NCBI GenBank assembly: GCA_050124795.1
Contig: JASFEO010000002.1
Span: forward strand, 1 to 64,000
Direction of reading: 5' to 3'
DNA length: 64,000 bases
DNA from: Candidatus Pacearchaeota archaeon
GTDB taxonomy: Archaea > Nanobdellota > Nanobdellia > Pacearchaeales > GW2011-AR1
Below the pieces are notes generated by a model. The model was not told the DNA's origin, did not search any database, and was given only the letters and a program-made list of their open reading frames with translations. The position numbers and the translations under genes were made by a program. This document shows positions 1 to 64,000 of this stretch, piece after piece. Each line of letters opens with the position of its first letter. The stretch's first letter is position 1.

Positions 1-1
1 A

Positions 2-226
2 GATACTCAAATTAATTTTGTTGATTACATCATAAAAAACCATACTCCTCAAGGACATATCTCTAAAGAGGTTAAATCAGGAAATTTATACTATTGGTCT
101 CCTAGAAGTGATAATAATTCAGTCGCGTGGTTCGGTGTGGATTCCGTCAGGGCTTTCCTGGACTGCTACGGGGATCCGTCTGGCCGTATTTCCGGTCTCG
201 GGGTACGCGCCGTTAGGCGCGAGTAA
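2..226 (+). CDS. DGR target protein 1, 3' part only (runs off window start); probable CLec-fold variable protein
   Basis: Open frame ...YYWSPRSDNNSVAWFGVDSVRAFLDCYGDPSGRISGLGVRAVRRE* whose C-terminus is encoded by VR1. Confidence 0.85.
   Translation, partial: DTQINFVDYIIKNHTPQGHISKEVKSGNLYYWSPRSDNNSVAWFGVDSVRAFLDCYGDPSGRISGLGVRAVRRE
121..205 (+). repeat. DGR variable repeat VR1
   Basis: 85-bp ungapped match to 497-581; 17 mismatches, all at TR adenines. Confidence 0.95.
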
Positions 227-283
227 TGCTTTGCTCGCTTTTGCAAAAAGTTGAACAAAAAAGTTTTTTGTCGCGTAAGCGAC
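206..283 (+). promoter_or_regulatory. Hairpins downstream of VR1 (candidate DGR homing/cruciform signals)
   Basis: CGCGCC-GTTA-GGCGCG at 206-221 and GTCGC-GTAA-GCGAC at 270-283. Confidence 0.6.
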
Positions 284-496
284 GACGCAAAATTTTTTAA
301 AGAATCTTCTATTTTATTTTTTGTCCTAAAAACTCTTTGTCTCCCTGAGCAAGAGATTTGGAGATGGACTACATGTCAATTTATTAGTACATTATTCAAG
401 TTTATTTTAAGTCATAAAATTCAAAGAGAACAATTAGTAACAGTCTAGAATGTGAAATTCTGAACTCTTGGTGGTAATTGATAAATTGGCTAGTTG

Positions 497-581
497 AGTC
501 GCGAGGTTCGATGTGAATTCCGACAGGGCTAACCTGAACTGCAACAGGAATCCATCTAACCGTAATTCCGATCTCGGAATA
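497..581 (+). ncRNA. DGR template repeat TR1
   Basis: AAC/AAT-rich copy of VR1 immediately upstream of the RT gene. Confidence 0.95.
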
Positions 582-607
582 GTTTATCTCCATGGACTTT
601 ATTAAAA

Positions 608-1725
<1,118 letters not shown>

Positions 1726-1750
1726 TCAAAAATATATTCAGCGAAAACTC

Positions 1751-1774
1751 AAAAATTCGCTTTAGCGAATTTTT
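1751..1774. terminator. Inverted repeat between convergent RT and EMC3-like genes
   Basis: AAAAATTCGC-TTTA-GCGAATTTTT. Confidence 0.55.
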
Positions 1775-2319
1775 TAAACAACCTTCAAATACTTTCTCAT
1801 TATACTTGAAAAAATAATTGTTGCAATAAAATAAGTTCCAAACCAGCCAAGTCCAAAAATAACATCAGGATTTCCAATTTCTGTAAAATAATCATTAAAC
1901 CAACGAAAAAATAAAATCAGCGGAACACCAGTAAATGCAATCGCCCTCATTGAAAGTTTCATTGTCTTCGGAATAAATTCAAGCTGCTTTTTTTGAAGTT
2001 CCATTAATTTCTCAGGATGCTCTTTATATTTTTTCATCTCTTCCTGCAAAATCTTCTGTTCTTTTTTTAATTCCCTTAAAGCTTTCTGGTCTGTTCCATA
2101 TTTTTGTGCCAAAGTTGTAATCAAAGTAATAACAAAAACCAAAATAATCATTCCCCATGTTAAATTCCAATTTAATAAAATTCCTGCGCTTGGATTAAGA
2201 ATTGAATGAACAGTGTTCTTTATTGCCGGCACACTATTCCAAAACGAAGCAATCATTAACGAAGCCGCCATAACCAAAATAATAGGAGTAAAACTTCCAT
2301 CTTTACCTTTTGAATCCAT
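1774..2319 (-). CDS. DUF106/EMC3-TMCO1 (Oxa1 superfamily) membrane protein
   Basis: TM, coiled coil, TM layout; usual position downstream of secY. Confidence 0.8.
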   Translation of the reverse strand: MDSKGKDGSFTPIILVMAASLMIASFWNSVPAIKNTVHSILNPSAGILLNWNLTWGMIILVFVITLITTLAQKYGTDQKALRELKKEQKILQEEMKKYKEHPEKLMELQKKQLEFIPKTMKLSMRAIAFTGVPLILFFRWFNDYFTEIGNPDVIFGLGWFGTYFIATIIFSSIMRKYLKVV

Positions 2320-2449
2320 TTTATTAATTATTAAAAAGAGTTTTTAAAAGTTGTTAAAAATATTTCTTTTTTTAGATTTTGTTTTATCCAGAAATCTCAC
2401 TTCTTAATTATTCAATGCAAAATAAAACTTTGCTCACAGCAAAGTTTTC

Positions 2450-3895
2450 CTAATTCCCCATAAACTTTCGCATTGCAGGATTCATATCTGTTTGATGCTG
2501 TTCAGCAATACTCTGATACATCTGAAACATAATCATAATAACCAATAAAATCGCAGTTCCCGAAACTAATGCTCCCAACAAATTACTAACTGAAGCTAAA
2601 AGACCAATTGCTGCTCCCCCCATTATAGTCAGCGGAATAATATATCTATTCAAAATACTTTCTAACACTCTTGTGTCCTGCCTGAAACCTGCTAATTGCA
2701 AACCAGATGATGCGATTTTTTGTGCCTGCGCTTTTGCATCCATGCCCGAAGTCTTAACCCAGAACAATGCAAAAATCGTCGATAAAAACATAAATGCTAG
2801 AGTATGAGTCAAACCTTGCAATAAATAAATCGGCAAAAATCCTCCGCGAATTGTTAATTCCAATAAATTGGTCGAACCCAGCCAAAATGCAAAACCACTA
2901 ACTGCCTGACCATTTGAAAAGTGCCCAAGCCATGTAAAGTAAGATGCAAACTTAGCCATGCCCACACACTCTTCTGCAATTCCATTTATGCAAGGACTAG
3001 CTGCATTTTCTAAAATCCCCCCAAACAATTGAAAATTCGTAATTAAAGCTGCAGTTAAAATAACAGGAATTACTGAAGCATAAAAAAACGACAAAGGCCA
3101 TTTAATATTATACCCCCTGATTCTTCCAAATGACAAAGGAATCTCAACTTTCAAACTCTGCGCCCAAACAATAATTCCAAAAATAACCGCTGTTGCAATA
3201 ATCGCTGCAATTGCCGACGTAAACTCAATTGGCTGCTTATCAATAATCGACTGAATCAAAACAAAAACCTTTCCTGAACAAGGCGTGTTCTTAAAATCAA
3301 TTAAACAATTTCTCCCCTGCTGATTAATAAACTGAAACGCACTTGTTATAAGTCGCCAACTAACACCTGCTGCGATAAATAAACTCACACCAGAACCAAA
3401 GCCCCATTTAGTTGTGACTTCATCCATATAAAAAATTGCAAGCCCACCGAGAATAAGTTGCAAAATTAATAATCCTGTGTAACCTGGAGCAGCCTCAAGC
3501 CCCTTCATTAGAACATAAACCGCCGCCTCAAAAACAATAAAAAAGAAAACCAATAACTTTTGAATTCCCTGAAAAAACTTTTTTCCCTCGACAGTATTTG
3601 TGTCAATATTTAAAATTCCTGCTCCAGTTAAAAGCTGCAAAATAATCGACGCCATAACAATCGGACCAATACCTAGCGAAATAATTGAACCAAAATCTGT
3701 TCCTAAAATAATTGCTAAATATTCAAACCTCGAGAGTGCATTATCACTTAAACCAAAAAGAGAAATATTCGCCAAAACAAAAAACCCAACCAGCACAATC
3801 AGTGTCCACTTTAACTTAACATTAAAACTAAGCTTCTTCTCCTCAGGCTTCACAACCTCTGGAATGTAATTAAATATCCCTCGCAAATCTGCCAT
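2450..3895 (-). CDS. secY: Preprotein translocase subunit SecY
   Basis: LGIGPIVMASII, WGFGSGVSLFIAAG and SGTAILL motifs; multi-pass membrane protein. Confidence 0.97.
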   Translation of the reverse strand: MADLRGIFNYIPEVVKPEEKKLSFNVKLKWTLIVLVGFFVLANISLFGLSDNALSRFEYLAIILGTDFGSIISLGIGPIVMASIILQLLTGAGILNIDTNTVEGKKFFQGIQKLLVFFFIVFEAAVYVLMKGLEAAPGYTGLLILQLILGGLAIFYMDEVTTKWGFGSGVSLFIAAGVSWRLITSAFQFINQQGRNCLIDFKNTPCSGKVFVLIQSIIDKQPIEFTSAIAAIIATAVIFGIIVWAQSLKVEIPLSFGRIRGYNIKWPLSFFYASVIPVILTAALITNFQLFGGILENAASPCINGIAEECVGMAKFASYFTWLGHFSNGQAVSGFAFWLGSTNLLELTIRGGFLPIYLLQGLTHTLAFMFLSTIFALFWVKTSGMDAKAQAQKIASSGLQLAGFRQDTRVLESILNRYIIPLTIMGGAAIGLLASVSNLLGALVSGTAILLVIMIMFQMYQSIAEQHQTDMNPAMRKFMGN

Positions 3896-3982
3896 AAAAT
3901 AAATTAACAATAAGTGTTTTTAAAACTTACCTGAGGCAGTTAAAATAGAAATTTTTAAATATAGCCTTTTCTTAAACCAATC

Positions 3983-4240
3983 ATGGAAAAAACTTTTACA
4001 ACACAAGATGGAAGAGTTTTTACTAAAACAGGATTTGAATCAATAGTTAATTCTATTGTTGACAGATTTATGCAAAGAGATAAAAAAATTAGGCAAATAA
4101 TTTATCAACAGCATTCGGCAAGAGGTGAAAAAATTTTGAATGCTCCAGTTGACCCAGGTTCTTTACGAGGAAACTACCTCGAAAATGTTACAAAATCCAT
4201 GTATGATAAACTAGGAATTCCTCAAAATTATTTTAATTAA
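3983..4240 (+). CDS. Hypothetical protein
   Basis: 85-aa ORF opposite to the operon, convergent with the MNT gene. Confidence 0.6.
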   Translation: MEKTFTTQDGRVFTKTGFESIVNSIVDRFMQRDKKIRQIIYQQHSARGEKILNAPVDPGSLRGNYLENVTKSMYDKLGIPQNYFN

Positions 4241-4536
4241 TTTATCATAATCCCATTTTTCAAAGCTTCGCTGACAATTGTGATTCCTTTTCTTAATTTA
4301 TTAAACTCCTTCGGAGTGTAGCACAAAAAATCAACTGGCAAATCCAATTCCCAAAAATCATACATTTTTGCCCCCCTCTCAAAAAAATTCATTCCTTCAA
4401 AATCTGAACTTACTATTATCAAATCAACATCGCTATCTTTGCCAAAATTTTCAGTTGCCCTGCTCCCAAATAAAATAATTTTCTCTATTTTTATCTCCTT
4501 ATTTAAGTCTAATAAAAATTTTTTTAATTCCTGCAT
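4237..4536 (-). CDS. Minimal nucleotidyltransferase (MNT) antitoxin
   Basis: ILFGSRA...DSDVDLIIVS motif; start overlaps the HEPN stop. Confidence 0.9.
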   Translation of the reverse strand: MQELKKFLLDLNKEIKIEKIILFGSRATENFGKDSDVDLIIVSSDFEGMNFFERGAKMYDFWELDLPVDFLCYTPKEFNKLRKGITIVSEALKNGIMIN

Positions 4537-4895
4537 TAAAGATTCTCTTTGCACCATTTGATTATTTCTCCGCAATAAATTAGAAATTCTTCTTCAAACT
4601 CTTCAACATCATCTGCTTTGATTATATCTGGGTATCGTGTATACTGATAGGCAGGGCTTAGTTTCTTGCAATATTCAATTACTCTCTCAGGTGCATTTAA
4701 TTTTTTAGCAAGAATAAATAAGTCATGAGTTTTCAATAACTCCCTGAATTTTTTGATATAAACTGCCTTCAAAGCTTTTTCTGCAGATTGCTGCATAAAG
4801 AAAAAACTCGCATTTGTTTTTCCTCCTTCAAGATTATATTTAGCAGTATCAAAATCTTCTTCTGCTTTTTCAAGCCATCTCTTAAAATCTTCCAT
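4536..4895 (-). CDS. HEPN domain toxin
   Basis: WLEKAEEDF, QQSAEKALKA, KTHDL and RYPD motifs. Confidence 0.9.
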   Translation of the reverse strand: MEDFKRWLEKAEEDFDTAKYNLEGGKTNASFFFMQQSAEKALKAVYIKKFRELLKTHDLFILAKKLNAPERVIEYCKKLSPAYQYTRYPDIIKADDVEEFEEEFLIYCGEIIKWCKENL

Positions 4896-4929
4896 AAAAT
4901 AATAACAATTTAGAAACTTTTAAATTTTC

Positions 4930-5406
4930 CTAATCACTTTTCTCAACCTTTTCTTTTTTCTCAACAACTTTTTCTTCCTTTGCCAAAGGCAAAATTATCT
5001 CTCCACCAGCCTTCTTAACTTTCTCAATTGCGGATTTTGAAGCTTCAAGTGCTTTAATCTTCAACTTCTGAGTAACTTCTCCTGTTCCTAAAATCTTGTA
5101 TTTACTTAAATCAAGAATTCCATTTTTTTCATATTTTTTCAAATTCAACTGAATGTCTCGCAAATTAATTCTTTGTCTTGTGTCTCTTTTTGTTCCTCTG
5201 CTTGTAATCCCTTGTTTACCAAAATACTTATGTCCATATAACTTGTTAATTAAAGTTTTTTTATGATCAGCACGTTTGCCACTTCCACTCATTCCAATTC
5301 CTCCTCTGTGACCTGAACCTTTTCGTTTCTTTCGAGCTCCGCCTCCGTGAGTTCCCATATTATGCCCATGCATTCGCGATGATTTTTTTCTTTTCTTTGT
5401 TTTCAT
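4930..5406 (-). CDS. rpl15: 50S ribosomal protein uL15
   Basis: HGGGARKKRKGSGHRGGIG; KILGTG; AIEKVKKAGG. Confidence 0.96.
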   Translation of the reverse strand: MKTKKRKKSSRMHGHNMGTHGGGARKKRKGSGHRGGIGMSGSGKRADHKKTLINKLYGHKYFGKQGITSRGTKRDTRQRINLRDIQLNLKKYEKNGILDLSKYKILGTGEVTQKLKIKALEASKSAIEKVKKAGGEIILPLAKEEKVVEKKEKVEKSD

Positions 5407-5771
5407 TTTAAATTTAATTTAGGATTTAATTTATTAATTTTTGTTTTAACAAATTCTAACTCAAGAGGATTTAGTTTAAACCCTTTAACTTCTGATGCCT
5501 CAATTCCCATTGGATAAGGGCAGTTATCACAATCATCCCAGTATGTAAACTCTAATTCTTTTTTTCTTTGTGAATAGATTATTTGTTGATCATCTTCACC
5601 CAGAACCAAGAATGAAAAGCCTTCTGGTTTAGTAAGTTTTTTCCATTCATTAGTTTGCAAGAGATTATATCCAATAAAAAAGCCATTTACTATTTTGGGT
5701 CTTTGAAATATTCCTTGTGGAGGCAACATAATTTCTTTTCTTTCTCCGATTCTTGGGGTATCAATTATCAT
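5403..5771 (-). CDS. Interleaved orphan ORF (L30/L15)
   Basis: Fills the junction: 1-nt gap and ATGA overlap. Confidence 0.75.
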   Translation of the reverse strand: MIIDTPRIGERKEIMLPPQGIFQRPKIVNGFFIGYNLLQTNEWKKLTKPEGFSFLVLGEDDQQIIYSQRKKELEFTYWDDCDNCPYPMGIEASEVKGFKLNPLELEFVKTKINKLNPKLNLK

Positions 5772-5772
5772 T

Positions 5773-6198
5773 TCAAATCATCCTCAAAATTAATTTATTT
5801 ATTTCTTCTTTATTATTTCCTAAAACCCCTTTATCAACGCCAAAGTGTTTCTTTGTGTCAATTCCTCCTCGTGCAGGATGCAATCTAAAAAAAGGCTTAA
5901 GATTTAATTCTTCATATTTCTTTCCTTTTTCTAAATCTTCAATAACTTTCTTTGCATCAATATCTTTTTTCTTGTTTAACTTTTGTCCTCGAGCTTCAAG
6001 CAGCTTCTCAAAAGTTTCATTGGTAATTTCACCAAATGCAACAAAATCCTGAACTTTTTTTATCATTCCCATTTGCACTTTTGTAGGATTACTAAAAACA
6101 ACACAAGAATATTTTCTTCGAAGTCTCAATCTGTCCAAAGTCTCAGCTACAGGTTGTTTAACTTTTACCATTCCATGAATTCTAATTACTGCAATCAT
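5773..6198 (-). CDS. rpl30: 50S ribosomal protein uL30
   Basis: IAVIRIHG; KPFFRLHPARGG. Confidence 0.96.
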   Translation of the reverse strand: MIAVIRIHGMVKVKQPVAETLDRLRLRRKYSCVVFSNPTKVQMGMIKKVQDFVAFGEITNETFEKLLEARGQKLNKKKDIDAKKVIEDLEKGKKYEELNLKPFFRLHPARGGIDTKKHFGVDKGVLGNNKEEINKLILRMI

Positions 6199-6569
6199 TG
6201 CGTTTGTCCTCCTCTTAAAATAGCTAAATTTTTTTTAGTTTCTCCTAAATCTTCTAATAAGCTAATAGATACTTTATTCGCAAGATTAATTGATTTTAGG
6301 TTTCTATATTCTGGAATTCCAAGAAATTCATTATTAAAAATATAAAAATCTGTTTCAGGATACTTCTTAATTAAATCCATAACCTCCAGTGCATTTTTTC
6401 TTACATAAGAAGGATTTACATTTAAAATAAAAATTCTTGAATCTGTTTTTTCTGGAAGTTTCAAATGTTCAACTACTTCATGACCTTTTTTTCTAGCAAA
6501 ATCTACAAAATAATCTGATGCATCTCCAAACAGATTTCCCCTATAGCAACTAAATCTTTCTACTATCAT
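6195..6569 (-). CDS. Interleaved orphan ORF (S5/L30)
   Basis: ATGA overlaps at both ends. Confidence 0.75.
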   Translation of the reverse strand: MIVERFSCYRGNLFGDASDYFVDFARKKGHEVVEHLKLPEKTDSRIFILNVNPSYVRKNALEVMDLIKKYPETDFYIFNNEFLGIPEYRNLKSINLANKVSISLLEDLGETKKNLAILRGGQTQ

Positions 6570-7396
6570 TTCCCAACACCCTCCATTCGATTTGTTTTTT
6601 TTAATGCTTCAATGCATGCTTTAACTAAATTAAAAGTTGTTTTCTTGTGTCCTGTTGTTCGAGAGTAAACATCTTTAATTCCTGCCAAAGTTAAAACTTT
6701 TTTTAATTCCCCTCCAACAACTAAACCAGTTCCTTGCGGTGCTGGAATTAATGTAACACTAACACTTCCTGCTTTGCCGGTTACTTTAAATGGAACAGAA
6801 TGTTTGTCCTTGCATGAACAATCAAAACCAGCGCAATCACGTGTTATTTTTATAATATTTAATTTTGCCTGCCTTGCTGCTTTGTCTCTTGCTGGCAAAG
6901 TTTCTTTTGCTCTTCCTGTCCCAATACCAACGTGACCATTCCCGTCACCAACAACAGCCATAGTTGAAAACGTCGGAACATTTCCTTCCTTGGTTTTTCT
7001 CTGAGTCTGCCTCCACGCTCTTCTCTTTCCTCCTCCAAACTTTCCTTTTGATTGTCCAATTGAAATCAAATCACTTTTTAAATTAAGAAGTGAATCAACA
7101 ATTTCAGACTCTAAAATTTTCTTCTTTGCACCAAGTATCTCATCAATATTCTTAATCTTATGATTTCTAACATCAGCTCCTAATTTAGTTTTAGGATTCC
7201 AGCGATTCAATGCCTCCTTTTCTTCTTCCTCGCGGCTAAGTCTTCTTTTAGGTTTTGAATCCCCATTAACCCTCTCTTCAGTTTCTTTCTTAACTTCTTC
7301 TAGCTCCTGCAATTCCTCTTCATCCAAAACTTCCTCAGGAACCTCAGCATATTCATCTTCAACTTTTTGCTTGTCTTCAATTTTTTCTTTTGTCAT
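6566..7396 (-). CDS. rps5: 30S ribosomal protein uS5
   Basis: WNPKTKLG; AVVGDGNGHVGIG; PAPQGTGLV. Confidence 0.96.
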   Translation of the reverse strand: MTKEKIEDKQKVEDEYAEVPEEVLDEEELQELEEVKKETEERVNGDSKPKRRLSREEEEKEALNRWNPKTKLGADVRNHKIKNIDEILGAKKKILESEIVDSLLNLKSDLISIGQSKGKFGGGKRRAWRQTQRKTKEGNVPTFSTMAVVGDGNGHVGIGTGRAKETLPARDKAARQAKLNIIKITRDCAGFDCSCKDKHSVPFKVTGKAGSVSVTLIPAPQGTGLVVGGELKKVLTLAGIKDVYSRTTGHKKTTFNLVKACIEALKKTNRMEGVGK

Positions 7397-7397
7397 T

Positions 7398-7676
7398 TTA
7401 ATTAGCTAACCCCCCATATTTTTTGCGCATTAAATCAGTTTCAATAGTCTTTTTTATAATTTTTATTTTCTTTACTCGCTCTTCTATTTTCCTCTTAAGA
7501 TAAGCTCTTCCACGTGTTTCTTTAGAATTAGCTAAAATATCAAGAGCTTCACGAACTTCATTTGCCAACCCCAATAATCCGAAGGCAATTCCCCTTTTTT
7601 TAACTAAATATTTTATCCTATCTTCATCGCCCCGAATAAATTCTGCTATCTCTCTACAATATCTTTCTGTTTCCAT
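7398..7676 (-). CDS. Interleaved orphan ORF (L18/S5)
   Basis: TAAAATG junctions on both sides. Confidence 0.75.
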   Translation of the reverse strand: METERYCREIAEFIRGDEDRIKYLVKKRGIAFGLLGLANEVREALDILANSKETRGRAYLKRKIEERVKKIKIIKKTIETDLMRKKYGGLAN

Positions 7677-7677
7677 T

Positions 7678-8166
7678 TTATTTTTTATCAATCTCCGTTT
7701 TAATTTTCATAACATCAATTTTCTCTTTTAAACTTTCTCCCATAATCCTTTCTTCCTCTGGAAAAGTTTTTTCTTGGGTTTTAATTTTTATTCCAGCATC
7801 GACAAGACCTTTCAGGAATGCATGCGGCTTTGTTTTGTGAGGAGTTCTCAGCATTCCAAAATCAACAATTGGCATTTCCAACTTTTTTGAAATAATCTCC
7901 TTACCGATTAAATATCCAGTTAAATAACTTGCAGGAATTGACTTTAAACTTCCTTTATTTTTTTCAGGCCATCCAAACTCCAATAAATTTTTCGACGTAA
8001 TTCCAATAATAACTTTGTCTTTTGCTTCATGGCTTTCAACATACTGCGCAATAATATATTTATTAGTTCGTCTAAAAACAATTCTCGGTTTCTCACTTTT
8101 AAGAAGTTTTATTCTCTTGCCATAATCTGTTTTATGCTGTTTTCTTCGTCGCTGTTGTGTTTTCAT
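7678..8166 (-). CDS. rpl18: 50S ribosomal protein uL18
   Basis: KTDYGKRIKLL; RIVFRRTNKYIIAQ; ASYLTG. Confidence 0.96.
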   Translation of the reverse strand: MKTQQRRRKQHKTDYGKRIKLLKSEKPRIVFRRTNKYIIAQYVESHEAKDKVIIGITSKNLLEFGWPEKNKGSLKSIPASYLTGYLIGKEIISKKLEMPIVDFGMLRTPHKTKPHAFLKGLVDAGIKIKTQEKTFPEEERIMGESLKEKIDVMKIKTEIDKK

Positions 8167-8200
8167 TTTAAATTTTTATTTGAAAATTCCAAAAGAATTT

Positions 8201-8608
8201 TCATTTCCTTAATCCTCCAATATATTCTTTCAAATGTGCCTTGCTTCTAAACTTTTTGTTTCTAATTCTCTTTCGAATTTCAGTAACTTCTTCAGGAGCA
8301 AGTTCTCCACGTTTTTTAAGTTCTGCAACATATCCTCTGAGCTTCCTCGTCATAATAACATAATCCTGCTTTCGAGTATTAACTTTTCTTCTAACTTTTC
8401 CAACTCCCCTTCTCCTCTTTCGCTTTTCAACTTTTTTCCGCCCTTTAACTTCACGAATTACAATTGCTCCGTCAGTTGCTAAATCTCTAATATCCTGTTT
8501 TGTCAAAGCTTCTTTAATTTCACTAAGTCGGGACTCAATAAAAGTAATTCTTGCTTTTCCAACTCCCAAAGTTTTAGCTGCTAATTCTTTTTTACTTGCG
8601 AGATTCAT
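8201..8608 (-). CDS. rpl19e: 50S ribosomal protein eL19
   Basis: LAAKTLGVGKARI; ALTKQDIRDL. Confidence 0.93.
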   Translation of the reverse strand: MNLASKKELAAKTLGVGKARITFIESRLSEIKEALTKQDIRDLATDGAIVIREVKGRKKVEKRKRRRGVGKVRRKVNTRKQDYVIMTRKLRGYVAELKKRGELAPEEVTEIRKRIRNKKFRSKAHLKEYIGGLRK

Positions 8609-8937
8609 ATTGAAGTTCCTCCTTCGTCGGAATTTAATTTTTTAGATAAACAATATTCTTTAGCTGTTTTAGTAGCAGGTATCTTAAGTTTTGCATTTTC
8701 AACTTTAATTAATTCTTTAAGGTCTTTTGAAATTTGGTAAATTCTCTTTCTGGTTTCATTATCCAAATTATCTTCCTGTAAAAATATTTGCAACTCTCCA
8801 TAAAATGGTTCATATGTAATTAATCTAGCTTCAACCTCATAAACCGAATTATGGAATCTGACTCCTCTGTCTGTTGTTCTTTCTTCTGCTTTCTGCCTGA
8901 AAAAATCTCTACCTAAATTAATTACATTTCCTTCCAT
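8605..8937 (-). CDS. Interleaved orphan ORF (L32e/L19e)
   Basis: Coupled at both ends; ends in SDEGGTSI. Confidence 0.75.
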   Translation of the reverse strand: MEGNVINLGRDFFRQKAEERTTDRGVRFHNSVYEVEARLITYEPFYGELQIFLQEDNLDNETRKRIYQISKDLKELIKVENAKLKIPATKTAKEYCLSKKLNSDEGGTSI

Positions 8938-8938
8938 T

Positions 8939-9460
8939 TTACTTTTTCCCCTCCTTAACTTCTTTATTTTCTTTTGATTCTTCCTTAGATTTCTTTTTTT
9001 CTTCTTTTGCTTTTTCCTTTTTTTCTTTCTTAGTCTCTATCTTTTTTTTATCTTCTTTGTTTTTTTGTTTTAACATTTTCTTTCTCTCTATTTTTTTAGT
9101 AAACTTCTTTGCATTTACATTTGCAATTTCTATTTTCTTTTTTTCTGCTTCTTTAATTATTTCCATTTTTTTCTTGTTTCCTACTTTGCCGATTATTGCA
9201 ATATTATTTTTTCCAATCTTTTCCAAATTTTTTAAGTTGTTTACAATAACCGGTTTCATATCTTTAATTTGTCCTCTAGCTTTTTCCTTATTTTTATAAC
9301 CCACACTAACAACTGCAGGATATCCACGTCGCTTTTCACGCATTTTATTGTCTCGCCCAGTTGGTCTTTTCCACTTTTGCTTTTTCTTTCTTCCTTTACC
9401 TAACTTTGAATATTTATCAACACTTCGTCGTAAAAAATTTGGTTTTTTCTTTTCAGCCAT
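8939..9460 (-). CDS. rpl32e: 50S ribosomal protein eL32 with Lys-rich tail
   Basis: WKRPTGRDNKMR; VSVGY. Confidence 0.95.
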   Translation of the reverse strand: MAEKKKPNFLRRSVDKYSKLGKGRKKKQKWKRPTGRDNKMREKRRGYPAVVSVGYKNKEKARGQIKDMKPVIVNNLKNLEKIGKNNIAIIGKVGNKKKMEIIKEAEKKKIEIANVNAKKFTKKIERKKMLKQKNKEDKKKIETKKEKKEKAKEEKKKSKEESKENKEVKEGKK

Positions 9461-10003
9461 TTATATTTCCCTCCCTGGTTTACTTGTTATAAAAATTCCA
9501 TCTTGGAAAATTCTTCTATCTCTGTTTTTAACTTTTGTTGCTTTTTCAAAATTAGCAGCAGTCTGCCCTGCAACTTCTTTATTTAACGACGTAATTGTGA
9601 TACCCTGCCCCTTAACATTAACTTCGGCCCCATTCACAATCTTTGCATGACGAGGAATTTTTTCCCCAAGAAAATTCTTAATCACAGCTTCATTATCTTT
9701 CAAATCAATTGTAATAGGAAAATGATTAAAGCAAATTTTCAACTTATACTCAAACTTATTCTGCACACCATTAATCATATTATGAATATGCGCATCAGTT
9801 GTATTGATTAACTTCTTCTCGCGCTTAGTTGACTTGTCATACCCAATAATAATTTTACCTTCTTTAACCTCAAAACGAAATCCTTCCATTTCAAACTCTC
9901 TTGAAAGTTCACCTTCACTTCCCTTTACTGTTAACACTCTTCCATCTATTTTAACTTCTACTCCCTCAGGAATTTCAATTTCTTTTATGATTTTTTGTTT
10001 CAT
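9461..10003 (-). CDS. rpl6: 50S ribosomal protein uL6
   Basis: IPEGVEV; HFPI; NFLGEK; DRRIFQDGIFI. Confidence 0.97.
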   Translation of the reverse strand: MKQKIIKEIEIPEGVEVKIDGRVLTVKGSEGELSREFEMEGFRFEVKEGKIIIGYDKSTKREKKLINTTDAHIHNMINGVQNKFEYKLKICFNHFPITIDLKDNEAVIKNFLGEKIPRHAKIVNGAEVNVKGQGITITSLNKEVAGQTAANFEKATKVKNRDRRIFQDGIFITSKPGREI

Positions 10004-10239
10004 TCTCTAATTGGGCAAAAATTTAATTTCATTTTTGTTGTTACATTTGACATTCCTTCATCCCATGAATTTATTTCTAATGGGCTAACAAGTTTTCTTG
10101 CACTTTGTTTTAATTGATAATAACTTCTTGTTAATTTTGAAAACTGTTCGCTAGAGATATAATATTCAGGAGTCATAACTAAATCATAAAAAGCTTCCTT
10201 AAATTCTTCCCATCCCAAAACTTTAATTTTTTCATCCAT
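10000..10239 (-). CDS. Interleaved orphan ORF (S8/L6)
   Basis: TAAAATG start junction, ATGA end junction. Confidence 0.7.
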   Translation of the reverse strand: MDEKIKVLGWEEFKEAFYDLVMTPEYYISSEQFSKLTRSYYQLKQSARKLVSPLEINSWDEGMSNVTTKMKLNFCPIRE

Positions 10240-10240
10240 T

Positions 10241-10621
10241 TTAATAAAAATAAGCAATCAAGCTTCCTCCGATTTTTTCTTCCTCAGCTTCTTTGTGAGT
10301 CATGAGACCTTTATTCGTCGATATAATCATTACACCAATATTTCGCGCAGGCAAATATCTACGCTTGTATCTTTCAATCATGTCAAACTTGCAACTGAAT
10401 CTTGGTTTTATAGCACGGCAATCAAAAAAGTCTCCAAGTGTAACTTCAATAGATTTTTCCTTTGCATCAATTTTATATTTTTTAACTGCGCCATGCTGCT
10501 TCATGATTTTCAAAACTTCAATAAAAACATTTGAAATTCTATTTATCTTTACAACTTCTTTCCTTGCCTTTTTGGCATTTCTCATCATATTTATTGCATC
10601 AGCAACTACATCGTGACTCAT
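10241..10621 (-). CDS. rps8: 30S ribosomal protein uS8
   Basis: AIKPRF; RYLPA; ISTNKGLMTH; GGSLIAYFY. Confidence 0.97.
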   Translation of the reverse strand: MSHDVVADAINMMRNAKKARKEVVKINRISNVFIEVLKIMKQHGAVKKYKIDAKEKSIEVTLGDFFDCRAIKPRFSCKFDMIERYKRRYLPARNIGVMIISTNKGLMTHKEAEEEKIGGSLIAYFY

Positions 10622-10818
10622 ATTGAACGTCCTCCTTCGTCGGAATAATTTCCAAATCTCGTTTTTTCACTTTTGTAAGTTTGTGTAGCCCAAAATATTT
10701 CTTTTGCTGATTTCTTAGAACTTTTTTCTAAATTTGAAAAATCTGGAACAAATTTTTCTCTTTCTCCAATAGGTTCTGTTACTCTTTCATAAATTGTTCT
10801 TTGCTCTGCATTTCTCAT
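10618..10818 (-). CDS. Interleaved orphan ORF (S14/S8), 66 aa
   Basis: Coupled at both ends; ends in YSDEGGRSI; resembles 12799-12999. Confidence 0.75.
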   Translation of the reverse strand: MRNAEQRTIYERVTEPIGEREKFVPDFSNLEKSSKKSAKEIFWATQTYKSEKTRFGNYSDEGGRSI

Positions 10819-10819
10819 T

Positions 10820-11050
10820 TTAACTATATTTTTTAAAGCCAATCTCTGTTGCGATTTCTCTAAAACAGTGTCGGCATAAATTTAATCCATATGAATTTAT
10901 CATTGCTCCAAATCTCCCGCATCTTTCACACTTTTTCGCAGCAATTCCAATCTTTCGCTCTTTCGGCTTGTTATGCTTCAAAAACTTCGCTTTCTTTTCT
11001 GGCTTTTTATTTAATTGTTTCAATATTTTTCTCCAATCACTTGCTGTCAT
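10820..11050 (-). CDS. rps14: 30S ribosomal protein uS14
   Basis: CERCG...YGLNLCRHCFRE...GFKKY. Confidence 0.97.
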   Translation of the reverse strand: MTASDWRKILKQLNKKPEKKAKFLKHNKPKERKIGIAAKKCERCGRFGAMINSYGLNLCRHCFREIATEIGFKKYS

Positions 11051-11397
11051 TTTTTTTGTCCCCCTTCGTCGGAAATTTTAATTGATTGCTTTTCTAAATT
11101 AGATAATATTAAATCTGCATCTGCAATAAATCTATCTGCACTTCTTTTAAAATAAGAATCTTTTGTTTCTCCTTTTGCAATACCCTTGTTGTAAGCTGCC
11201 GCCATAATAAATCTTGAAAATGCTTGAGGGTCTGTTGAATGAGCATATTTTAAAATTATTAATTTTGTAGCATCTGCACCAAGACTTCTAACAAAGTCTT
11301 TAATTTCTTGGTCTTCACCATTAGCTTCTACAATTTCTTCATAAATTTGGTTATACCATGCCATAATTGAATTTCCTGTTATTTCTGACGCTGTCAT
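11047..11397 (-). CDS. Interleaved orphan ORF (L5/S14)
   Basis: Flanked by an 11-bp direct repeat; ends in SDEGGQKK. Confidence 0.75.
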   Translation of the reverse strand: MTASEITGNSIMAWYNQIYEEIVEANGEDQEIKDFVRSLGADATKLIILKYAHSTDPQAFSRFIMAAAYNKGIAKGETKDSYFKRSADRFIADADLILSNLEKQSIKISDEGGQKK

Positions 11398-11398
11398 T

Positions 11399-11902
11399 TT
11401 ACACAAACTCCACTTGGAATTCACTTTCCATAAATTTAATTATTTCTTCCCTGCTTATTATTTGTTTTTTAGGGATTTTTCCCTTTTTGATTTTCCTTAA
11501 TTTTACACGCCGACCTGCCCTTTTAAAAACTACTGTCACATCAAATCCCCGAATACCAATATCTCTTCTGTATTCAATTCCGGGAATCTCAATATATTCT
11601 TTTATTCCAAATGAAAAATTATTTTCACTAATCTGCTTTTTTTTAATTTGATTGTCAACAGTTGCAAGCATTCTCTTTAATAATTCAGTTTTGCCTTTTC
11701 TTATTGTAACAACTGCTCCGATTTCAAGACCCGGCCGAATTCCAATTGTGGGAATCCTTTTTGTTGACTTCATTTTAGCAGGTTTTCTATTTGTCAAAAA
11801 TTCCAAAAGTTTGTAGCCTTTCTCCAAGTCATCGCCGATTCCGCCGACATTTAAAACTACTTTTTCAATTTTTATTTCTCTCATTTTATTTTGTTCTGCC
11901 AT
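11399..11902 (-). CDS. rpl5: 50S ribosomal protein uL5
   Basis: MREIKIEKVVLNVG; NFSFGIKEYIEIPG. Confidence 0.97.
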   Translation of the reverse strand: MAEQNKMREIKIEKVVLNVGGIGDDLEKGYKLLEFLTNRKPAKMKSTKRIPTIGIRPGLEIGAVVTIRKGKTELLKRMLATVDNQIKKKQISENNFSFGIKEYIEIPGIEYRRDIGIRGFDVTVVFKRAGRRVKLRKIKKGKIPKKQIISREEIIKFMESEFQVEFV

Positions 11903-11903
11903 T

Positions 11904-12149
11904 TTAATTTCGCATCTCCTTAAGATATTCATTTAATCGTGATTCATAAGCATTAGTCACAGTTTCTCCTATTCCATTTTCATTCATGCGGTCAATTAAT
12001 GATTCTATTCTTTCTTTATATTGCATTATTCGGGTTTTGCAATCAACACTATCAACTTTCTCAATCATTTCCTCAAGCAATGAATCAGCTTCTTTAATTA
12101 TTGGGATAATTTTTCTATTGTAATTTACTTTCCCGAATTCACAAATCAT
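11904..12149 (-). CDS. Interleaved orphan ORF (S4e/L5)
   Basis: ATGA and TAAAATG junctions. Confidence 0.7.
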   Translation of the reverse strand: MICEFGKVNYNRKIIPIIKEADSLLEEMIEKVDSVDCKTRIMQYKERIESLIDRMNENGIGETVTNAYESRLNEYLKEMRN

Positions 12150-12799
12150 TTTTCCACCACCATAATCTGTTTAATTAAAACATTAATATTGTCTTCACCA
12201 ACTGTTATGCTTGCCATCTTTCTCTCAATTTTAAGTTTTCTTAAAATTCCTTGTTTGCCTGCATGCTTTCCTGCAAAAATAAAAACTTCTTCTCCTTCTT
12301 TCATTGGCAACACCTTCTCAATCTTTTTATCCTTAAAACTAATCACAACACTATCCCCTGTTTTGCATTTTTCTGAACTTAACAAATTTCTTCCATCACT
12401 TAAATTCAACTGCGTTTTCTTTCCTTTCAAAGTTTTTTTATTAACAACTTTTGAAACTTTTTTCATTGCTTCTTTCTCACCAACTTCCTCTAAGTCAAAC
12501 TTCCCATATTTTGATAAAGTTATTTTGTAGTGTTTTTTTGCAGGAACAATTGTTATAACATCAAACAAAACTGCATTATTTTTTTCATCCTTGATTATCC
12601 TATTATTAAGTAAAACATTTTTCGCATTAATTGCCCTCTTGACTTCCTTTCTATTCTGAGCAATTTTTAACATGTCTCGCAAAATAACCAAAACCGGAAC
12701 TCCCTTTTCCAAGTTGCTGTTAGGTCGAACTACATACGCTGTTCCCTTTCTATTAATTGGCCAATTTTTTGGTGCAAGTTGACGTTTAAGATGTGCCAT
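12146..12799 (-). CDS. rps4e: 30S ribosomal protein eS4
   Basis: HLKRQLAPKNW; QLNLSDGRN; GKHAG. Confidence 0.97.
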   Translation of the reverse strand: MAHLKRQLAPKNWPINRKGTAYVVRPNSNLEKGVPVLVILRDMLKIAQNRKEVKRAINAKNVLLNNRIIKDEKNNAVLFDVITIVPAKKHYKITLSKYGKFDLEEVGEKEAMKKVSKVVNKKTLKGKKTQLNLSDGRNLLSSEKCKTGDSVVISFKDKKIEKVLPMKEGEEVFIFAGKHAGKQGILRKLKIERKMASITVGEDNINVLIKQIMVVEK

Positions 12800-12999
12800 T
12801 ATAAATTTCCTCCTCCGTCGGAATAACTTTTTTTAACTTTTCTATTTTCATGTTTTCCATACCATTCACTCCACTTTCCTGCCAAATCAATTCTTTTCAA
12901 TCCCTTAGAAGGTTCGGGACCAACATAATCTTCTCCGCCTTTTCCTTCATACATTGTTCTAACCTTTTCATAAATATTTTTTTGTTCTAGTGTTGTCAT
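12799..12999 (-). CDS. Interleaved orphan ORF (L24/S4e), 66 aa
   Basis: ATGA and TAATG junctions; ends in YSDGGGNL. Confidence 0.75.
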   Translation of the reverse strand: MTTLEQKNIYEKVRTMYEGKGGEDYVGPEPSKGLKRIDLAGKWSEWYGKHENRKVKKSYSDGGGNL

Positions 13000-13463
13000 T
13001 GTTTCTTCTCCTTAATTTTATCGTCTGAAACTTCCTTTTTAGGTGTTTTGCTTTTTGCTTTTTCAGTTTTTTTCTCTGTATTTTTTTCCTTGTTCATTTT
13101 CGCCATTCGCTTTTTGTCATCTAAATTTAATTCAATAATCTGCAGGTTTGAAGGCTGCTGCATTGCATTAACTTTTGAACCATCAAGTTTTTTCACCTGA
13201 ATATTCTCAACAGCAACTCTCGACTCCTTATACTTAACAATTGTAACTTTTCCTTTCTGCCCCTTAAACTTGCCGCGCATAATTTTCACAACATCGCCTT
13301 TCCTAACTGGGATATTTCTTCGCTCGTGTTTCTTTCTAAGTTCTTTACTCAAGTTCACACTAACGAATTTCTTTCTAATATTAAGTGGGGCATTTGCTCT
13401 ATACTTTCTTTGTTTTCTAGGTTGCTTACTTGCTTTCCATGATTTTGAAAATTTAGTTTTCAT
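12996..13463 (-). CDS. rpl24: 50S ribosomal protein uL24
   Basis: SKQPRKQRK; VRKGDVVKIMRG. Confidence 0.97.
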   Translation of the reverse strand: MKTKFSKSWKASKQPRKQRKYRANAPLNIRKKFVSVNLSKELRKKHERRNIPVRKGDVVKIMRGKFKGQKGKVTIVKYKESRVAVENIQVKKLDGSKVNAMQQPSNLQIIELNLDDKKRMAKMNKEKNTEKKTEKAKSKTPKKEVSDDKIKEKKQ

Positions 13464-13464
13464 T

Positions 13465-13695
13465 TTAATTTCTCATTCCTCCTTCCCACTCCCGAATTTC
13501 TTTATTAACAATTTCTGCTTCTATATCATAAGTTGAAGTATCAATACCTTCTTTTTTTGCAATAGCTGAAAATAACCTATAGAATCTCATTACTCCTTGG
13601 TTATATCGCGAATATCTTCTATCAAATTTAACTCTTTCCAACTGGAACTTTGCACGCCTTTCAAATTCTTCTTGAGTAAATATTCCTTTATCCAT
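13465..13695 (-). CDS. Interleaved orphan ORF (L14/L24)
   Basis: ATTAAAATG at both junctions. Confidence 0.7.
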   Translation of the reverse strand: MDKGIFTQEEFERRAKFQLERVKFDRRYSRYNQGVMRFYRLFSAIAKKEGIDTSTYDIEAEIVNKEIREWEGGMRN

Positions 13696-13696
13696 T

Positions 13697-14098
13697 TTAA
13701 TAAACAACTGAAGCAATCTTAGCCACACTTGGCCAGCGCTCCAATACCTCCCTTGCAATTGGTCCTTTGATCTGAGTAGCTTTTGGATTTCCCTTTCCAT
13801 CCTTTAAAATCGCAACTGCATTGTCTTCAAATGCAACTCTCTCACCATTCAATCTTCTGTATGCTTTTTTCTGCCTGATTATAACAGCGTCGAAAACCTT
13901 GCCTTTCATGTCAGGAACACCTTTTCTAATGCTCACTTTAACCCAATCAGCAACCTTTGCCTTCATCTGCCTTGTCTTTCTTCCTTTACCTTTCTTCACA
14001 CCAACAAGTTTCACAATCTTTGCTCCTGAATTATCTGCTGCAATCATAATTGCGCCTAAATTCAAACCTGCTGTTGTTCTTGCTGAAACTGCTTTCAT
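13697..14098 (-). CDS. rpl14: 50S ribosomal protein uL14
   Basis: ADNSGAK; FEDNA; IKGPIARE. Confidence 0.97.
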   Translation of the reverse strand: MKAVSARTTAGLNLGAIMIAADNSGAKIVKLVGVKKGKGRKTRQMKAKVADWVKVSIRKGVPDMKGKVFDAVIIRQKKAYRRLNGERVAFEDNAVAILKDGKGNPKATQIKGPIAREVLERWPSVAKIASVVY

Positions 14099-14457
14099 TT
14101 CTTTTCCTCCTTAACTTTTTCATTATTTATTTTTTCAATAACTGCAAAATGAATTATCTTTGACAATGGTCTGCATTCCTGAATTTTTACTCTGTCGCCG
14201 ACATTGATGTCTTTTCTCATGCAATCAGGAAGACGAGCATGAATCTTTGTTCTTGACTTTGAATATCTTTCATACTTTCTAACATAAACCATTCTCTCAA
14301 ATTCAATTGTGATTCTCTTGTCAAACTTTCTAATAACTTCTCCTTCAAAGACTCTGCCGCGAGTTTTCAAATTTCCATGAACATGGCAATTCTTGTCATT
14401 ACAAGTTTCACTAGTTTTTTCTTTTTCCATTTTTATTGTTTGTTTTTTCTTTGGCAT
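14095..14457 (-). CDS. rps17: 30S ribosomal protein uS17
   Basis: CNDKNCHVHG; KYERY; ECRPLSK. Confidence 0.97.
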   Translation of the reverse strand: MPKKKQTIKMEKEKTSETCNDKNCHVHGNLKTRGRVFEGEVIRKFDKRITIEFERMVYVRKYERYSKSRTKIHARLPDCMRKDINVGDRVKIQECRPLSKIIHFAVIEKINNEKVKEEKK

Positions 14458-14459
14458 TT

Positions 14460-14783
14460 TTAATCTTCCAATATCTCTCCATAAAAATCTATATCTGTCG
14501 GAATGCTTGGTCCGAAACCCCTCGTTATCCCATAAATGTATCTCAATTTAATTGTTCCATTTGCCATTGGCATTATAGCTTCTTTTTCAGTAGTTATGCG
14601 GTATGTAGGCTTTTGCCCTCTTTCAACAAGATAAATTATCTTACTCTTTTCAGGATGTTCATCATAATGATAAAGTCCACTCTGCCCAAAATAATTATCA
14701 TCCAAATCTAAAATATCTCCTTTCCGAAGACTTTCTAAATCTTTTTCATTCATTGGTCTTTTAATTTTATCTTGTAATTCCAT
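14460..14783 (-). CDS. Interleaved orphan ORF (SUI1/S17)
   Basis: Occupies the position where rnp1 (RNase P p29) usually lies; no resemblance to it seen. Confidence 0.7.
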   Translation of the reverse strand: MELQDKIKRPMNEKDLESLRKGDILDLDDNYFGQSGLYHYDEHPEKSKIIYLVERGQKPTYRITTEKEAIMPMANGTIKLRYIYGITRGFGPSIPTDIDFYGEILED

Positions 14784-14890
14784 CTTACTCTCTACCTCCA
14801 GCTAATTCTGCTTTTTCCATTTTTCCTACTCTTGCGTCTGTTTTTTTCATTTTCTTGTTTCTTTCCTCTTCGTTTGTGTGTTTTTAGATT

Positions 14891-15190
14891 TTATTCTGAG
14901 ATTGAGTCTTCGTCAAAACCAAGTTTGATCAAAGAAGCTTTTATCTTCTTTGTGTGATCTCCCTGGAGTTCGACTATCCCATCCTTGCCAGTTCCTCCGC
15001 AAGCAAACTCATTCTTGAGTTGCTTTGCAATTCTTCTGACATCAATGCCAGTCTCGAATCCGCTTACAATAGTAACGATCTTGCCGTATCTTTTCCTGTC
15101 GGTCGTTACCTTTATCCTTTGCGAACTTTTCACAATCTGTTCACACACACAGGCCGCCTCTGGCAGCCCACATTTTGGACATATTTCCAT
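14891..15190 (-). CDS. sui1: Translation initiation factor SUI1/aIF1
   Basis: CPKCGLP; RYGKIVT; ACGGT; IVELQGDH. Confidence 0.95.
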   Translation of the reverse strand: MEICPKCGLPEAACVCEQIVKSSQRIKVTTDRKRYGKIVTIVSGFETGIDVRRIAKQLKNEFACGGTGKDGIVELQGDHTKKIKASLIKLGFDEDSISE

Positions 15191-15193
15191 AGT

Positions 15194-15391
15194 TTATTTC
15201 TTATTCAACTCCCCTAATTTACTTAAGGTGTTGAATGTGTGTATTCTCGCAATCATTTTTTTGATTTCCTTTATCTTTGAACTTCCGCCCTTAGCTGCAT
15301 TCGCCTTTGCCTTTACTAATTCCATTTTCAATTCCTTTAACTTCTTTTCCCTTTCCTTTTCACTTAATTTTTTAATTTCTTTTGATTTCAT
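15194..15391 (-). CDS. rpl29: 50S ribosomal protein uL29
   Basis: KLKELKMEL; IKEIKKMIARIHT. Confidence 0.93.
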   Translation of the reverse strand: MKSKEIKKLSEKEREKKLKELKMELVKAKANAAKGGSSKIKEIKKMIARIHTFNTLSKLGELNKK

Positions 15392-15636
15392 TTTATGGTT
15401 TCTCCGTAGACTTGTTTTTCAATTGAATTTAATCTTCTTAGTAATTTTTGTTTTGTTGTAATTCTTGCAGCACCCCATGCACCTCTTGAAGTTAAATCTT
15501 CAGTATAACTCCTAATTCTCCCAACAACAGTGATTGCATGTGTAGGATTTCCCTCTCTAATAGCTGTTTTAACATCTCCTCTTAGATAGGGGATTTGCCC
15601 CAGTTTTTCAATTGTTCTATCTAAAATTGTTTTCAT
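15388..15636 (-). CDS. Interleaved orphan ORF (S3/L29)
   Basis: ATGA overlaps at both ends. Confidence 0.72.
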   Translation of the reverse strand: MKTILDRTIEKLGQIPYLRGDVKTAIREGNPTHAITVVGRIRSYTEDLTSRGAWGAARITTKQKLLRRLNSIEKQVYGETIK

Positions 15637-16397
15637 TCTCCATCCTCCATCTCATTTACTTCTTCGTCGCTATTTTCCTCAACCAAAATTTTTTCAGGAA
15701 TCAAGTCCTTTTTATCCTCGTCTTTCTTAGTTATTTTTTTCTTGGAAGTTTTTGCTAAAACATTTTCTATACTCCCCGCATTTTTCTTTAACTCTTTCAA
15801 AAGTTCTTCAGTAATTACAATCTTGTCTTTTAATACTGCAGTCGGTGACAATATACTAACTTTGATTCCAACTGTTCCAGGTTTTGTCTCAGCCCTTGCC
15901 TGTGCTCTGTCAACCACCTTTGCAGAATCCCCAGTTTTCTTTAAATAACCTTGAGCAAATCTCCATGGCTTAGCTCTTGCGCCTGGCAATTTTCCATTAA
16001 GCCTAATTTCAACTCCCAAAGCACCTGCATTAATTATTCTCTGCAAAGTTCTATAAGCAGTAACCTTAAACCTAATCGGACCAAACCTCTCAAGACTCAA
16101 AGCAATCTCATCAGCCATAATCTGCGCATCAAATTCAGGCTTTTTGATTTCATCAATTTCAATATGAAGATTTTCTAATTTGAATTGTCTTCGAAGCAAA
16201 TTTGTCAATTCCTCAATCTTCTCGCCCTTCCGACCAATCACAAGACCTGGCTTATGCGTTGAAACAATTATCTTCTCACCAACAGGCGTGTACTGAATTT
16301 TAACTCTGCTAACCTTCCCCTTTCCAAGATTTTTCTTAATCATTTCACGAACTGCAAATTCCTGCTTCTTAAAATTAACAACTTCTTTTTCTTCCAT
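15633..16397 (-). CDS. rps3: 30S ribosomal protein uS3
   Basis: KPGLVIGRKG; AGALGVEI; GYLKKTG. Confidence 0.97.
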   Translation of the reverse strand: MEEKEVVNFKKQEFAVREMIKKNLGKGKVSRVKIQYTPVGEKIIVSTHKPGLVIGRKGEKIEELTNLLRRQFKLENLHIEIDEIKKPEFDAQIMADEIALSLERFGPIRFKVTAYRTLQRIINAGALGVEIRLNGKLPGARAKPWRFAQGYLKKTGDSAKVVDRAQARAETKPGTVGIKVSILSPTAVLKDKIVITEELLKELKKNAGSIENVLAKTSKKKITKKDEDKKDLIPEKILVEENSDEEVNEMEDGE

Positions 16398-16717
16398 TAT
16401 AATTTAACTCCTGCTGAATTTAATATTCCTAGTAATTTTGATTTTTTTTCTTTAGATACACATTCTAATGTTTCTGCTGTTAAAAAATCAATAGCAAATG
16501 AAGAAATATCTTTATGGGTAATTGTTCTATCTTCTTTTTGGGTTATCCATCTGTCATCCGCAAGCGCGCACATTTTTTCTCCGCTAAATTCAAAATAAAA
16601 AAGATGTTTTTCTCCAACTTGCCCACGATATTCAGTATTTTCAATTACACTTTCTCTAGGATATTCTTGTAAAGGGTATTTTTCTCCAACCCTTAATAAT
16701 AATTTTTTCTCCGTCAT
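16397..16717 (-). CDS. Interleaved orphan ORF (L22/S3)
   Basis: ATGA and TAATG overlaps. Confidence 0.75.
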   Translation of the reverse strand: MTEKKLLLRVGEKYPLQEYPRESVIENTEYRGQVGEKHLFYFEFSGEKMCALADDRWITQKEDRTITHKDISSFAIDFLTAETLECVSKEKKSKLLGILNSAGVKL

Positions 16718-17352
16718 TTTTTCTTCTCCATTTTATTTTTAGTTTTTGATTTTTTCTTTTTTATCATTTTTTTCTCAGTTGCAACAATTTTAACATGAGT
16801 TCTTTTTCTTCTGACACTTCCAAATCGACCAAACGGCCTCTCTCCAATATTTGCAACAGCCTCGGTGATTATCGCCTTCTCAATTTCATTGTAAACTGCA
16901 TTTCCTGCTAAACTCTTAAGCATTACTAAAAATTCCTTTGTTGCCTTAACTGGATATTTCCCAGCGCCCGAAGCAACCTTGCCCTTGCCTTTTTTGTGCG
17001 CATATTCGCCTTTCATTGGAACATGTTTTTTCTGCATCAAGACTTCATTTAAGTCCCTTGTTGCCTTCTCAATTGTTTTATTCTTAATAAACTTGCAAAT
17101 CGCAGCAGCATACTTTGTTGAAATATGTAAATTCTTCATATCAACAAATGCTGAATGCTGTTTAACTTTTGGTTTCTTAACAATTGGCTTTTTATGTTTC
17201 TCTTCCTTTTTCTCCTCGACATTTTCTTTCCTTTCTGTTTTCTCATCTTTCTTAACTTTTGTCTCTTTTGGAGTTTCAACTTTTTGTTTTACACTTGCCT
17301 TTTCTGTTACTTTCTTTTCAGTTTTTGTTGGTGAATATTGTTTTTCTGTCAT
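16714..17352 (-). CDS. rpl22: 50S ribosomal protein uL22 with charged N-terminal extension
   Basis: ISTKYAAAICKFIK; GKYPVKA; RTHVKIV. Confidence 0.95.
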   Translation of the reverse strand: MTEKQYSPTKTEKKVTEKASVKQKVETPKETKVKKDEKTERKENVEEKKEEKHKKPIVKKPKVKQHSAFVDMKNLHISTKYAAAICKFIKNKTIEKATRDLNEVLMQKKHVPMKGEYAHKKGKGKVASGAGKYPVKATKEFLVMLKSLAGNAVYNEIEKAIITEAVANIGERPFGRFGSVRRKRTHVKIVATEKKMIKKKKSKTKNKMEKKK

Positions 17353-17353
17353 T

Positions 17354-17671
17354 TTAATTTATTGCCTCCAATATTTTTGTTAAAGCATTTTTTGCAGTGA
17401 TATAAGCTTCTTTAACAGAGTTAGGAATTTCATCCTCATAATTTTCAGCAAGAGAAACTGAATCTTCCCATTTTTCATTAAGAATATCTAGTCCTTTGGT
17501 AAGGCTTTCTCGATTTTCTTTAAATGAAAAGCTCTCTGCAATTTCTTTACTTGATCTATTGAAATTTTTATAATTTCTTCCTAACTGAAGTATTGCAAAG
17601 TTATTAGCATCAAATCTAGCTCTATCATTCCATGCTTCTTTCTTAACTATTGTATAATCCTGTGAATCCAT
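17354..17671 (-). CDS. Interleaved orphan ORF (S19/L22)
   Basis: TAAAATG at both junctions. Confidence 0.75.
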   Translation of the reverse strand: MDSQDYTIVKKEAWNDRARFDANNFAILQLGRNYKNFNRSSKEIAESFSFKENRESLTKGLDILNEKWEDSVSLAENYEDEIPNSVKEAYITAKNALTKILEAIN

Positions 17672-17672
17672 T

Positions 17673-18074
17673 TTATTTCTTTGATTTATGTTTACTTCCC
17701 TTTGTTGCGCCTACTCCTGCTTTTGAGTGCTTGATTCTCGCCCGAGTCGGCGCAAGTTCACCAAACTTATGCCCAAGCATCTCTCCCTTGACTTCAACAG
17801 GAACAAATTTATTTCCATTGTAAATACCTATTCTCATTCCAACAAGTTCCGGCACAATAATTAAATCTCTCTTGTGAGTTCGAACTTTCTTATTCTTAGC
17901 CACCTTGTCCTTAGCCCGATTAACAAAATCCTCAACTTCCTGGAAATTCCTCAAAATAGTTCTTCTGTTTCTCGACCCAACTAACTTTGCAAACTCCCGA
18001 ACACTCAAAGTTTTCAACTCTTCAATTGTCTTTCCCTTAAATGTAAATTCTTTTTTTCTTAATTCTATTGCCAT
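17673..18074 (-). CDS. rps19: 30S ribosomal protein uS19
   Basis: RTHKRDLIIVPE; MLGHKFGE; GVGATKGS. Confidence 0.97.
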   Translation of the reverse strand: MAIELRKKEFTFKGKTIEELKTLSVREFAKLVGSRNRRTILRNFQEVEDFVNRAKDKVAKNKKVRTHKRDLIIVPELVGMRIGIYNGNKFVPVEVKGEMLGHKFGELAPTRARIKHSKAGVGATKGSKHKSKK

Positions 18075-18075
18075 T

Positions 18076-18405
18076 TTAAATATCTTCCAGATAATTATTT
18101 ATTAATCTTGATAAAAAACTTTCTGCTTCGGTATTTGTAGCATTTTCATCTTCTCCTTTTTGTTTAATATCCAGTAAATCCCTAATTGTATAACTTGCTT
18201 CAATATTCCTTCCACTATAAGTTAAAACAAATGTTCCTTGTTGCCTTCCAAATCCTGCTTCTTCCAATTTTCTTGAAACCTCAAGGTCTAATCCTCTATC
18301 CAATAAAGAATTTATTATTTTATTTGCTGTTTTCAAATTTTCCCTCGCCATTTCTTCTCTATATTGACTTTCCCCGATTATATGATGACTTCTGCTGATT
18401 TCCAT
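18076..18405 (-). CDS. Interleaved orphan ORF (L2/S19)
   Basis: 2-nt and 1-nt gaps to its neighbours. Confidence 0.75.
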   Translation of the reverse strand: MEISRSHHIIGESQYREEMARENLKTANKIINSLLDRGLDLEVSRKLEEAGFGRQQGTFVLTYSGRNIEASYTIRDLLDIKQKGEDENATNTEAESFLSRLINNYLEDI

Positions 18406-18407
18406 GA

Positions 18408-19103
18408 TTATTTTCTCTTTCCTGTCCTTCTTGGACGAAGTAATCCAACACGTCTACCACGCGGAGCATTTCTTTTAACTGTTTTGCTTTTTGGATTCTT
18501 TCCACGACCAGAACCAAACGGATGGTCAATTGCATTCATCTTAAAGGCACCTGTCCGAGGCCATAATTTACTTTTTGATTTTTTAATATAAAACTTTTTT
18601 CCTGCCTTCATAACAGGTTTGTCAAGCCTTCCGTGTCCTGCAACAATTCCAATAACTGCTCTGCAATTCTCATTAAACTTTTTCTCTTTTTTCGACGGCA
18701 TAACTAAAACAACTTTATCTCCAAGAATCTTTGTAACAATTGCAGAACTTCCTGCAGTCTTAATAAACTTCCCTCCATCTCCTGGACGAGATTCAATACA
18801 ATAAACCTGAGTTTTAACTGGAATATCTTTTAACTTCAAAATATTTCCTTTCTCACTTCCCTTATCAAAATTAATTTTTTGCCCTTCAATCATTTTAAGA
18901 AACGCAGGAATATAAAAATTTCCTTTGTTAGACTTTATCTCAGCCAAAGGAGCAGAATGCGCAGCAGAATTAAATAGCTTAACAACTTCCCCTTCGCCCT
19001 CAAGTCCACGAGGAAACTGTAGCTTAAATCTAAAAGCTCTCTTGCTTGCTCTGTAAGTATTTCCTCCGCGTCCTCTTCGTTGTGTAATTATTCTTTTTCC
19101 CAT
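18408..19103 (-). CDS. rpl2: 50S ribosomal protein uL2
   Basis: GKRIITQRRGRG; IESRPGDGG; MNAIDHPFGSG. Confidence 0.97.
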   Translation of the reverse strand: MGKRIITQRRGRGGNTYRASKRAFRFKLQFPRGLEGEGEVVKLFNSAAHSAPLAEIKSNKGNFYIPAFLKMIEGQKINFDKGSEKGNILKLKDIPVKTQVYCIESRPGDGGKFIKTAGSSAIVTKILGDKVVLVMPSKKEKKFNENCRAVIGIVAGHGRLDKPVMKAGKKFYIKKSKSKLWPRTGAFKMNAIDHPFGSGRGKNPKSKTVKRNAPRGRRVGLLRPRRTGKRK

Positions 19104-19268
19104 TTACAATATTTCTCCTCCTGATAACCAATATTCTTTCACTTCAATATATTTATTCAGCTCCTTATCTCTTTGCTGATAAGCTGATTCAATTTGATTT
19201 GCTTTTCTTTCTTCATCTAGTGCTTCAATCATAAGTTCTCTAAATGTTGGTGTTCTTATTTCTCTCAT
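19104..19268 (-). CDS. Interleaved orphan ORF (L23/L2), 54 aa, absent from the ORF track
   Basis: MREIRTPTFRELMIEALDEER...YWLSGGEIL*; fills the gap with 1-nt and 0-nt spacing. Confidence 0.7.
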   Translation of the reverse strand: MREIRTPTFRELMIEALDEERKANQIESAYQQRDKELNKYIEVKEYWLSGGEIL

Positions 19269-19269
19269 T

Positions 19270-19515
19270 TTATATTAATCCCAACTTTGTAGCAATATCA
19301 ATTGCCGGAAAGTCCATTTTTAATTTCACATATGCAAACTTTTTATTCTCCCTAACCAAAGTCCTCACCTTCTCAACCTTAACATTAAACATTTCCTCAA
19401 TCGCTTTCTTAATACTCTCCTTTGTCTCATTCTTGCCGAGAACAAAAGTCAAAACATTTTCCAACTCAATTCTCATAACTGCTTTTTCAGTAACTATTGG
19501 TTTAAGTGTATTCAT
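19270..19515 (-). CDS. rpl23: 50S ribosomal protein uL23
   Basis: PIVTEKA; KFAYVKL. Confidence 0.96.
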   Translation of the reverse strand: MNTLKPIVTEKAVMRIELENVLTFVLGKNETKESIKKAIEEMFNVKVEKVRTLVRENKKFAYVKLKMDFPAIDIATKLGLI

Positions 19516-28554: not shown

Positions 28555-30498
28555 TCACTTTGCATCAGCATTTTCAAACTCATTCAAAACTCTTAAGTCA
28601 GGAGAGAGAACATAAACATGATCATTCTTGCTTCTGATACCTCGATAAACTTTTTGCCAGATTTCTCTTTTTGCTTTATCCCGATAAAACTCCCAATAAT
28701 GCATTGGATTTGTTTTGTTTAAAATTCTCCAAAAAGCATCCTTGACATTTGGATTTGGATACTTTGTAAAAACAATTGAATTGCATTCACCTCCTGGAAA
28801 ATCAATTCCACGTCCTGCGCGAGTTGAAAACAAAACATTTATCTTGCCCATTTTAAATCTCTCAATTAAAACACCTGTCTTATCATCGTTTTGCAATTCC
28901 CTTAACTTCTCACGCGAAATCAGATTGGCTAAATCGAATTCTTCTCTTTCTTCTTCACTTGGCAAATCAAGATATGCATTAACATGAACCAAGGTAGGTT
29001 TTTTTGAAACTTCAACACAGTTGTCTAAATTTTTCAGATACTCTTCCCTTGTAATTTTGTTATTTTTAAAATTCGCATATTTGCAATCCTTTTCCCTGCC
29101 TGATTTTTTAATCTCAATTCTTCCTTGCGAACCTGTTTCAGCCTCGATAAAATCATAATCTTTCATTCCAAAAATTTTTTCCAAAACTTCACTAGAATGA
29201 ATTGTCCCTGACATTAGAACAATCACTTTATTTTTATTCGCCATTGTTTCAAACTTTTTTGCCAAATTTGTCGTCACTAAATTAACAACTGTGTTCTCAT
29301 CTTTTTTATTTGCAATTAAATAAGTCTCATCCAAAAACCCCTCAAAAATTCTCGCAGTCTCCTGCACCTCAAAAACATAACTCTCATCATCAAAATCATA
29401 AACAAAATTCTTGTTCTTCAAAAACAATCTCAACAAATCATAAATTCCAGTCTCTCTCAAAGAAATTATTTCATCCCTCTCAATTGCACTTTTTATTTTT
29501 CCATCTTTCTTAATTTGCTTTATAATCGCCAAACACTCTTCAATAATTTCCTGGTTCTCAGGCGACGGATCAAAAAAATACATCAAAGAATTTTGCAGTC
29601 TCTCTAAATTTATACTTCGCTGATTTGAAAAACTATCCAAGAACTCATCACACTCATCAATAATTTCAACCTCTGTCAACGGCTTTCTGTCAAGTGCAGA
29701 TTCCAACTTATATTTCATTGAATTAAAAACAATCACATCAGAGTCAACGTAAGAATTAAACTGATTGTAAAATCCACATCCGGATTTTCTTTCATAATAA
29801 ACAAATTTTTCATTATTTATTCCTGAATATTTTTTCTTTATAGCGTTGATAAAACTTCTTCCTCCAAATTCATATCTCTCACTTAAAACAGGACACCAAT
29901 AAGGACACGATGCTGCAACACTCGCGCGCTTAACATCTTTAATATCTGAAAAATTTTTCACATCAACATCTTTGTTTTTTTTCAAATACTCTTTTATCTT
30001 GTTCCAGTTTTTCTCTCTTATCTCAATCTTGCACGGCAAATTAAAATTATCTGCTGACAAGTCTTTTTCTTTTTTAGGTTTCTTAACTCCTGAAAAAATA
30101 TCATGCAGCTTTGAATTAACTTCTCTCTTAAAATTAAACTCCTCCTCCTTTTGGTTTTCTTCTAAAAATTTGCACTTGTGATTTTTCCGGCCAGTCATAA
30201 CTCCGATTCTTAATTTCTCATTTTTTGAATTTTTAATTTGCATATTATTGCAATAATCTTTTTCATACTGCGCCTGCAAATTTTTTATTGGCACAACAAT
30301 TGAAGTCTTGCCAAGTTCCTTTGCAATGTTCAGGGCAATCGCAGATTTTCCTGTTCCGCAAATCCCCTTAACAAAAATAATTTTATTTCCTTTTTTTATC
30401 GAGGACAAAACTTCTTCTGCAACATCTTTTTGAGTCTTTCCATTTGAAAATTTTAATGGCTCTAAAAACTTTCCCTCTTTATACAAACTCCATTTCAT
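28555..30498 (-). CDS. DinG/XPD (Rad3)-family SF2 helicase
   Basis: CGTGKS, IIDECD, MSGT, RGIDFPG and YRGIRS motifs. Confidence 0.85.
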   Translation of the reverse strand: MKWSLYKEGKFLEPLKFSNGKTQKDVAEEVLSSIKKGNKIIFVKGICGTGKSAIALNIAKELGKTSIVVPIKNLQAQYEKDYCNNMQIKNSKNEKLRIGVMTGRKNHKCKFLEENQKEEEFNFKREVNSKLHDIFSGVKKPKKEKDLSADNFNLPCKIEIREKNWNKIKEYLKKNKDVDVKNFSDIKDVKRASVAASCPYWCPVLSERYEFGGRSFINAIKKKYSGINNEKFVYYERKSGCGFYNQFNSYVDSDVIVFNSMKYKLESALDRKPLTEVEIIDECDEFLDSFSNQRSINLERLQNSLMYFFDPSPENQEIIEECLAIIKQIKKDGKIKSAIERDEIISLRETGIYDLLRLFLKNKNFVYDFDDESYVFEVQETARIFEGFLDETYLIANKKDENTVVNLVTTNLAKKFETMANKNKVIVLMSGTIHSSEVLEKIFGMKDYDFIEAETGSQGRIEIKKSGREKDCKYANFKNNKITREEYLKNLDNCVEVSKKPTLVHVNAYLDLPSEEEREEFDLANLISREKLRELQNDDKTGVLIERFKMGKINVLFSTRAGRGIDFPGGECNSIVFTKYPNPNVKDAFWRILNKTNPMHYWEFYRDKAKREIWQKVYRGIRSKNDHVYVLSPDLRVLNEFENADAK

Positions 30499-30542
30499 TG
30501 CATTTCAAAAAATAGATGTGTTATAAAATTTTAGGTTGTAGA

Positions 30543-30815
30543 TTATCGAACATAAGAATCAATTCCTTTGCTAATAATCTTTTTTACCCCATGGAGCAAT
30601 ATTAATAGACTTCTTCTCTCTTGATTTTCTTCTCTTTCAATTATCTTTGGCAAGTCTTTAACAAAGGACGAATAGCTTGGGCCCCAAATTCCCATTTTTT
30701 CAGATAAGCCATCTTCTTTTTTTCTTAATTTATCATAATGCTTTTTCCAAATTTCTCTTGCTCCCCCAAACTTTGAATTCATCCCAAGACTATAAGCAGC
30801 TCTTTCATTAATCAT
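30543..30815 (-). CDS. Hypothetical protein
   Basis: ORF only. Confidence 0.5.
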   Translation of the reverse strand: MINERAAYSLGMNSKFGGAREIWKKHYDKLRKKEDGLSEKMGIWGPSYSSFVKDLPKIIEREENQERRSLLILLHGVKKIISKGIDSYVR

Positions 30816-31066
30816 TCTTTATTAATTTCTTCTTCCTTTAAATAAATTTATATTCTATTTCAACCTATAAAACCAAAGCCCCCCAAAAGTAATCCCAATT
30901 CCAAGAAAATAAACCCACAAGTCTGAATTCATGGGAGTAAATAAAATCCCAAGTAAAAACAATCCTGCCAATGATTTTAGAAAATTTGTTTTATCCATTT
31001 TAAAATATTTTAATTTATCCTGTTCAAACTAAAAAAGCTCAAGACCTAGTGCACATTAAAAATTAT

Positions 31067-31366
31067 TTAACCAAATAGCGCACTAAGTCCTTCTGCTGCA
31101 GCTTCTTTCTTTTCTTCCTTTGGCTTTTCTTCTTTCTTCTCTTCTGCAGGTGCTGCGCTTCCTGCGCTTCCTGCTGAAGCACTTGAAACCAAACTTGCAG
31201 ACGCTAGTTCAGCGTCGATGTCAACACCCTTCAAACTCGCAACCAAACTCTTAATCTGGTCTTCATTAGGCGTCGCACCAGTTGCTGCAACAACACTTTT
31301 CAAATTCTCTTCACTAACTTCCTTTCCTGCTTTGTGCAGTAAAAGTGCTGCATATACATTTTCCAT
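31067..31366 (-). CDS. rpl12: 50S ribosomal protein P1/L12
   Basis: [10 protein letters not shown]; acidic tail ending GLSALFG. Confidence 0.96.
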
Positions 31367-31367
31367 T

Positions 31368-31649
31368 TTATTTATCCTCTCCAACATTTAATTGTTGAGC
31401 ATAATTATCATTTAATTTTTTTCTTGATTCACTTAGGTTTTTATATCTTCTTTTTTCTTTTCCTATTAATAATTCTAAATTTCCTCCAAGCCTACTTTTT
31501 ATTCCTTCATCTTCTGGATTTATTTCTTTAAGCGCATCAATCCATTTTTGATAAAGATTCAATCTTATCCGGCTTTTAATCATTTCATAACAAATAGATG
31601 GTTTTTTTAAAAATTCTTCCGGAACAGTTTCTTCTGCTAAATTACTCAT
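31368..31649 (-). CDS. Interleaved orphan ORF (upstream of L12)
   Basis: 8-nt overlap upstream, TAAAATG downstream. Confidence 0.68.
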
Positions 31650-31857
31650 ATTTTCTTCCTCCAATATTTGTTTCTTGAGCATAATCTTCTGAATCATATC
31701 CTCCTCCAACTAAATGACCCCAATCCAGATGTTCTTCCTGAATTAATAAAATCCTTTTATGCAATCCTCTAAGTTCTTCTCTTTTGATTTCAATAGCGTT
31801 TTTTGCCATCCCCACAAAGTTAACATCTTCTCTGCTATCATAAACTATCTCTGCCAT
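31642..31857 (-). CDS. Interleaved orphan ORF (downstream of L10)
   Basis: TAG-A-ATG junction; GGAGG near its 3' end. Confidence 0.68.
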   Translation of the reverse strand: MAEIVYDSREDVNFVGMAKNAIEIKREELRGLHKRILLIQEEHLDWGHLVGGGYDSEDYAQETNIGGRKYE

Positions 31858-31858
31858 T

Positions 31859-32764
31859 CTACCCAAACAAACTAGCCAAACCCTCGGCAACATCTGCTTT
31901 TGGCTCCTCCTTTTTTTCTTCTTTAGGGCTTTCTTCTTTTGTTTCTTCAACAGCTGTTTCTGCAACTGGCTCAGGCTCTCCTGTCATAATTCTATTTAGT
32001 TTATTTGCATGCGCACTTGCTTTTTGCAATATAAATCCAATTGTGTCTTTTGATAAATAACCAACTGAAACTGCAAAAGGCAAAGCTCTGCCATAAGCTT
32101 CTTTTAAATTTTTCAAAGTTCCTTCCTTGTCAATCTTAATTTCTAAATATAACTTGCTGTCCTTAATATCAAATGTGCAAACAGGAATAAAACCAATTGA
32201 AAACGGCTTGATGTCCAACTTGCTCATAACATCTGCGGCATTCTCTTTAATCTTCTCACCAACTTTTACAATAACTCGCGATTCCCTAATTGTAAGTTTC
32301 CCATTCTCAACCTGAACCTGCAAACCAACTGAACCTAATTCACTAATTGCCGGGCCAGGAACCAAATCAGTCGGACCTGCCTCAACTTCAATATCGCTTG
32401 GCGCAATCTGCCCCACTTTAGCTTTTGCCGGGCTCTTGTTTTCCATCAACTCCCCTGCTAATTCATAACTATCCAAATCAGAAAACAAAACAGCAACACT
32501 ATCCCCAATCTGCTCTTTCAACTTTTTCAATTCCTCATTCTCCGATTCATCAATTGCCCGATAAATTAAACTCTTTTTTGGAACCTTAACAATTGCTTTT
32601 CCACGAAGTTTTTTTGAAATTTCCTGAAACTGACTCCCAGGCAAATTCTTAATCGACGCAATTAAAACAGTTTTTTTATTCTTTATCAAATCAGTTAATT
32701 CTTTCACTGTTTTCAACTTTGCCTTTGGAATTTCTGCAACTGTTTTTTTTGATTTAGTTTTCAT
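31859..32764 (-). CDS. rpl10: 50S ribosomal protein uL10 (P0)
   Basis: APSDIEVEAGPTDLVPGP; GLASLFG. Confidence 0.96.
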   Translation of the reverse strand: MKTKSKKTVAEIPKAKLKTVKELTDLIKNKKTVLIASIKNLPGSQFQEISKKLRGKAIVKVPKKSLIYRAIDESENEELKKLKEQIGDSVAVLFSDLDSYELAGELMENKSPAKAKVGQIAPSDIEVEAGPTDLVPGPAISELGSVGLQVQVENGKLTIRESRVIVKVGEKIKENAADVMSKLDIKPFSIGFIPVCTFDIKDSKLYLEIKIDKEGTLKNLKEAYGRALPFAVSVGYLSKDTIGFILQKASAHANKLNRIMTGEPEPVAETAVEETKEESPKEEKKEEPKADVAEGLASLFG

Positions 32765-33078
32765 ATTACATCTCCTACAGAAATTTTATTTGAAAAAATT
32801 GCATGTCTTTCATCTAAAAAACGCATTCTATGAAAAGGGGATCTTCCTTCTTTATTAGTTATATTATTTTCCTCAATTGAGAGTAATTCTTTTTCTATTG
32901 GATAAATCCAAAGATCTTTAGGCAAATTTCCTGCTCCGCTGTCTTCTATAACACATGCAAAAAGATATTGATCCCATCCAGGAATACCATAGTCATCTTG
33001 ACCAACATAGGTAAATCCTTCGGTCCCATTTAATTTCCAAGGATTCCCTTCAATTAATCTTTTTTCTATTTCATCCAT
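32761..33078 (-). CDS. Interleaved orphan ORF (L1/L10)
   Basis: TAAAATG and ATGA junctions. Confidence 0.75.
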   Translation of the reverse strand: MDEIEKRLIEGNPWKLNGTEGFTYVGQDDYGIPGWDQYLFACVIEDSGAGNLPKDLWIYPIEKELLSIEENNITNKEGRSPFHRMRFLDERHAIFSNKISVGDVI

Positions 33079-33079
33079 T

Positions 33080-33712
33080 TTATCTTACTCCAATCTTGAC
33101 TGGCTTAGTCATTGTAAATTTAATTTCAACATTCTTGATATTCTCTTTTTCTCGAGGAAGTTCTGAAACAACCTTGTTAAAGATAGTCATAACATTATCA
33201 ATAATTTCTTCATCTTTCATCTTTTCTTTTCCAACTGCAACTTTTATGCTTGCTTCCTTTGTTCTGATTTTCACACTTTTGTTAATCTTGTCTTTTAATT
33301 CTTCAATTGCTTTGTCATTAACATCCATTAAAATTCCCAATTGAGGAGATGGCATTTTTCCGCTTGGACCCAATGCTCGACCAAAAGTAGTTGCAACCTT
33401 TGGCATAAGGCGAGCCTCTGCAATAAAAAAATCAAATTTCTTAACAAGATTCTTCAAAACTTTCTTGTCAGAATATTTCTTAAACTCTGAAAAAGTAATC
33501 GTCTCAACATTATCATTCTTTGCCTCAAAAAAACCCGCAATCTTTTTATCCTTAATTTTATTCGGCACACTAACAAATAAATTCAAAGAATTCTTCTTAA
33601 CATCAAACTTCTGCAGATTAATAATTAAGTCTACTGTCTGCTCAAACTTTCTTTCTTTATTCTTGCGAAGTTCAGACAACGCTTTCTTTAGTTCTTCTCT
33701 TAGTTCTGCCAT
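33080..33712 (-). CDS. rpl1: 50S ribosomal protein uL1
   Basis: RKFEQTVDLIINL; FGRALGPSGKMP. Confidence 0.96.
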   Translation of the reverse strand: MAELREELKKALSELRKNKERKFEQTVDLIINLQKFDVKKNSLNLFVSVPNKIKDKKIAGFFEAKNDNVETITFSEFKKYSDKKVLKNLVKKFDFFIAEARLMPKVATTFGRALGPSGKMPSPQLGILMDVNDKAIEELKDKINKSVKIRTKEASIKVAVGKEKMKDEEIIDNVMTIFNKVVSELPREKENIKNVEIKFTMTKPVKIGVR

Positions 33713-33865
33713 TTTCAAATTTTGCCTCCCAAATTATGCGCATATGAGCATAGAACTTATCTCACAACGATATGGTTCAATCGGCTTGAATTTCCTAGAT
33801 TTTTTGGGTTTATAAAACATTCGTTTTGAAATTTTCTCAAAACACCACATCAATATAAAATAAAT

Positions 33866-34603
33866 TTATTCTAACAAAGAAAATATTTTTTTCTCAAGAT
33901 TTTTTCTTACAAATTTTTCACATCTTTGTCTGCTTTCATGCGTTCCAGCATCACTCCAAAAACCATTCACAATGCAAAACCCTGCACTCCCTTCTTTAAT
34001 ATAAGAATTATTAACATCTGTAATTTCATATTCCCCTCTTTTCGACGGGCGGAGTTTTTTAATCCTCTCAAAAACAGATGAATCATAAAAATACAAACCT
34101 ATGACTGCAAGGTCGGATTTCGGCTCATCAGGTTTTTCTTCAATTGATATTATTTTATTCCCTTTAATCTCTGCCACCCCAAACCTTTCAGGGTCTTCAA
34201 CTTTTTTTAAAAACAACATTGCTCCAAGTTTTGATTTTTCAAATTCCTTTGCAGCTTCATAAAAATTTTCATTAAAAATATTATCTCCCAATATTACTGC
34301 TAATTTACTGTCGCTGACAAATTTTTCAGTTAAGCTCAAGGCCTGCGCAATTCCTCCTGGTTTGGATTGGTAATGATAAGAGAACTCCATTTCTGGATGC
34401 AGTTTCCCCAAATATCCTGCTATCTCCTTAAAATGCTCACCCCCAGTCACAACACTTATTGAATCAACTCTAAGATTTTTCATTGTATAAAGCGGGTATT
34501 CAATCATTGGGATTTTTCCAACAGAAACAAGATGTTTATTCGTAACCTGAGTCAATGGCCACAATCTCGTTCCTTTTCCTCCTGCTAAAATTATTCCCTT
34601 CAT
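33866..34603 (-). CDS. rfbA: Glucose-1-phosphate thymidylyltransferase (RmlA-like)
   Basis: GIILAGGKGTRLWPLT; EEKP; RGEYEITD; WSDAGT. Confidence 0.9.
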   Translation of the reverse strand: MKGIILAGGKGTRLWPLTQVTNKHLVSVGKIPMIEYPLYTMKNLRVDSISVVTGGEHFKEIAGYLGKLHPEMEFSYHYQSKPGGIAQALSLTEKFVSDSKLAVILGDNIFNENFYEAAKEFEKSKLGAMLFLKKVEDPERFGVAEIKGNKIISIEEKPDEPKSDLAVIGLYFYDSSVFERIKKLRPSKRGEYEITDVNNSYIKEGSAGFCIVNGFWSDAGTHESRQRCEKFVRKNLEKKIFSLLE

Positions 34604-35382
34604 TTTAAATTTTTATAACACCTTAAAACTTCATCTTTTAATTTTGGCGGAGAATAAAATTTTTTTAATTTAGATAAATCCATGATGTTGTTTATAAGGT
34701 ATAAGCCTTCAGATTTGTGCAATTCTTCTTCAGTAATCTCTTTTCCGTCAAGACCAATTAACCTCGCCATTGCAATCACACTTAAATTCTCCTCGCAAGC
34801 CACATTAAATATTCCTGCTTGGTTTTTTTCTAATAGTTTTTTTGTTGAATCTACAATGACATCAAGACTTGAAAAACTGTTTTGTTCTTCGACAAATTGT
34901 TTAAATTTTGAAAGTTTGCACAGAAGATTATCATCATCATTAAAATCTGAAAAATATAATCTTGGTCTTAATATTAAATCTCTGTTTGGATTGCACCCTT
35001 GTTCTCCAACCCATTTTGTAAGGGTGTAATTGCAATGAGCTGCAATGAAATCAGTTTCCCTTTGAGCAACACCTTTTTTGTCATACAAACAACCAGTTGA
35101 AATATGGACGAACTTTTTCCCTTTTTCCTGACAAAATTTACTTAATATTTTTGGGATAAAACCATTGCTGTAAAGCACTTCTTCAAAATTTTCCCTATTT
35201 TCACAATAACGGGTATTGCTTTTTCCCATGCAGTTAATTATGACATCATATTTTGATAATTGTTTTAATGAGTTTTCAGTGTTTGAGAAGTCCATGTAAA
35301 ATTCATTTTTTCCAAAGACTTCAAAACCTTTCATTTCAAATTTTTTTCCAAGAAACCCCCTTCCTAAAACTATTCCTTTCAT
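34600..35382 (-). CDS. NAD-dependent sugar reductase/epimerase (RmlD-like)
   Basis: LGRGFLG; HISTGCLY; YTLTK. Confidence 0.75.
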   Translation of the reverse strand: MKGIVLGRGFLGKKFEMKGFEVFGKNEFYMDFSNTENSLKQLSKYDVIINCMGKSNTRYCENRENFEEVLYSNGFIPKILSKFCQEKGKKFVHISTGCLYDKKGVAQRETDFIAAHCNYTLTKWVGEQGCNPNRDLILRPRLYFSDFNDDDNLLCKLSKFKQFVEEQNSFSSLDVIVDSTKKLLEKNQAGIFNVACEENLSVIAMARLIGLDGKEITEEELHKSEGLYLINNIMDLSKLKKFYSPPKLKDEVLRCYKNLK

Positions 35383-36371
35383 TCTTTCATCCACCAATTT
35401 TTATTTTGTTCATACCATTTGCACAATTCAAATATATCTTCTTCTAAATTTTTATGAGAATTATTAAAACCCATTTTTCTTAGTTTATTATCATTAATTG
35501 AATATCTAAAATCATGGCCTTTTCTGTGCTGAACTTTTTCAATCATCTCTTCTCTAAAATTAAAATAATCCAACAACAATCGAGTCATTTCAATGTTTGT
35601 TTTTTCATTTTTTCCTGCAATGTTGTAAATTTCTCCGGCATTTCCTTTTTTAGAAATCAGCCATATTGCTCTGCAATTGTCCTCAACATGAAGCCAGTCT
35701 CGGATGTTCAATCCAGGATTTTTATCATTCCACATAAGGGGAACTTTTTTTCCAAGAATTAAATTTGTAATAAACTTCGGAAGAAATTTTTCCCAATGCT
35801 GATAAGGCCCGTAATTGTTTGAGCTTCTTGTAATAATCACTGGAAGCCCGTGCGTGTAAAAATAGGACAATGCTAAATGTTCTGCCCCGGCTTTTGAAGC
35901 TGAATAAGGGCTCCGCGGTTTCAGTAAATCATTTTCCTTGGAACTCTCAGAATTTTTTTCCAAACTTCCGTAAACTTCATCAGTTGAAATTTGAACGAAT
36001 TTTTCAACATTTTGATTTGCAGCCGCATCCAATAAAACCCCTGTTCCATTGATATTTGTTTTTATAAAAGCTAAAGATTCATTAATGCTATTGTCCACAT
36101 GACTTTCTGCAGCAAAATTAAAGACAAGTTCTGGGCTGTATTCTGAAAACACTTTTTTAACTAATTTCTCGTCGCAGATATCTCCTTTTATACCCGTATA
36201 CAATCGGCTCTCTGCAATTCCCATATGTTCAAGATTTTTACTCCTCCCAGCGTAAGTCTCCTTATCTAGATTGATTATTTTTTCAATATCAAATTGTTCT
36301 TTATTTTCAAAAATATATTTTATAAAATTACTTCCAATAAAACCGCAGCCACCAGTCACCAAAATTTTCAT
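35379..36371 (-). CDS. rfbB: dTDP-glucose 4,6-dehydratase
   Basis: TGGCGFIGSN; AAESHVD; STDEVYG; YSASK. Confidence 0.95.
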   Translation of the reverse strand: MKILVTGGCGFIGSNFIKYIFENKEQFDIEKIINLDKETYAGRSKNLEHMGIAESRLYTGIKGDICDEKLVKKVFSEYSPELVFNFAAESHVDNSINESLAFIKTNINGTGVLLDAAANQNVEKFVQISTDEVYGSLEKNSESSKENDLLKPRSPYSASKAGAEHLALSYFYTHGLPVIITRSSNNYGPYQHWEKFLPKFITNLILGKKVPLMWNDKNPGLNIRDWLHVEDNCRAIWLISKKGNAGEIYNIAGKNEKTNIEMTRLLLDYFNFREEMIEKVQHRKGHDFRYSINDNKLRKMGFNNSHKNLEEDIFELCKWYEQNKNWWMKE

Positions 36372-36483
36372 AAACAATCTTCTCTAATTTTATTTATAAT
36401 ATTTCTGTAGTAATTATCTGGATGAATTCTATTTCTCAAAACACTACAACAATCCTTAAAAAGAATTAATTTTTGTTTTTATA

Positions 36484-36834
36484 ATGGAATTAATAGCATT
36501 ACTCTCAACAGGAAAAGGAACATGGGCGCAAGTTGCAGGACTCATGACTCACGGAGACTGGGAAAAAATAATTCTTCTTGGTAGTGACTTTTCAAAAGAT
36601 TTCAAGCATGACAAAGAATTTGAATTTATAAAAATTGACTTGGACAAAAAAATAAAAGAATTAAAACAGGAATTTTCTGAAAAACTAAAAGGAAAAATTT
36701 CTGGTACAGAAGTCGCCTTAACAATTGCATCTGGCGACGGTAAACAGCACATGGCATTAATTTCTTCATTACTAAATATGCCTGTTGGTGTAAGATTTGC
36801 AGCTTTAACAAAAGAAGGAATAATTGATTTGTAA
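36484..36834 (+). CDS. Conserved hypothetical protein
   Basis: STGKGTW; SGDGKQHMA. Confidence 0.7.
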   Translation: MELIALLSTGKGTWAQVAGLMTHGDWEKIILLGSDFSKDFKHDKEFEFIKIDLDKKIKELKQEFSEKLKGKISGTEVALTIASGDGKQHMALISSLLNMPVGVRFAALTKEGIIDL

Positions 36835-36835
36835 A

Positions 36836-37072
36836 ATGACATTTGATAATTGGGATGATGAAGAAATGAAAGACTTGCTTTATGAAGGGTGGCAGGTAGC
36901 GTGTTTTCCAGGAGGGGGTTTTGAATATTTGAATAGCCCTTCAGGGAAAAGATATAATTTTGAAGATATTAATGAACTGCAATCTAAAGTTTTTCGTCAT
37001 GAACTTCCTTTGTCTCCTGAAGAATCATCTGCTTTAAAATTATATAATCTTTCTTCAAGAATGTATAGCTAA
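36836..37072 (+). CDS. Orphan ORF (array member 1)
   Basis: TAAAATG coupling to the upstream gene. Confidence 0.62.
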   Translation: MTFDNWDDEEMKDLLYEGWQVACFPGGGFEYLNSPSGKRYNFEDINELQSKVFRHELPLSPEESSALKLYNLSSRMYS

Positions 37073-37079
37073 TTTTAAA

Positions 37080-37412
37080 ATGAAAAACATAGAAGATTTA
37101 ACAGAACAAGAAATTCTTGGAGAAATCATGAGTCTTGAAGAACAAGGTTTTCAGTTTTTTGTTGATTCTCATTCTGATAAAGAAACTCCTTTTTATGTTC
37201 CTGACAGAGTAAAACTTCCAGATGGAAAAATTCTTGAAGAAAAAGAATTGCGTTCTGAATTAAAAAAAGATCCTTACAATAAGAATTTTCAAAATGGATT
37301 ATATTTATTTGATTTATGTTTTTCAGAACAATATGGCGATGATAGATTTACTCATTATAGTTTTGATGGAGATGAAGATGTTGAAAATTGCCGTTGGAAA
37401 TATGAAAAGTAA
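37080..37412 (+). CDS. Orphan ORF (array member 2)
   Basis: TAATTTTAAAATG junction. Confidence 0.65.
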   Translation: MKNIEDLTEQEILGEIMSLEEQGFQFFVDSHSDKETPFYVPDRVKLPDGKILEEKELRSELKKDPYNKNFQNGLYLFDLCFSEQYGDDRFTHYSFDGDEDVENCRWKYEK

Positions 37413-37420
37413 TTTTTAAA

Positions 37421-37810
37421 ATGACAAAATTTAATCCTAGAAAACATGAAGTCTTTGATTTTCTAACTTTTGAATATAGTCAGGATTATCTTGGTTATGC
37501 AAGAGAAATGGATTTTTCAAAAGAAGAAATCAGTGATTTAGAAAGAGGATTAGAAATGGAGAGAAATGGCTGGGGCTTTTTAGAATTTAAAAATTGTATA
37601 GTTTATCAAGGGAAAAAAAGGGAAATAAAAGACAGAACTTATTTTATTGTAACTCCTGATAAAAAAATTGTCCCAACATCTAAATTAAATAATTCTAAAC
37701 TTGTCTTTGGAAATCCTGAATCTATTTTATTAAAAAAAGTTGGAGACTATTTTGGAATTTGTAAAATTCTATTAGATGAAACTGCATTTGAAAGAGCAGG
37801 AAGTTTTTAA
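37421..37810 (+). CDS. Orphan ORF (array member 3)
   Basis: TAATTTTTAAAATG junction. Confidence 0.65.
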   Translation: MTKFNPRKHEVFDFLTFEYSQDYLGYAREMDFSKEEISDLERGLEMERNGWGFLEFKNCIVYQGKKREIKDRTYFIVTPDKKIVPTSKLNNSKLVFGNPESILLKKVGDYFGICKILLDETAFERAGSF

Positions 37811-37817
37811 TTTGTAA

Positions 37818-38728
<911 letters not shown>

Positions 38729-38742
<14 letters not shown>

Positions 38743-39709
38743 TCTTCAACTCCTTCTTGTTTTTACCAAGAACAATAACTCGTGAAACTTTTTGTTCACC
38801 TAAAATTTTATAACCAGTTCCTTTTAGTTCCTTAATTAATTCTCTACTAAATTTTTTTATCTCTTCATGAGTTGGCATTCTGTCATACCCTAGTCTTTCA
38901 CGAGCAAAACCCACTGACATATATCCTTTAACCTCAATAAACTGTGGAGAAGATTTTTTAATTAACTTAGCATATCCTTCAATATCATCCATGTTAATTC
39001 CGCGAATCAAATTAATTCTAAAAACAGTTCTGCAATTTAACTTAGGTAAAATTTCCAAGGTTTTATTTAATTTCTTCCATGCATCTTTTTCAATACTTCT
39101 ATGAAACTTTTTATAATCTTTTTCATTTGTTGAATTAACACTTACATAAAGTTGTGTCGGCAATTGATTTTTATTTTTTAACTCTTTTATTTTCTCAGGA
39201 TAAAGCCCATTAGTTACTAAAAAAGAAGTTTTTTTCCTACGACGAAGTTCACTAATTAATTCTCCTAACATTGGATAAAGACTTGGTTCCCCAGAAAGTG
39301 AAATTGCAAACTGCATGGGCTCCTGCGATTCAAAATATTTTTTTTGATTTGCTTTTGATAATTGCTTTTTCTTGCTTTTCGGATCCTGCTTAAACCCTTG
39401 AAGTAATTTCCTTTGCGCATTTATACATCCGTCAATAATTTCAGATGGTGAATTAATTTTCCCTGGAATCTTTTTATCCTTAGTAAACTCAATTGCACGC
39501 CAACAATGAACACACGAATTCGGGCAAAATAGCGACGGAGTCATTTGACAGCATAAATGACTTTTAATTCCATAAAACTTTTCCTTATAACAAACACCTT
39601 CATTACGAAGAGACTTTTTTGTCCAACGACAAACCTGCACCGCAGAATGCTCTCCAACAATTTCATAATGCTGTTTTTTTAATAATTGCTTTACTTTATT
39701 TGATAACAT
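38729..39709 (-). CDS. taw1: 4-demethylwyosine synthase Taw1/TYW1 (radical SAM)
   Basis: CYKEKFYGIKSH; CPNSCVHCWR; AISLSGEP; FIEVKGYM. Confidence 0.93.
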
Positions 39710-39776
39710 AAAAAAATAAAAAATAATCAGAATTTAAATTTTTTGCGAAAGTAGAAATTAAACCTATTCAATAGAA

Positions 39777-39851
39777 TCACTTCTTCTTTTTCTTAGTGGT
39801 TTTTTTCTTTGCGGGCTTTTTTGCAGGTTTTGCTTTTTTCTTTGCAGCCAT
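39777..39851 (-). CDS. Tiny Lys/Ala/Pro-rich basic peptide (alternative in-frame start at 39917)
   Basis: MAAKKKAKPAKKPAKKKTTKKKKK*. Confidence 0.5.
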   Translation of the reverse strand: MAAKKKAKPAKKPAKKKTTKKKKK

Positions 39852-40008
39852 TTTTTTAAGAGGTTCAAGAAAACTTTTAAAAACTTTCTCTTGCCTTTTT
39901 CCTCCTTTTAATTGCATTACTTACTATTCAATTCCTTAAATACTTTTCTTTTTAGAAATTTTATTCTGTTTTATCGAATATAAAATCTTAATTATCGACG
40001 TTAAAAGT

Positions 40009-41430
40009 CTATAAAAAACTAACAACCCAAAAGATCATTAAAACAAAAAGTATAAACAGGAAAAAATAAGTTGAAAACCTAAACCACCTCTCAGCTGTTT
40101 TTTCTTTTTTTGTTAAACTCAAAATTGTCAAATAGAAAAATCTGCCGCCGTCGAAAATTCCAACAGGAAGCATGTTAATCAAGGCAACACTAATGCTGAT
40201 TAAAACAACCCACCAAAGAAGATTATAAATAAATTCACTGGCTCCAAAACTTGGTTCATAATTTGTATAAGGCTCTTTAAACGAAGAAACCCTATCAACT
40301 AATTTGCCCATGACTCCTGTTCTTGTCCTGTCTGAAAAACCAATCCCAATATATGCTGCACCCTCCTTATCTGGGTTCTCTGCCAAAATTATCTCATAAA
40401 CCCCTTCAGTAGTTTCAACTTCAACTTCATCCCCCGGAGAATATTTCACAAGTTCATTTGTTAAATCCTCAAGACTATTAACTTTCTTATTATTAATTCC
40501 AGTAATTGCCCCTTTAATTTCCGCATTCACTGCCGGCGCATCATCAAACAAAATCAACTCTCCCTGCGCATCAAACAATTCCTTGTTTGCAGAATTGTTC
40601 AGCAAATCCATTGTAACTAAATAAGTTCCGCCTGTTGTCATAATTTTTGTAAGCCCGTCATTGTTTGCTAAATTCAAAACATCTGCATAACTTGGATTAC
40701 TAACTAAGACAGAATTAATAGACAAGATGCCTGAAACATCAACTGCAGAATACTGATAACTGTCAAACATAACTCCATGGGGGGTAAATGCAAAAGAGAA
40801 AAATCCAATTAAGATTATAAAAAATAAAATTGCAGTTATCACATTTGCAAAAGTTCCTGCAGATAAAACCGCCATTTGTTCAAAATTCTTTTTTTTCACC
40901 ATGCTCTTTTCATCCTGCTCAACAAATGCTGCTAAAAATATCGGAAAGAAAAAAGGAAAAAATCCAAAACCAGTTGACTTTATCTTTATGTTATATCTTT
41001 TCATTAAAATTCCATGCGCAAATTCATGAGTAATTGCAATTATAGCGAGGATAACAATCCAGTAAGTAAAATAAAAACTTGGTAGCCCCGGAACAACCTT
41101 GTCAATATAAGGAACAAGAGGAGTTATCGGCGGAACTTTTAAAGTCCTTACAACATCAGGACGAAAAACATAAATTTTCAAAATTGAATAAGCTAAATAA
41201 AACATCCCAATCATTAACAAGTATCCAGTTCCAATTGAAACATAACTCAAAAATTTCAGACTTCGTTTATATTTACTTCCCACATAATCAATTAACTTCA
41301 TTCCAAGTTTTGTTCTGTATAAATATAATAGACCTTCTCGCTTGAGATTCTTTCGATGAGTATAAAGAAAAATTCCAACAAACAACACAAATGCTGTAAG
41401 GAAAATCAAATCATAAACTACAAATGCCAT
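40009..41430 (-). CDS. Site-2 protease (M50) with PDZ-like insert
   Basis: HEFAH; AGTFAN; NMLPVGIFDGG. Confidence 0.92.
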   Translation of the reverse strand: MAFVVYDLIFLTAFVLFVGIFLYTHRKNLKREGLLYLYRTKLGMKLIDYVGSKYKRSLKFLSYVSIGTGYLLMIGMFYLAYSILKIYVFRPDVVRTLKVPPITPLVPYIDKVVPGLPSFYFTYWIVILAIIAITHEFAHGILMKRYNIKIKSTGFGFFPFFFPIFLAAFVEQDEKSMVKKKNFEQMAVLSAGTFANVITAILFFIILIGFFSFAFTPHGVMFDSYQYSAVDVSGILSINSVLVSNPSYADVLNLANNDGLTKIMTTGGTYLVTMDLLNNSANKELFDAQGELILFDDAPAVNAEIKGAITGINNKKVNSLEDLTNELVKYSPGDEVEVETTEGVYEIILAENPDKEGAAYIGIGFSDRTRTGVMGKLVDRVSSFKEPYTNYEPSFGASEFIYNLLWWVVLISISVALINMLPVGIFDGGRFFYLTILSLTKKEKTAERWFRFSTYFFLFILFVLMIFWVVSFL

Positions 41431-41476
41431 TTTATCACCTAAACTCTAACGAGAAGTTTATTTTTAAAAGTATCAG

Positions 41477-41638
41477 TTATTTTTTCTTTAAAGGTCGAAA
41501 AGCACTGCTCTTGCACTTTCTGCATTTTACTTTTCCTTTGAGAATCTTCTGAGGATCTGCTCTCATTTTAGCTTTGCATTTTTTGCAAACAAAAACATTC
41601 TTAAACATCCGATCTTGAGCTTCTGCAATCTTTGCCAT
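41477..41638 (-). CDS. rpl40e: 50S ribosomal protein eL40 (absent from the ORF track)
   Basis: MAKIAEA...VCKKCKAK...KCRKCKSSAFRPLKKK. Confidence 0.9.
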   Translation of the reverse strand: MAKIAEAQDRMFKNVFVCKKCKAKMRADPQKILKGKVKCRKCKSSAFRPLKKK

Positions 41639-41677
41639 AATTAAATTATGAGAATAAGGCTTTTAAAACTTTTTTAT

Positions 41678-42294
41678 TCATACTTTTTGATATTCTCTGT
41701 GGTTTAATATCTCTTTTGCAGTTGGGTAATGATTCCGGATTCTTTCAACTAAAGAAACAAATTTTTCTTTTGGTTTGATAATTTTATTTATAAAATTAGC
41801 CCCAACATAATAAAAAAAAGTATCCCCATTTTTCATACAAGAAATCAATTCTGAGTCATTTGTTTTTTCCCACTTTTTAAAAGAAGCTGAAACTCTAGAT
41901 TTATCCAAATAAGTATTTAAAACATCTTCACACCAAGTAAAACTAGTCTTTGATAAACAAAACTGAGATGAAGTAACCATAGCAACTCCTTCAAGTAATG
42001 TTAAATAAATCAGTTCTGCTTTGTTTCCTTTTCTTTTTGCATATTTATCTGCAGATATTATTTTATTAAATCCAAGATGATTCAATTCATGAGGGAACAC
42101 CCATCCTTTTAGAAGATCTCTCTTTTCAAGAGCCAACAATGGTTTTGTAAAAAATCAGGATGTGAGGAATCAATAAAACTTCCATCTGGTTTGTATAATT
42201 TTTTATCAAAAATAGTAATCTTCTCAGTTGCAGTTTCATCTAAGTCATTGTTATTTAGGGAATAATCTAAATCATCTTTATAAAATATCGCCAT
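41678..42294 (-). pseudogene. Probable frameshifted HExxH metallopeptidase-like gene
   Basis: Overlapping ORFs 42109-42294 and 41678-42139; HELNH...LEGVA motif. Confidence 0.5.
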
Positions 42295-42431
42295 CGAATA
42301 ATTTAATCTCCTTGAATCTAAAAATAAAAATCACTTAAATCAACCCATCCCAACTTATCATACTTATTAATTACACTATTTAAAGATTCTAAACAATCCT
42401 CATTTGTGATTTCCATTTTAATAAATAAATT

Positions 42432-42821
42432 TTACAACTTTCTCTTAACAATCCTCTCGCCTTCAATATCCCAATATTCAACATTTGAATTTTCTTCCAA
42501 AGTTGATTTGATCTCTACATCACATGGAACATCAATTGTCTCAAAGTTTTCCAAATCCATTACACTTATTGTTGAGTCTCCAATTGATAGCACCTGCGCT
42601 TTTCTTTTGTCAACATTTGGCACTTCTAATCTATCATGGCCCGGGATAACAAAAACTTTTTTATTTCCATCAATTATTCCAACAGCTTCAATCCTTGCCT
42701 TTGCATGACCATGTTTTCCTGTTTTAGAAATATCAATCTTTTTTACAACACAGGGCTTGCCATCAACTAAAATATTTGTTCCAACCCTTGCCTCTGTTGC
42801 ATTAATAATTTTCAACACCAT
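42432..42821 (-). CDS. eif5a: Translation factor aIF5A
   Basis: SKTGKHGHAK hypusine motif. Confidence 0.96.
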   Translation of the reverse strand: MVLKIINATEARVGTNILVDGKPCVVKKIDISKTGKHGHAKARIEAVGIIDGNKKVFVIPGHDRLEVPNVDKRKAQVLSIGDSTISVMDLENFETIDVPCDVEIKSTLEENSNVEYWDIEGERIVKRKL

Positions 42822-42928
42822 AAAAAAATCAAGAAAATTTAGTTTATAAAATTTTAGGAAGTTTTTGATAAATAAAAAACTTTTTTTCAGAAAAATTTAA
42901 ATACTACTTATTACTACTTAATACTACA

Positions 42929-43156
42929 ATGGAAAATATCAGTCTTAAACTTGAACCGAAATTTTTAATTGCAATAAATAAGGTAATGAAGAAACACCAC
43001 TATATGACCAAGGCGGAGTTCATCAGAGAGGCTCTTAGAGATAAGATAAAAATACTGGAAGAAAAGGAAATCCTAAATGATAAAGAACTAATGTCCCAGA
43101 TTAAAGCAAGCGAAAAAAATATTAAGAAGGGAAAATTAAAGGAATTTGAATATTAG
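42929..43156 (+). CDS. Ribbon-helix-helix (CopG) protein, solitary antitoxin-like
   Basis: ISLKL...TKAEFIREALRDKI. Confidence 0.8.
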   Translation: MENISLKLEPKFLIAINKVMKKHHYMTKAEFIREALRDKIKILEEKEILNDKELMSQIKASEKNIKKGKLKEFEY

Positions 43157-43165
43157 TAAATTATT

Positions 43166-43184
43166 TTCGCGCCAAAGGCGCGAA
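43166..43184. other. Perfect GC-rich hairpin
   Basis: TTCGCGCC-AAA-GGCGCGAA. Confidence 0.7.
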
Positions 43185-43261
43185 TAAAAACATTTTTAAT
43201 AACTATTTTAAAAAAGTAACAAAACAAAAGATTTAAATAATTTGATTTTTCTGTAAATTTT

Positions 43262-43915
43262 ATGAAAACAAACAAACCTCTTGTTAAGCGAGTTGAACTT
43301 GTGACAATTGAAGGTCATGATGAAATATCTGATGTCCTATATAGAGAAGAAAATGCAACTTACAGACTATATGACAATTTAACTAAACCAATGACTTTGC
43401 CTGAACTCTCAAAATATTCTGCAAAAGAAAAAGAAAAAGGAAATCCTTATGTTCCTAATTCTGAAGAATTGTGGAGTGTCTTTACTGCAATTGCAAATTC
43501 AGAAAACCCTGAACTTATTTCAAGAGTTAGAGATGAATTAAGAGGCAAATGGATAAGAACATTAACTGCAATTGACTGGTATTCAAATAGAAATTCAAGA
43601 GTTATTCATAATGTCAAAACTCCAGATGCTTATTTTAAACAAAGAAAAGTACTCGGTGAAGATGGGTTTATCCATCAAGTTAAATCTAAAAAACTTCTTG
43701 AAAATGTTCTTGGAACAAATAATGTGAAGAAGATCAATAGTGTTTCTCAAAAAATAAATCAAACTCCAATGTATCAATGGAGAATAAATTCTAAACCTGA
43801 TAAAAAACTTAGAACAAGTGTGGAGCTCTACGCGGGTTCCGGCAGGTTGTTCCTGGATTGCGGCGGGGATCCCTTGGATGAGTGTCCTGCTTTCCGGGTA
43901 TTAAGAGTTGATTAA
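43262..43915 (+). CDS. DGR target protein 2
   Basis: C-terminus SVELYAGSGRLFLDCGGDPLDECPAFRVL is encoded by VR2. Confidence 0.9.
   Translation: MKTNKPLVKRVELVTIEGHDEISDVLYREENATYRLYDNLTKPMTLPELSKYSAKEKEKGNPYVPNSEELWSVFTAIANSENPELISRVRDELRGKWIRTLTAIDWYSNRNSRVIHNVKTPDAYFKQRKVLGEDGFIHQVKSKKLLENVLGTNNVKKINSVSQKINQTPMYQWRINSKPDKKLRTSVELYAGSGRLFLDCGGDPLDECPAFRVLRVD
43816..43900 (+). repeat. DGR variable repeat VR2
   Basis: 85-bp ungapped match to 44230-44314; 15 mismatches, all at TR adenines. Confidence 0.95.
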
Positions 43916-44229
43916 GTCTGACTGCATTGCTCGCTAGACATTGTTGAACCTAACTCTTTATTTTGTCGCGAAGCGCGAAAAATTTTTAAGAGACGCTTTC
44001 TTAATCTTTTTGCCCAGAAGAGTTTTTTCGTTTGAGAAGCGAGAGAACTTAATGGACTACACGCCGGTTAATCAGCGCATTATTAAGGTTTATTTTAAGC
44101 CATGAAATTCAACAGCGACAATTAGTAGCAATAAAAGTGAAAATCTGAAGTTGTGGTGCTTCCCTTGAAATCTCTTCATGGATTTCATTTGCCAGAAGAT
44201 CTCTTTTAGAGAAGATTAATTGGCTATAA

Positions 44230-44314
44230 AAGTGTGGAGCTCAACGCGAATTCCGACAGGTTGAACCTGAATTGCAACAGGAATCCCTTGAATGAGTATC
44301 CTGCTTTCCGAATA
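44230..44314 (+). ncRNA. DGR template repeat TR2 (no adjacent RT)
   Basis: AAC/AAT-rich copy of VR2; AATTGGCTA upstream and AATAGTTTA at its 3' end, as for TR1. Confidence 0.95.
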
Positions 44315-44387
44315 GTTTACTGGGCATTTTTTAATCTGCGCAGCATATTATCGAAGGATTTTTAAGCATAATTTTTCTAAAAATTCT

Positions 44388-45053
44388 ATGAAACTAAACA
44401 AAGGCGACTTTATTGAAATAAAATTCACAGGAAAAATTAAAGACACAGATGAAATCTTTGATTCAAATGTTGAAGAAGATATAAAAAAATCAGGACTAAA
44501 TTTAAAATCAGAACCTTTTATTTTTGCTTTAGGTGAAGACATGTTCTTAAAAGGAGTTGATGAGTTTTTAATTGATAAAGACTTAGGAGAATATTCTGTA
44601 GAACTCTCTCCTGAAAAAGCATTTGGAAAAAGAGATTCAAAATTAATCAACATGGTTCCTTCAAAAGTTTTCAAAGAGCAAAAACTAAACCCTTTCCCTG
44701 GCGCAGTCTTTAACTTCGACGGACGAATGGCAAAAGTCCTGTCTGTTTCAGGCGGAAGAGTCATGGTTGACTTCAACAATCCAATAGCAGGAAAAGTTGT
44801 AAAATATAATTTAAAAGTTCTAAGAAAAATTGAAGACATAAATGAAAAAATAAAATCACTAAATAATTTCTTTTTTAGAAAAGACTTTAAGTTTGAAACA
44901 AAAGACAAAAAATTAATTATCAATGCTGACAAGCCATATATCAAATTCATTGAAATGTTTAAAGATAAATATAAAGAAATTCTCAATTTAGATTTAGAAG
45001 TTAGGGAAGTTGAAATTAAGCAGGAAACAAAATCTGAAACCCAATCACAATAA
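44388..45053 (+). CDS. slyD: FKBP-type peptidyl-prolyl isomerase (SlyD-like)
   Basis: PEKAFGKRD; GGRVMVDFNNPIAGK. Confidence 0.9.
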   Translation: MKLNKGDFIEIKFTGKIKDTDEIFDSNVEEDIKKSGLNLKSEPFIFALGEDMFLKGVDEFLIDKDLGEYSVELSPEKAFGKRDSKLINMVPSKVFKEQKLNPFPGAVFNFDGRMAKVLSVSGGRVMVDFNNPIAGKVVKYNLKVLRKIEDINEKIKSLNNFFFRKDFKFETKDKKLIINADKPYIKFIEMFKDKYKEILNLDLEVREVEIKQETKSETQSQ

Positions 45054-45152
45054 TTCTTTTTACATAATAAAAGAATATCCCCGATTCTCACAAAATAAAT
45101 CATTGCGAAGCACTGCAATAATCCTTATAAACAATATAATTTTTAATTCTTC

Positions 45153-46256
45153 ATGGAAGAGATTTACCAAAGAGAGGAAAGTTTTATTTCTGCTCAATCA
45201 TCTGAATTAAAAGATATTGATAGGGAACTTGCAGAGTTATTAAAAAAGCAAACAGCAAAAATAAAAGTTATTGGCTGCGGAGGCGGAGGAGGAAATTCAC
45301 TCTCGCGAATGAGAGAAATTGGAATTAAAGGAGGAGAATTAATTGCAATTAATACAGATGCTCAGGATTTACTTTATGCAAATGCAGACCAGAAAATTTT
45401 AATTGGAAAAGAATTAACTCAGGGATTAGGTGCAGGAAGCAATCCAAAAATCGGGCAAGAAGCTGCAAAAGAGTCTGAGTCAGAAATAAAAAAGAAAATT
45501 GCAAATTCAGATATGATTTTCATAACCTGCGGATTTGGAGGAGGAACCGGAACTGGTTCTGCACCGGAAGTCGCAAAACTCGCAAAAAAACAAGGAGCAC
45601 TAACTATTGGCGTCGTGACTTTGCCGTTCACAATTGAAGGAAGAAAAAGAATTGAAAATGCAATGGACGGACTCGAAAGAATGGAATCAGTTGTTGACAC
45701 CTTAATTGTAATTCCAAATGATAAACTTCTGGAACTAGCGCCAGACTTGCCCTTGCACACAGCTTTTAAAATTGCCGACGAAATTCTAACAAACGCAGTA
45801 AAAGGAATAACTGAACTTGTAACAACTTCTGGTTTAGTGAATTTGGATTTTGCAGATGTAAAAGCAGTAATGGTTGGCGGAGGAGTTTCATTAATCGGAA
45901 TGGGTGAATCAGATACAGAACAAAGAGCAATTGACGCAGTTGAAAAAGCAATACAAAATCCCTTGCTTGACGTCGACATTTCAAACGCAACTGGTTCATT
46001 AGTAAATATAATCGGCGGACCAAACATGAGTTTAGATGAATGCAAAGCAATAATCGAGCACATCGGTGAAAGGCTTTCTCCAGATGCAAAATTAATCTGG
46101 GGAGCGCAAATCGCAGAAGACATGGAAAAGTCAATCAGAGTTTTATTAATTGTAACCGGTGTGAAATCCTCGCAAATTTTAGGTCACGGAGAATCAATTG
46201 ACAACATAAAACACAAAGAAATCGAAGAAGAATTGGGAATAGAGTTTTATGAATAA
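45153..46256 (+). CDS. ftsZ: Cell division protein FtsZ
   Basis: GGGTGTG; INTDAQ; VNLDFADV. Confidence 0.98.
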   Translation: MEEIYQREESFISAQSSELKDIDRELAELLKKQTAKIKVIGCGGGGGNSLSRMREIGIKGGELIAINTDAQDLLYANADQKILIGKELTQGLGAGSNPKIGQEAAKESESEIKKKIANSDMIFITCGFGGGTGTGSAPEVAKLAKKQGALTIGVVTLPFTIEGRKRIENAMDGLERMESVVDTLIVIPNDKLLELAPDLPLHTAFKIADEILTNAVKGITELVTTSGLVNLDFADVKAVMVGGGVSLIGMGESDTEQRAIDAVEKAIQNPLLDVDISNATGSLVNIIGGPNMSLDECKAIIEHIGERLSPDAKLIWGAQIAEDMEKSIRVLLIVTGVKSSQILGHGESIDNIKHKEIEEELGIEFYE

Positions 46257-46257
46257 A

Positions 46258-46593
46258 ATGACAAAAGAAATTAAGGGACAAAAAGAATTTAATGAATACT
46301 TAGAAAGAATACCTACAAAAGACAATCCTTTTGAATGTCCTAATTTGAGAGTTTTGCCTGAAGATATTAATTTCAGAGACAATATAATCTGCAGTCATGA
46401 TTATTCAGAAGGAACTTTAATTTGTAAAAATTCATCTGAATTGGATGGTCATGCAATGTTAGACCATTATTGTGGAGTTTTTGGAAGAGTTTATACTAGA
46501 AACGGAAAAATATTTGTTGGATATAATTCTCATAAAAGAAAAACTCTTGAAATAGAAATTAAAATATTAAATTTAGCTAATGGTAAAAAATAA
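46258..46593 (+). CDS. Orphan ORF coupled to ftsZ
   Basis: TAAAATG junction; Cys/His-containing. Confidence 0.65.
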   Translation: MTKEIKGQKEFNEYLERIPTKDNPFECPNLRVLPEDINFRDNIICSHDYSEGTLICKNSSELDGHAMLDHYCGVFGRVYTRNGKIFVGYNSHKRKTLEIEIKILNLANGKK

Positions 46594-46807
46594 TTACGGA
46601 TTTAGTACAAGTAAATCAAGATACAGAAATAGAGGAGATAATGGAAGCAGTAAAAATCGCGACCCAACGCAAAAAGTTTATGAAATAATTAATGAAATTA
46701 CTTCTCCTAAAAATCCAAAAGACCTTTTATTTGGATTTGGGCATAAAGTAATTAATGGAAATTCTCTCGAAGGAATTACAACTGCAACAACTTCAGAGAA
46801 AAAATAG
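46580..46807 (+). CDS. Orphan ORF
   Basis: Overlaps the upstream orphan. Confidence 0.55.
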   Translation: MVKNNYGFSTSKSRYRNRGDNGSSKNRDPTQKVYEIINEITSPKNPKDLLFGFGHKVINGNSLEGITTATTSEKK

Positions 46808-46848
46808 AGAATACAAATTTTTAAAAATAGCTTTTTTCTTCAAAAATT

Positions 46849-47166
46849 ATGCAGGTAAAAGGAAAATATTTTTTAGAACAGGTTTCTGAAAGCGAAGCAG
46901 AACATTTGAAAAAACAATTTTCAAGAAAAAAGAAAACCCCTATTTCAAGGGGAGGGGACGTCGATTTAACGAAATTCATTTTAGGATACAGCCCTTCTTC
47001 AGAAGTTTTTGAAGTTTTTCAGAGGAATGGAGACAAACAAAGACATAGAATAATCACAGAATCTTCTCTCGAGGCTGATTTAATACAAAAAGTTCTTATT
47101 GATCTACTTAATGAATGTAGGGAATCTCACGCAGATCAAGATTATGTTAAGAATTATATTTTTTAA
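46849..47166 (+). CDS. Orphan ORF
   Basis: ORF only. Confidence 0.6.
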   Translation: MQVKGKYFLEQVSESEAEHLKKQFSRKKKTPISRGGDVDLTKFILGYSPSSEVFEVFQRNGDKQRHRIITESSLEADLIQKVLIDLLNECRESHADQDYVKNYIF

Positions 47167-47211
47167 ACTCAAAATCAAATATTTTAAAAACTCCGAATTT
47201 CTTTATTTATC

Positions 47212-47391
47212 ATGGCAAAATTATTAACCCAAACAAAATCATTTTTTCTAAAATGCAAACGTGTTTGGCATATCATGAAAAAACCCTCGAAAAAAGAATA
47301 CACAACAATCGCCAAAGTCTCTGCAATCGGCATCGGAGTTTTAGGAATCCTGGGTTTTGCAATCTCAATCATCATGAATGTTTTCAAATAA
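47212..47391 (+). CDS. secE: Protein translocase subunit SecE (absent from the ORF track)
   Basis: RVWHIMKKPSKKEY...IGIGVLGILGF; lies between ftsZ and spt5. Confidence 0.92.
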   Translation: MAKLLTQTKSFFLKCKRVWHIMKKPSKKEYTTIAKVSAIGIGVLGILGFAISIIMNVFK

Positions 47392-47500
47392 AAAGTTTTA
47401 TAAACCTAAAATTTTAACTAATTACATCTTTCTAAGATTGTTTAAGTCTTAGACGGAGCTAAAGAAAAAATAAATAAAGAATGAAACATTCCAAACTAAG

Positions 47501-47956
47501 ATGATTTTCATAATAAAAGTAACAACAAACAAAGAAGAACGAGCACTTGACATGATTGCAGACCGCTCTGAGAAAAAACAATTAAGAGTTTATTCTGTTT
47601 CGCGCCCCTTTGGTCTTCGTGGCTACATCTTGCTCGAGGCTGAAGACAGGGAATCTGCCGAAGAAGCAGTTTTCAATCTGCCTTATGTAAAAGGGATAAT
47701 CGGAAAAACAATTGAATACGACGAAATAAAAGGAATGGTGGAACCAACTGCAGCAACAGTATCAATCAAAGAAGGCGACATTGTCGAAATCCTGGCAGAC
47801 TCATTTAAAAAAGAAAAAGCAAAAGTTTTAAGAATAGACAAGCAAAAAGAAAAAGTAGTTGTGAGTTTGTTAGGCGCAGTAGTGCCCCTGCCGGTAACAA
47901 TCAATTTAGACAGTGTAAAAGTTATCAGACGTGAAGGAGAAGAAGACAATGAATAG
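47501..47956 (+). CDS. spt5: Transcription elongation factor Spt5/NusG
   Basis: LRGYILLEA; KOW motif EGDIVEI. Confidence 0.93.
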   Translation: MIFIIKVTTNKEERALDMIADRSEKKQLRVYSVSRPFGLRGYILLEAEDRESAEEAVFNLPYVKGIIGKTIEYDEIKGMVEPTAATVSIKEGDIVEILADSFKKEKAKVLRIDKQKEKVVVSLLGAVVPLPVTINLDSVKVIRREGEEDNE

Positions 47957-48152
47957 ATTAATAAGATTTTATAATGAGAAAATAAGATTGCCTATTCTAG
48001 AAGAGAGAATCTACGGAATTGAATCAAGAATAGAATCTGAAGAATTAAATGGTCCAAAAAGAAATTTCGCATACATAGATTCTTTATCTGACCTGCTTAA
48101 TGGATTAAAACAAAGGAAAAATAAATTAAAACAAGGATTAGAAATTAATTAA
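47949..48152 (+). CDS. Interleaved orphan ORF (Spt5/L11)
   Basis: 8-nt overlap with the spt5 stop. Confidence 0.6.
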   Translation: MNRLIRFYNEKIRLPILEERIYGIESRIESEELNGPKRNFAYIDSLSDLLNGLKQRKNKLKQGLEIN

Positions 48153-48278
48153 AATGAAAAATCAACTAATTAAATACTGGAAACCTCATCTTGTGCGATT
48201 TTCGGCGGAGGCAATTAAAAAAATCGCTTCACCGGAACAAGAAGGGAGATTCCAAAGAACCGCTTAGGTTCTTTTGAT

Positions 48279-48905
48279 ATGCAAATTAAAATTTTAGCAG
48301 AAGGCGCAAGCATGAAACCAGGACCAGCACTTTCTCAAAAACTTGGACCAGCTGGAATAAACATAGGACAAGTTATCTCAAAAGTTAATGACGCTACAAA
48401 AAATTTCAAAGGAATGAAAGTCCCTGTTGAGCTTGATGTTAATCCAACAACAAAAGATTTTGAAGTCCGGGTTTTCTCACCTCCTGTTTCAGAACTATTA
48501 AAAAAAGAATTAAAAATTGAAAAAGGTTCAGGAGAACAGGCGCAGGTTAAAGTTGCAAATGCCTCAATCGAGGACATAATAAAAGTCGCAATAACAAAAT
48601 TCCCAAACATGCTCTGCAATAATTTAAAAACTGCTGTTAAAACTGTTGCAGGAAGTTGCGTAAGCTTAGGAATTTTAATTGAAAACAAAACTGCATCAGA
48701 AATTGAACAAGATATTGAAGACGGGAAATTTGATAAAGAAATAAATTCTGAAAAAACAGAAACTGAAACAGAGAAGAGAAAAGAGCTTGATGAATTTTTT
48801 TCTAAAGTAAAAGGTGAGCAGGATAAAGTAATAAAACAAAAAGAAGCAGCTAAAGCCGCTGAAGCAGAAAAAGATGAAAAGAAAGCTGAAAAAGCTAAGA
48901 AATAA
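48279..48905 (+). CDS. rpl11: 50S ribosomal protein uL11
   Basis: PGPALSQKLGPAGIN; FKGMKVPV; GSCVSLG. Confidence 0.96.
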   Translation: MQIKILAEGASMKPGPALSQKLGPAGINIGQVISKVNDATKNFKGMKVPVELDVNPTTKDFEVRVFSPPVSELLKKELKIEKGSGEQAQVKVANASIEDIIKVAITKFPNMLCNNLKTAVKTVAGSCVSLGILIENKTASEIEQDIEDGKFDKEINSEKTETETEKRKELDEFFSKVKGEQDKVIKQKEAAKAAEAEKDEKKAEKAKK

Positions 48906-48953
48906 TTTTATAATAAAGTTTTTAAGGAGATATAGGATTGTTTATTTAATATT

Positions 48954-49026
48954 GGGGATATGGGGTAGCCTGGTAGCCTTTCAGGTTTGGGACCTGACGA
49001 CCGCGGTTCAAATCCGCGTATCCCCA
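48954..49026 (+). tRNA. tRNA-Pro(TGG)
   Basis: GGGGATA/TATCCCC acceptor, TCAGG-TTTGGGA-CCTGA anticodon arm, GGTTCAAATCC. Confidence 0.95.
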
Positions 49027-49105
49027 TTTTTAATATTCAACTTCGTTGAATATTTTATTTCTGTGCGGTGTTTGCGTAACTCAAGAACAATTAATCCTCA
49101 AATCC

Positions 49106-49179
49106 CGAGCAATTACGTGGTAGAAGTCCAAAACATTCAAAATAAAAAACTAAAAACTTCGTGCGTGATTGGGAGTTAG
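49106..49179 (+). other. Structured element homologous to the insertion in the DGR RT genes
   Basis: Arms match 1152-1172 (18/21) and 1217-1239 (19/23) with compensatory changes. Confidence 0.65.
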
Positions 49180-49253
49180 TATCCACCTTTATCGCAAATT
49201 GAAAATTTTTCTTAACAATAACCTTTAAAAACCAATTTCTAATCTTTATAATA

Positions 49254-49415
49254 ATGGCAAAACAAACTATTTATGGAGATGAGAATCTTAGTTACACAGT
49301 TAAGGCAAAAGATATGTCTCCTATAATCGACGGAATCTACATGCACTTGCCTTCAGAAAGAATCTGCGCTCTTGACAAAAGAATGAAAGACGGAGAATTA
49401 AAATTACGAGAGTAA
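49254..49415 (+). CDS. Small orphan ORF (53 aa) upstream of rpl37ae
   Basis: MAKQTIYGDEN...ELKLRE*. Confidence 0.5.
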   Translation: MAKQTIYGDENLSYTVKAKDMSPIIDGIYMHLPSERICALDKRMKDGELKLRE

Positions 49416-49421
49416 ATTAAT

Positions 49422-49640
49422 ATGCCCACTAAATTAAAAAAAACAAAATCAGCAGGAAGGTTCGGTGCAAAACACGGAATCAGAGTAAGAAAAAAATTAG
49501 TTAAAGTAGAGGAAAAACAAAGAATTAAACAAAAATGCCCATTTTGCGAAAAGCTTGGTGTCAAGAGATTATCAAAAGGAATCTGGCACTGCAAAAAATG
49601 CAATAAAAAATTCGCAAGCGGCGCATACACAGTCGATTAA
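49422..49640 (+). CDS. rpl37ae: 50S ribosomal protein eL43 (L37ae)
   Basis: GRFGAKHG; CPFC; GIWHCKKC; ASGAY. Confidence 0.96.
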   Translation: MPTKLKKTKSAGRFGAKHGIRVRKKLVKVEEKQRIKQKCPFCEKLGVKRLSKGIWHCKKCNKKFASGAYTVD

Positions 49641-49641
49641 A

Positions 49642-49872
49642 ATGGCAACAGAACAACAAATTGAATATGCAAGTGATTTTGTTAGTTGCATTGAGCACAT
49701 AAAAGAAACTAAGGGGAAGGCTCCTAGATGGGCTACACAATGTAATATTGGGTATGCAAGAAGATGTTATGCTAAAATCAACGAGATAAAAAGTATTGTT
49801 GTTGGAACTAGTTTAAAAGAATTAAATGCTCTTGAAAAGGAATTCAATTGGGAGGAAACAAAAATTAATTAA
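49642..49872 (+). CDS. Interleaved orphan ORF (L37ae/RpoP)
   Basis: Flanked by the 13-bp direct repeat ATTAAAATGGCAA. Confidence 0.75.
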   Translation: MATEQQIEYASDFVSCIEHIKETKGKAPRWATQCNIGYARRCYAKINEIKSIVVGTSLKELNALEKEFNWEETKIN

Positions 49873-49873
49873 A

Positions 49874-50011
49874 ATGGCAATTTATAAATGTTTTAAGTGC
49901 GGCAAGAAAATCAAGTCAGCAGACCTTGACAAAAGATTTGTCTGTCCTCATTGCGGAAGCAAGGTTTTCTACAAGCCCCGAACAAAAGTAAAAAAAATAA
50001 AAGCAGAATAA
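49874..50011 (+). CDS. rpoP: RNA polymerase subunit Rpo12/P
   Basis: YKCFKCG...CPHCGSKVFYKPR. Confidence 0.93.
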   Translation: MAIYKCFKCGKKIKSADLDKRFVCPHCGSKVFYKPRTKVKKIKAE

Positions 50012-50030
50012 TTGCTTTTTGAAATTTAAT

Positions 50031-50360
50031 ATGGTAGAAAAAGATCAAAATCAAAAAATACAGGAAATGCAAATGCTTGAACAAAATTTGCAAAATATAC
50101 TTATGCAAAAACAAGCTTTTTCAATGGAACTCAACGAAGCCGCAGCAGCACTAAAAGAAATTAATTCTGCAAATGACGAAGTCTTTAAAATTGTCGGACA
50201 GCTCATGATAAAAACAGACAAAAATAAAATAATTGAAGAACTAACTTCAAAAGAAAAAATCCTTAGCCTAAGACTCAAGTCAATTGAAAAACAAGAAGAA
50301 ACAATGACAAAAAAACTCTCTGAATTAAGAGATGAATTTATGAAAGGTATGAAGAAATAA
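50031..50360 (+). CDS. pfdB: Prefoldin beta subunit
   Basis: Coiled coil with VFKIVGQLMIK hairpin; typical synteny. Confidence 0.92.
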   Translation: MVEKDQNQKIQEMQMLEQNLQNILMQKQAFSMELNEAAAALKEINSANDEVFKIVGQLMIKTDKNKIIEELTSKEKILSLRLKSIEKQEETMTKKLSELRDEFMKGMKK

Positions 50361-50361
50361 A

Positions 50362-50688
50362 ATGACTGAAGTAAATTTAGAAAAACTTGGGAATGCTGAA
50401 AGATACTTTTGTAGGCAATGCAAGAGTGTCGGCTTATTGCCAAATTCTATGCCTCCCAAAGCTAAGGAAAAACATGATTTGCCTTATGATTTTATTATTC
50501 CTTTGAGTTGGCCATTTGGTGGAAAAGAAAACATGGAAAATGAAATAAATAATATCATAAAATATGCTAATGAAACCTCACAACTTTTTAGAAAAGTTGC
50601 GCACTATGAAGGTTTACATCCAGTTGCAGGAGGGGCTTTAGCAATTTACCTCGGATTTGAAAATTATTTTGAATCAGGAATGATTTAG
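50362..50688 (+). CDS. Orphan ORF coupled to pfdB
   Basis: TAAAATG junction; CxxC. Confidence 0.62.
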   Translation: MTEVNLEKLGNAERYFCRQCKSVGLLPNSMPPKAKEKHDLPYDFIIPLSWPFGGKENMENEINNIIKYANETSQLFRKVAHYEGLHPVAGGALAIYLGFENYFESGMI

Positions 50689-50739
50689 AATTTAATTATT
50701 AATATAAATATTTTTAAATATTAAATCACTAATTTAATT

Positions 50740-51072
50740 ATGGATTATGAAGTAAACCTTTACAAAGATTCTTTTCAAAGAGAGATAATTCATGGAAAAT
50801 TTCCGCATCTTCCTGTACCCAGTACAATAGAATTGGGAAGAACATATGATGAGGTTGCTTTAAAAATACTAAAGACAATCCCAGAAGAAACAAGCAGATT
50901 AACTGTTATTAATAATGAAAAATATTTTTCACTAGATGCTTCTAAAAATGAGATGTCTCCATACAGTGCAGGAATTTCAATTGAGCGAGAAATTTTTGAT
51001 TTCATAAAAGACGAATTATTCAAAAAAAGAAAAGACTTGACTTATATATCCCTGCGGCCAGCTTCTTTCTAA
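50740..51072 (+). CDS. Hypothetical protein
   Basis: ORF only. Confidence 0.55.
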   Translation: MDYEVNLYKDSFQREIIHGKFPHLPVPSTIELGRTYDEVALKILKTIPEETSRLTVINNEKYFSLDASKNEMSPYSAGISIEREIFDFIKDELFKKRKDLTYISLRPASF

Positions 51073-51272
51073 CATTTATCTCTAAACTTTCTACAACTCT
51101 CAACAACTCGATCTTTAAAATCCCTAACAAAACAATATCCTCGTAAAAACTGTTCTCCCCCAAGACAATCCATAAAAAAAGCATAATTCTTCCATCTTGC
51201 TGAATTGTCTTCACGACTCTCACAGGAAATCTCTTCAGGACCTTTGTTCAAATATCTAATTAATCCTTTCAT
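51069..51272 (-). CDS. Hypothetical protein
   Basis: Short ORF convergent with 50740-51072. Confidence 0.4.
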   Translation of the reverse strand: MKGLIRYLNKGPEEISCESREDNSARWKNYAFFMDCLGGEQFLRGYCFVRDFKDRVVESCRKFRDKC

Positions 51273-51368
51273 AACTTATTTAGTAATTTCAACCTTAAAT
51301 AAATTTATACCCGGACATATATACAAAATCCCCGAAATCTTTATAAATATTCAGTTTATGAAATTAAC

Positions 51369-51758
51369 ATGGTATTTGATAAAATAAAAAAAGCATTCTC
51401 AGGCGGGGACATTGATGCAGAAAATGAATATCTTGAAATTGACTTAGGACAAAAAGAAAAACAAGACAACAAAGTCCTTGTAAAATTATTCACACTAAAA
51501 AACTACGACGACGTTAATGAAATCCTAAACTCATTAAGAGAAGGTTACACAATCGCGATAATTGATATAAAAGTCTTAAGACAAAAAGATCCAATTGAAT
51601 TAAAGCGTGCAGTTTCAAAAATTAAAAAAACAACAGATGCTCTTGAAGGTTCAATTGCAGGATTCGGAGAAAATACCATTATTGTGACACCTTCATTTGC
51701 AAAAATTCACAAGGAATCAGAAAAACCTGCTGAAGAAAAAAAATCTCGCTGGGATTAA
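51369..51758 (+). CDS. sepF: Cell division protein SepF (archaeal type)
   Basis: LREGYTIAIIDI; ELKRAVSKIK; IIVTPS. Confidence 0.88.
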   Translation: MVFDKIKKAFSGGDIDAENEYLEIDLGQKEKQDNKVLVKLFTLKNYDDVNEILNSLREGYTIAIIDIKVLRQKDPIELKRAVSKIKKTTDALEGSIAGFGENTIIVTPSFAKIHKESEKPAEEKKSRWD

Positions 51759-51807
51759 TTCTAAAAAACTTTAAAACTTCTCTTTACATTTTATTTTGAT
51801 GAAAAAA

Positions 51808-52074
51808 TTAATAATGCCTCTTTGCATAAATTAAATAAAAAACTAAAGTCATATTAAAAGAATAATTTACATACAGCGGAAAATGAGTTATCTTTAAAAT
51901 CAAATCATCAATTAAAATATAAGTAAATGTAAATACCTCTCCAAATAACCAAAAAAATAAAAACAACCATGAAAGGTCTCCTGCTTTTTTTGTCCTCCAT
52001 GTTTTAATTACCTGAGGAACTGCGCAGATTGCAAATAAAAACGCCCCGGCCCAACCAACAAAAATATGAATCAT
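51808..52074 (-). CDS. PQ-loop / SemiSWEET-like membrane protein
   Basis: VPQVIKTWRTKKAGDLS; 3 TM. Confidence 0.85.
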   Translation of the reverse strand: MIHIFVGWAGAFLFAICAVPQVIKTWRTKKAGDLSWLFLFFWLFGEVFTFTYILIDDLILKITHFPLYVNYSFNMTLVFYLIYAKRHY

Positions 52075-52133
52075 AAATTTCTATTATTCTCTAATTTAAA
52101 AAGTTATTTAAATAAATCCCTTTTTTTATTCTA

Positions 52134-52745
52134 ATGAAAACCTTATTCATACCTGCAAAATCAAAACAAGAAATTAATAAAAAAGAATTATTAATAATTT
52201 CTAAATCTCTCCCAAAAGAAATCGCAATATTTTATTCAATTCAATATTTTAGTCAGGCAAAAGAAATCAAAAAAATATTATCTAAAAAAAAAATAATTTC
52301 ATTTAAACAAGTTTTAGGTTGCTCAAAACCAAAAATTTCAAAAAACACAAAAGCAATCCTCCTAATTTCCGACGGAAAATTCCATGTAACTTCAATTGCA
52401 CTTGAAACAAAACTTCCAACATTTATTTTTATAAACAATAAACTAACAAAAATAAGTGATGAAGAAATTAAAAATTTAGGAAAAAGAAAAAAAGCTGCAT
52501 TTGTGAAATTTCTCAATGCAGAAAAAATTGGCATTTTAGTTTCAATAAAACCCGGCCAGGAAAACTTAGAACAAGCAATGAAGCTAAAAAGCAAATTAAA
52601 ACAAAAAGATTCTTACTTATTTTTATCTAATAATATAAACACAAATGAATTTGAAAATTTCCCGCAAATTCAAAGTTGGGTAAACACAGCCTGCCCGCGA
52701 ATGGATATGAATGAAAAAGGAATTGTTAATATTTATGATATTTAA
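52134..52745 (+). CDS. dph2: Diphthamide synthesis protein Dph2 (short form)
   Basis: QVLGC; DGKFH; KPGQ; NTACPR. Confidence 0.88.
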   Translation: MKTLFIPAKSKQEINKKELLIISKSLPKEIAIFYSIQYFSQAKEIKKILSKKKIISFKQVLGCSKPKISKNTKAILLISDGKFHVTSIALETKLPTFIFINNKLTKISDEEIKNLGKRKKAAFVKFLNAEKIGILVSIKPGQENLEQAMKLKSKLKQKDSYLFLSNNINTNEFENFPQIQSWVNTACPRMDMNEKGIVNIYDI

Positions 52746-52758
52746 TTTTACAAAAAAT

Positions 52759-53157
52759 TTAAATCTTAGTAATACTAAACACACTTCTTAAAGCCACAAT
52801 AATCGTCGCGGGAATAAATAAAACCAAAAGCGCCCCAAAAATTTCCTGGCCCATTAAACCAATTCTTGTTATTCCAAGTAAAGAACCCCCAAACCTGTCA
52901 ACAAAACCATCAAGTCCGAATTTGCTCACAATAACTAAAACTGTTCCTGCTAATAAAAAAGTATTTATGTCATCATCTCTGACGTCAACAAAACCAATAA
53001 TAATCCCCATTAATAATAAAATAACATAAAACAACTGATTAAAACTAACAAAAACATCAATTGAAAAAGACTTCACAACAGCGAGCACAATCGCCACAAC
53101 AACACCTGTCAAAAACGCCCATGCCCCGAGTGAATTCTCTTTTGATCTTATCGCCAT
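52759..53157 (-). CDS. Conserved membrane protein
   Basis: 4 TM; GAWAFLTG and FIPATIIVAL. Confidence 0.65.
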   Translation of the reverse strand: MAIRSKENSLGAWAFLTGVVVAIVLAVVKSFSIDVFVSFNQLFYVILLLMGIIIGFVDVRDDDINTFLLAGTVLVIVSKFGLDGFVDRFGGSLLGITRIGLMGQEIFGALLVLFIPATIIVALRSVFSITKI

Positions 53158-53264
53158 CTTAAAATAACAGAATATTAATATATAAATATTTCGAAGGAGA
53201 ATTAAAATATATATTCCAGAATAGAAAACTTTATAAACCATAGTAACTCCGGAATGATTACAAA

Positions 53265-54926
53265 ATGAAAGCTAAAAATTTAACTTTGATAAGTTTAAGC
53301 ATTTTAATAAGTTTAGTTCTAATGACTCTGGCAAGTGCAACTTTAACAATCTCATCTCTTGACTATCCGACAAGTGTTGATGATATTGAAGGCTCATTCA
53401 TATTCACTTTTAATATAACTGATACTTCAATAACCCCTATAAGTGTTACTTTTGCTGATTCTACAATTTCTTTTGGTTCTATTTCAATTACTGATTTAAC
53501 TAATGAAGATTTAACAACTGCAAAACAAATAACAGGGGCAATTTCTAATTTTGCAGATCAAGGTGGGAACACAATGACTATCACAATTGTTGCAAATGAA
53601 ACAGAAGACCCAACTAATTTAGATTCTGAAACTTTTTCAGTAAACATTAATTTAACTATTCCTTCAGAAGTAACAGAGTGTGAATCAACTGGAAACCCCG
53701 GAAGTGATTTAAGAATCAAAGAAATTGAATTTACAAACAAAGGAATGAAAATTGGAGACACAACAAAAGAATTTGGGGATGATGATGCATGGTTCCCTTT
53801 GGATGATATTGAAGTCGAAATCACAATTGAAAACAATGGAAACGACGACATAGATAATATTGAAGTTAATTGGGGATTATGGGATACCGAAGCAAACGAC
53901 TGGATAATCGAATTAGATGATGAAAAAGATTTTGACTTAAAAGATGATGATGAAGAAACATTGGCAATCTCATTCAACCTTGAAAGTTCATTAGATATTG
54001 ACTTAGAAGATTTAGAAGACGGAAACCATTACAGATTTTATGTAATTGCAGAAGGAGAAAACACAGACATTGACGCAGATGTTTGTGAATATGATTATGA
54101 AGATACAGAAATAGTAATTGAAAAAGACTTTGTAGTCTTGGATAATTTTGAATTTCCTGAAAGTGTTTCATGCGCAGATGAAGTTCAGATAATCGCAGAC
54201 ACCTGGAATATCGGAGACAGAGACCAGGATGATGTTTATATAAGAATTTATAACACAGAACTTGGAATCAACAATAAAATCGTGGACATCGGCGACATAG
54301 ATGCATTTGACCATGAAGACTTAAACACAATAATTCAAATTCCGGAAGATGCAAAAGAAAAAATATACCAGCTTAACTTTGAGGTATATGATGAAGATGA
54401 TGATATTTATGAAACAGACTTTGACAATGATGACTCAAGTTTCTACATTCTCTTAAATGTTGCAAGCTGCAAAACCCCGGCAAAAGCAATTGTTTCAGCC
54501 ACACTTGAATCAGGAGGGGTCGCAGGAGAAGAATTAGTTGTAAGAGCAACAATTGTAAATTCAGGAAGTGATACAACTTATAATTTGAACTTAGCAGGAT
54601 TCAGCACATGGGCAGATTCAGGAAACTTTGATTCAAACACAGTAACTCTTGGAAAAGGTGAACAAAAAGATGTTCTAGCTACATTCCTTGTTAAAGAAGA
54701 TGCTTCAGGTGAGCAAACTTTTGATATTGAAGTTTTATCAGACGGAGATTTTGTTTTAACTCAGCCAGTTGCAATAACAATCGAAGAAGCACCAAAAGGA
54801 TTTTTATCAGGAATAACCGGAAATGCAATTGGAGGCGGAAATACATACTTGTGGATAATCGGCGCTCTAAATGTAATCCTTGTTGTTATAATTATAATTG
54901 TTGCAATAAGAGTTGCAAGAAAATAA
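53265..54926 (+). CDS. Acidic surface / putative S-layer-associated protein with C-terminal anchor
   Basis: Signal peptide, Asp/Glu-rich Ig-like segments, ITGNAIG then TM and basic tail. Confidence 0.8.
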   Translation: MKAKNLTLISLSILISLVLMTLASATLTISSLDYPTSVDDIEGSFIFTFNITDTSITPISVTFADSTISFGSISITDLTNEDLTTAKQITGAISNFADQGGNTMTITIVANETEDPTNLDSETFSVNINLTIPSEVTECESTGNPGSDLRIKEIEFTNKGMKIGDTTKEFGDDDAWFPLDDIEVEITIENNGNDDIDNIEVNWGLWDTEANDWIIELDDEKDFDLKDDDEETLAISFNLESSLDIDLEDLEDGNHYRFYVIAEGENTDIDADVCEYDYEDTEIVIEKDFVVLDNFEFPESVSCADEVQIIADTWNIGDRDQDDVYIRIYNTELGINNKIVDIGDIDAFDHEDLNTIIQIPEDAKEKIYQLNFEVYDEDDDIYETDFDNDDSSFYILLNVASCKTPAKAIVSATLESGGVAGEELVVRATIVNSGSDTTYNLNLAGFSTWADSGNFDSNTVTLGKGEQKDVLATFLVKEDASGEQTFDIEVLSDGDFVLTQPVAITIEEAPKGFLSGITGNAIGGGNTYLWIIGALNVILVVIIIIVAIRVARK

Positions 54927-54985
54927 TTCTTACTTTTATTTTTCTCGAATTAAAATTATTTAAACCCTGATTTATTAAATAGTCC

Positions 54986-55525
54986 ATGAACAAAAAAGAA
55001 AAAGAGGTTTATGGAATTCTCGCAAGATATCTTTTAATAATTTTTGCAGCCGCCTCAAACCTTTTTATTTTTTACTATATATTCACACCATTAACTGTTT
55101 ATCATGTTTATTTTTTACTTCAGATTTTTTTAGATGTAAAATTGTCCGGTAATGTAATCTCCCTCGGCCATTATGCAATATGGATAATAAAAGCATGCAT
55201 TGCAGGTTCTGCATATTATCTTTTATTTATTTTAAATCTGTCAATTCCAAAAATAAATTTAAAAAAAAGATTAAAGATGATTTCTTTTTCATTTTTGGTT
55301 TTGTTAGCCGCAAATATTTTAAGAATAATAATTCTTGTTTTGCTTCTTGGTTCTTTTTGGTTTGACTTTACCCACAAACTTTTCTGGAATCTACTAAGCA
55401 CAATTTTTGTCGTCGGAATTTGGTTTCTTGAAGTAAAATTATTTAAGATAAAAAAAATCCCTTTTTATGATGATATAAAAATCCTTTATAAAAACTCTTT
55501 CTTTAAGAAATCTAAGAGAAAATGA
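54986..55525 (+). CDS. Archaeosortase (pacearchaeosortase-like)
   Basis: ACIAGSAYYLL (Cys), NILRI (Arg) and FTHK (His) in a multi-TM protein. Confidence 0.82.
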   Translation: MNKKEKEVYGILARYLLIIFAAASNLFIFYYIFTPLTVYHVYFLLQIFLDVKLSGNVISLGHYAIWIIKACIAGSAYYLLFILNLSIPKINLKKRLKMISFSFLVLLAANILRIIILVLLLGSFWFDFTHKLFWNLLSTIFVVGIWFLEVKLFKIKKIPFYDDIKILYKNSFFKKSKRK

Positions 55526-56145
55526 TACCTGAATTTTTTTCAAACCTGATTGATTATCTCCTTGATTTTTCTCTTTCAGTTGGTTATATTGGAACTTTTA
55601 TCTGGATGCTAATTGAAAGTTCATTTGTTCCATGGCCAAGTGAATTATTATTAATTCCTCAGGGAGCTTTGGTTGCGCAGGGAAAATTAAATTTCTTAGG
55701 AGTTTTAATTGCAGGAATTTTAGGAAGTCTTGCAGGAGCATTAGTAAATTATTTACTTGCATTTTATCTCGGAAGAAAAACTATTAATAAACTTATCTTT
55801 AGATATGGAAGATTTCTTTTTATTGATGAAAAAAAAATAATAAATTCTGATGGTTATTTTAAAAAGCACGGAAACATAACAACATTTGTTGGAAGATTAA
55901 TTCCTGGAATAAGGCAGTTAATTTCACTTCCTGCTGGTTTTTCAAAAATGAATCTTTCTAAATTTTGTTTATTCACTTCATTGGGCGCGGGAATTTGGGC
56001 GACCGCATTAATTGCAATCGGCTTCTTTTTTGGAAGCAGTATTGATCCGGCTCTAAAAAAAGAAATAACTTTTCTGGCGGTGATTTTTTCTTTTTTAATC
56101 ATGTTAATTTATTATTTAACTAAAAAAAGAAAATCTAAAAACTAG
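55522..56145 (+). CDS. dedA: DedA family membrane protein
   Basis: ESSFVPWPSE; GRLIPGIRQLISLPAG. Confidence 0.92.
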   Translation: MIPEFFSNLIDYLLDFSLSVGYIGTFIWMLIESSFVPWPSELLLIPQGALVAQGKLNFLGVLIAGILGSLAGALVNYLLAFYLGRKTINKLIFRYGRFLFIDEKKIINSDGYFKKHGNITTFVGRLIPGIRQLISLPAGFSKMNLSKFCLFTSLGAGIWATALIAIGFFFGSSIDPALKKEITFLAVIFSFLIMLIYYLTKKRKSKN

Positions 56146-56792
56146 TTTTGCGCATATGCTTGAATAAATGCTTCAAGCATTAATTTTTCAGTTGCCTTTA
56201 ATATCTCGCAATCTGCAACATTTAAATCATATGAATTATCATTTTTTTGGACAATGCTTGTTTCATTTGCTTCTTTAATATTAAGAAACATGTAATTACT
56301 CTGGGGAATATAAACTTTTATTTCACTTTCATTTTTTGCAATTAAATTAACTCTTAAAACTTCAAGTTTCTGCAAATTTCCAATCGCGATTACCCAATCC
56401 CCGTCGCAAAAAAGATTTTCAGTATTAACCCCTACAACCATGTTGGGCCTGAAAATAATTTCTCCTTTAATAGGAATGTCATCTAAATCTCTTGGGTCAT
56501 TTCTCAAATAAATATTATAATCTGCATCAACTATTTTCCCCGTTATTCCATCTCCGTATGAGACAGGTATGCTTACTCTATAAGGCGCGATCTCGTCGAC
56601 AATTGTAAATCCAACACCCTTGTATTCAAAATTTTTCATTGAATTAGCAAATAAATATGCAAACAGAACTATAACAACAATCATCCCGAGAACAATAAAA
56701 ATATTCCTTAATAATTTATTTTGCTTTTCAATTTCCTTTTTAATATTCACTTCAAGTTTTTCATGCTCTTTTTTATTAATCTTTTTTTCCAT
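56142..56792 (-). CDS. Membrane-anchored hypothetical protein
   Basis: Single TM then FEYKG. Confidence 0.65.
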   Translation of the reverse strand: MEKKINKKEHEKLEVNIKKEIEKQNKLLRNIFIVLGMIVVIVLFAYLFANSMKNFEYKGVGFTIVDEIAPYRVSIPVSYGDGITGKIVDADYNIYLRNDPRDLDDIPIKGEIIFRPNMVVGVNTENLFCDGDWVIAIGNLQKLEVLRVNLIAKNESEIKVYIPQSNYMFLNIKEANETSIVQKNDNSYDLNVADCEILKATEKLMLEAFIQAYAQN

Positions 56793-56831
56793 ATTTAATC
56801 TTCTATTATGAACTTTTTAAATTTTATTGTG

Positions 56832-57407
56832 CTAATCTATATTCATTATTTTAAATAAAAATTCATCTGCAATCTGCGTGAGATTTCCTTCAGGCCCCTC
56901 AATAAAAACACAATTATCCTCCTGAGTTATTTTTACTTCCTCGGCTTTTTTAATTATTATAAAATTATCTTCACAGGTTTTTATTGGCGAATTTTCATCA
57001 CAATCTTCTTCTAAACAAGCTGATTGCGTCCTCTGCACAATCCTTGTATTATAAAATAAATTCCTATAAATTTCAGAACTTGCAAATCCATCCTCAGAAT
57101 AAATATAAAGCGGCTTGCCTGAATAACTATTTAATAAATTTATCTCTCCTGAAATTCTTTCAACTTCCCCTGGATTATAAGAAAAATAAAAATTATAATT
57201 TCCAAGTTCAAGAAACCAATATCCATTTTGGTTAATAAATTCAAAACCATTGTAAGTAACTTTCTCTGATGAACTCTCTGTTTTGCTCCCTCCGCTGAAT
57301 GCATAACCCGCAACACTAATAAACATTACAATAACTAAAATCACTCCGAGAATTATCTGATTTCTTCTGTCATTGTTTTTCTTTTTTTCTAAAATACTTC
57401 GTCTCAT
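56832..57407 (-). CDS. Membrane-anchored hypothetical protein
   Basis: Single TM then YNGFEF; similar layout to 56142-56792. Confidence 0.65.
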   Translation of the reverse strand: MRRSILEKKKNNDRRNQIILGVILVIVMFISVAGYAFSGGSKTESSSEKVTYNGFEFINQNGYWFLELGNYNFYFSYNPGEVERISGEINLLNSYSGKPLYIYSEDGFASSEIYRNLFYNTRIVQRTQSACLEEDCDENSPIKTCEDNFIIIKKAEEVKITQEDNCVFIEGPEGNLTQIADEFLFKIMNID

Positions 57408-57442
57408 AATTTATTTATTTTTTTAGAATATAAAAACTTTAC

Positions 57443-58225
57443 TTAATCATAAAAAGGATGTCTTAAATTTCCTTTATTATCTTTTTTTAACTTCCCAAGT
57501 ACTAAATGTTCGCATTTGATGCTCGTGTCGCAATAAATTTTAAATCCCTTTTTTCTTGCTTCTTCACAAAAATAAATATCATCTGTGCTTTTTATTCCCG
57601 GAATTTCCAAGAGTCCATATTTAATTTTTTCAAAAACCCCTCGTTTAATTAACATGCACCCTGCAGAAGGGATTTTAACTTCTATGACTTTTTCGCTTTC
57701 TTCCTCTTCTCGGGTAAGATGGCGCCTTAAGTCTTCATGTGATTTTACAATTGAAGGGAGTTTAATTTTTTTTGATATGCTTTCAAAATCATCGGGGGTT
57801 ATGCTTCTCCATGCAACAGGTCTTAGTTTTTGTTTGCAGTCAATAATAAAATAATTATAATACAGCCCGCTTATTATATCTTTATCATAACTTAATAACT
57901 TTTTAAGAATATCTTTTGGCGGAATAACATCTGCATCCATCATTAAAATATAATCATAATTATTTTTTATCCCATATTCCAAAATTTTATTCCTGCTGCT
58001 AACCACTCTAAAACTATTTTTCTTTTCAGGAGTGTTATCTTTGATTAAGGTAATCCCTTTAATCTCTTTTAATTTATAAAAAAATTCATTTTTTACTGAA
58101 TTGTCTATTAGCAATATTTCATAATCTTCGTAATCAAATTCCTTTATTCTTTTTAGAAATTTTTCAATGCAATAATCCATTCTGTCATATACAGGACAAC
58201 CAACCAGAATTTTCTGAGTTTTCAT
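57443..58225 (-). CDS. Glycosyltransferase family 2
   Basis: IDNS; DAD motif; GCMLIKR; DDIYF. Confidence 0.85.
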   Translation of the reverse strand: MKTQKILVGCPVYDRMDYCIEKFLKRIKEFDYEDYEILLIDNSVKNEFFYKLKEIKGITLIKDNTPEKKNSFRVVSSRNKILEYGIKNNYDYILMMDADVIPPKDILKKLLSYDKDIISGLYYNYFIIDCKQKLRPVAWRSITPDDFESISKKIKLPSIVKSHEDLRRHLTREEEESEKVIEVKIPSAGCMLIKRGVFEKIKYGLLEIPGIKSTDDIYFCEEARKKGFKIYCDTSIKCEHLVLGKLKKDNKGNLRHPFYD

Positions 58226-58321
58226 TATCTCCTGAAAATAATATTTGTTTATATATTTTTTCTAGGGTTCTTACCAGAACTTAAAAAAATAAAAGAAAAA
58301 GAAAAAATAAAATTAATGAAT

Positions 58322-60685
58322 TTATGCAGTTGTAGTAACAAGAGTTGCACTTGTAGATGAAGTTCCCTTGTATTCTTTGCCTGTATCTACTGTTTGGGTA
58401 GTCAAGTATTTAGCAGCATTAACTGTATCTGCAGCTTCATAACCAGCAACAACTAAAGCAATCTTGCCAGTAGAGTATGCTCCACTAACACCTTTAATCA
58501 GGAATTGTCCTGATCCTACTCCAGTTGCAGTTGTAAAGGCACTTCCACAAGTTCCTTGTGAAACACCCAATGCAGTCGCAGCAGCCGAATTAATGCAACT
58601 TCCACCAACAATAACTAAGTTCTTTGAACTTACACTGCTGACTTCAGTATCCTTAACAAGAACTTCTCCAAGTTGTGTGCCTGAACTAGTTGATCCACTT
58701 GAACCAGCAGTAACAGTTGTACTAGGAGCAGTTACATAAACTTCCCCAAATGCTTCGTCGCCATGGTATGTAATCTGGAATTCATATTGGTCTCCGGATT
58801 TATCCCATAATAGTTCTGAGGCAAGAGCAGTATACTTGAAACTTCTCCATACTTTTGTACTTAGAATTTCATCAAAAGTAACTGATTCGTTTCCTACATC
58901 ACTTACATAAGCTTCTTTTGTAGAAGCAGAGTTCCAACCAAGTTGAGCAGTAATGTTCCCACCATCTCCGATATTACCATTCTTGTCTTCTTCACAGAAG
59001 ATAAGATCATAAGTTGGTATATTATGCAAGGGTGTTGCTGTAAGATTCAAATAACCTGAACCTGCAGTAGCACTATCATAAGGTAGGAAAACTTCTAATC
59101 CTTCTTTTGAATAAAGAGTGTGGAAGTTTACACTTGTTCCACCTGTAATAGAAACTGTTTTTTGAGTTTTTTCAACTGTTCCAAGTGTTAGTTCTACATT
59201 TCCTATTGAAGCGACATCATCAGGTTTTCCTTCTACCTTTACATCACTCCAAGAACCATCTTTTCTGTATTGGATTGTAGTTTTATTCACACTATTTTCT
59301 GTTTTGAAATTAGTTGCTCTCATTAAATAAGATTCTGCATTTGTTCCATCATTAAATGATGCTACAAAATAGTCATCTGTATCTCCATCAAAAACAATAA
59401 CATTTGACATGTTTGTTCTTAATTTATGAGTTGCATCTTTACCAATACCAGTCCAGTTCAAACTATCTCCATATAAAATAGCAATATCTTCAGTACTATC
59501 TTTTAATGGAAAGTCCTCTAAGGTCATGTAAGTAGTTCCGCCATGTTTAACAGTAACCACTTCTTCAGTAGGATAAAGCATACCTGTAGTAGTTAATTTA
59601 ACTGCTTCAAAACCAGGCATTAAAACTTCACTATCTGGAGTCACGAATAAATCATCTTCTGCCTTCCATTCAATTACAATCGAACTAATTGTTGCAGGGT
59701 CTGCAGCGGTTGTAGTAATGAATGTTTTCATGTCAGAAATAGATTCATCATTTATCTCTATATCTGTATCATGTTTAAGGACTAATTTACCAGTTCCCAC
59801 ACTGAATTCAACAGTCTTTGTTCCTCCAGCGTAATCCTGAACATTAATTTCTTTAATTCCAACATAATCTCCGCCACTTAACTTCTGAGTTTCTGCAGCA
59901 GCTAAACTATTTGTTATTTCTCCGTCAACATTTAATTTAACTGAACTACTTCCAATAAAAGAGATAGAAACTTCGTGACCATTTACCGTAGCTGTTTCAC
60001 CTTCTGATAAAGTAGTTGTTTGGGCAGAGTCAAGCAGGTTTATTGTAGTATTAGCTGTTGAACTTAATACGAAATATTCTTTTCCCATTAATTCAATAGT
60101 TGTTGTATCAATATCATCCCATTCTGGCTCATCAGTAAAGTCAACTGTATAGTTTAATACATGAGCCGCGCTTGCGATTCTAATCCCGACTGTTGGTTCA
60201 TCTGACTTATAATCATTGTCTTCAAACATTGCTAAAGTTAGATTAGCCATATCAATTTTCTGAGTATAGTCTTGTTCATCATTATCGCTATCAACATATT
60301 TTCCATCTGCTAAAAGAACTGGAAGTCCGCTTCCAGGACTATCATCTGTAATTGCAGTTGCAACAATATCAGTTACTCCTTTACCTAATTGGAACTTTGT
60401 TGAAGATTTTTCTATCTTAACACTATCTCCTCCGCTTGTAGTTGATGTAGATGCACTGGTTCCGCCACCTAAGTAAGACTGCAAATTTGTCTGAATGTTT
60501 CCTGCCTGGATTACATCAAGTGAAGAAACTCCTGAGCCAGTTCCATAAACAATAGCTACATTAGCGCTTCCTCCTGACACAAATGGTGCGGGATAACTTG
60601 CAGCAGCAGCAAACCCAATAGTCGAAACAGCCATTAAACCACAACTTAAAACCGAAGTTATTTTTCTAAAGTTTAATTTTCTCAT
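58322..60685 (-). CDS. S-layer protein
   Basis: Signal peptide, YPAPFV/IVYG N-domain, NLVIVGGSCIN and VAGYEAADT C-domain; Thr/Ser/Asp-rich. Confidence 0.88.
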   Translation of the reverse strand: MRKLNFRKITSVLSCGLMAVSTIGFAAAASYPAPFVSGGSANVAIVYGTGSGVSSLDVIQAGNIQTNLQSYLGGGTSASTSTTSGGDSVKIEKSSTKFQLGKGVTDIVATAITDDSPGSGLPVLLADGKYVDSDNDEQDYTQKIDMANLTLAMFEDNDYKSDEPTVGIRIASAAHVLNYTVDFTDEPEWDDIDTTTIELMGKEYFVLSSTANTTINLLDSAQTTTLSEGETATVNGHEVSISFIGSSSVKLNVDGEITNSLAAAETQKLSGGDYVGIKEINVQDYAGGTKTVEFSVGTGKLVLKHDTDIEINDESISDMKTFITTTAADPATISSIVIEWKAEDDLFVTPDSEVLMPGFEAVKLTTTGMLYPTEEVVTVKHGGTTYMTLEDFPLKDSTEDIAILYGDSLNWTGIGKDATHKLRTNMSNVIVFDGDTDDYFVASFNDGTNAESYLMRATNFKTENSVNKTTIQYRKDGSWSDVKVEGKPDDVASIGNVELTLGTVEKTQKTVSITGGTSVNFHTLYSKEGLEVFLPYDSATAGSGYLNLTATPLHNIPTYDLIFCEEDKNGNIGDGGNITAQLGWNSASTKEAYVSDVGNESVTFDEILSTKVWRSFKYTALASELLWDKSGDQYEFQITYHGDEAFGEVYVTAPSTTVTAGSSGSTSSGTQLGEVLVKDTEVSSVSSKNLVIVGGSCINSAAATALGVSQGTCGSAFTTATGVGSGQFLIKGVSGAYSTGKIALVVAGYEAADTVNAAKYLTTQTVDTGKEYKGTSSTSATLVTTTA

Positions 60686-61136
60686 TTTTTAACCTCCTTT
60701 CAACTCTATTCAATTTGTGTTGTCTATGACAACAACCCCAACCAAATAGTCATAGGGTAAACCATTTTTCGTTGAGTGAATTTAATTACTGAAAAATTTT
60801 TCATTTTCAGTTTTACTGTTCATTGTTTCCAATGAAATTCCCTATAGAACACCTTTAAGGTGTATTAGAAAAAACCTAATTTTCTTTAAAAACCTTATTC
60901 TCTTCTTTTTCGGTTTAGGTTAGATATATACTCAAAATACTGGTTTTACTTATAAATGCTTCGTTATCACTTAATTATTAATACACTATTCTATTTTTCT
61001 ATGTTTCCGGCGAAAACAAAAGATTTATTAATATATAGTTATTAAGTTTAATATATATTAAAGATTAACATATAACTATAAAATATATACTTAAGATCTA
61101 TAATTTAAAATAATAGATATATGAAATTTAATCAAA

Positions 61137-61490
61137 ATGGCAAAATCAAAAACACGGGAAATTACAATTAATACGTCGAGAGGAGGATTTTCTCTTTTTA
61201 AAAAATCTTCATCTTCAAAAAAAGATTATGATTTTTCAGGAGTCCTTGCATTAAGGCAGCTTTTGAGCAATGAAAAAGCAAGAATTTTGCATACAATAAA
61301 AACTCAAAAACCAATATCAATTTATGGCTTGGCAAAAAAATTAAACAGAGGATTTAAATCAGTAAATGATGATATAAAACTCCTTAAAAGATTTGGATTT
61401 ATTGAACTTGTTGAAGAAAAAACTAAAAAAAGAATTAGACACAGACCAGAGATAATCGTAGACACAATGACAATTCATTTTAAAATCTAG
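61137..61490 (+). CDS. HTH transcriptional regulator
   Basis: SIYGLAKKLNRGFKSVNDDIKLL. Confidence 0.8.
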   Translation: MAKSKTREITINTSRGGFSLFKKSSSSKKDYDFSGVLALRQLLSNEKARILHTIKTQKPISIYGLAKKLNRGFKSVNDDIKLLKRFGFIELVEEKTKKRIRHRPEIIVDTMTIHFKI

Positions 61491-61545
61491 TCTGTCTAAA
61501 ATTGATCTTCCGAAGGAATTTCGCAATGACAATTCATTTTAAAAT
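61465..61545. repeat. 22-bp direct repeat flanking 37 bp
   Basis: CAATGACAATTCATTTTAAAAT at 61465-61486 and 61524-61545. Confidence 0.85.
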
Positions 61546-62070
61546 TTAATAATAAACATTAAAAATAATTTCAATATCCTCTTTTCCTAATTCCTGCAAG
61601 GAACTTTTATAATTATTTGTCGCATTCCCTTCACCAAATTCAAGCAAAATATCTCCTCTTGAAGAAATCTTTAAATTATACCCCTTTATCGGACTATCTT
61701 CATAGACTTGCCAGGAATTTTCTATAATATTTTCCAAATCATCTTTCAAAATATCACATGTTTTTTGTTCATCAAGGCATTTCTCTTTTCTTTCACAGGC
61801 AATAATCAGTTTTTCAATTGAATAATACTGCGGCTCATAACTATCTGCGCAATCTGTTGTATATTGCAAAAATGATTGAATAAAGCTCTCAATTTCATAA
61901 CTCTCAACATTTTCAAACTCTGGGTTCTTTAAAGAATACCCCAAAAATACTAATAACACAACCGCAACAATTATAATAATCAGCGCAAAACCAATCATCT
62001 CTTCCTGCCCGGTTTTATTCTTTAACCAATTTCCAAAATTTCTCAATATTTTTTTAGATTTTTTTAGCAT
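61546..62070 (-). CDS. Class III signal-peptide (pilin-like) protein
   Basis: KTG/QEEMIGF followed by a hydrophobic helix. Confidence 0.7.
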   Translation of the reverse strand: MLKKSKKILRNFGNWLKNKTGQEEMIGFALIIIIVAVVLLVFLGYSLKNPEFENVESYEIESFIQSFLQYTTDCADSYEPQYYSIEKLIIACERKEKCLDEQKTCDILKDDLENIIENSWQVYEDSPIKGYNLKISSRGDILLEFGEGNATNNYKSSLQELGKEDIEIIFNVYY

Positions 62071-62594
62071 TCTTCTCCATAATTATATTTTATCATAATT
62101 TTTCCCACCTCGCATTTATCATAACTTCTTCCTTCATAAGTTTCCTTTCTGCACAAAGACACAAAATTTGAAACATAAACCCCTTCGCCTTCATCTTCAC
62201 TTACCTTGATTACATTACAATCAGGATAATTTCCTCTGTCACACTCCCTGTCCTTGTCTTCAGGATAAATTTTTCTTATTTCAATATTTGTTACATCCCA
62301 AAATCCTTTATATTCTTTCATGCTATCTTTCAAAATCAGGACTTTATCTGTGTCGATACAGTTCACCCTTGTGCCGCCAAATGCCTCTCCGCATGAAAAC
62401 TCAGGAGAATTCGCAAGTTTTGTTGCAAGAAGCACAGCATTTTTCTCGCAAAGTTCTGTAGCAGATTTTTTTATTCCTGAAAACGAAATCACCAAAAGAA
62501 ACATCCCCACAAGAACAAAAAACAAGGTCACAGCTATCAACATAAAAGTCATTTGTTGTATTTTCATTTGCCCCCTCTTTTTTTCTTTTTTCAT
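62064..62594 (-). CDS. Class III signal-peptide (pilin-like) protein
   Basis: KRG/QMKIQQM followed by a hydrophobic helix. Confidence 0.7.
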   Translation of the reverse strand: MKKEKKRGQMKIQQMTFMLIAVTLFFVLVGMFLLVISFSGIKKSATELCEKNAVLLATKLANSPEFSCGEAFGGTRVNCIDTDKVLILKDSMKEYKGFWDVTNIEIRKIYPEDKDRECDRGNYPDCNVIKVSEDEGEGVYVSNFVSLCRKETYEGRSYDKCEVGKIMIKYNYGEEC

Positions 62595-62595
62595 T

Positions 62596-63522
62596 TTACC
62601 ATAATTTGCAGCTTGCAAGATTATTTTCTCGTCCAACCTCTTCAGAAATCATGCTAATAACCTTAAGCTCCTTTGAACTCTCAAGACCCTCGGCAATTGT
62701 TGCAAGACTTAATAAATTTAAATTAGAATCACAATCCTTTTTTAAAACGAATTTAGACTTGCCCCCATATAAATTTGCAAGACTATTCAATCTTTTCATA
62801 AGCCTTTTTATCTGGCACTCATAAACCTCTTCTTCTGAAAATATCGCAGCATACATTAATGCGCCCCCGTAAAAATCAATTGTTCCATTATTTTTAAAAA
62901 CCTGTTTTGTTGCAAGATTAACCTTTATGTCGCAGCTTCCTGAAAAACAAACCTTTATTGCATTTTTCGAACAATTCCCAACAAGCAAATTTGGCTGATT
63001 AAGAAATAAAAGTTCTTCCTCAATTTCCCCAGGCGAATTTAAAAAACAATACTCCTCCTCTGAAGAAGTGATAATAATTAAATCACTTACCTTAAATGGC
63101 ATGAAAAATGGTTTTGAAAACACATAAAATTTCTCCCCTTCTGTATACCCCTCTGAAAAAATATATTTATTTGAAAAACCAGGATTAATATTTGTTTCAC
63201 TCCACTGATTAAAATTCTTTTGTGAAACTTTTATTATTTGCCTTCCAAATTCTCCGTTCGTGTTGCACAAATTATAAATTCTTGTCTCCGTAGGAAAACT
63301 CAGTGAATTTGTCTTGCCGGATTCAAAACCAGTCTCAAGAGGATTTAATAAAACTCCAATCTCCTTTCCTGTCTTAGCATCCTGAATTGTCTGCTCTGTT
63401 TTAATTAACTTTGTTGAAAGAAAAATAGCTAGGAACAAAATAACTGCTCCGACTAAAAGCGCAAAAAGCCATGCAAAAGAAATCTGCAAATAACCCCTTT
63501 TATTTCTAATCCTCTTTTTCAT
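62596..63522 (-). CDS. Class III signal-peptide (pilin-like) protein
   Basis: KRG/YLQISFAWLF followed by a hydrophobic helix; Cys-rich. Confidence 0.7.
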   Translation of the reverse strand: MKKRIRNKRGYLQISFAWLFALLVGAVILFLAIFLSTKLIKTEQTIQDAKTGKEIGVLLNPLETGFESGKTNSLSFPTETRIYNLCNTNGEFGRQIIKVSQKNFNQWSETNINPGFSNKYIFSEGYTEGEKFYVFSKPFFMPFKVSDLIIITSSEEEYCFLNSPGEIEEELLFLNQPNLLVGNCSKNAIKVCFSGSCDIKVNLATKQVFKNNGTIDFYGGALMYAAIFSEEEVYECQIKRLMKRLNSLANLYGGKSKFVLKKDCDSNLNLLSLATIAEGLESSKELKVISMISEEVGRENNLASCKLW

Positions 63523-63576
63523 GTAATAATTAAATAAAAAAACTTTAAGAATGTTTTTATGGTTTGTTTTAAATTT

Positions 63577-64000
63577 TTATCTCTCAATAATAACTCCTTC
63601 CTCGCCATAATCTCTTTTTATTGTTAATATAACTTTCCCGTCAATATTCTCAATACAATAAGGATTTTCCTTCCTTGTGATGTTTTCTATATTAATATGT
63701 TTTATTTCAACTGCATTAAGACCTTGCGCAGAACCAATCGGATAAAAAATCAAATTCTCAAATTCATAATAAACCTGCCTTAATTTTATAAACAAATCCT
63801 GATTATCTCCTCTTGAAGGCGCAGAAAAATCAATAAAACATGCAAGCTCAACTTTCCTCGGCAATTTATATCCGTCAGGATCCCTAAGAGAACCCGAGCC
63901 TCTCCAAATTTTATCAATATCATTTTCTAAATCTTCCTTAAATATCAATACCTTGCTTTGACTCTGGCTTTGAAGTAGAAGTTTAATCACGTAAAATGCA
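63577..64000 (-). CDS. Hypothetical protein (5' part likely outside the window), probably in the same surface cluster
   Basis: Open frame to the window edge; NPYCIEN segment. Confidence 0.6.
   Translation of the reverse strand, partial: AFYVIKLLLQSQSQSKVLIFKEDLENDIDKIWRGSGSLRDPDGYKLPRKVELACFIDFSAPSRGDNQDLFIKLRQVYYEFENLIFYPIGSAQGLNAVEIKHINIENITRKENPYCIENIDGKVILTIKRDYGEEGVIIER

What the first reader, a model, noticed from the sequence alone, without database searches (positions are those of the whole stretch)
8605..12825. Shared 3'-end motif TTCCGACG(A/G)AGG(A/G)GG in four inserts
Seen on the minus strand at 8618-8633, 10631-10646, 11060-11074 and 12809-12825, always just before the downstream r-protein start, and translated as SD(E/G)GG. 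The 29-nt ends at 8605-8633 and 10618-10646 match at 27/29 (ATTCCGACGAAGGAGGA..TTCAATATGA) although I see no similarity elsewhere between those two ORFs. GGAGG is a Shine-Dalgarno-like site, but the upstream TTCCGACG is not explained by 16S pairing. Inference: a portable cassette end, either a recombination site or a re-initiation module, that supplies the next gene's ribosome-binding site.
Basis: partly seen in the sequence, partly recalled or inferred. Interest (0 to 1): 0.78.

Follow-up and report, generated by a model that had tools for sequence, protein, structure and literature searches.

The report
Shared gene-end motif in ribosomal operon
Four small orphan genes wedged between ribosomal-protein genes of a tiny DPANN archaeon end in the same 15 to 29 bases, which carry the next gene's ribosome-binding site plus an extra conserved stretch that probably folds back on it.

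Summary
TTCCGACGRAGGRGG occurs four times in the window where none is expected. Each copy lies in the last 10 codons of an orphan ORF and ends exactly 9 nt before the ATG of S4e, S14, S8 or L19e.

GGRGG is the Shine-Dalgarno site, since the 16S rRNA ends in CCTCCT. The upstream TTCCGACG is conserved as nucleotides, not only as peptide. All four copies use TCC-GAC, which makes up 1.9% of Ser-Asp codon pairs in this genome.

The four ORFs also share a short N-terminal peptide motif found in no other ORF of the genome. They are therefore probably diverged paralogs that multiplied inside the operon. This evidence is modest, because leave-one-out profiles fail to recover the omitted member.

TTCC can pair with the SD, and predicted SD masking is higher at these four junctions than at the other strong SDs of the operon (p=0.0045).

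Unexpectedly, the same 15-18-mer forms a hairpin arm in an attC-like repeat. This repeat has 23 copies, lies in cassette-like arrays and sits beside a XerA/integron-type recombinase gene. The motif also occurs in non-coding repeats of four other genera. No attC-like element lies in the operon.

Verdict: a coupling junction inherited by paralogs. The 'portable cassette end' reading is not shown, and it is not excluded.

The parts
12809..12823 (-). Motif copy TTCCGACGGAGGAGG in the last codons of insert i05, 9 nt before the S4e ATG
11060..11074 (-). Motif copy TTCCGACGAAGGGGG in the last codons of insert i07, 9 nt before the S14 ATG
10631..10645 (-). Motif copy TTCCGACGAAGGAGG in the last codons of insert i08, 9 nt before the S8 ATG
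8618..8632 (-). Motif copy TTCCGACGAAGGAGG in the last codons of insert i10, 9 nt before the L19e ATG
12799..12999 (-). Insert i05, 66-aa orphan ORF between L24 and S4e. It ends YSDGGGNL and its TAA overlaps the S4e ATG.
11047..11397 (-). Insert i07, 116-aa orphan ORF between L5 and S14. It ends ISDEGGQKK with an ATGA overlap. Its first 8 nt after the ATG equal those of S14, giving an 11-nt direct repeat AAAATGACAGC.
10618..10818 (-). Insert i08, 66-aa orphan ORF between S14 and S8. It ends YSDEGGRSI with an ATGA overlap.
8605..8937 (-). Insert i10, 110-aa orphan ORF between L32e and L19e. It ends NSDEGGTSI with an ATGA overlap.
12931..12975 (-). N-terminal peptide motif IYEKVRTMYEGKGGE of i05
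   Evidence: coordinates computed
11314..11346 (-). N-terminal peptide motif IYEEIVEANGE of i07
   Evidence: coordinates computed
10762..10794 (-). N-terminal peptide motif IYERVTEPIGE of i08
   Evidence: coordinates computed
8794..8844 (-). N-terminal peptide motif VYEVEARLITYEPFYGE of i10
   Evidence: coordinates computed
12146..12799 (-). Ribosomal protein S4e gene, downstream of i05
10820..11050 (-). Ribosomal protein S14 gene, downstream of i07
10241..10621 (-). Ribosomal protein S8 gene, downstream of i08
8201..8608 (-). Ribosomal protein L19e gene, downstream of i10

Best explanation
The four ORFs are probably diverged members of one lineage-specific family of small proteins of 66-116 aa. 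They share an N-terminal [IV]YE...E[PGA]xxG[EG] motif and a C-terminal SD(E/G)GG. The family appears to have multiplied inside the ribosomal-protein operon.

Their last ~10 codons serve a second purpose as the re-initiation region of the next, essential gene. GGRGG pairs with the 16S 3' end (CCUCC) at a fixed 9-nt distance from the ATG, and the insert's stop codon overlaps that ATG (ATGA or TAATG).

The upstream UUCC is complementary to the SD (GGAG or GGAA). It is predicted to fold back on the SD, so the SD would be masked until a ribosome translating the insert opens it. That would tie translation of the r-protein gene to translation of the insert.

The block carries several constraints at once: peptide, SD, masking stem and spacing. 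It therefore stayed identical at the nucleotide level, rare codons included, while the rest of the paralogs diverged beyond easy recognition.

Shown: the motif, its spacing, the 16S complementarity, the DNA-level identity and the orphan status. Inferred: the paralogy (modest support), the masking hairpin (prediction only) and the coupling.
For: SD role:
- The 16S rRNA ends in GGATCACCTCCT.
- Spacing to the ATG is 9 nt at all four junctions. Genome-wide, 23 of 138 SD-bearing starts have a 9-nt spacing, so the chance that all four do is 8e-4.
- Stop and start overlap at all four.
- Intragenic SDs at overlapping gene pairs, and coupling by termination-reinitiation, are documented in archaea (PMC6728339, passages read).

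DNA-level constraint:
- TCC is 5% of Ser codons and GAC is 25% of Asp codons.
- TCCGAC is 1.9% of 895 Ser-Asp codon pairs, yet 4 of 4 copies use it.
- No synonymous variant of SD[EG]GG exists anywhere in the genome.
- The N-terminal motif, in contrast, shows synonymous differences: GAA/GAG, CCT/CCA and GGA/GGT.

Paralogy:
- i05-i08 is the best of 78 insert pairs once the last 10 aa are removed (z=4.0). i07-i08 is third (z=2.8).
- MAFFT finds 11 invariant columns across the four.
- The regex [IV]YE.{1,9}E[PGA].{1,2}G[EG] hits 4 of 2229 ORFs of at least 50 aa, and these are exactly the four. The regex was written after seeing the alignment.
- The best shared ungapped 8-mer, with C-termini removed, scores 106 against a null of 68.5 +/- 11.6, empirical p=0.015.
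- Parallel cases exist. Inserts in another genus (G008) share C-terminal ends among themselves. In this operon, the i01 3' end resembles an internal region of i02, and the i04 3' end resembles an internal region of i09.

Masking:
- The minimum-energy fold pairs UUCC with the GGRG of the SD in 3 of the 4 short (40-nt) folds. The fourth, i10, folds differently.
- Predicted SD pairing probability is 0.44-0.79 at the four junctions. The 13 other 5-nt SDs of the operon have a mean of 0.26, and only L22 reaches 0.70. Mann-Whitney p=0.0045.
Against: - Leave-one-out profile HMMs with the C-terminal 10 aa removed retrieve the omitted member in 0 of 4 cases.
- i10 shows no significant pairwise similarity to the other three (z from -0.17 to 0.99).
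- The N-terminal regex was defined after seeing the alignment.
- The masking stem has only 3-4 base pairs (-3 to -6.5 kcal/mol). It shows no covariation, and its test was chosen post hoc.
- The loop bases GACG are invariant and neither the SD nor the stem explains them.
- The same 15-mer occurs where it cannot act as a ribosome-binding site. It is a hairpin arm of an attC-like repeat in this genome and in G156, and it lies in other non-coding repeats in G186, G260 and G292. This points to a property of the sequence beyond this operon.
- No expression or ribosome data exist.
Confidence: 0.5

Rival explanations
1. Portable cassette end. The block is a remnant of the 3' recombination site of integron-type gene cassettes. 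Small ORFs would have entered the operon as cassettes carrying an attC-like site. The site decayed, and only the hairpin arm that happened to contain an SD was kept.
For: - The genome holds 23 copies of a 79-130-nt Y-shaped element. Its closing stem covaries: 8 of 13 pairs show compensatory changes.
- The copies lie in same-orientation arrays spaced 0.8-2.7 kb apart, with small ORFs between them.
- One array abuts a tyrosine recombinase gene that scores 183 bits on NF040815 'XerA/integron integrase' (cut-off 220; the query was cut at 242 of 260 aa) and 158 bits on TIGR02249 (cut-off 265).
- Integrons with attC arrays are reported in Nanoarchaeota MAGs (PMC9668308, passages read).
- Hairpin 1 of one element type is TTTTCC-GACGGAGGA-GGAAAA.
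- The i05 end matches that element at 23 of 24 positions with one gap, including the family-invariant AAGTT flank, E=1.2e-4.
- The same hairpin sits in an element of another genus, G156.
- Like an attC, the block sits at the 3' end of the ORF.
Against: - An HMM of the whole element finds nothing at E<1 in window 1-24000 or in the operons of 20 relatives. A 5'-arm HMM finds nothing better than E=0.24.
- In the element the hairpin lies about 60 nt from the 3' end, not 9 nt.
- Only i05 keeps the flanks.
- In 80 further relatives, none of 47 inserts has CCGACG in its last 45 nt.
- Direct repeats of a live recombination site inside an essential operon would delete essential genes.
- The attC-like status of the elements is itself untested, because no IntegronFinder or HattCI run was possible.
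- The arrays lie on other contigs of a MAG with 4% estimated contamination.
Confidence: 0.2
2. Binding site for a trans-acting factor, either a protein or an RNA. The factor would recognise the hairpin CC-GACGRAGGA-GG in r-protein mRNA junctions and in non-coding repeats, and would regulate or co-ordinate translation.
For: - The loop sequence is invariant in four mRNA junctions. It also sits at or near the apex of a hairpin or inverted repeat in four kinds of non-coding repeat element across five genera: G000, G156, G186/G260 and G292.
- The stems flanking the loop differ between elements (TTTTCC/GGAAAA against ATTCC/GGAAT) while the loop is constant.
- In the order-wide scan, 10 of 400 other genomes hold the 15-mer, against 1 for the reversed control.
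Against: - No candidate factor was found.
- CsrA homologs occur only on a phage-like contig with a muramoyl-alanine amidase-like ORF (named from recall), which is probably contamination.
- A K-turn or K-loop does not fit, judged by inspection against a recalled consensus.
- Two of the four operon copies keep only 3 base pairs of the stem.
- Several hits in other genomes lie in coding sequence and look like chance.
Confidence: 0.1
3. Homogenisation without function. Gene conversion or recent copying of the 3' ends between junctions keeps them alike, and TTCCGACG is a passenger.
For: - i08 and i10 match at 32 of 36 positions at their ends, while their bodies are unalignable.
- The DNA similarity runs upstream of the block through a 2-nt gap, so it does not keep the reading frame.
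Against: - A tract of 15-36 nt with no flanking homology is short for conversion.
- The four copies differ in the 9-nt spacer but never in the 8 bases TTCCGACG.
- This reading does not explain the same 15-mer in other genera.
Confidence: 0.12

Closest known systems
Intragenic Shine-Dalgarno sites at overlapping gene pairs, with translational coupling by termination-reinitiation (Huber et al. 2019, PMC6728339; passages read)
   Same: The SD lies inside the 3' end of the upstream ORF. Stop and start overlap as ATGA or TAATG. The genes are co-directed in an operon. That paper also raises local RNA structure as a way to prevent de novo initiation.
   Different: Here an extra 8-nt block upstream of the SD is invariant in four junctions and is shared with non-coding repeats. 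The upstream ORFs are orphans inserted between r-protein genes, not conserved operon partners. Coupling was not measured.
Integron gene cassettes with a 3' attC site, including archaeal integrons (Ghaly et al. 2022, PMC9668308; passages read)
   Same: A small ORF is followed at its 3' end by a shared structured sequence. The same genome holds attC-like arrays and an integron/XerA-type recombinase gene. The block equals one hairpin arm of such an element.
   Different: The operon inserts lack the R and L boxes and the closing stem. They carry only 15-29 nt, have no flanking second site, and lie in an essential operon rather than at an attI or attC site.
Lineage-specific small-protein (ORFan) families expanded by local duplication
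   Same: No homolog was found outside the genome for 3 of 3 members searched. Short shared motifs occur at both ends. The members neighbour one another, and the coding signature is normal.
   Different: The best-conserved part is conserved as DNA with rare codons, not as protein.

Membership tests
Shine-Dalgarno / termination-reinitiation junction | Complementarity of the motif to the 3' end of the organism's own 16S rRNA | tested here: met
   The 16S rRNA ends in CCTCCT. AGGAGG or GGGGG is present in all four copies.
Shine-Dalgarno / termination-reinitiation junction | SD 5-10 nt upstream of the start codon, with stop and start overlapping or within a few nt | tested here: met
   Spacing is 9 nt in 4 of 4. 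Three junctions have an ATGA overlap and one has TAATG.
Shine-Dalgarno / termination-reinitiation junction | Translation of the downstream gene depends on translation of the upstream ORF | not testable with these tools
   This needs a reporter assay or ribosome profiling.
SD-masking hairpin | A stem that pairs the SD with an upstream complementary stretch and is more stable than expected | tested here: inconclusive
   UUCC:GGRG forms a 4-bp stem in 3 of the 4 short folds. SD pairing probability is higher than at 13 other SDs, p=0.0045. There is no covariation, the energies are weak, and the test was post hoc.
Integron attC site (for the four operon copies) | Paired R''/R' and L''/L' boxes forming a closing stem around a variable arm | tested here: not met
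   The element HMM and the 5'-arm HMM find nothing significant in the operon.
Integron attC site (for the 23 repeat elements elsewhere in the genome) | Folded imperfect palindrome with AAC...GTT ends, same-orientation arrays less than 4 kb apart, each following an ORF, near an IntI gene | tested here: inconclusive
   The structure, covariation and arrays fit. The recombinase scores below the curated cut-offs. No IntegronFinder or HattCI run was possible. The RYYYAAC and GTTRRRY consensus sequences are recalled from memory.
Paralogous protein family (the four ORFs) | Significant similarity outside the shared C-terminal block | tested here: inconclusive
   For: i05-i08 z=4.0; 4 of 2229 ORFs; p=0.015. 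Against: (0 of 4 recovered by leave-one-out HMM). i10 shows no significant pairwise similarity.
Known RNA family (Rfam) | Match to a curated covariance model | tested here: not met
   No match at E<=1 in three loci that hold the repeat unit. The operon itself was not scanned against Rfam.
CsrA-type GGA-hairpin regulation | A CsrA protein encoded by the organism | tested here: inconclusive
   Two PF02599 matches lie only on contig C8, within a phage-like region of 28% GC. This contig is probably not from the archaeon.

The most novel reading that the evidence does not exclude
The block is a mobile nucleic-acid module, the SD-bearing hairpin arm of attC-like recombination sites of a DPANN integron-type system. 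It travels with small orphan genes as they colonise junctions of the ribosomal-protein operon. It lets them insert without polarity, because it brings a ribosome-binding site and a coupling hairpin for the next essential gene. The most conserved operon of the cell would then be a landing pad for cassette-like genes.
Probability: 0.15. Interest if true: 0.85.

Novelty: new variant of a known kind. Interest (0 to 1): 0.55.

Why it matters
Ribosomal-protein operons are among the most conserved gene orders known. Here 17 of 22 junctions hold orphan ORFs. The shared 3' block shows how such genes can sit in an essential, translationally coupled operon without breaking it, because each provides the downstream gene's initiation region.

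If the four ORFs are paralogs, the block records intra-operon gene duplication, with the junction as the only part under strong constraint.

If instead the block derives from the attC-like elements of the same genome, it would link integron-type cassette traffic to gene gain inside core operons of DPANN archaea. These archaea carry a large share of genes of unknown function.

In either case the invariant TTCCGACG is a testable candidate for a translation-control element beyond the Shine-Dalgarno sequence in archaea.

Tried and rejected
- Chance: rejected.
- Peptide-only conservation: rejected by codon statistics. No synonymous variants exist in the genome.
- Extended pairing with 16S rRNA: only one 6-mer complement (GACGAA) exists in 1440 nt, about what chance gives.
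- General SD context: positions upstream of 138 SDs are A/T-rich with C at 14% or less. No other gene start has CCGACG.
- K-turn or K-loop for L7Ae: rejected by inspection against a recalled consensus. No loop would be left between the tandem G.A pairs, and the R positions fall on the critical bases. No tool was used.
- CsrA: homologs occur only on a phage-like contig.
- Rfam: nothing at E<=1 on three loci holding the repeat unit.
- attC-like remnants in the operon: none. An apparent AACAT...AAGTT stretch upstream of the i05 block did not score.
- Homologs of i08, i10 and i07 in 5.8 billion proteins of near length: only the proteins themselves. i05 was not searched there, and longer or shorter forms were not searched.
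- Paralogs elsewhere in the genome by tblastn: none convincing, best E=0.008.
- A weak i05 hit on contig C24 turned out to lie in an unrelated long ORF.
- Pfam: 0 of 17 inserts reach a family cut-off.
- Leave-one-out HMMs: 0 of 4 recovered.
- Expression: no RNA holder is listed for the stretch.
- Circular or excised forms: the only holder run is kept as contigs. One contig covers 4900-21700 with 0 differences. Three low-depth joints (depth 2.3-4.0, sides 21-24 nt) fall in Lys-rich low-complexity sequence and were disregarded. Raw reads were not available.
- Literature: three searches returned no listed title that describes orphan ORFs between r-protein genes in DPANN archaea (one search was on integrons). 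Only the search listings were seen.
- The metagenome-contig scan, structure prediction, complex prediction, the protein atlas and the search of protein representatives were not used.

Full report
**Setting.** The window is contig C2:1-64000 of a 1.06-Mb, 38-contig genome with 32% GC, 90% completeness and 4% contamination. Its closest relatives by S8 protein (67-79% identity) carry record titles such as Candidatus Pacearchaeota, Woesearchaeota or Nanoarchaeota archaeon, so this is a DPANN archaeon.

On the minus strand lies the large ribosomal-protein operon, from L3 (start at 21602) to L15 (ending at 4930), followed by SecY. Ten of its genes and SUI1 were confirmed with Pfam. The others were named from their sequences by recall.

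Seventeen of the 22 junctions between L3 and L15 hold a small ORF of 54-124 aa. None of the 17 reaches a Pfam cut-off. All junctions are tight: ATGA, TAATG or TAA-A-ATG. The inserts have a normal coding signature, with frame-0 log-odds of 0.34-0.57, similar to the r-protein genes. Their GC3 is lower (0.11-0.23).

An independent Logan contig of the only run that holds this DNA covers 4900-21700 without a single difference. That run may be the source of the assembly.

**Observation.** TTCCGACGRAGGRGG occurs at 8618-8632, 10631-10645, 11060-11074 and 12809-12823, all on the minus strand. None of 100 shuffles gave a match. Each copy lies in the last 10 codons of an insert, here called i10, i08, i07 and i05. 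Each is read as S-D-(E/G)-G-G and ends 9 nt before the ATG of L19e, S8, S14 or S4e.

The i08 and i10 ends match at 27 of 29. With a 2-nt gap they match at 32 of 36, E=7e-7. The genome holds 8 copies of the pattern and none of the reversed control. With up to 2 mismatches, only one further site appears. Of 1822 crude ORF starts, only these four have CCGACG followed by an SD.

**What GGRGG is.** The 16S rRNA ends in GGATCACCTCCT, so AGGAGG is the Shine-Dalgarno sequence. Many other genes and inserts in the operon, and inserts in relatives, also end in ..GG + 2-4 residues, because GGAGG is read as Gly-Gly. The E/G-G-G part of the peptide is therefore a by-product of an SD placed inside the upstream ORF. 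This arrangement is documented for overlapping gene pairs and termination-reinitiation in archaea and bacteria (PMC6728339, passages read).

**What TTCCGACG is not.**
- It does not pair with 16S rRNA. Only one 6-mer complement exists in 1440 nt.
- It is not a general SD context.
- It is not explained by peptide conservation. TCC is the rarest Ser codon (5%, or 2.8% before GA), GAC is 20-25% of Asp codons, and TCCGAC is 1.9% of 895 Ser-Asp pairs. All four copies nevertheless use it, and (0.019)^3 is about 7e-6 given the first copy.
- No synonymous version of SD[EG]GG exists in the genome.

**Are the four ORFs paralogs?** Evidence for:
- With the last 10 aa removed, i05-i08 is the best of 78 insert pairs (z=4.0). 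i07-i08 is third (z=2.8).
- MAFFT aligns all four with 11 invariant columns, which include an N-terminal [IV]YE...E[PGA]xxG[EG].
- That regex, written after seeing the alignment, hits 4 of 2229 ORFs of at least 50 aa, and these are exactly the four. A looser 5-residue version hits 17, including the four.
- A motif-free test of the best shared ungapped 8-mer gives 106 against 68.5 +/- 11.6, p=0.015.
- The N-terminal motif shows synonymous variation (GAA/GAG, CCT/CCA, GGA/GGT), as ordinary protein-level conservation does.

Evidence against:
- Leave-one-out HMMs recover the omitted member in 0 of 4 trials.
- i10 has no significant pairwise match.

I take paralogy as likely, at about 0.65.

Similar patterns support duplication inside operons. 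In G008, four inserts share C-terminal ends. In this operon, the i01 3' end matches an internal region of i02, the neighbouring insert across S3, and the i04 3' end matches an internal stretch of i09. i07 and i08 flank S14. i07 begins with the same 8 nt after the ATG as S14, giving an 11-nt direct repeat.

**A possible role for TTCC.** UUCC is complementary to GGAG or GGAA. RNAfold pairs UUCC with the GGRG of the SD in 3 of the 4 short (40-nt) folds, at -3.2 to -6.5 kcal/mol. The i10 fold differs. In 80-nt windows the SD pairing probability is 0.44, 0.58, 0.70 and 0.79 at the four junctions. The 13 other 5-nt SDs of the operon have a mean of 0.26, and only L22 reaches 0.70 (Mann-Whitney p=0.0045).

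An SD masked until the upstream ORF is translated is a known way to enforce coupling. The 2019 paper raises local structure for this purpose. The stem is weak, it does not covary, and the test was chosen after the fact. The invariant loop bases GACG remain unexplained.

**The unexpected link.** The other four genomic copies belong to a 373-nt unit. It is present as two perfect tandem copies at C3:114-862 and at the ends of contigs C23 and C30.

The start of the unit is one member of a family of 23 Y-shaped elements of 79-130 nt. Their layout is AACAT - closing stem - AAGTT - hairpin 1 - ATTTGG - hairpin 2 - closing stem - TGTTA. The closing stem covaries, with 8 of 13 pairs showing compensatory changes.

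The elements stand in same-orientation arrays 0.8-2.7 kb apart, with small ORFs between them. The tandem units abut a tyrosine recombinase gene that is closest to the 'XerA/integron integrase' model but scores below its cut-off. This resembles the integron or CALIN arrays reported from archaeal MAGs, including Nanoarchaeota (PMC9668308, passages read). I could not run the standard attC detectors.

In the unit, hairpin 1 is TTTTCC-GACGGAGGA-GGAAAA, which is the motif. The i05 end matches it at 23 of 24 positions with one gap, including the AAGTT flank that is invariant in the family, E=1.2e-4.

Scans of relatives gave the following. The two samples overlap.
- Family: 5 of 200 other genomes hold the 15-mer, and 1 holds the reversed control.
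- Order: 10 of 400 other genomes hold it, and 1 holds the control.

The contexts of those hits are:
- G156: hairpin 1 of an attC-like element.
- G186 and G260: a shared 21-mer forming ATTCC...GGAAT.
- G292: three copies at the centre of an inverted-repeat element.
- G084: upstream of a 187-aa ORF.
- G120, G134, G239, G421, G432: in or probably in coding sequence.

None of these hits lies at an r-protein-operon insert. Element HMMs find nothing in the operon of this genome or of 20 relatives. The block is therefore shared with recombination-type repeats, but the inserts are not recognisable cassettes.

**The wider pattern.** In 20 relatives of the family, inserts occur sporadically and at different junctions. 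Several genomes have none, and G008 has about ten. In 80 further species, 31 have at least one insert of 120 nt or more in four junctions: L5>S14 9 of 80, S14>S8 15 of 80, S8>L6 17 of 78 and L6>L32e 6 of 76. None of these carries CCGACG. Some insert families recur across species. i03 has a relative at a different junction in G005 (E=4e-5 in a small database). i07, i08 and i10 have no homolog in 5.8 billion proteins.

**Verdict.** The block is best read as the re-initiation junction (SD, spacing and a probable masking stem) of a small paralogous orphan family. Overlapping constraints keep it identical at DNA level. Confidence is 0.5.

The cassette-end reading keeps about 0.2, because of the exact match to an attC-like hairpin arm. 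A trans-factor site keeps about 0.1, and passive homogenisation about 0.1.

No expression data exist.

Noticed in passing
window 4930-21602, minus strand: Seventeen of 22 junctions of the L3-L15 ribosomal-protein operon hold orphan ORFs of 54-124 aa. All are tightly coupled (ATGA, TAATG or TAA-A-ATG), all are Pfam-negative, and all have a normal coding signature and lower GC3 than the r-protein genes. Relatives carry such inserts sporadically at different junctions: 31 of 80 species have at least one in four junctions. Three literature searches returned no listed title describing this.
   Followed up: partly
G000 contigs C3:114-862, C5:25956-32425, C23, C24, C29, C30, C31, C34: There are 23 copies of a 79-130-nt Y-shaped element with covarying stems, in same-orientation arrays with small ORFs between them. 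They include two perfect 373-nt tandem ORF-less units next to a XerA/integron-type tyrosine recombinase gene (C3:922-1704). This looks like an archaeal integron or CALIN. Several NYN/LabA-like ORFs (named from recall) lie in the arrays.
   Followed up: partly
window 4237-4895, minus strand: A HEPN and nucleotidyltransferase gene pair (Pfam PF05168, PF01909), of toxin-antitoxin type, sits between L15 and SecY.
   Followed up: partly
window 608-1725, plus strand: A reverse transcriptase (PF00078) is split into two ORFs at a Ser/Leu-repeat stretch. Its type (group II, retron or DGR) was not determined.
   Followed up: no
G000:C8:18600-34000: A phage-like region of 28% GC holds a muramoyl-alanine amidase-like ORF, RecT/YqaJ-like ORFs (named from recall) and two CsrA homologs above the Pfam cut-off. 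It is probably a bacterial phage contig mis-binned into the MAG.
   Followed up: partly
window 14460-14783, minus strand; L047 (G005): Insert i03 (SUI1>S17) has a relative inside a 179-aa insert at a different junction (L24>S4e) in another genus (blastp E=4e-5 in a 73-sequence database). The same insert family therefore occupies different junctions in different genomes.
   Followed up: partly
L096, L113, L118, L134, L162 (S14>S8 junction): A recurring insert family begins MET(E/K)..IKKVN.LEE and ends ..GGQN or ..GESK at the S14>S8 junction in up to five species. The match is clear in L096, L113 and L118 and weaker in L134 and L162, judged by eye without an alignment. Some inserts are thus conserved genes rather than junk.
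   Followed up: no
window 11387-11397 and 11040-11050, minus strand: An 11-nt direct repeat AAAATGACAGC flanks insert i07. Its first four codons (MTAS) equal those of S14. This is consistent with an insertion or duplication whose breakpoint lies just inside S14.
   Followed up: partly
L084, L089, L090 (G292): Three copies of an inverted-repeat, MITE-like element carry the 15-mer at their centre. G186 and G260 share a 21-mer, ATTCCGACGAAGGAGGAATCT, in non-coding sequence.
   Followed up: no
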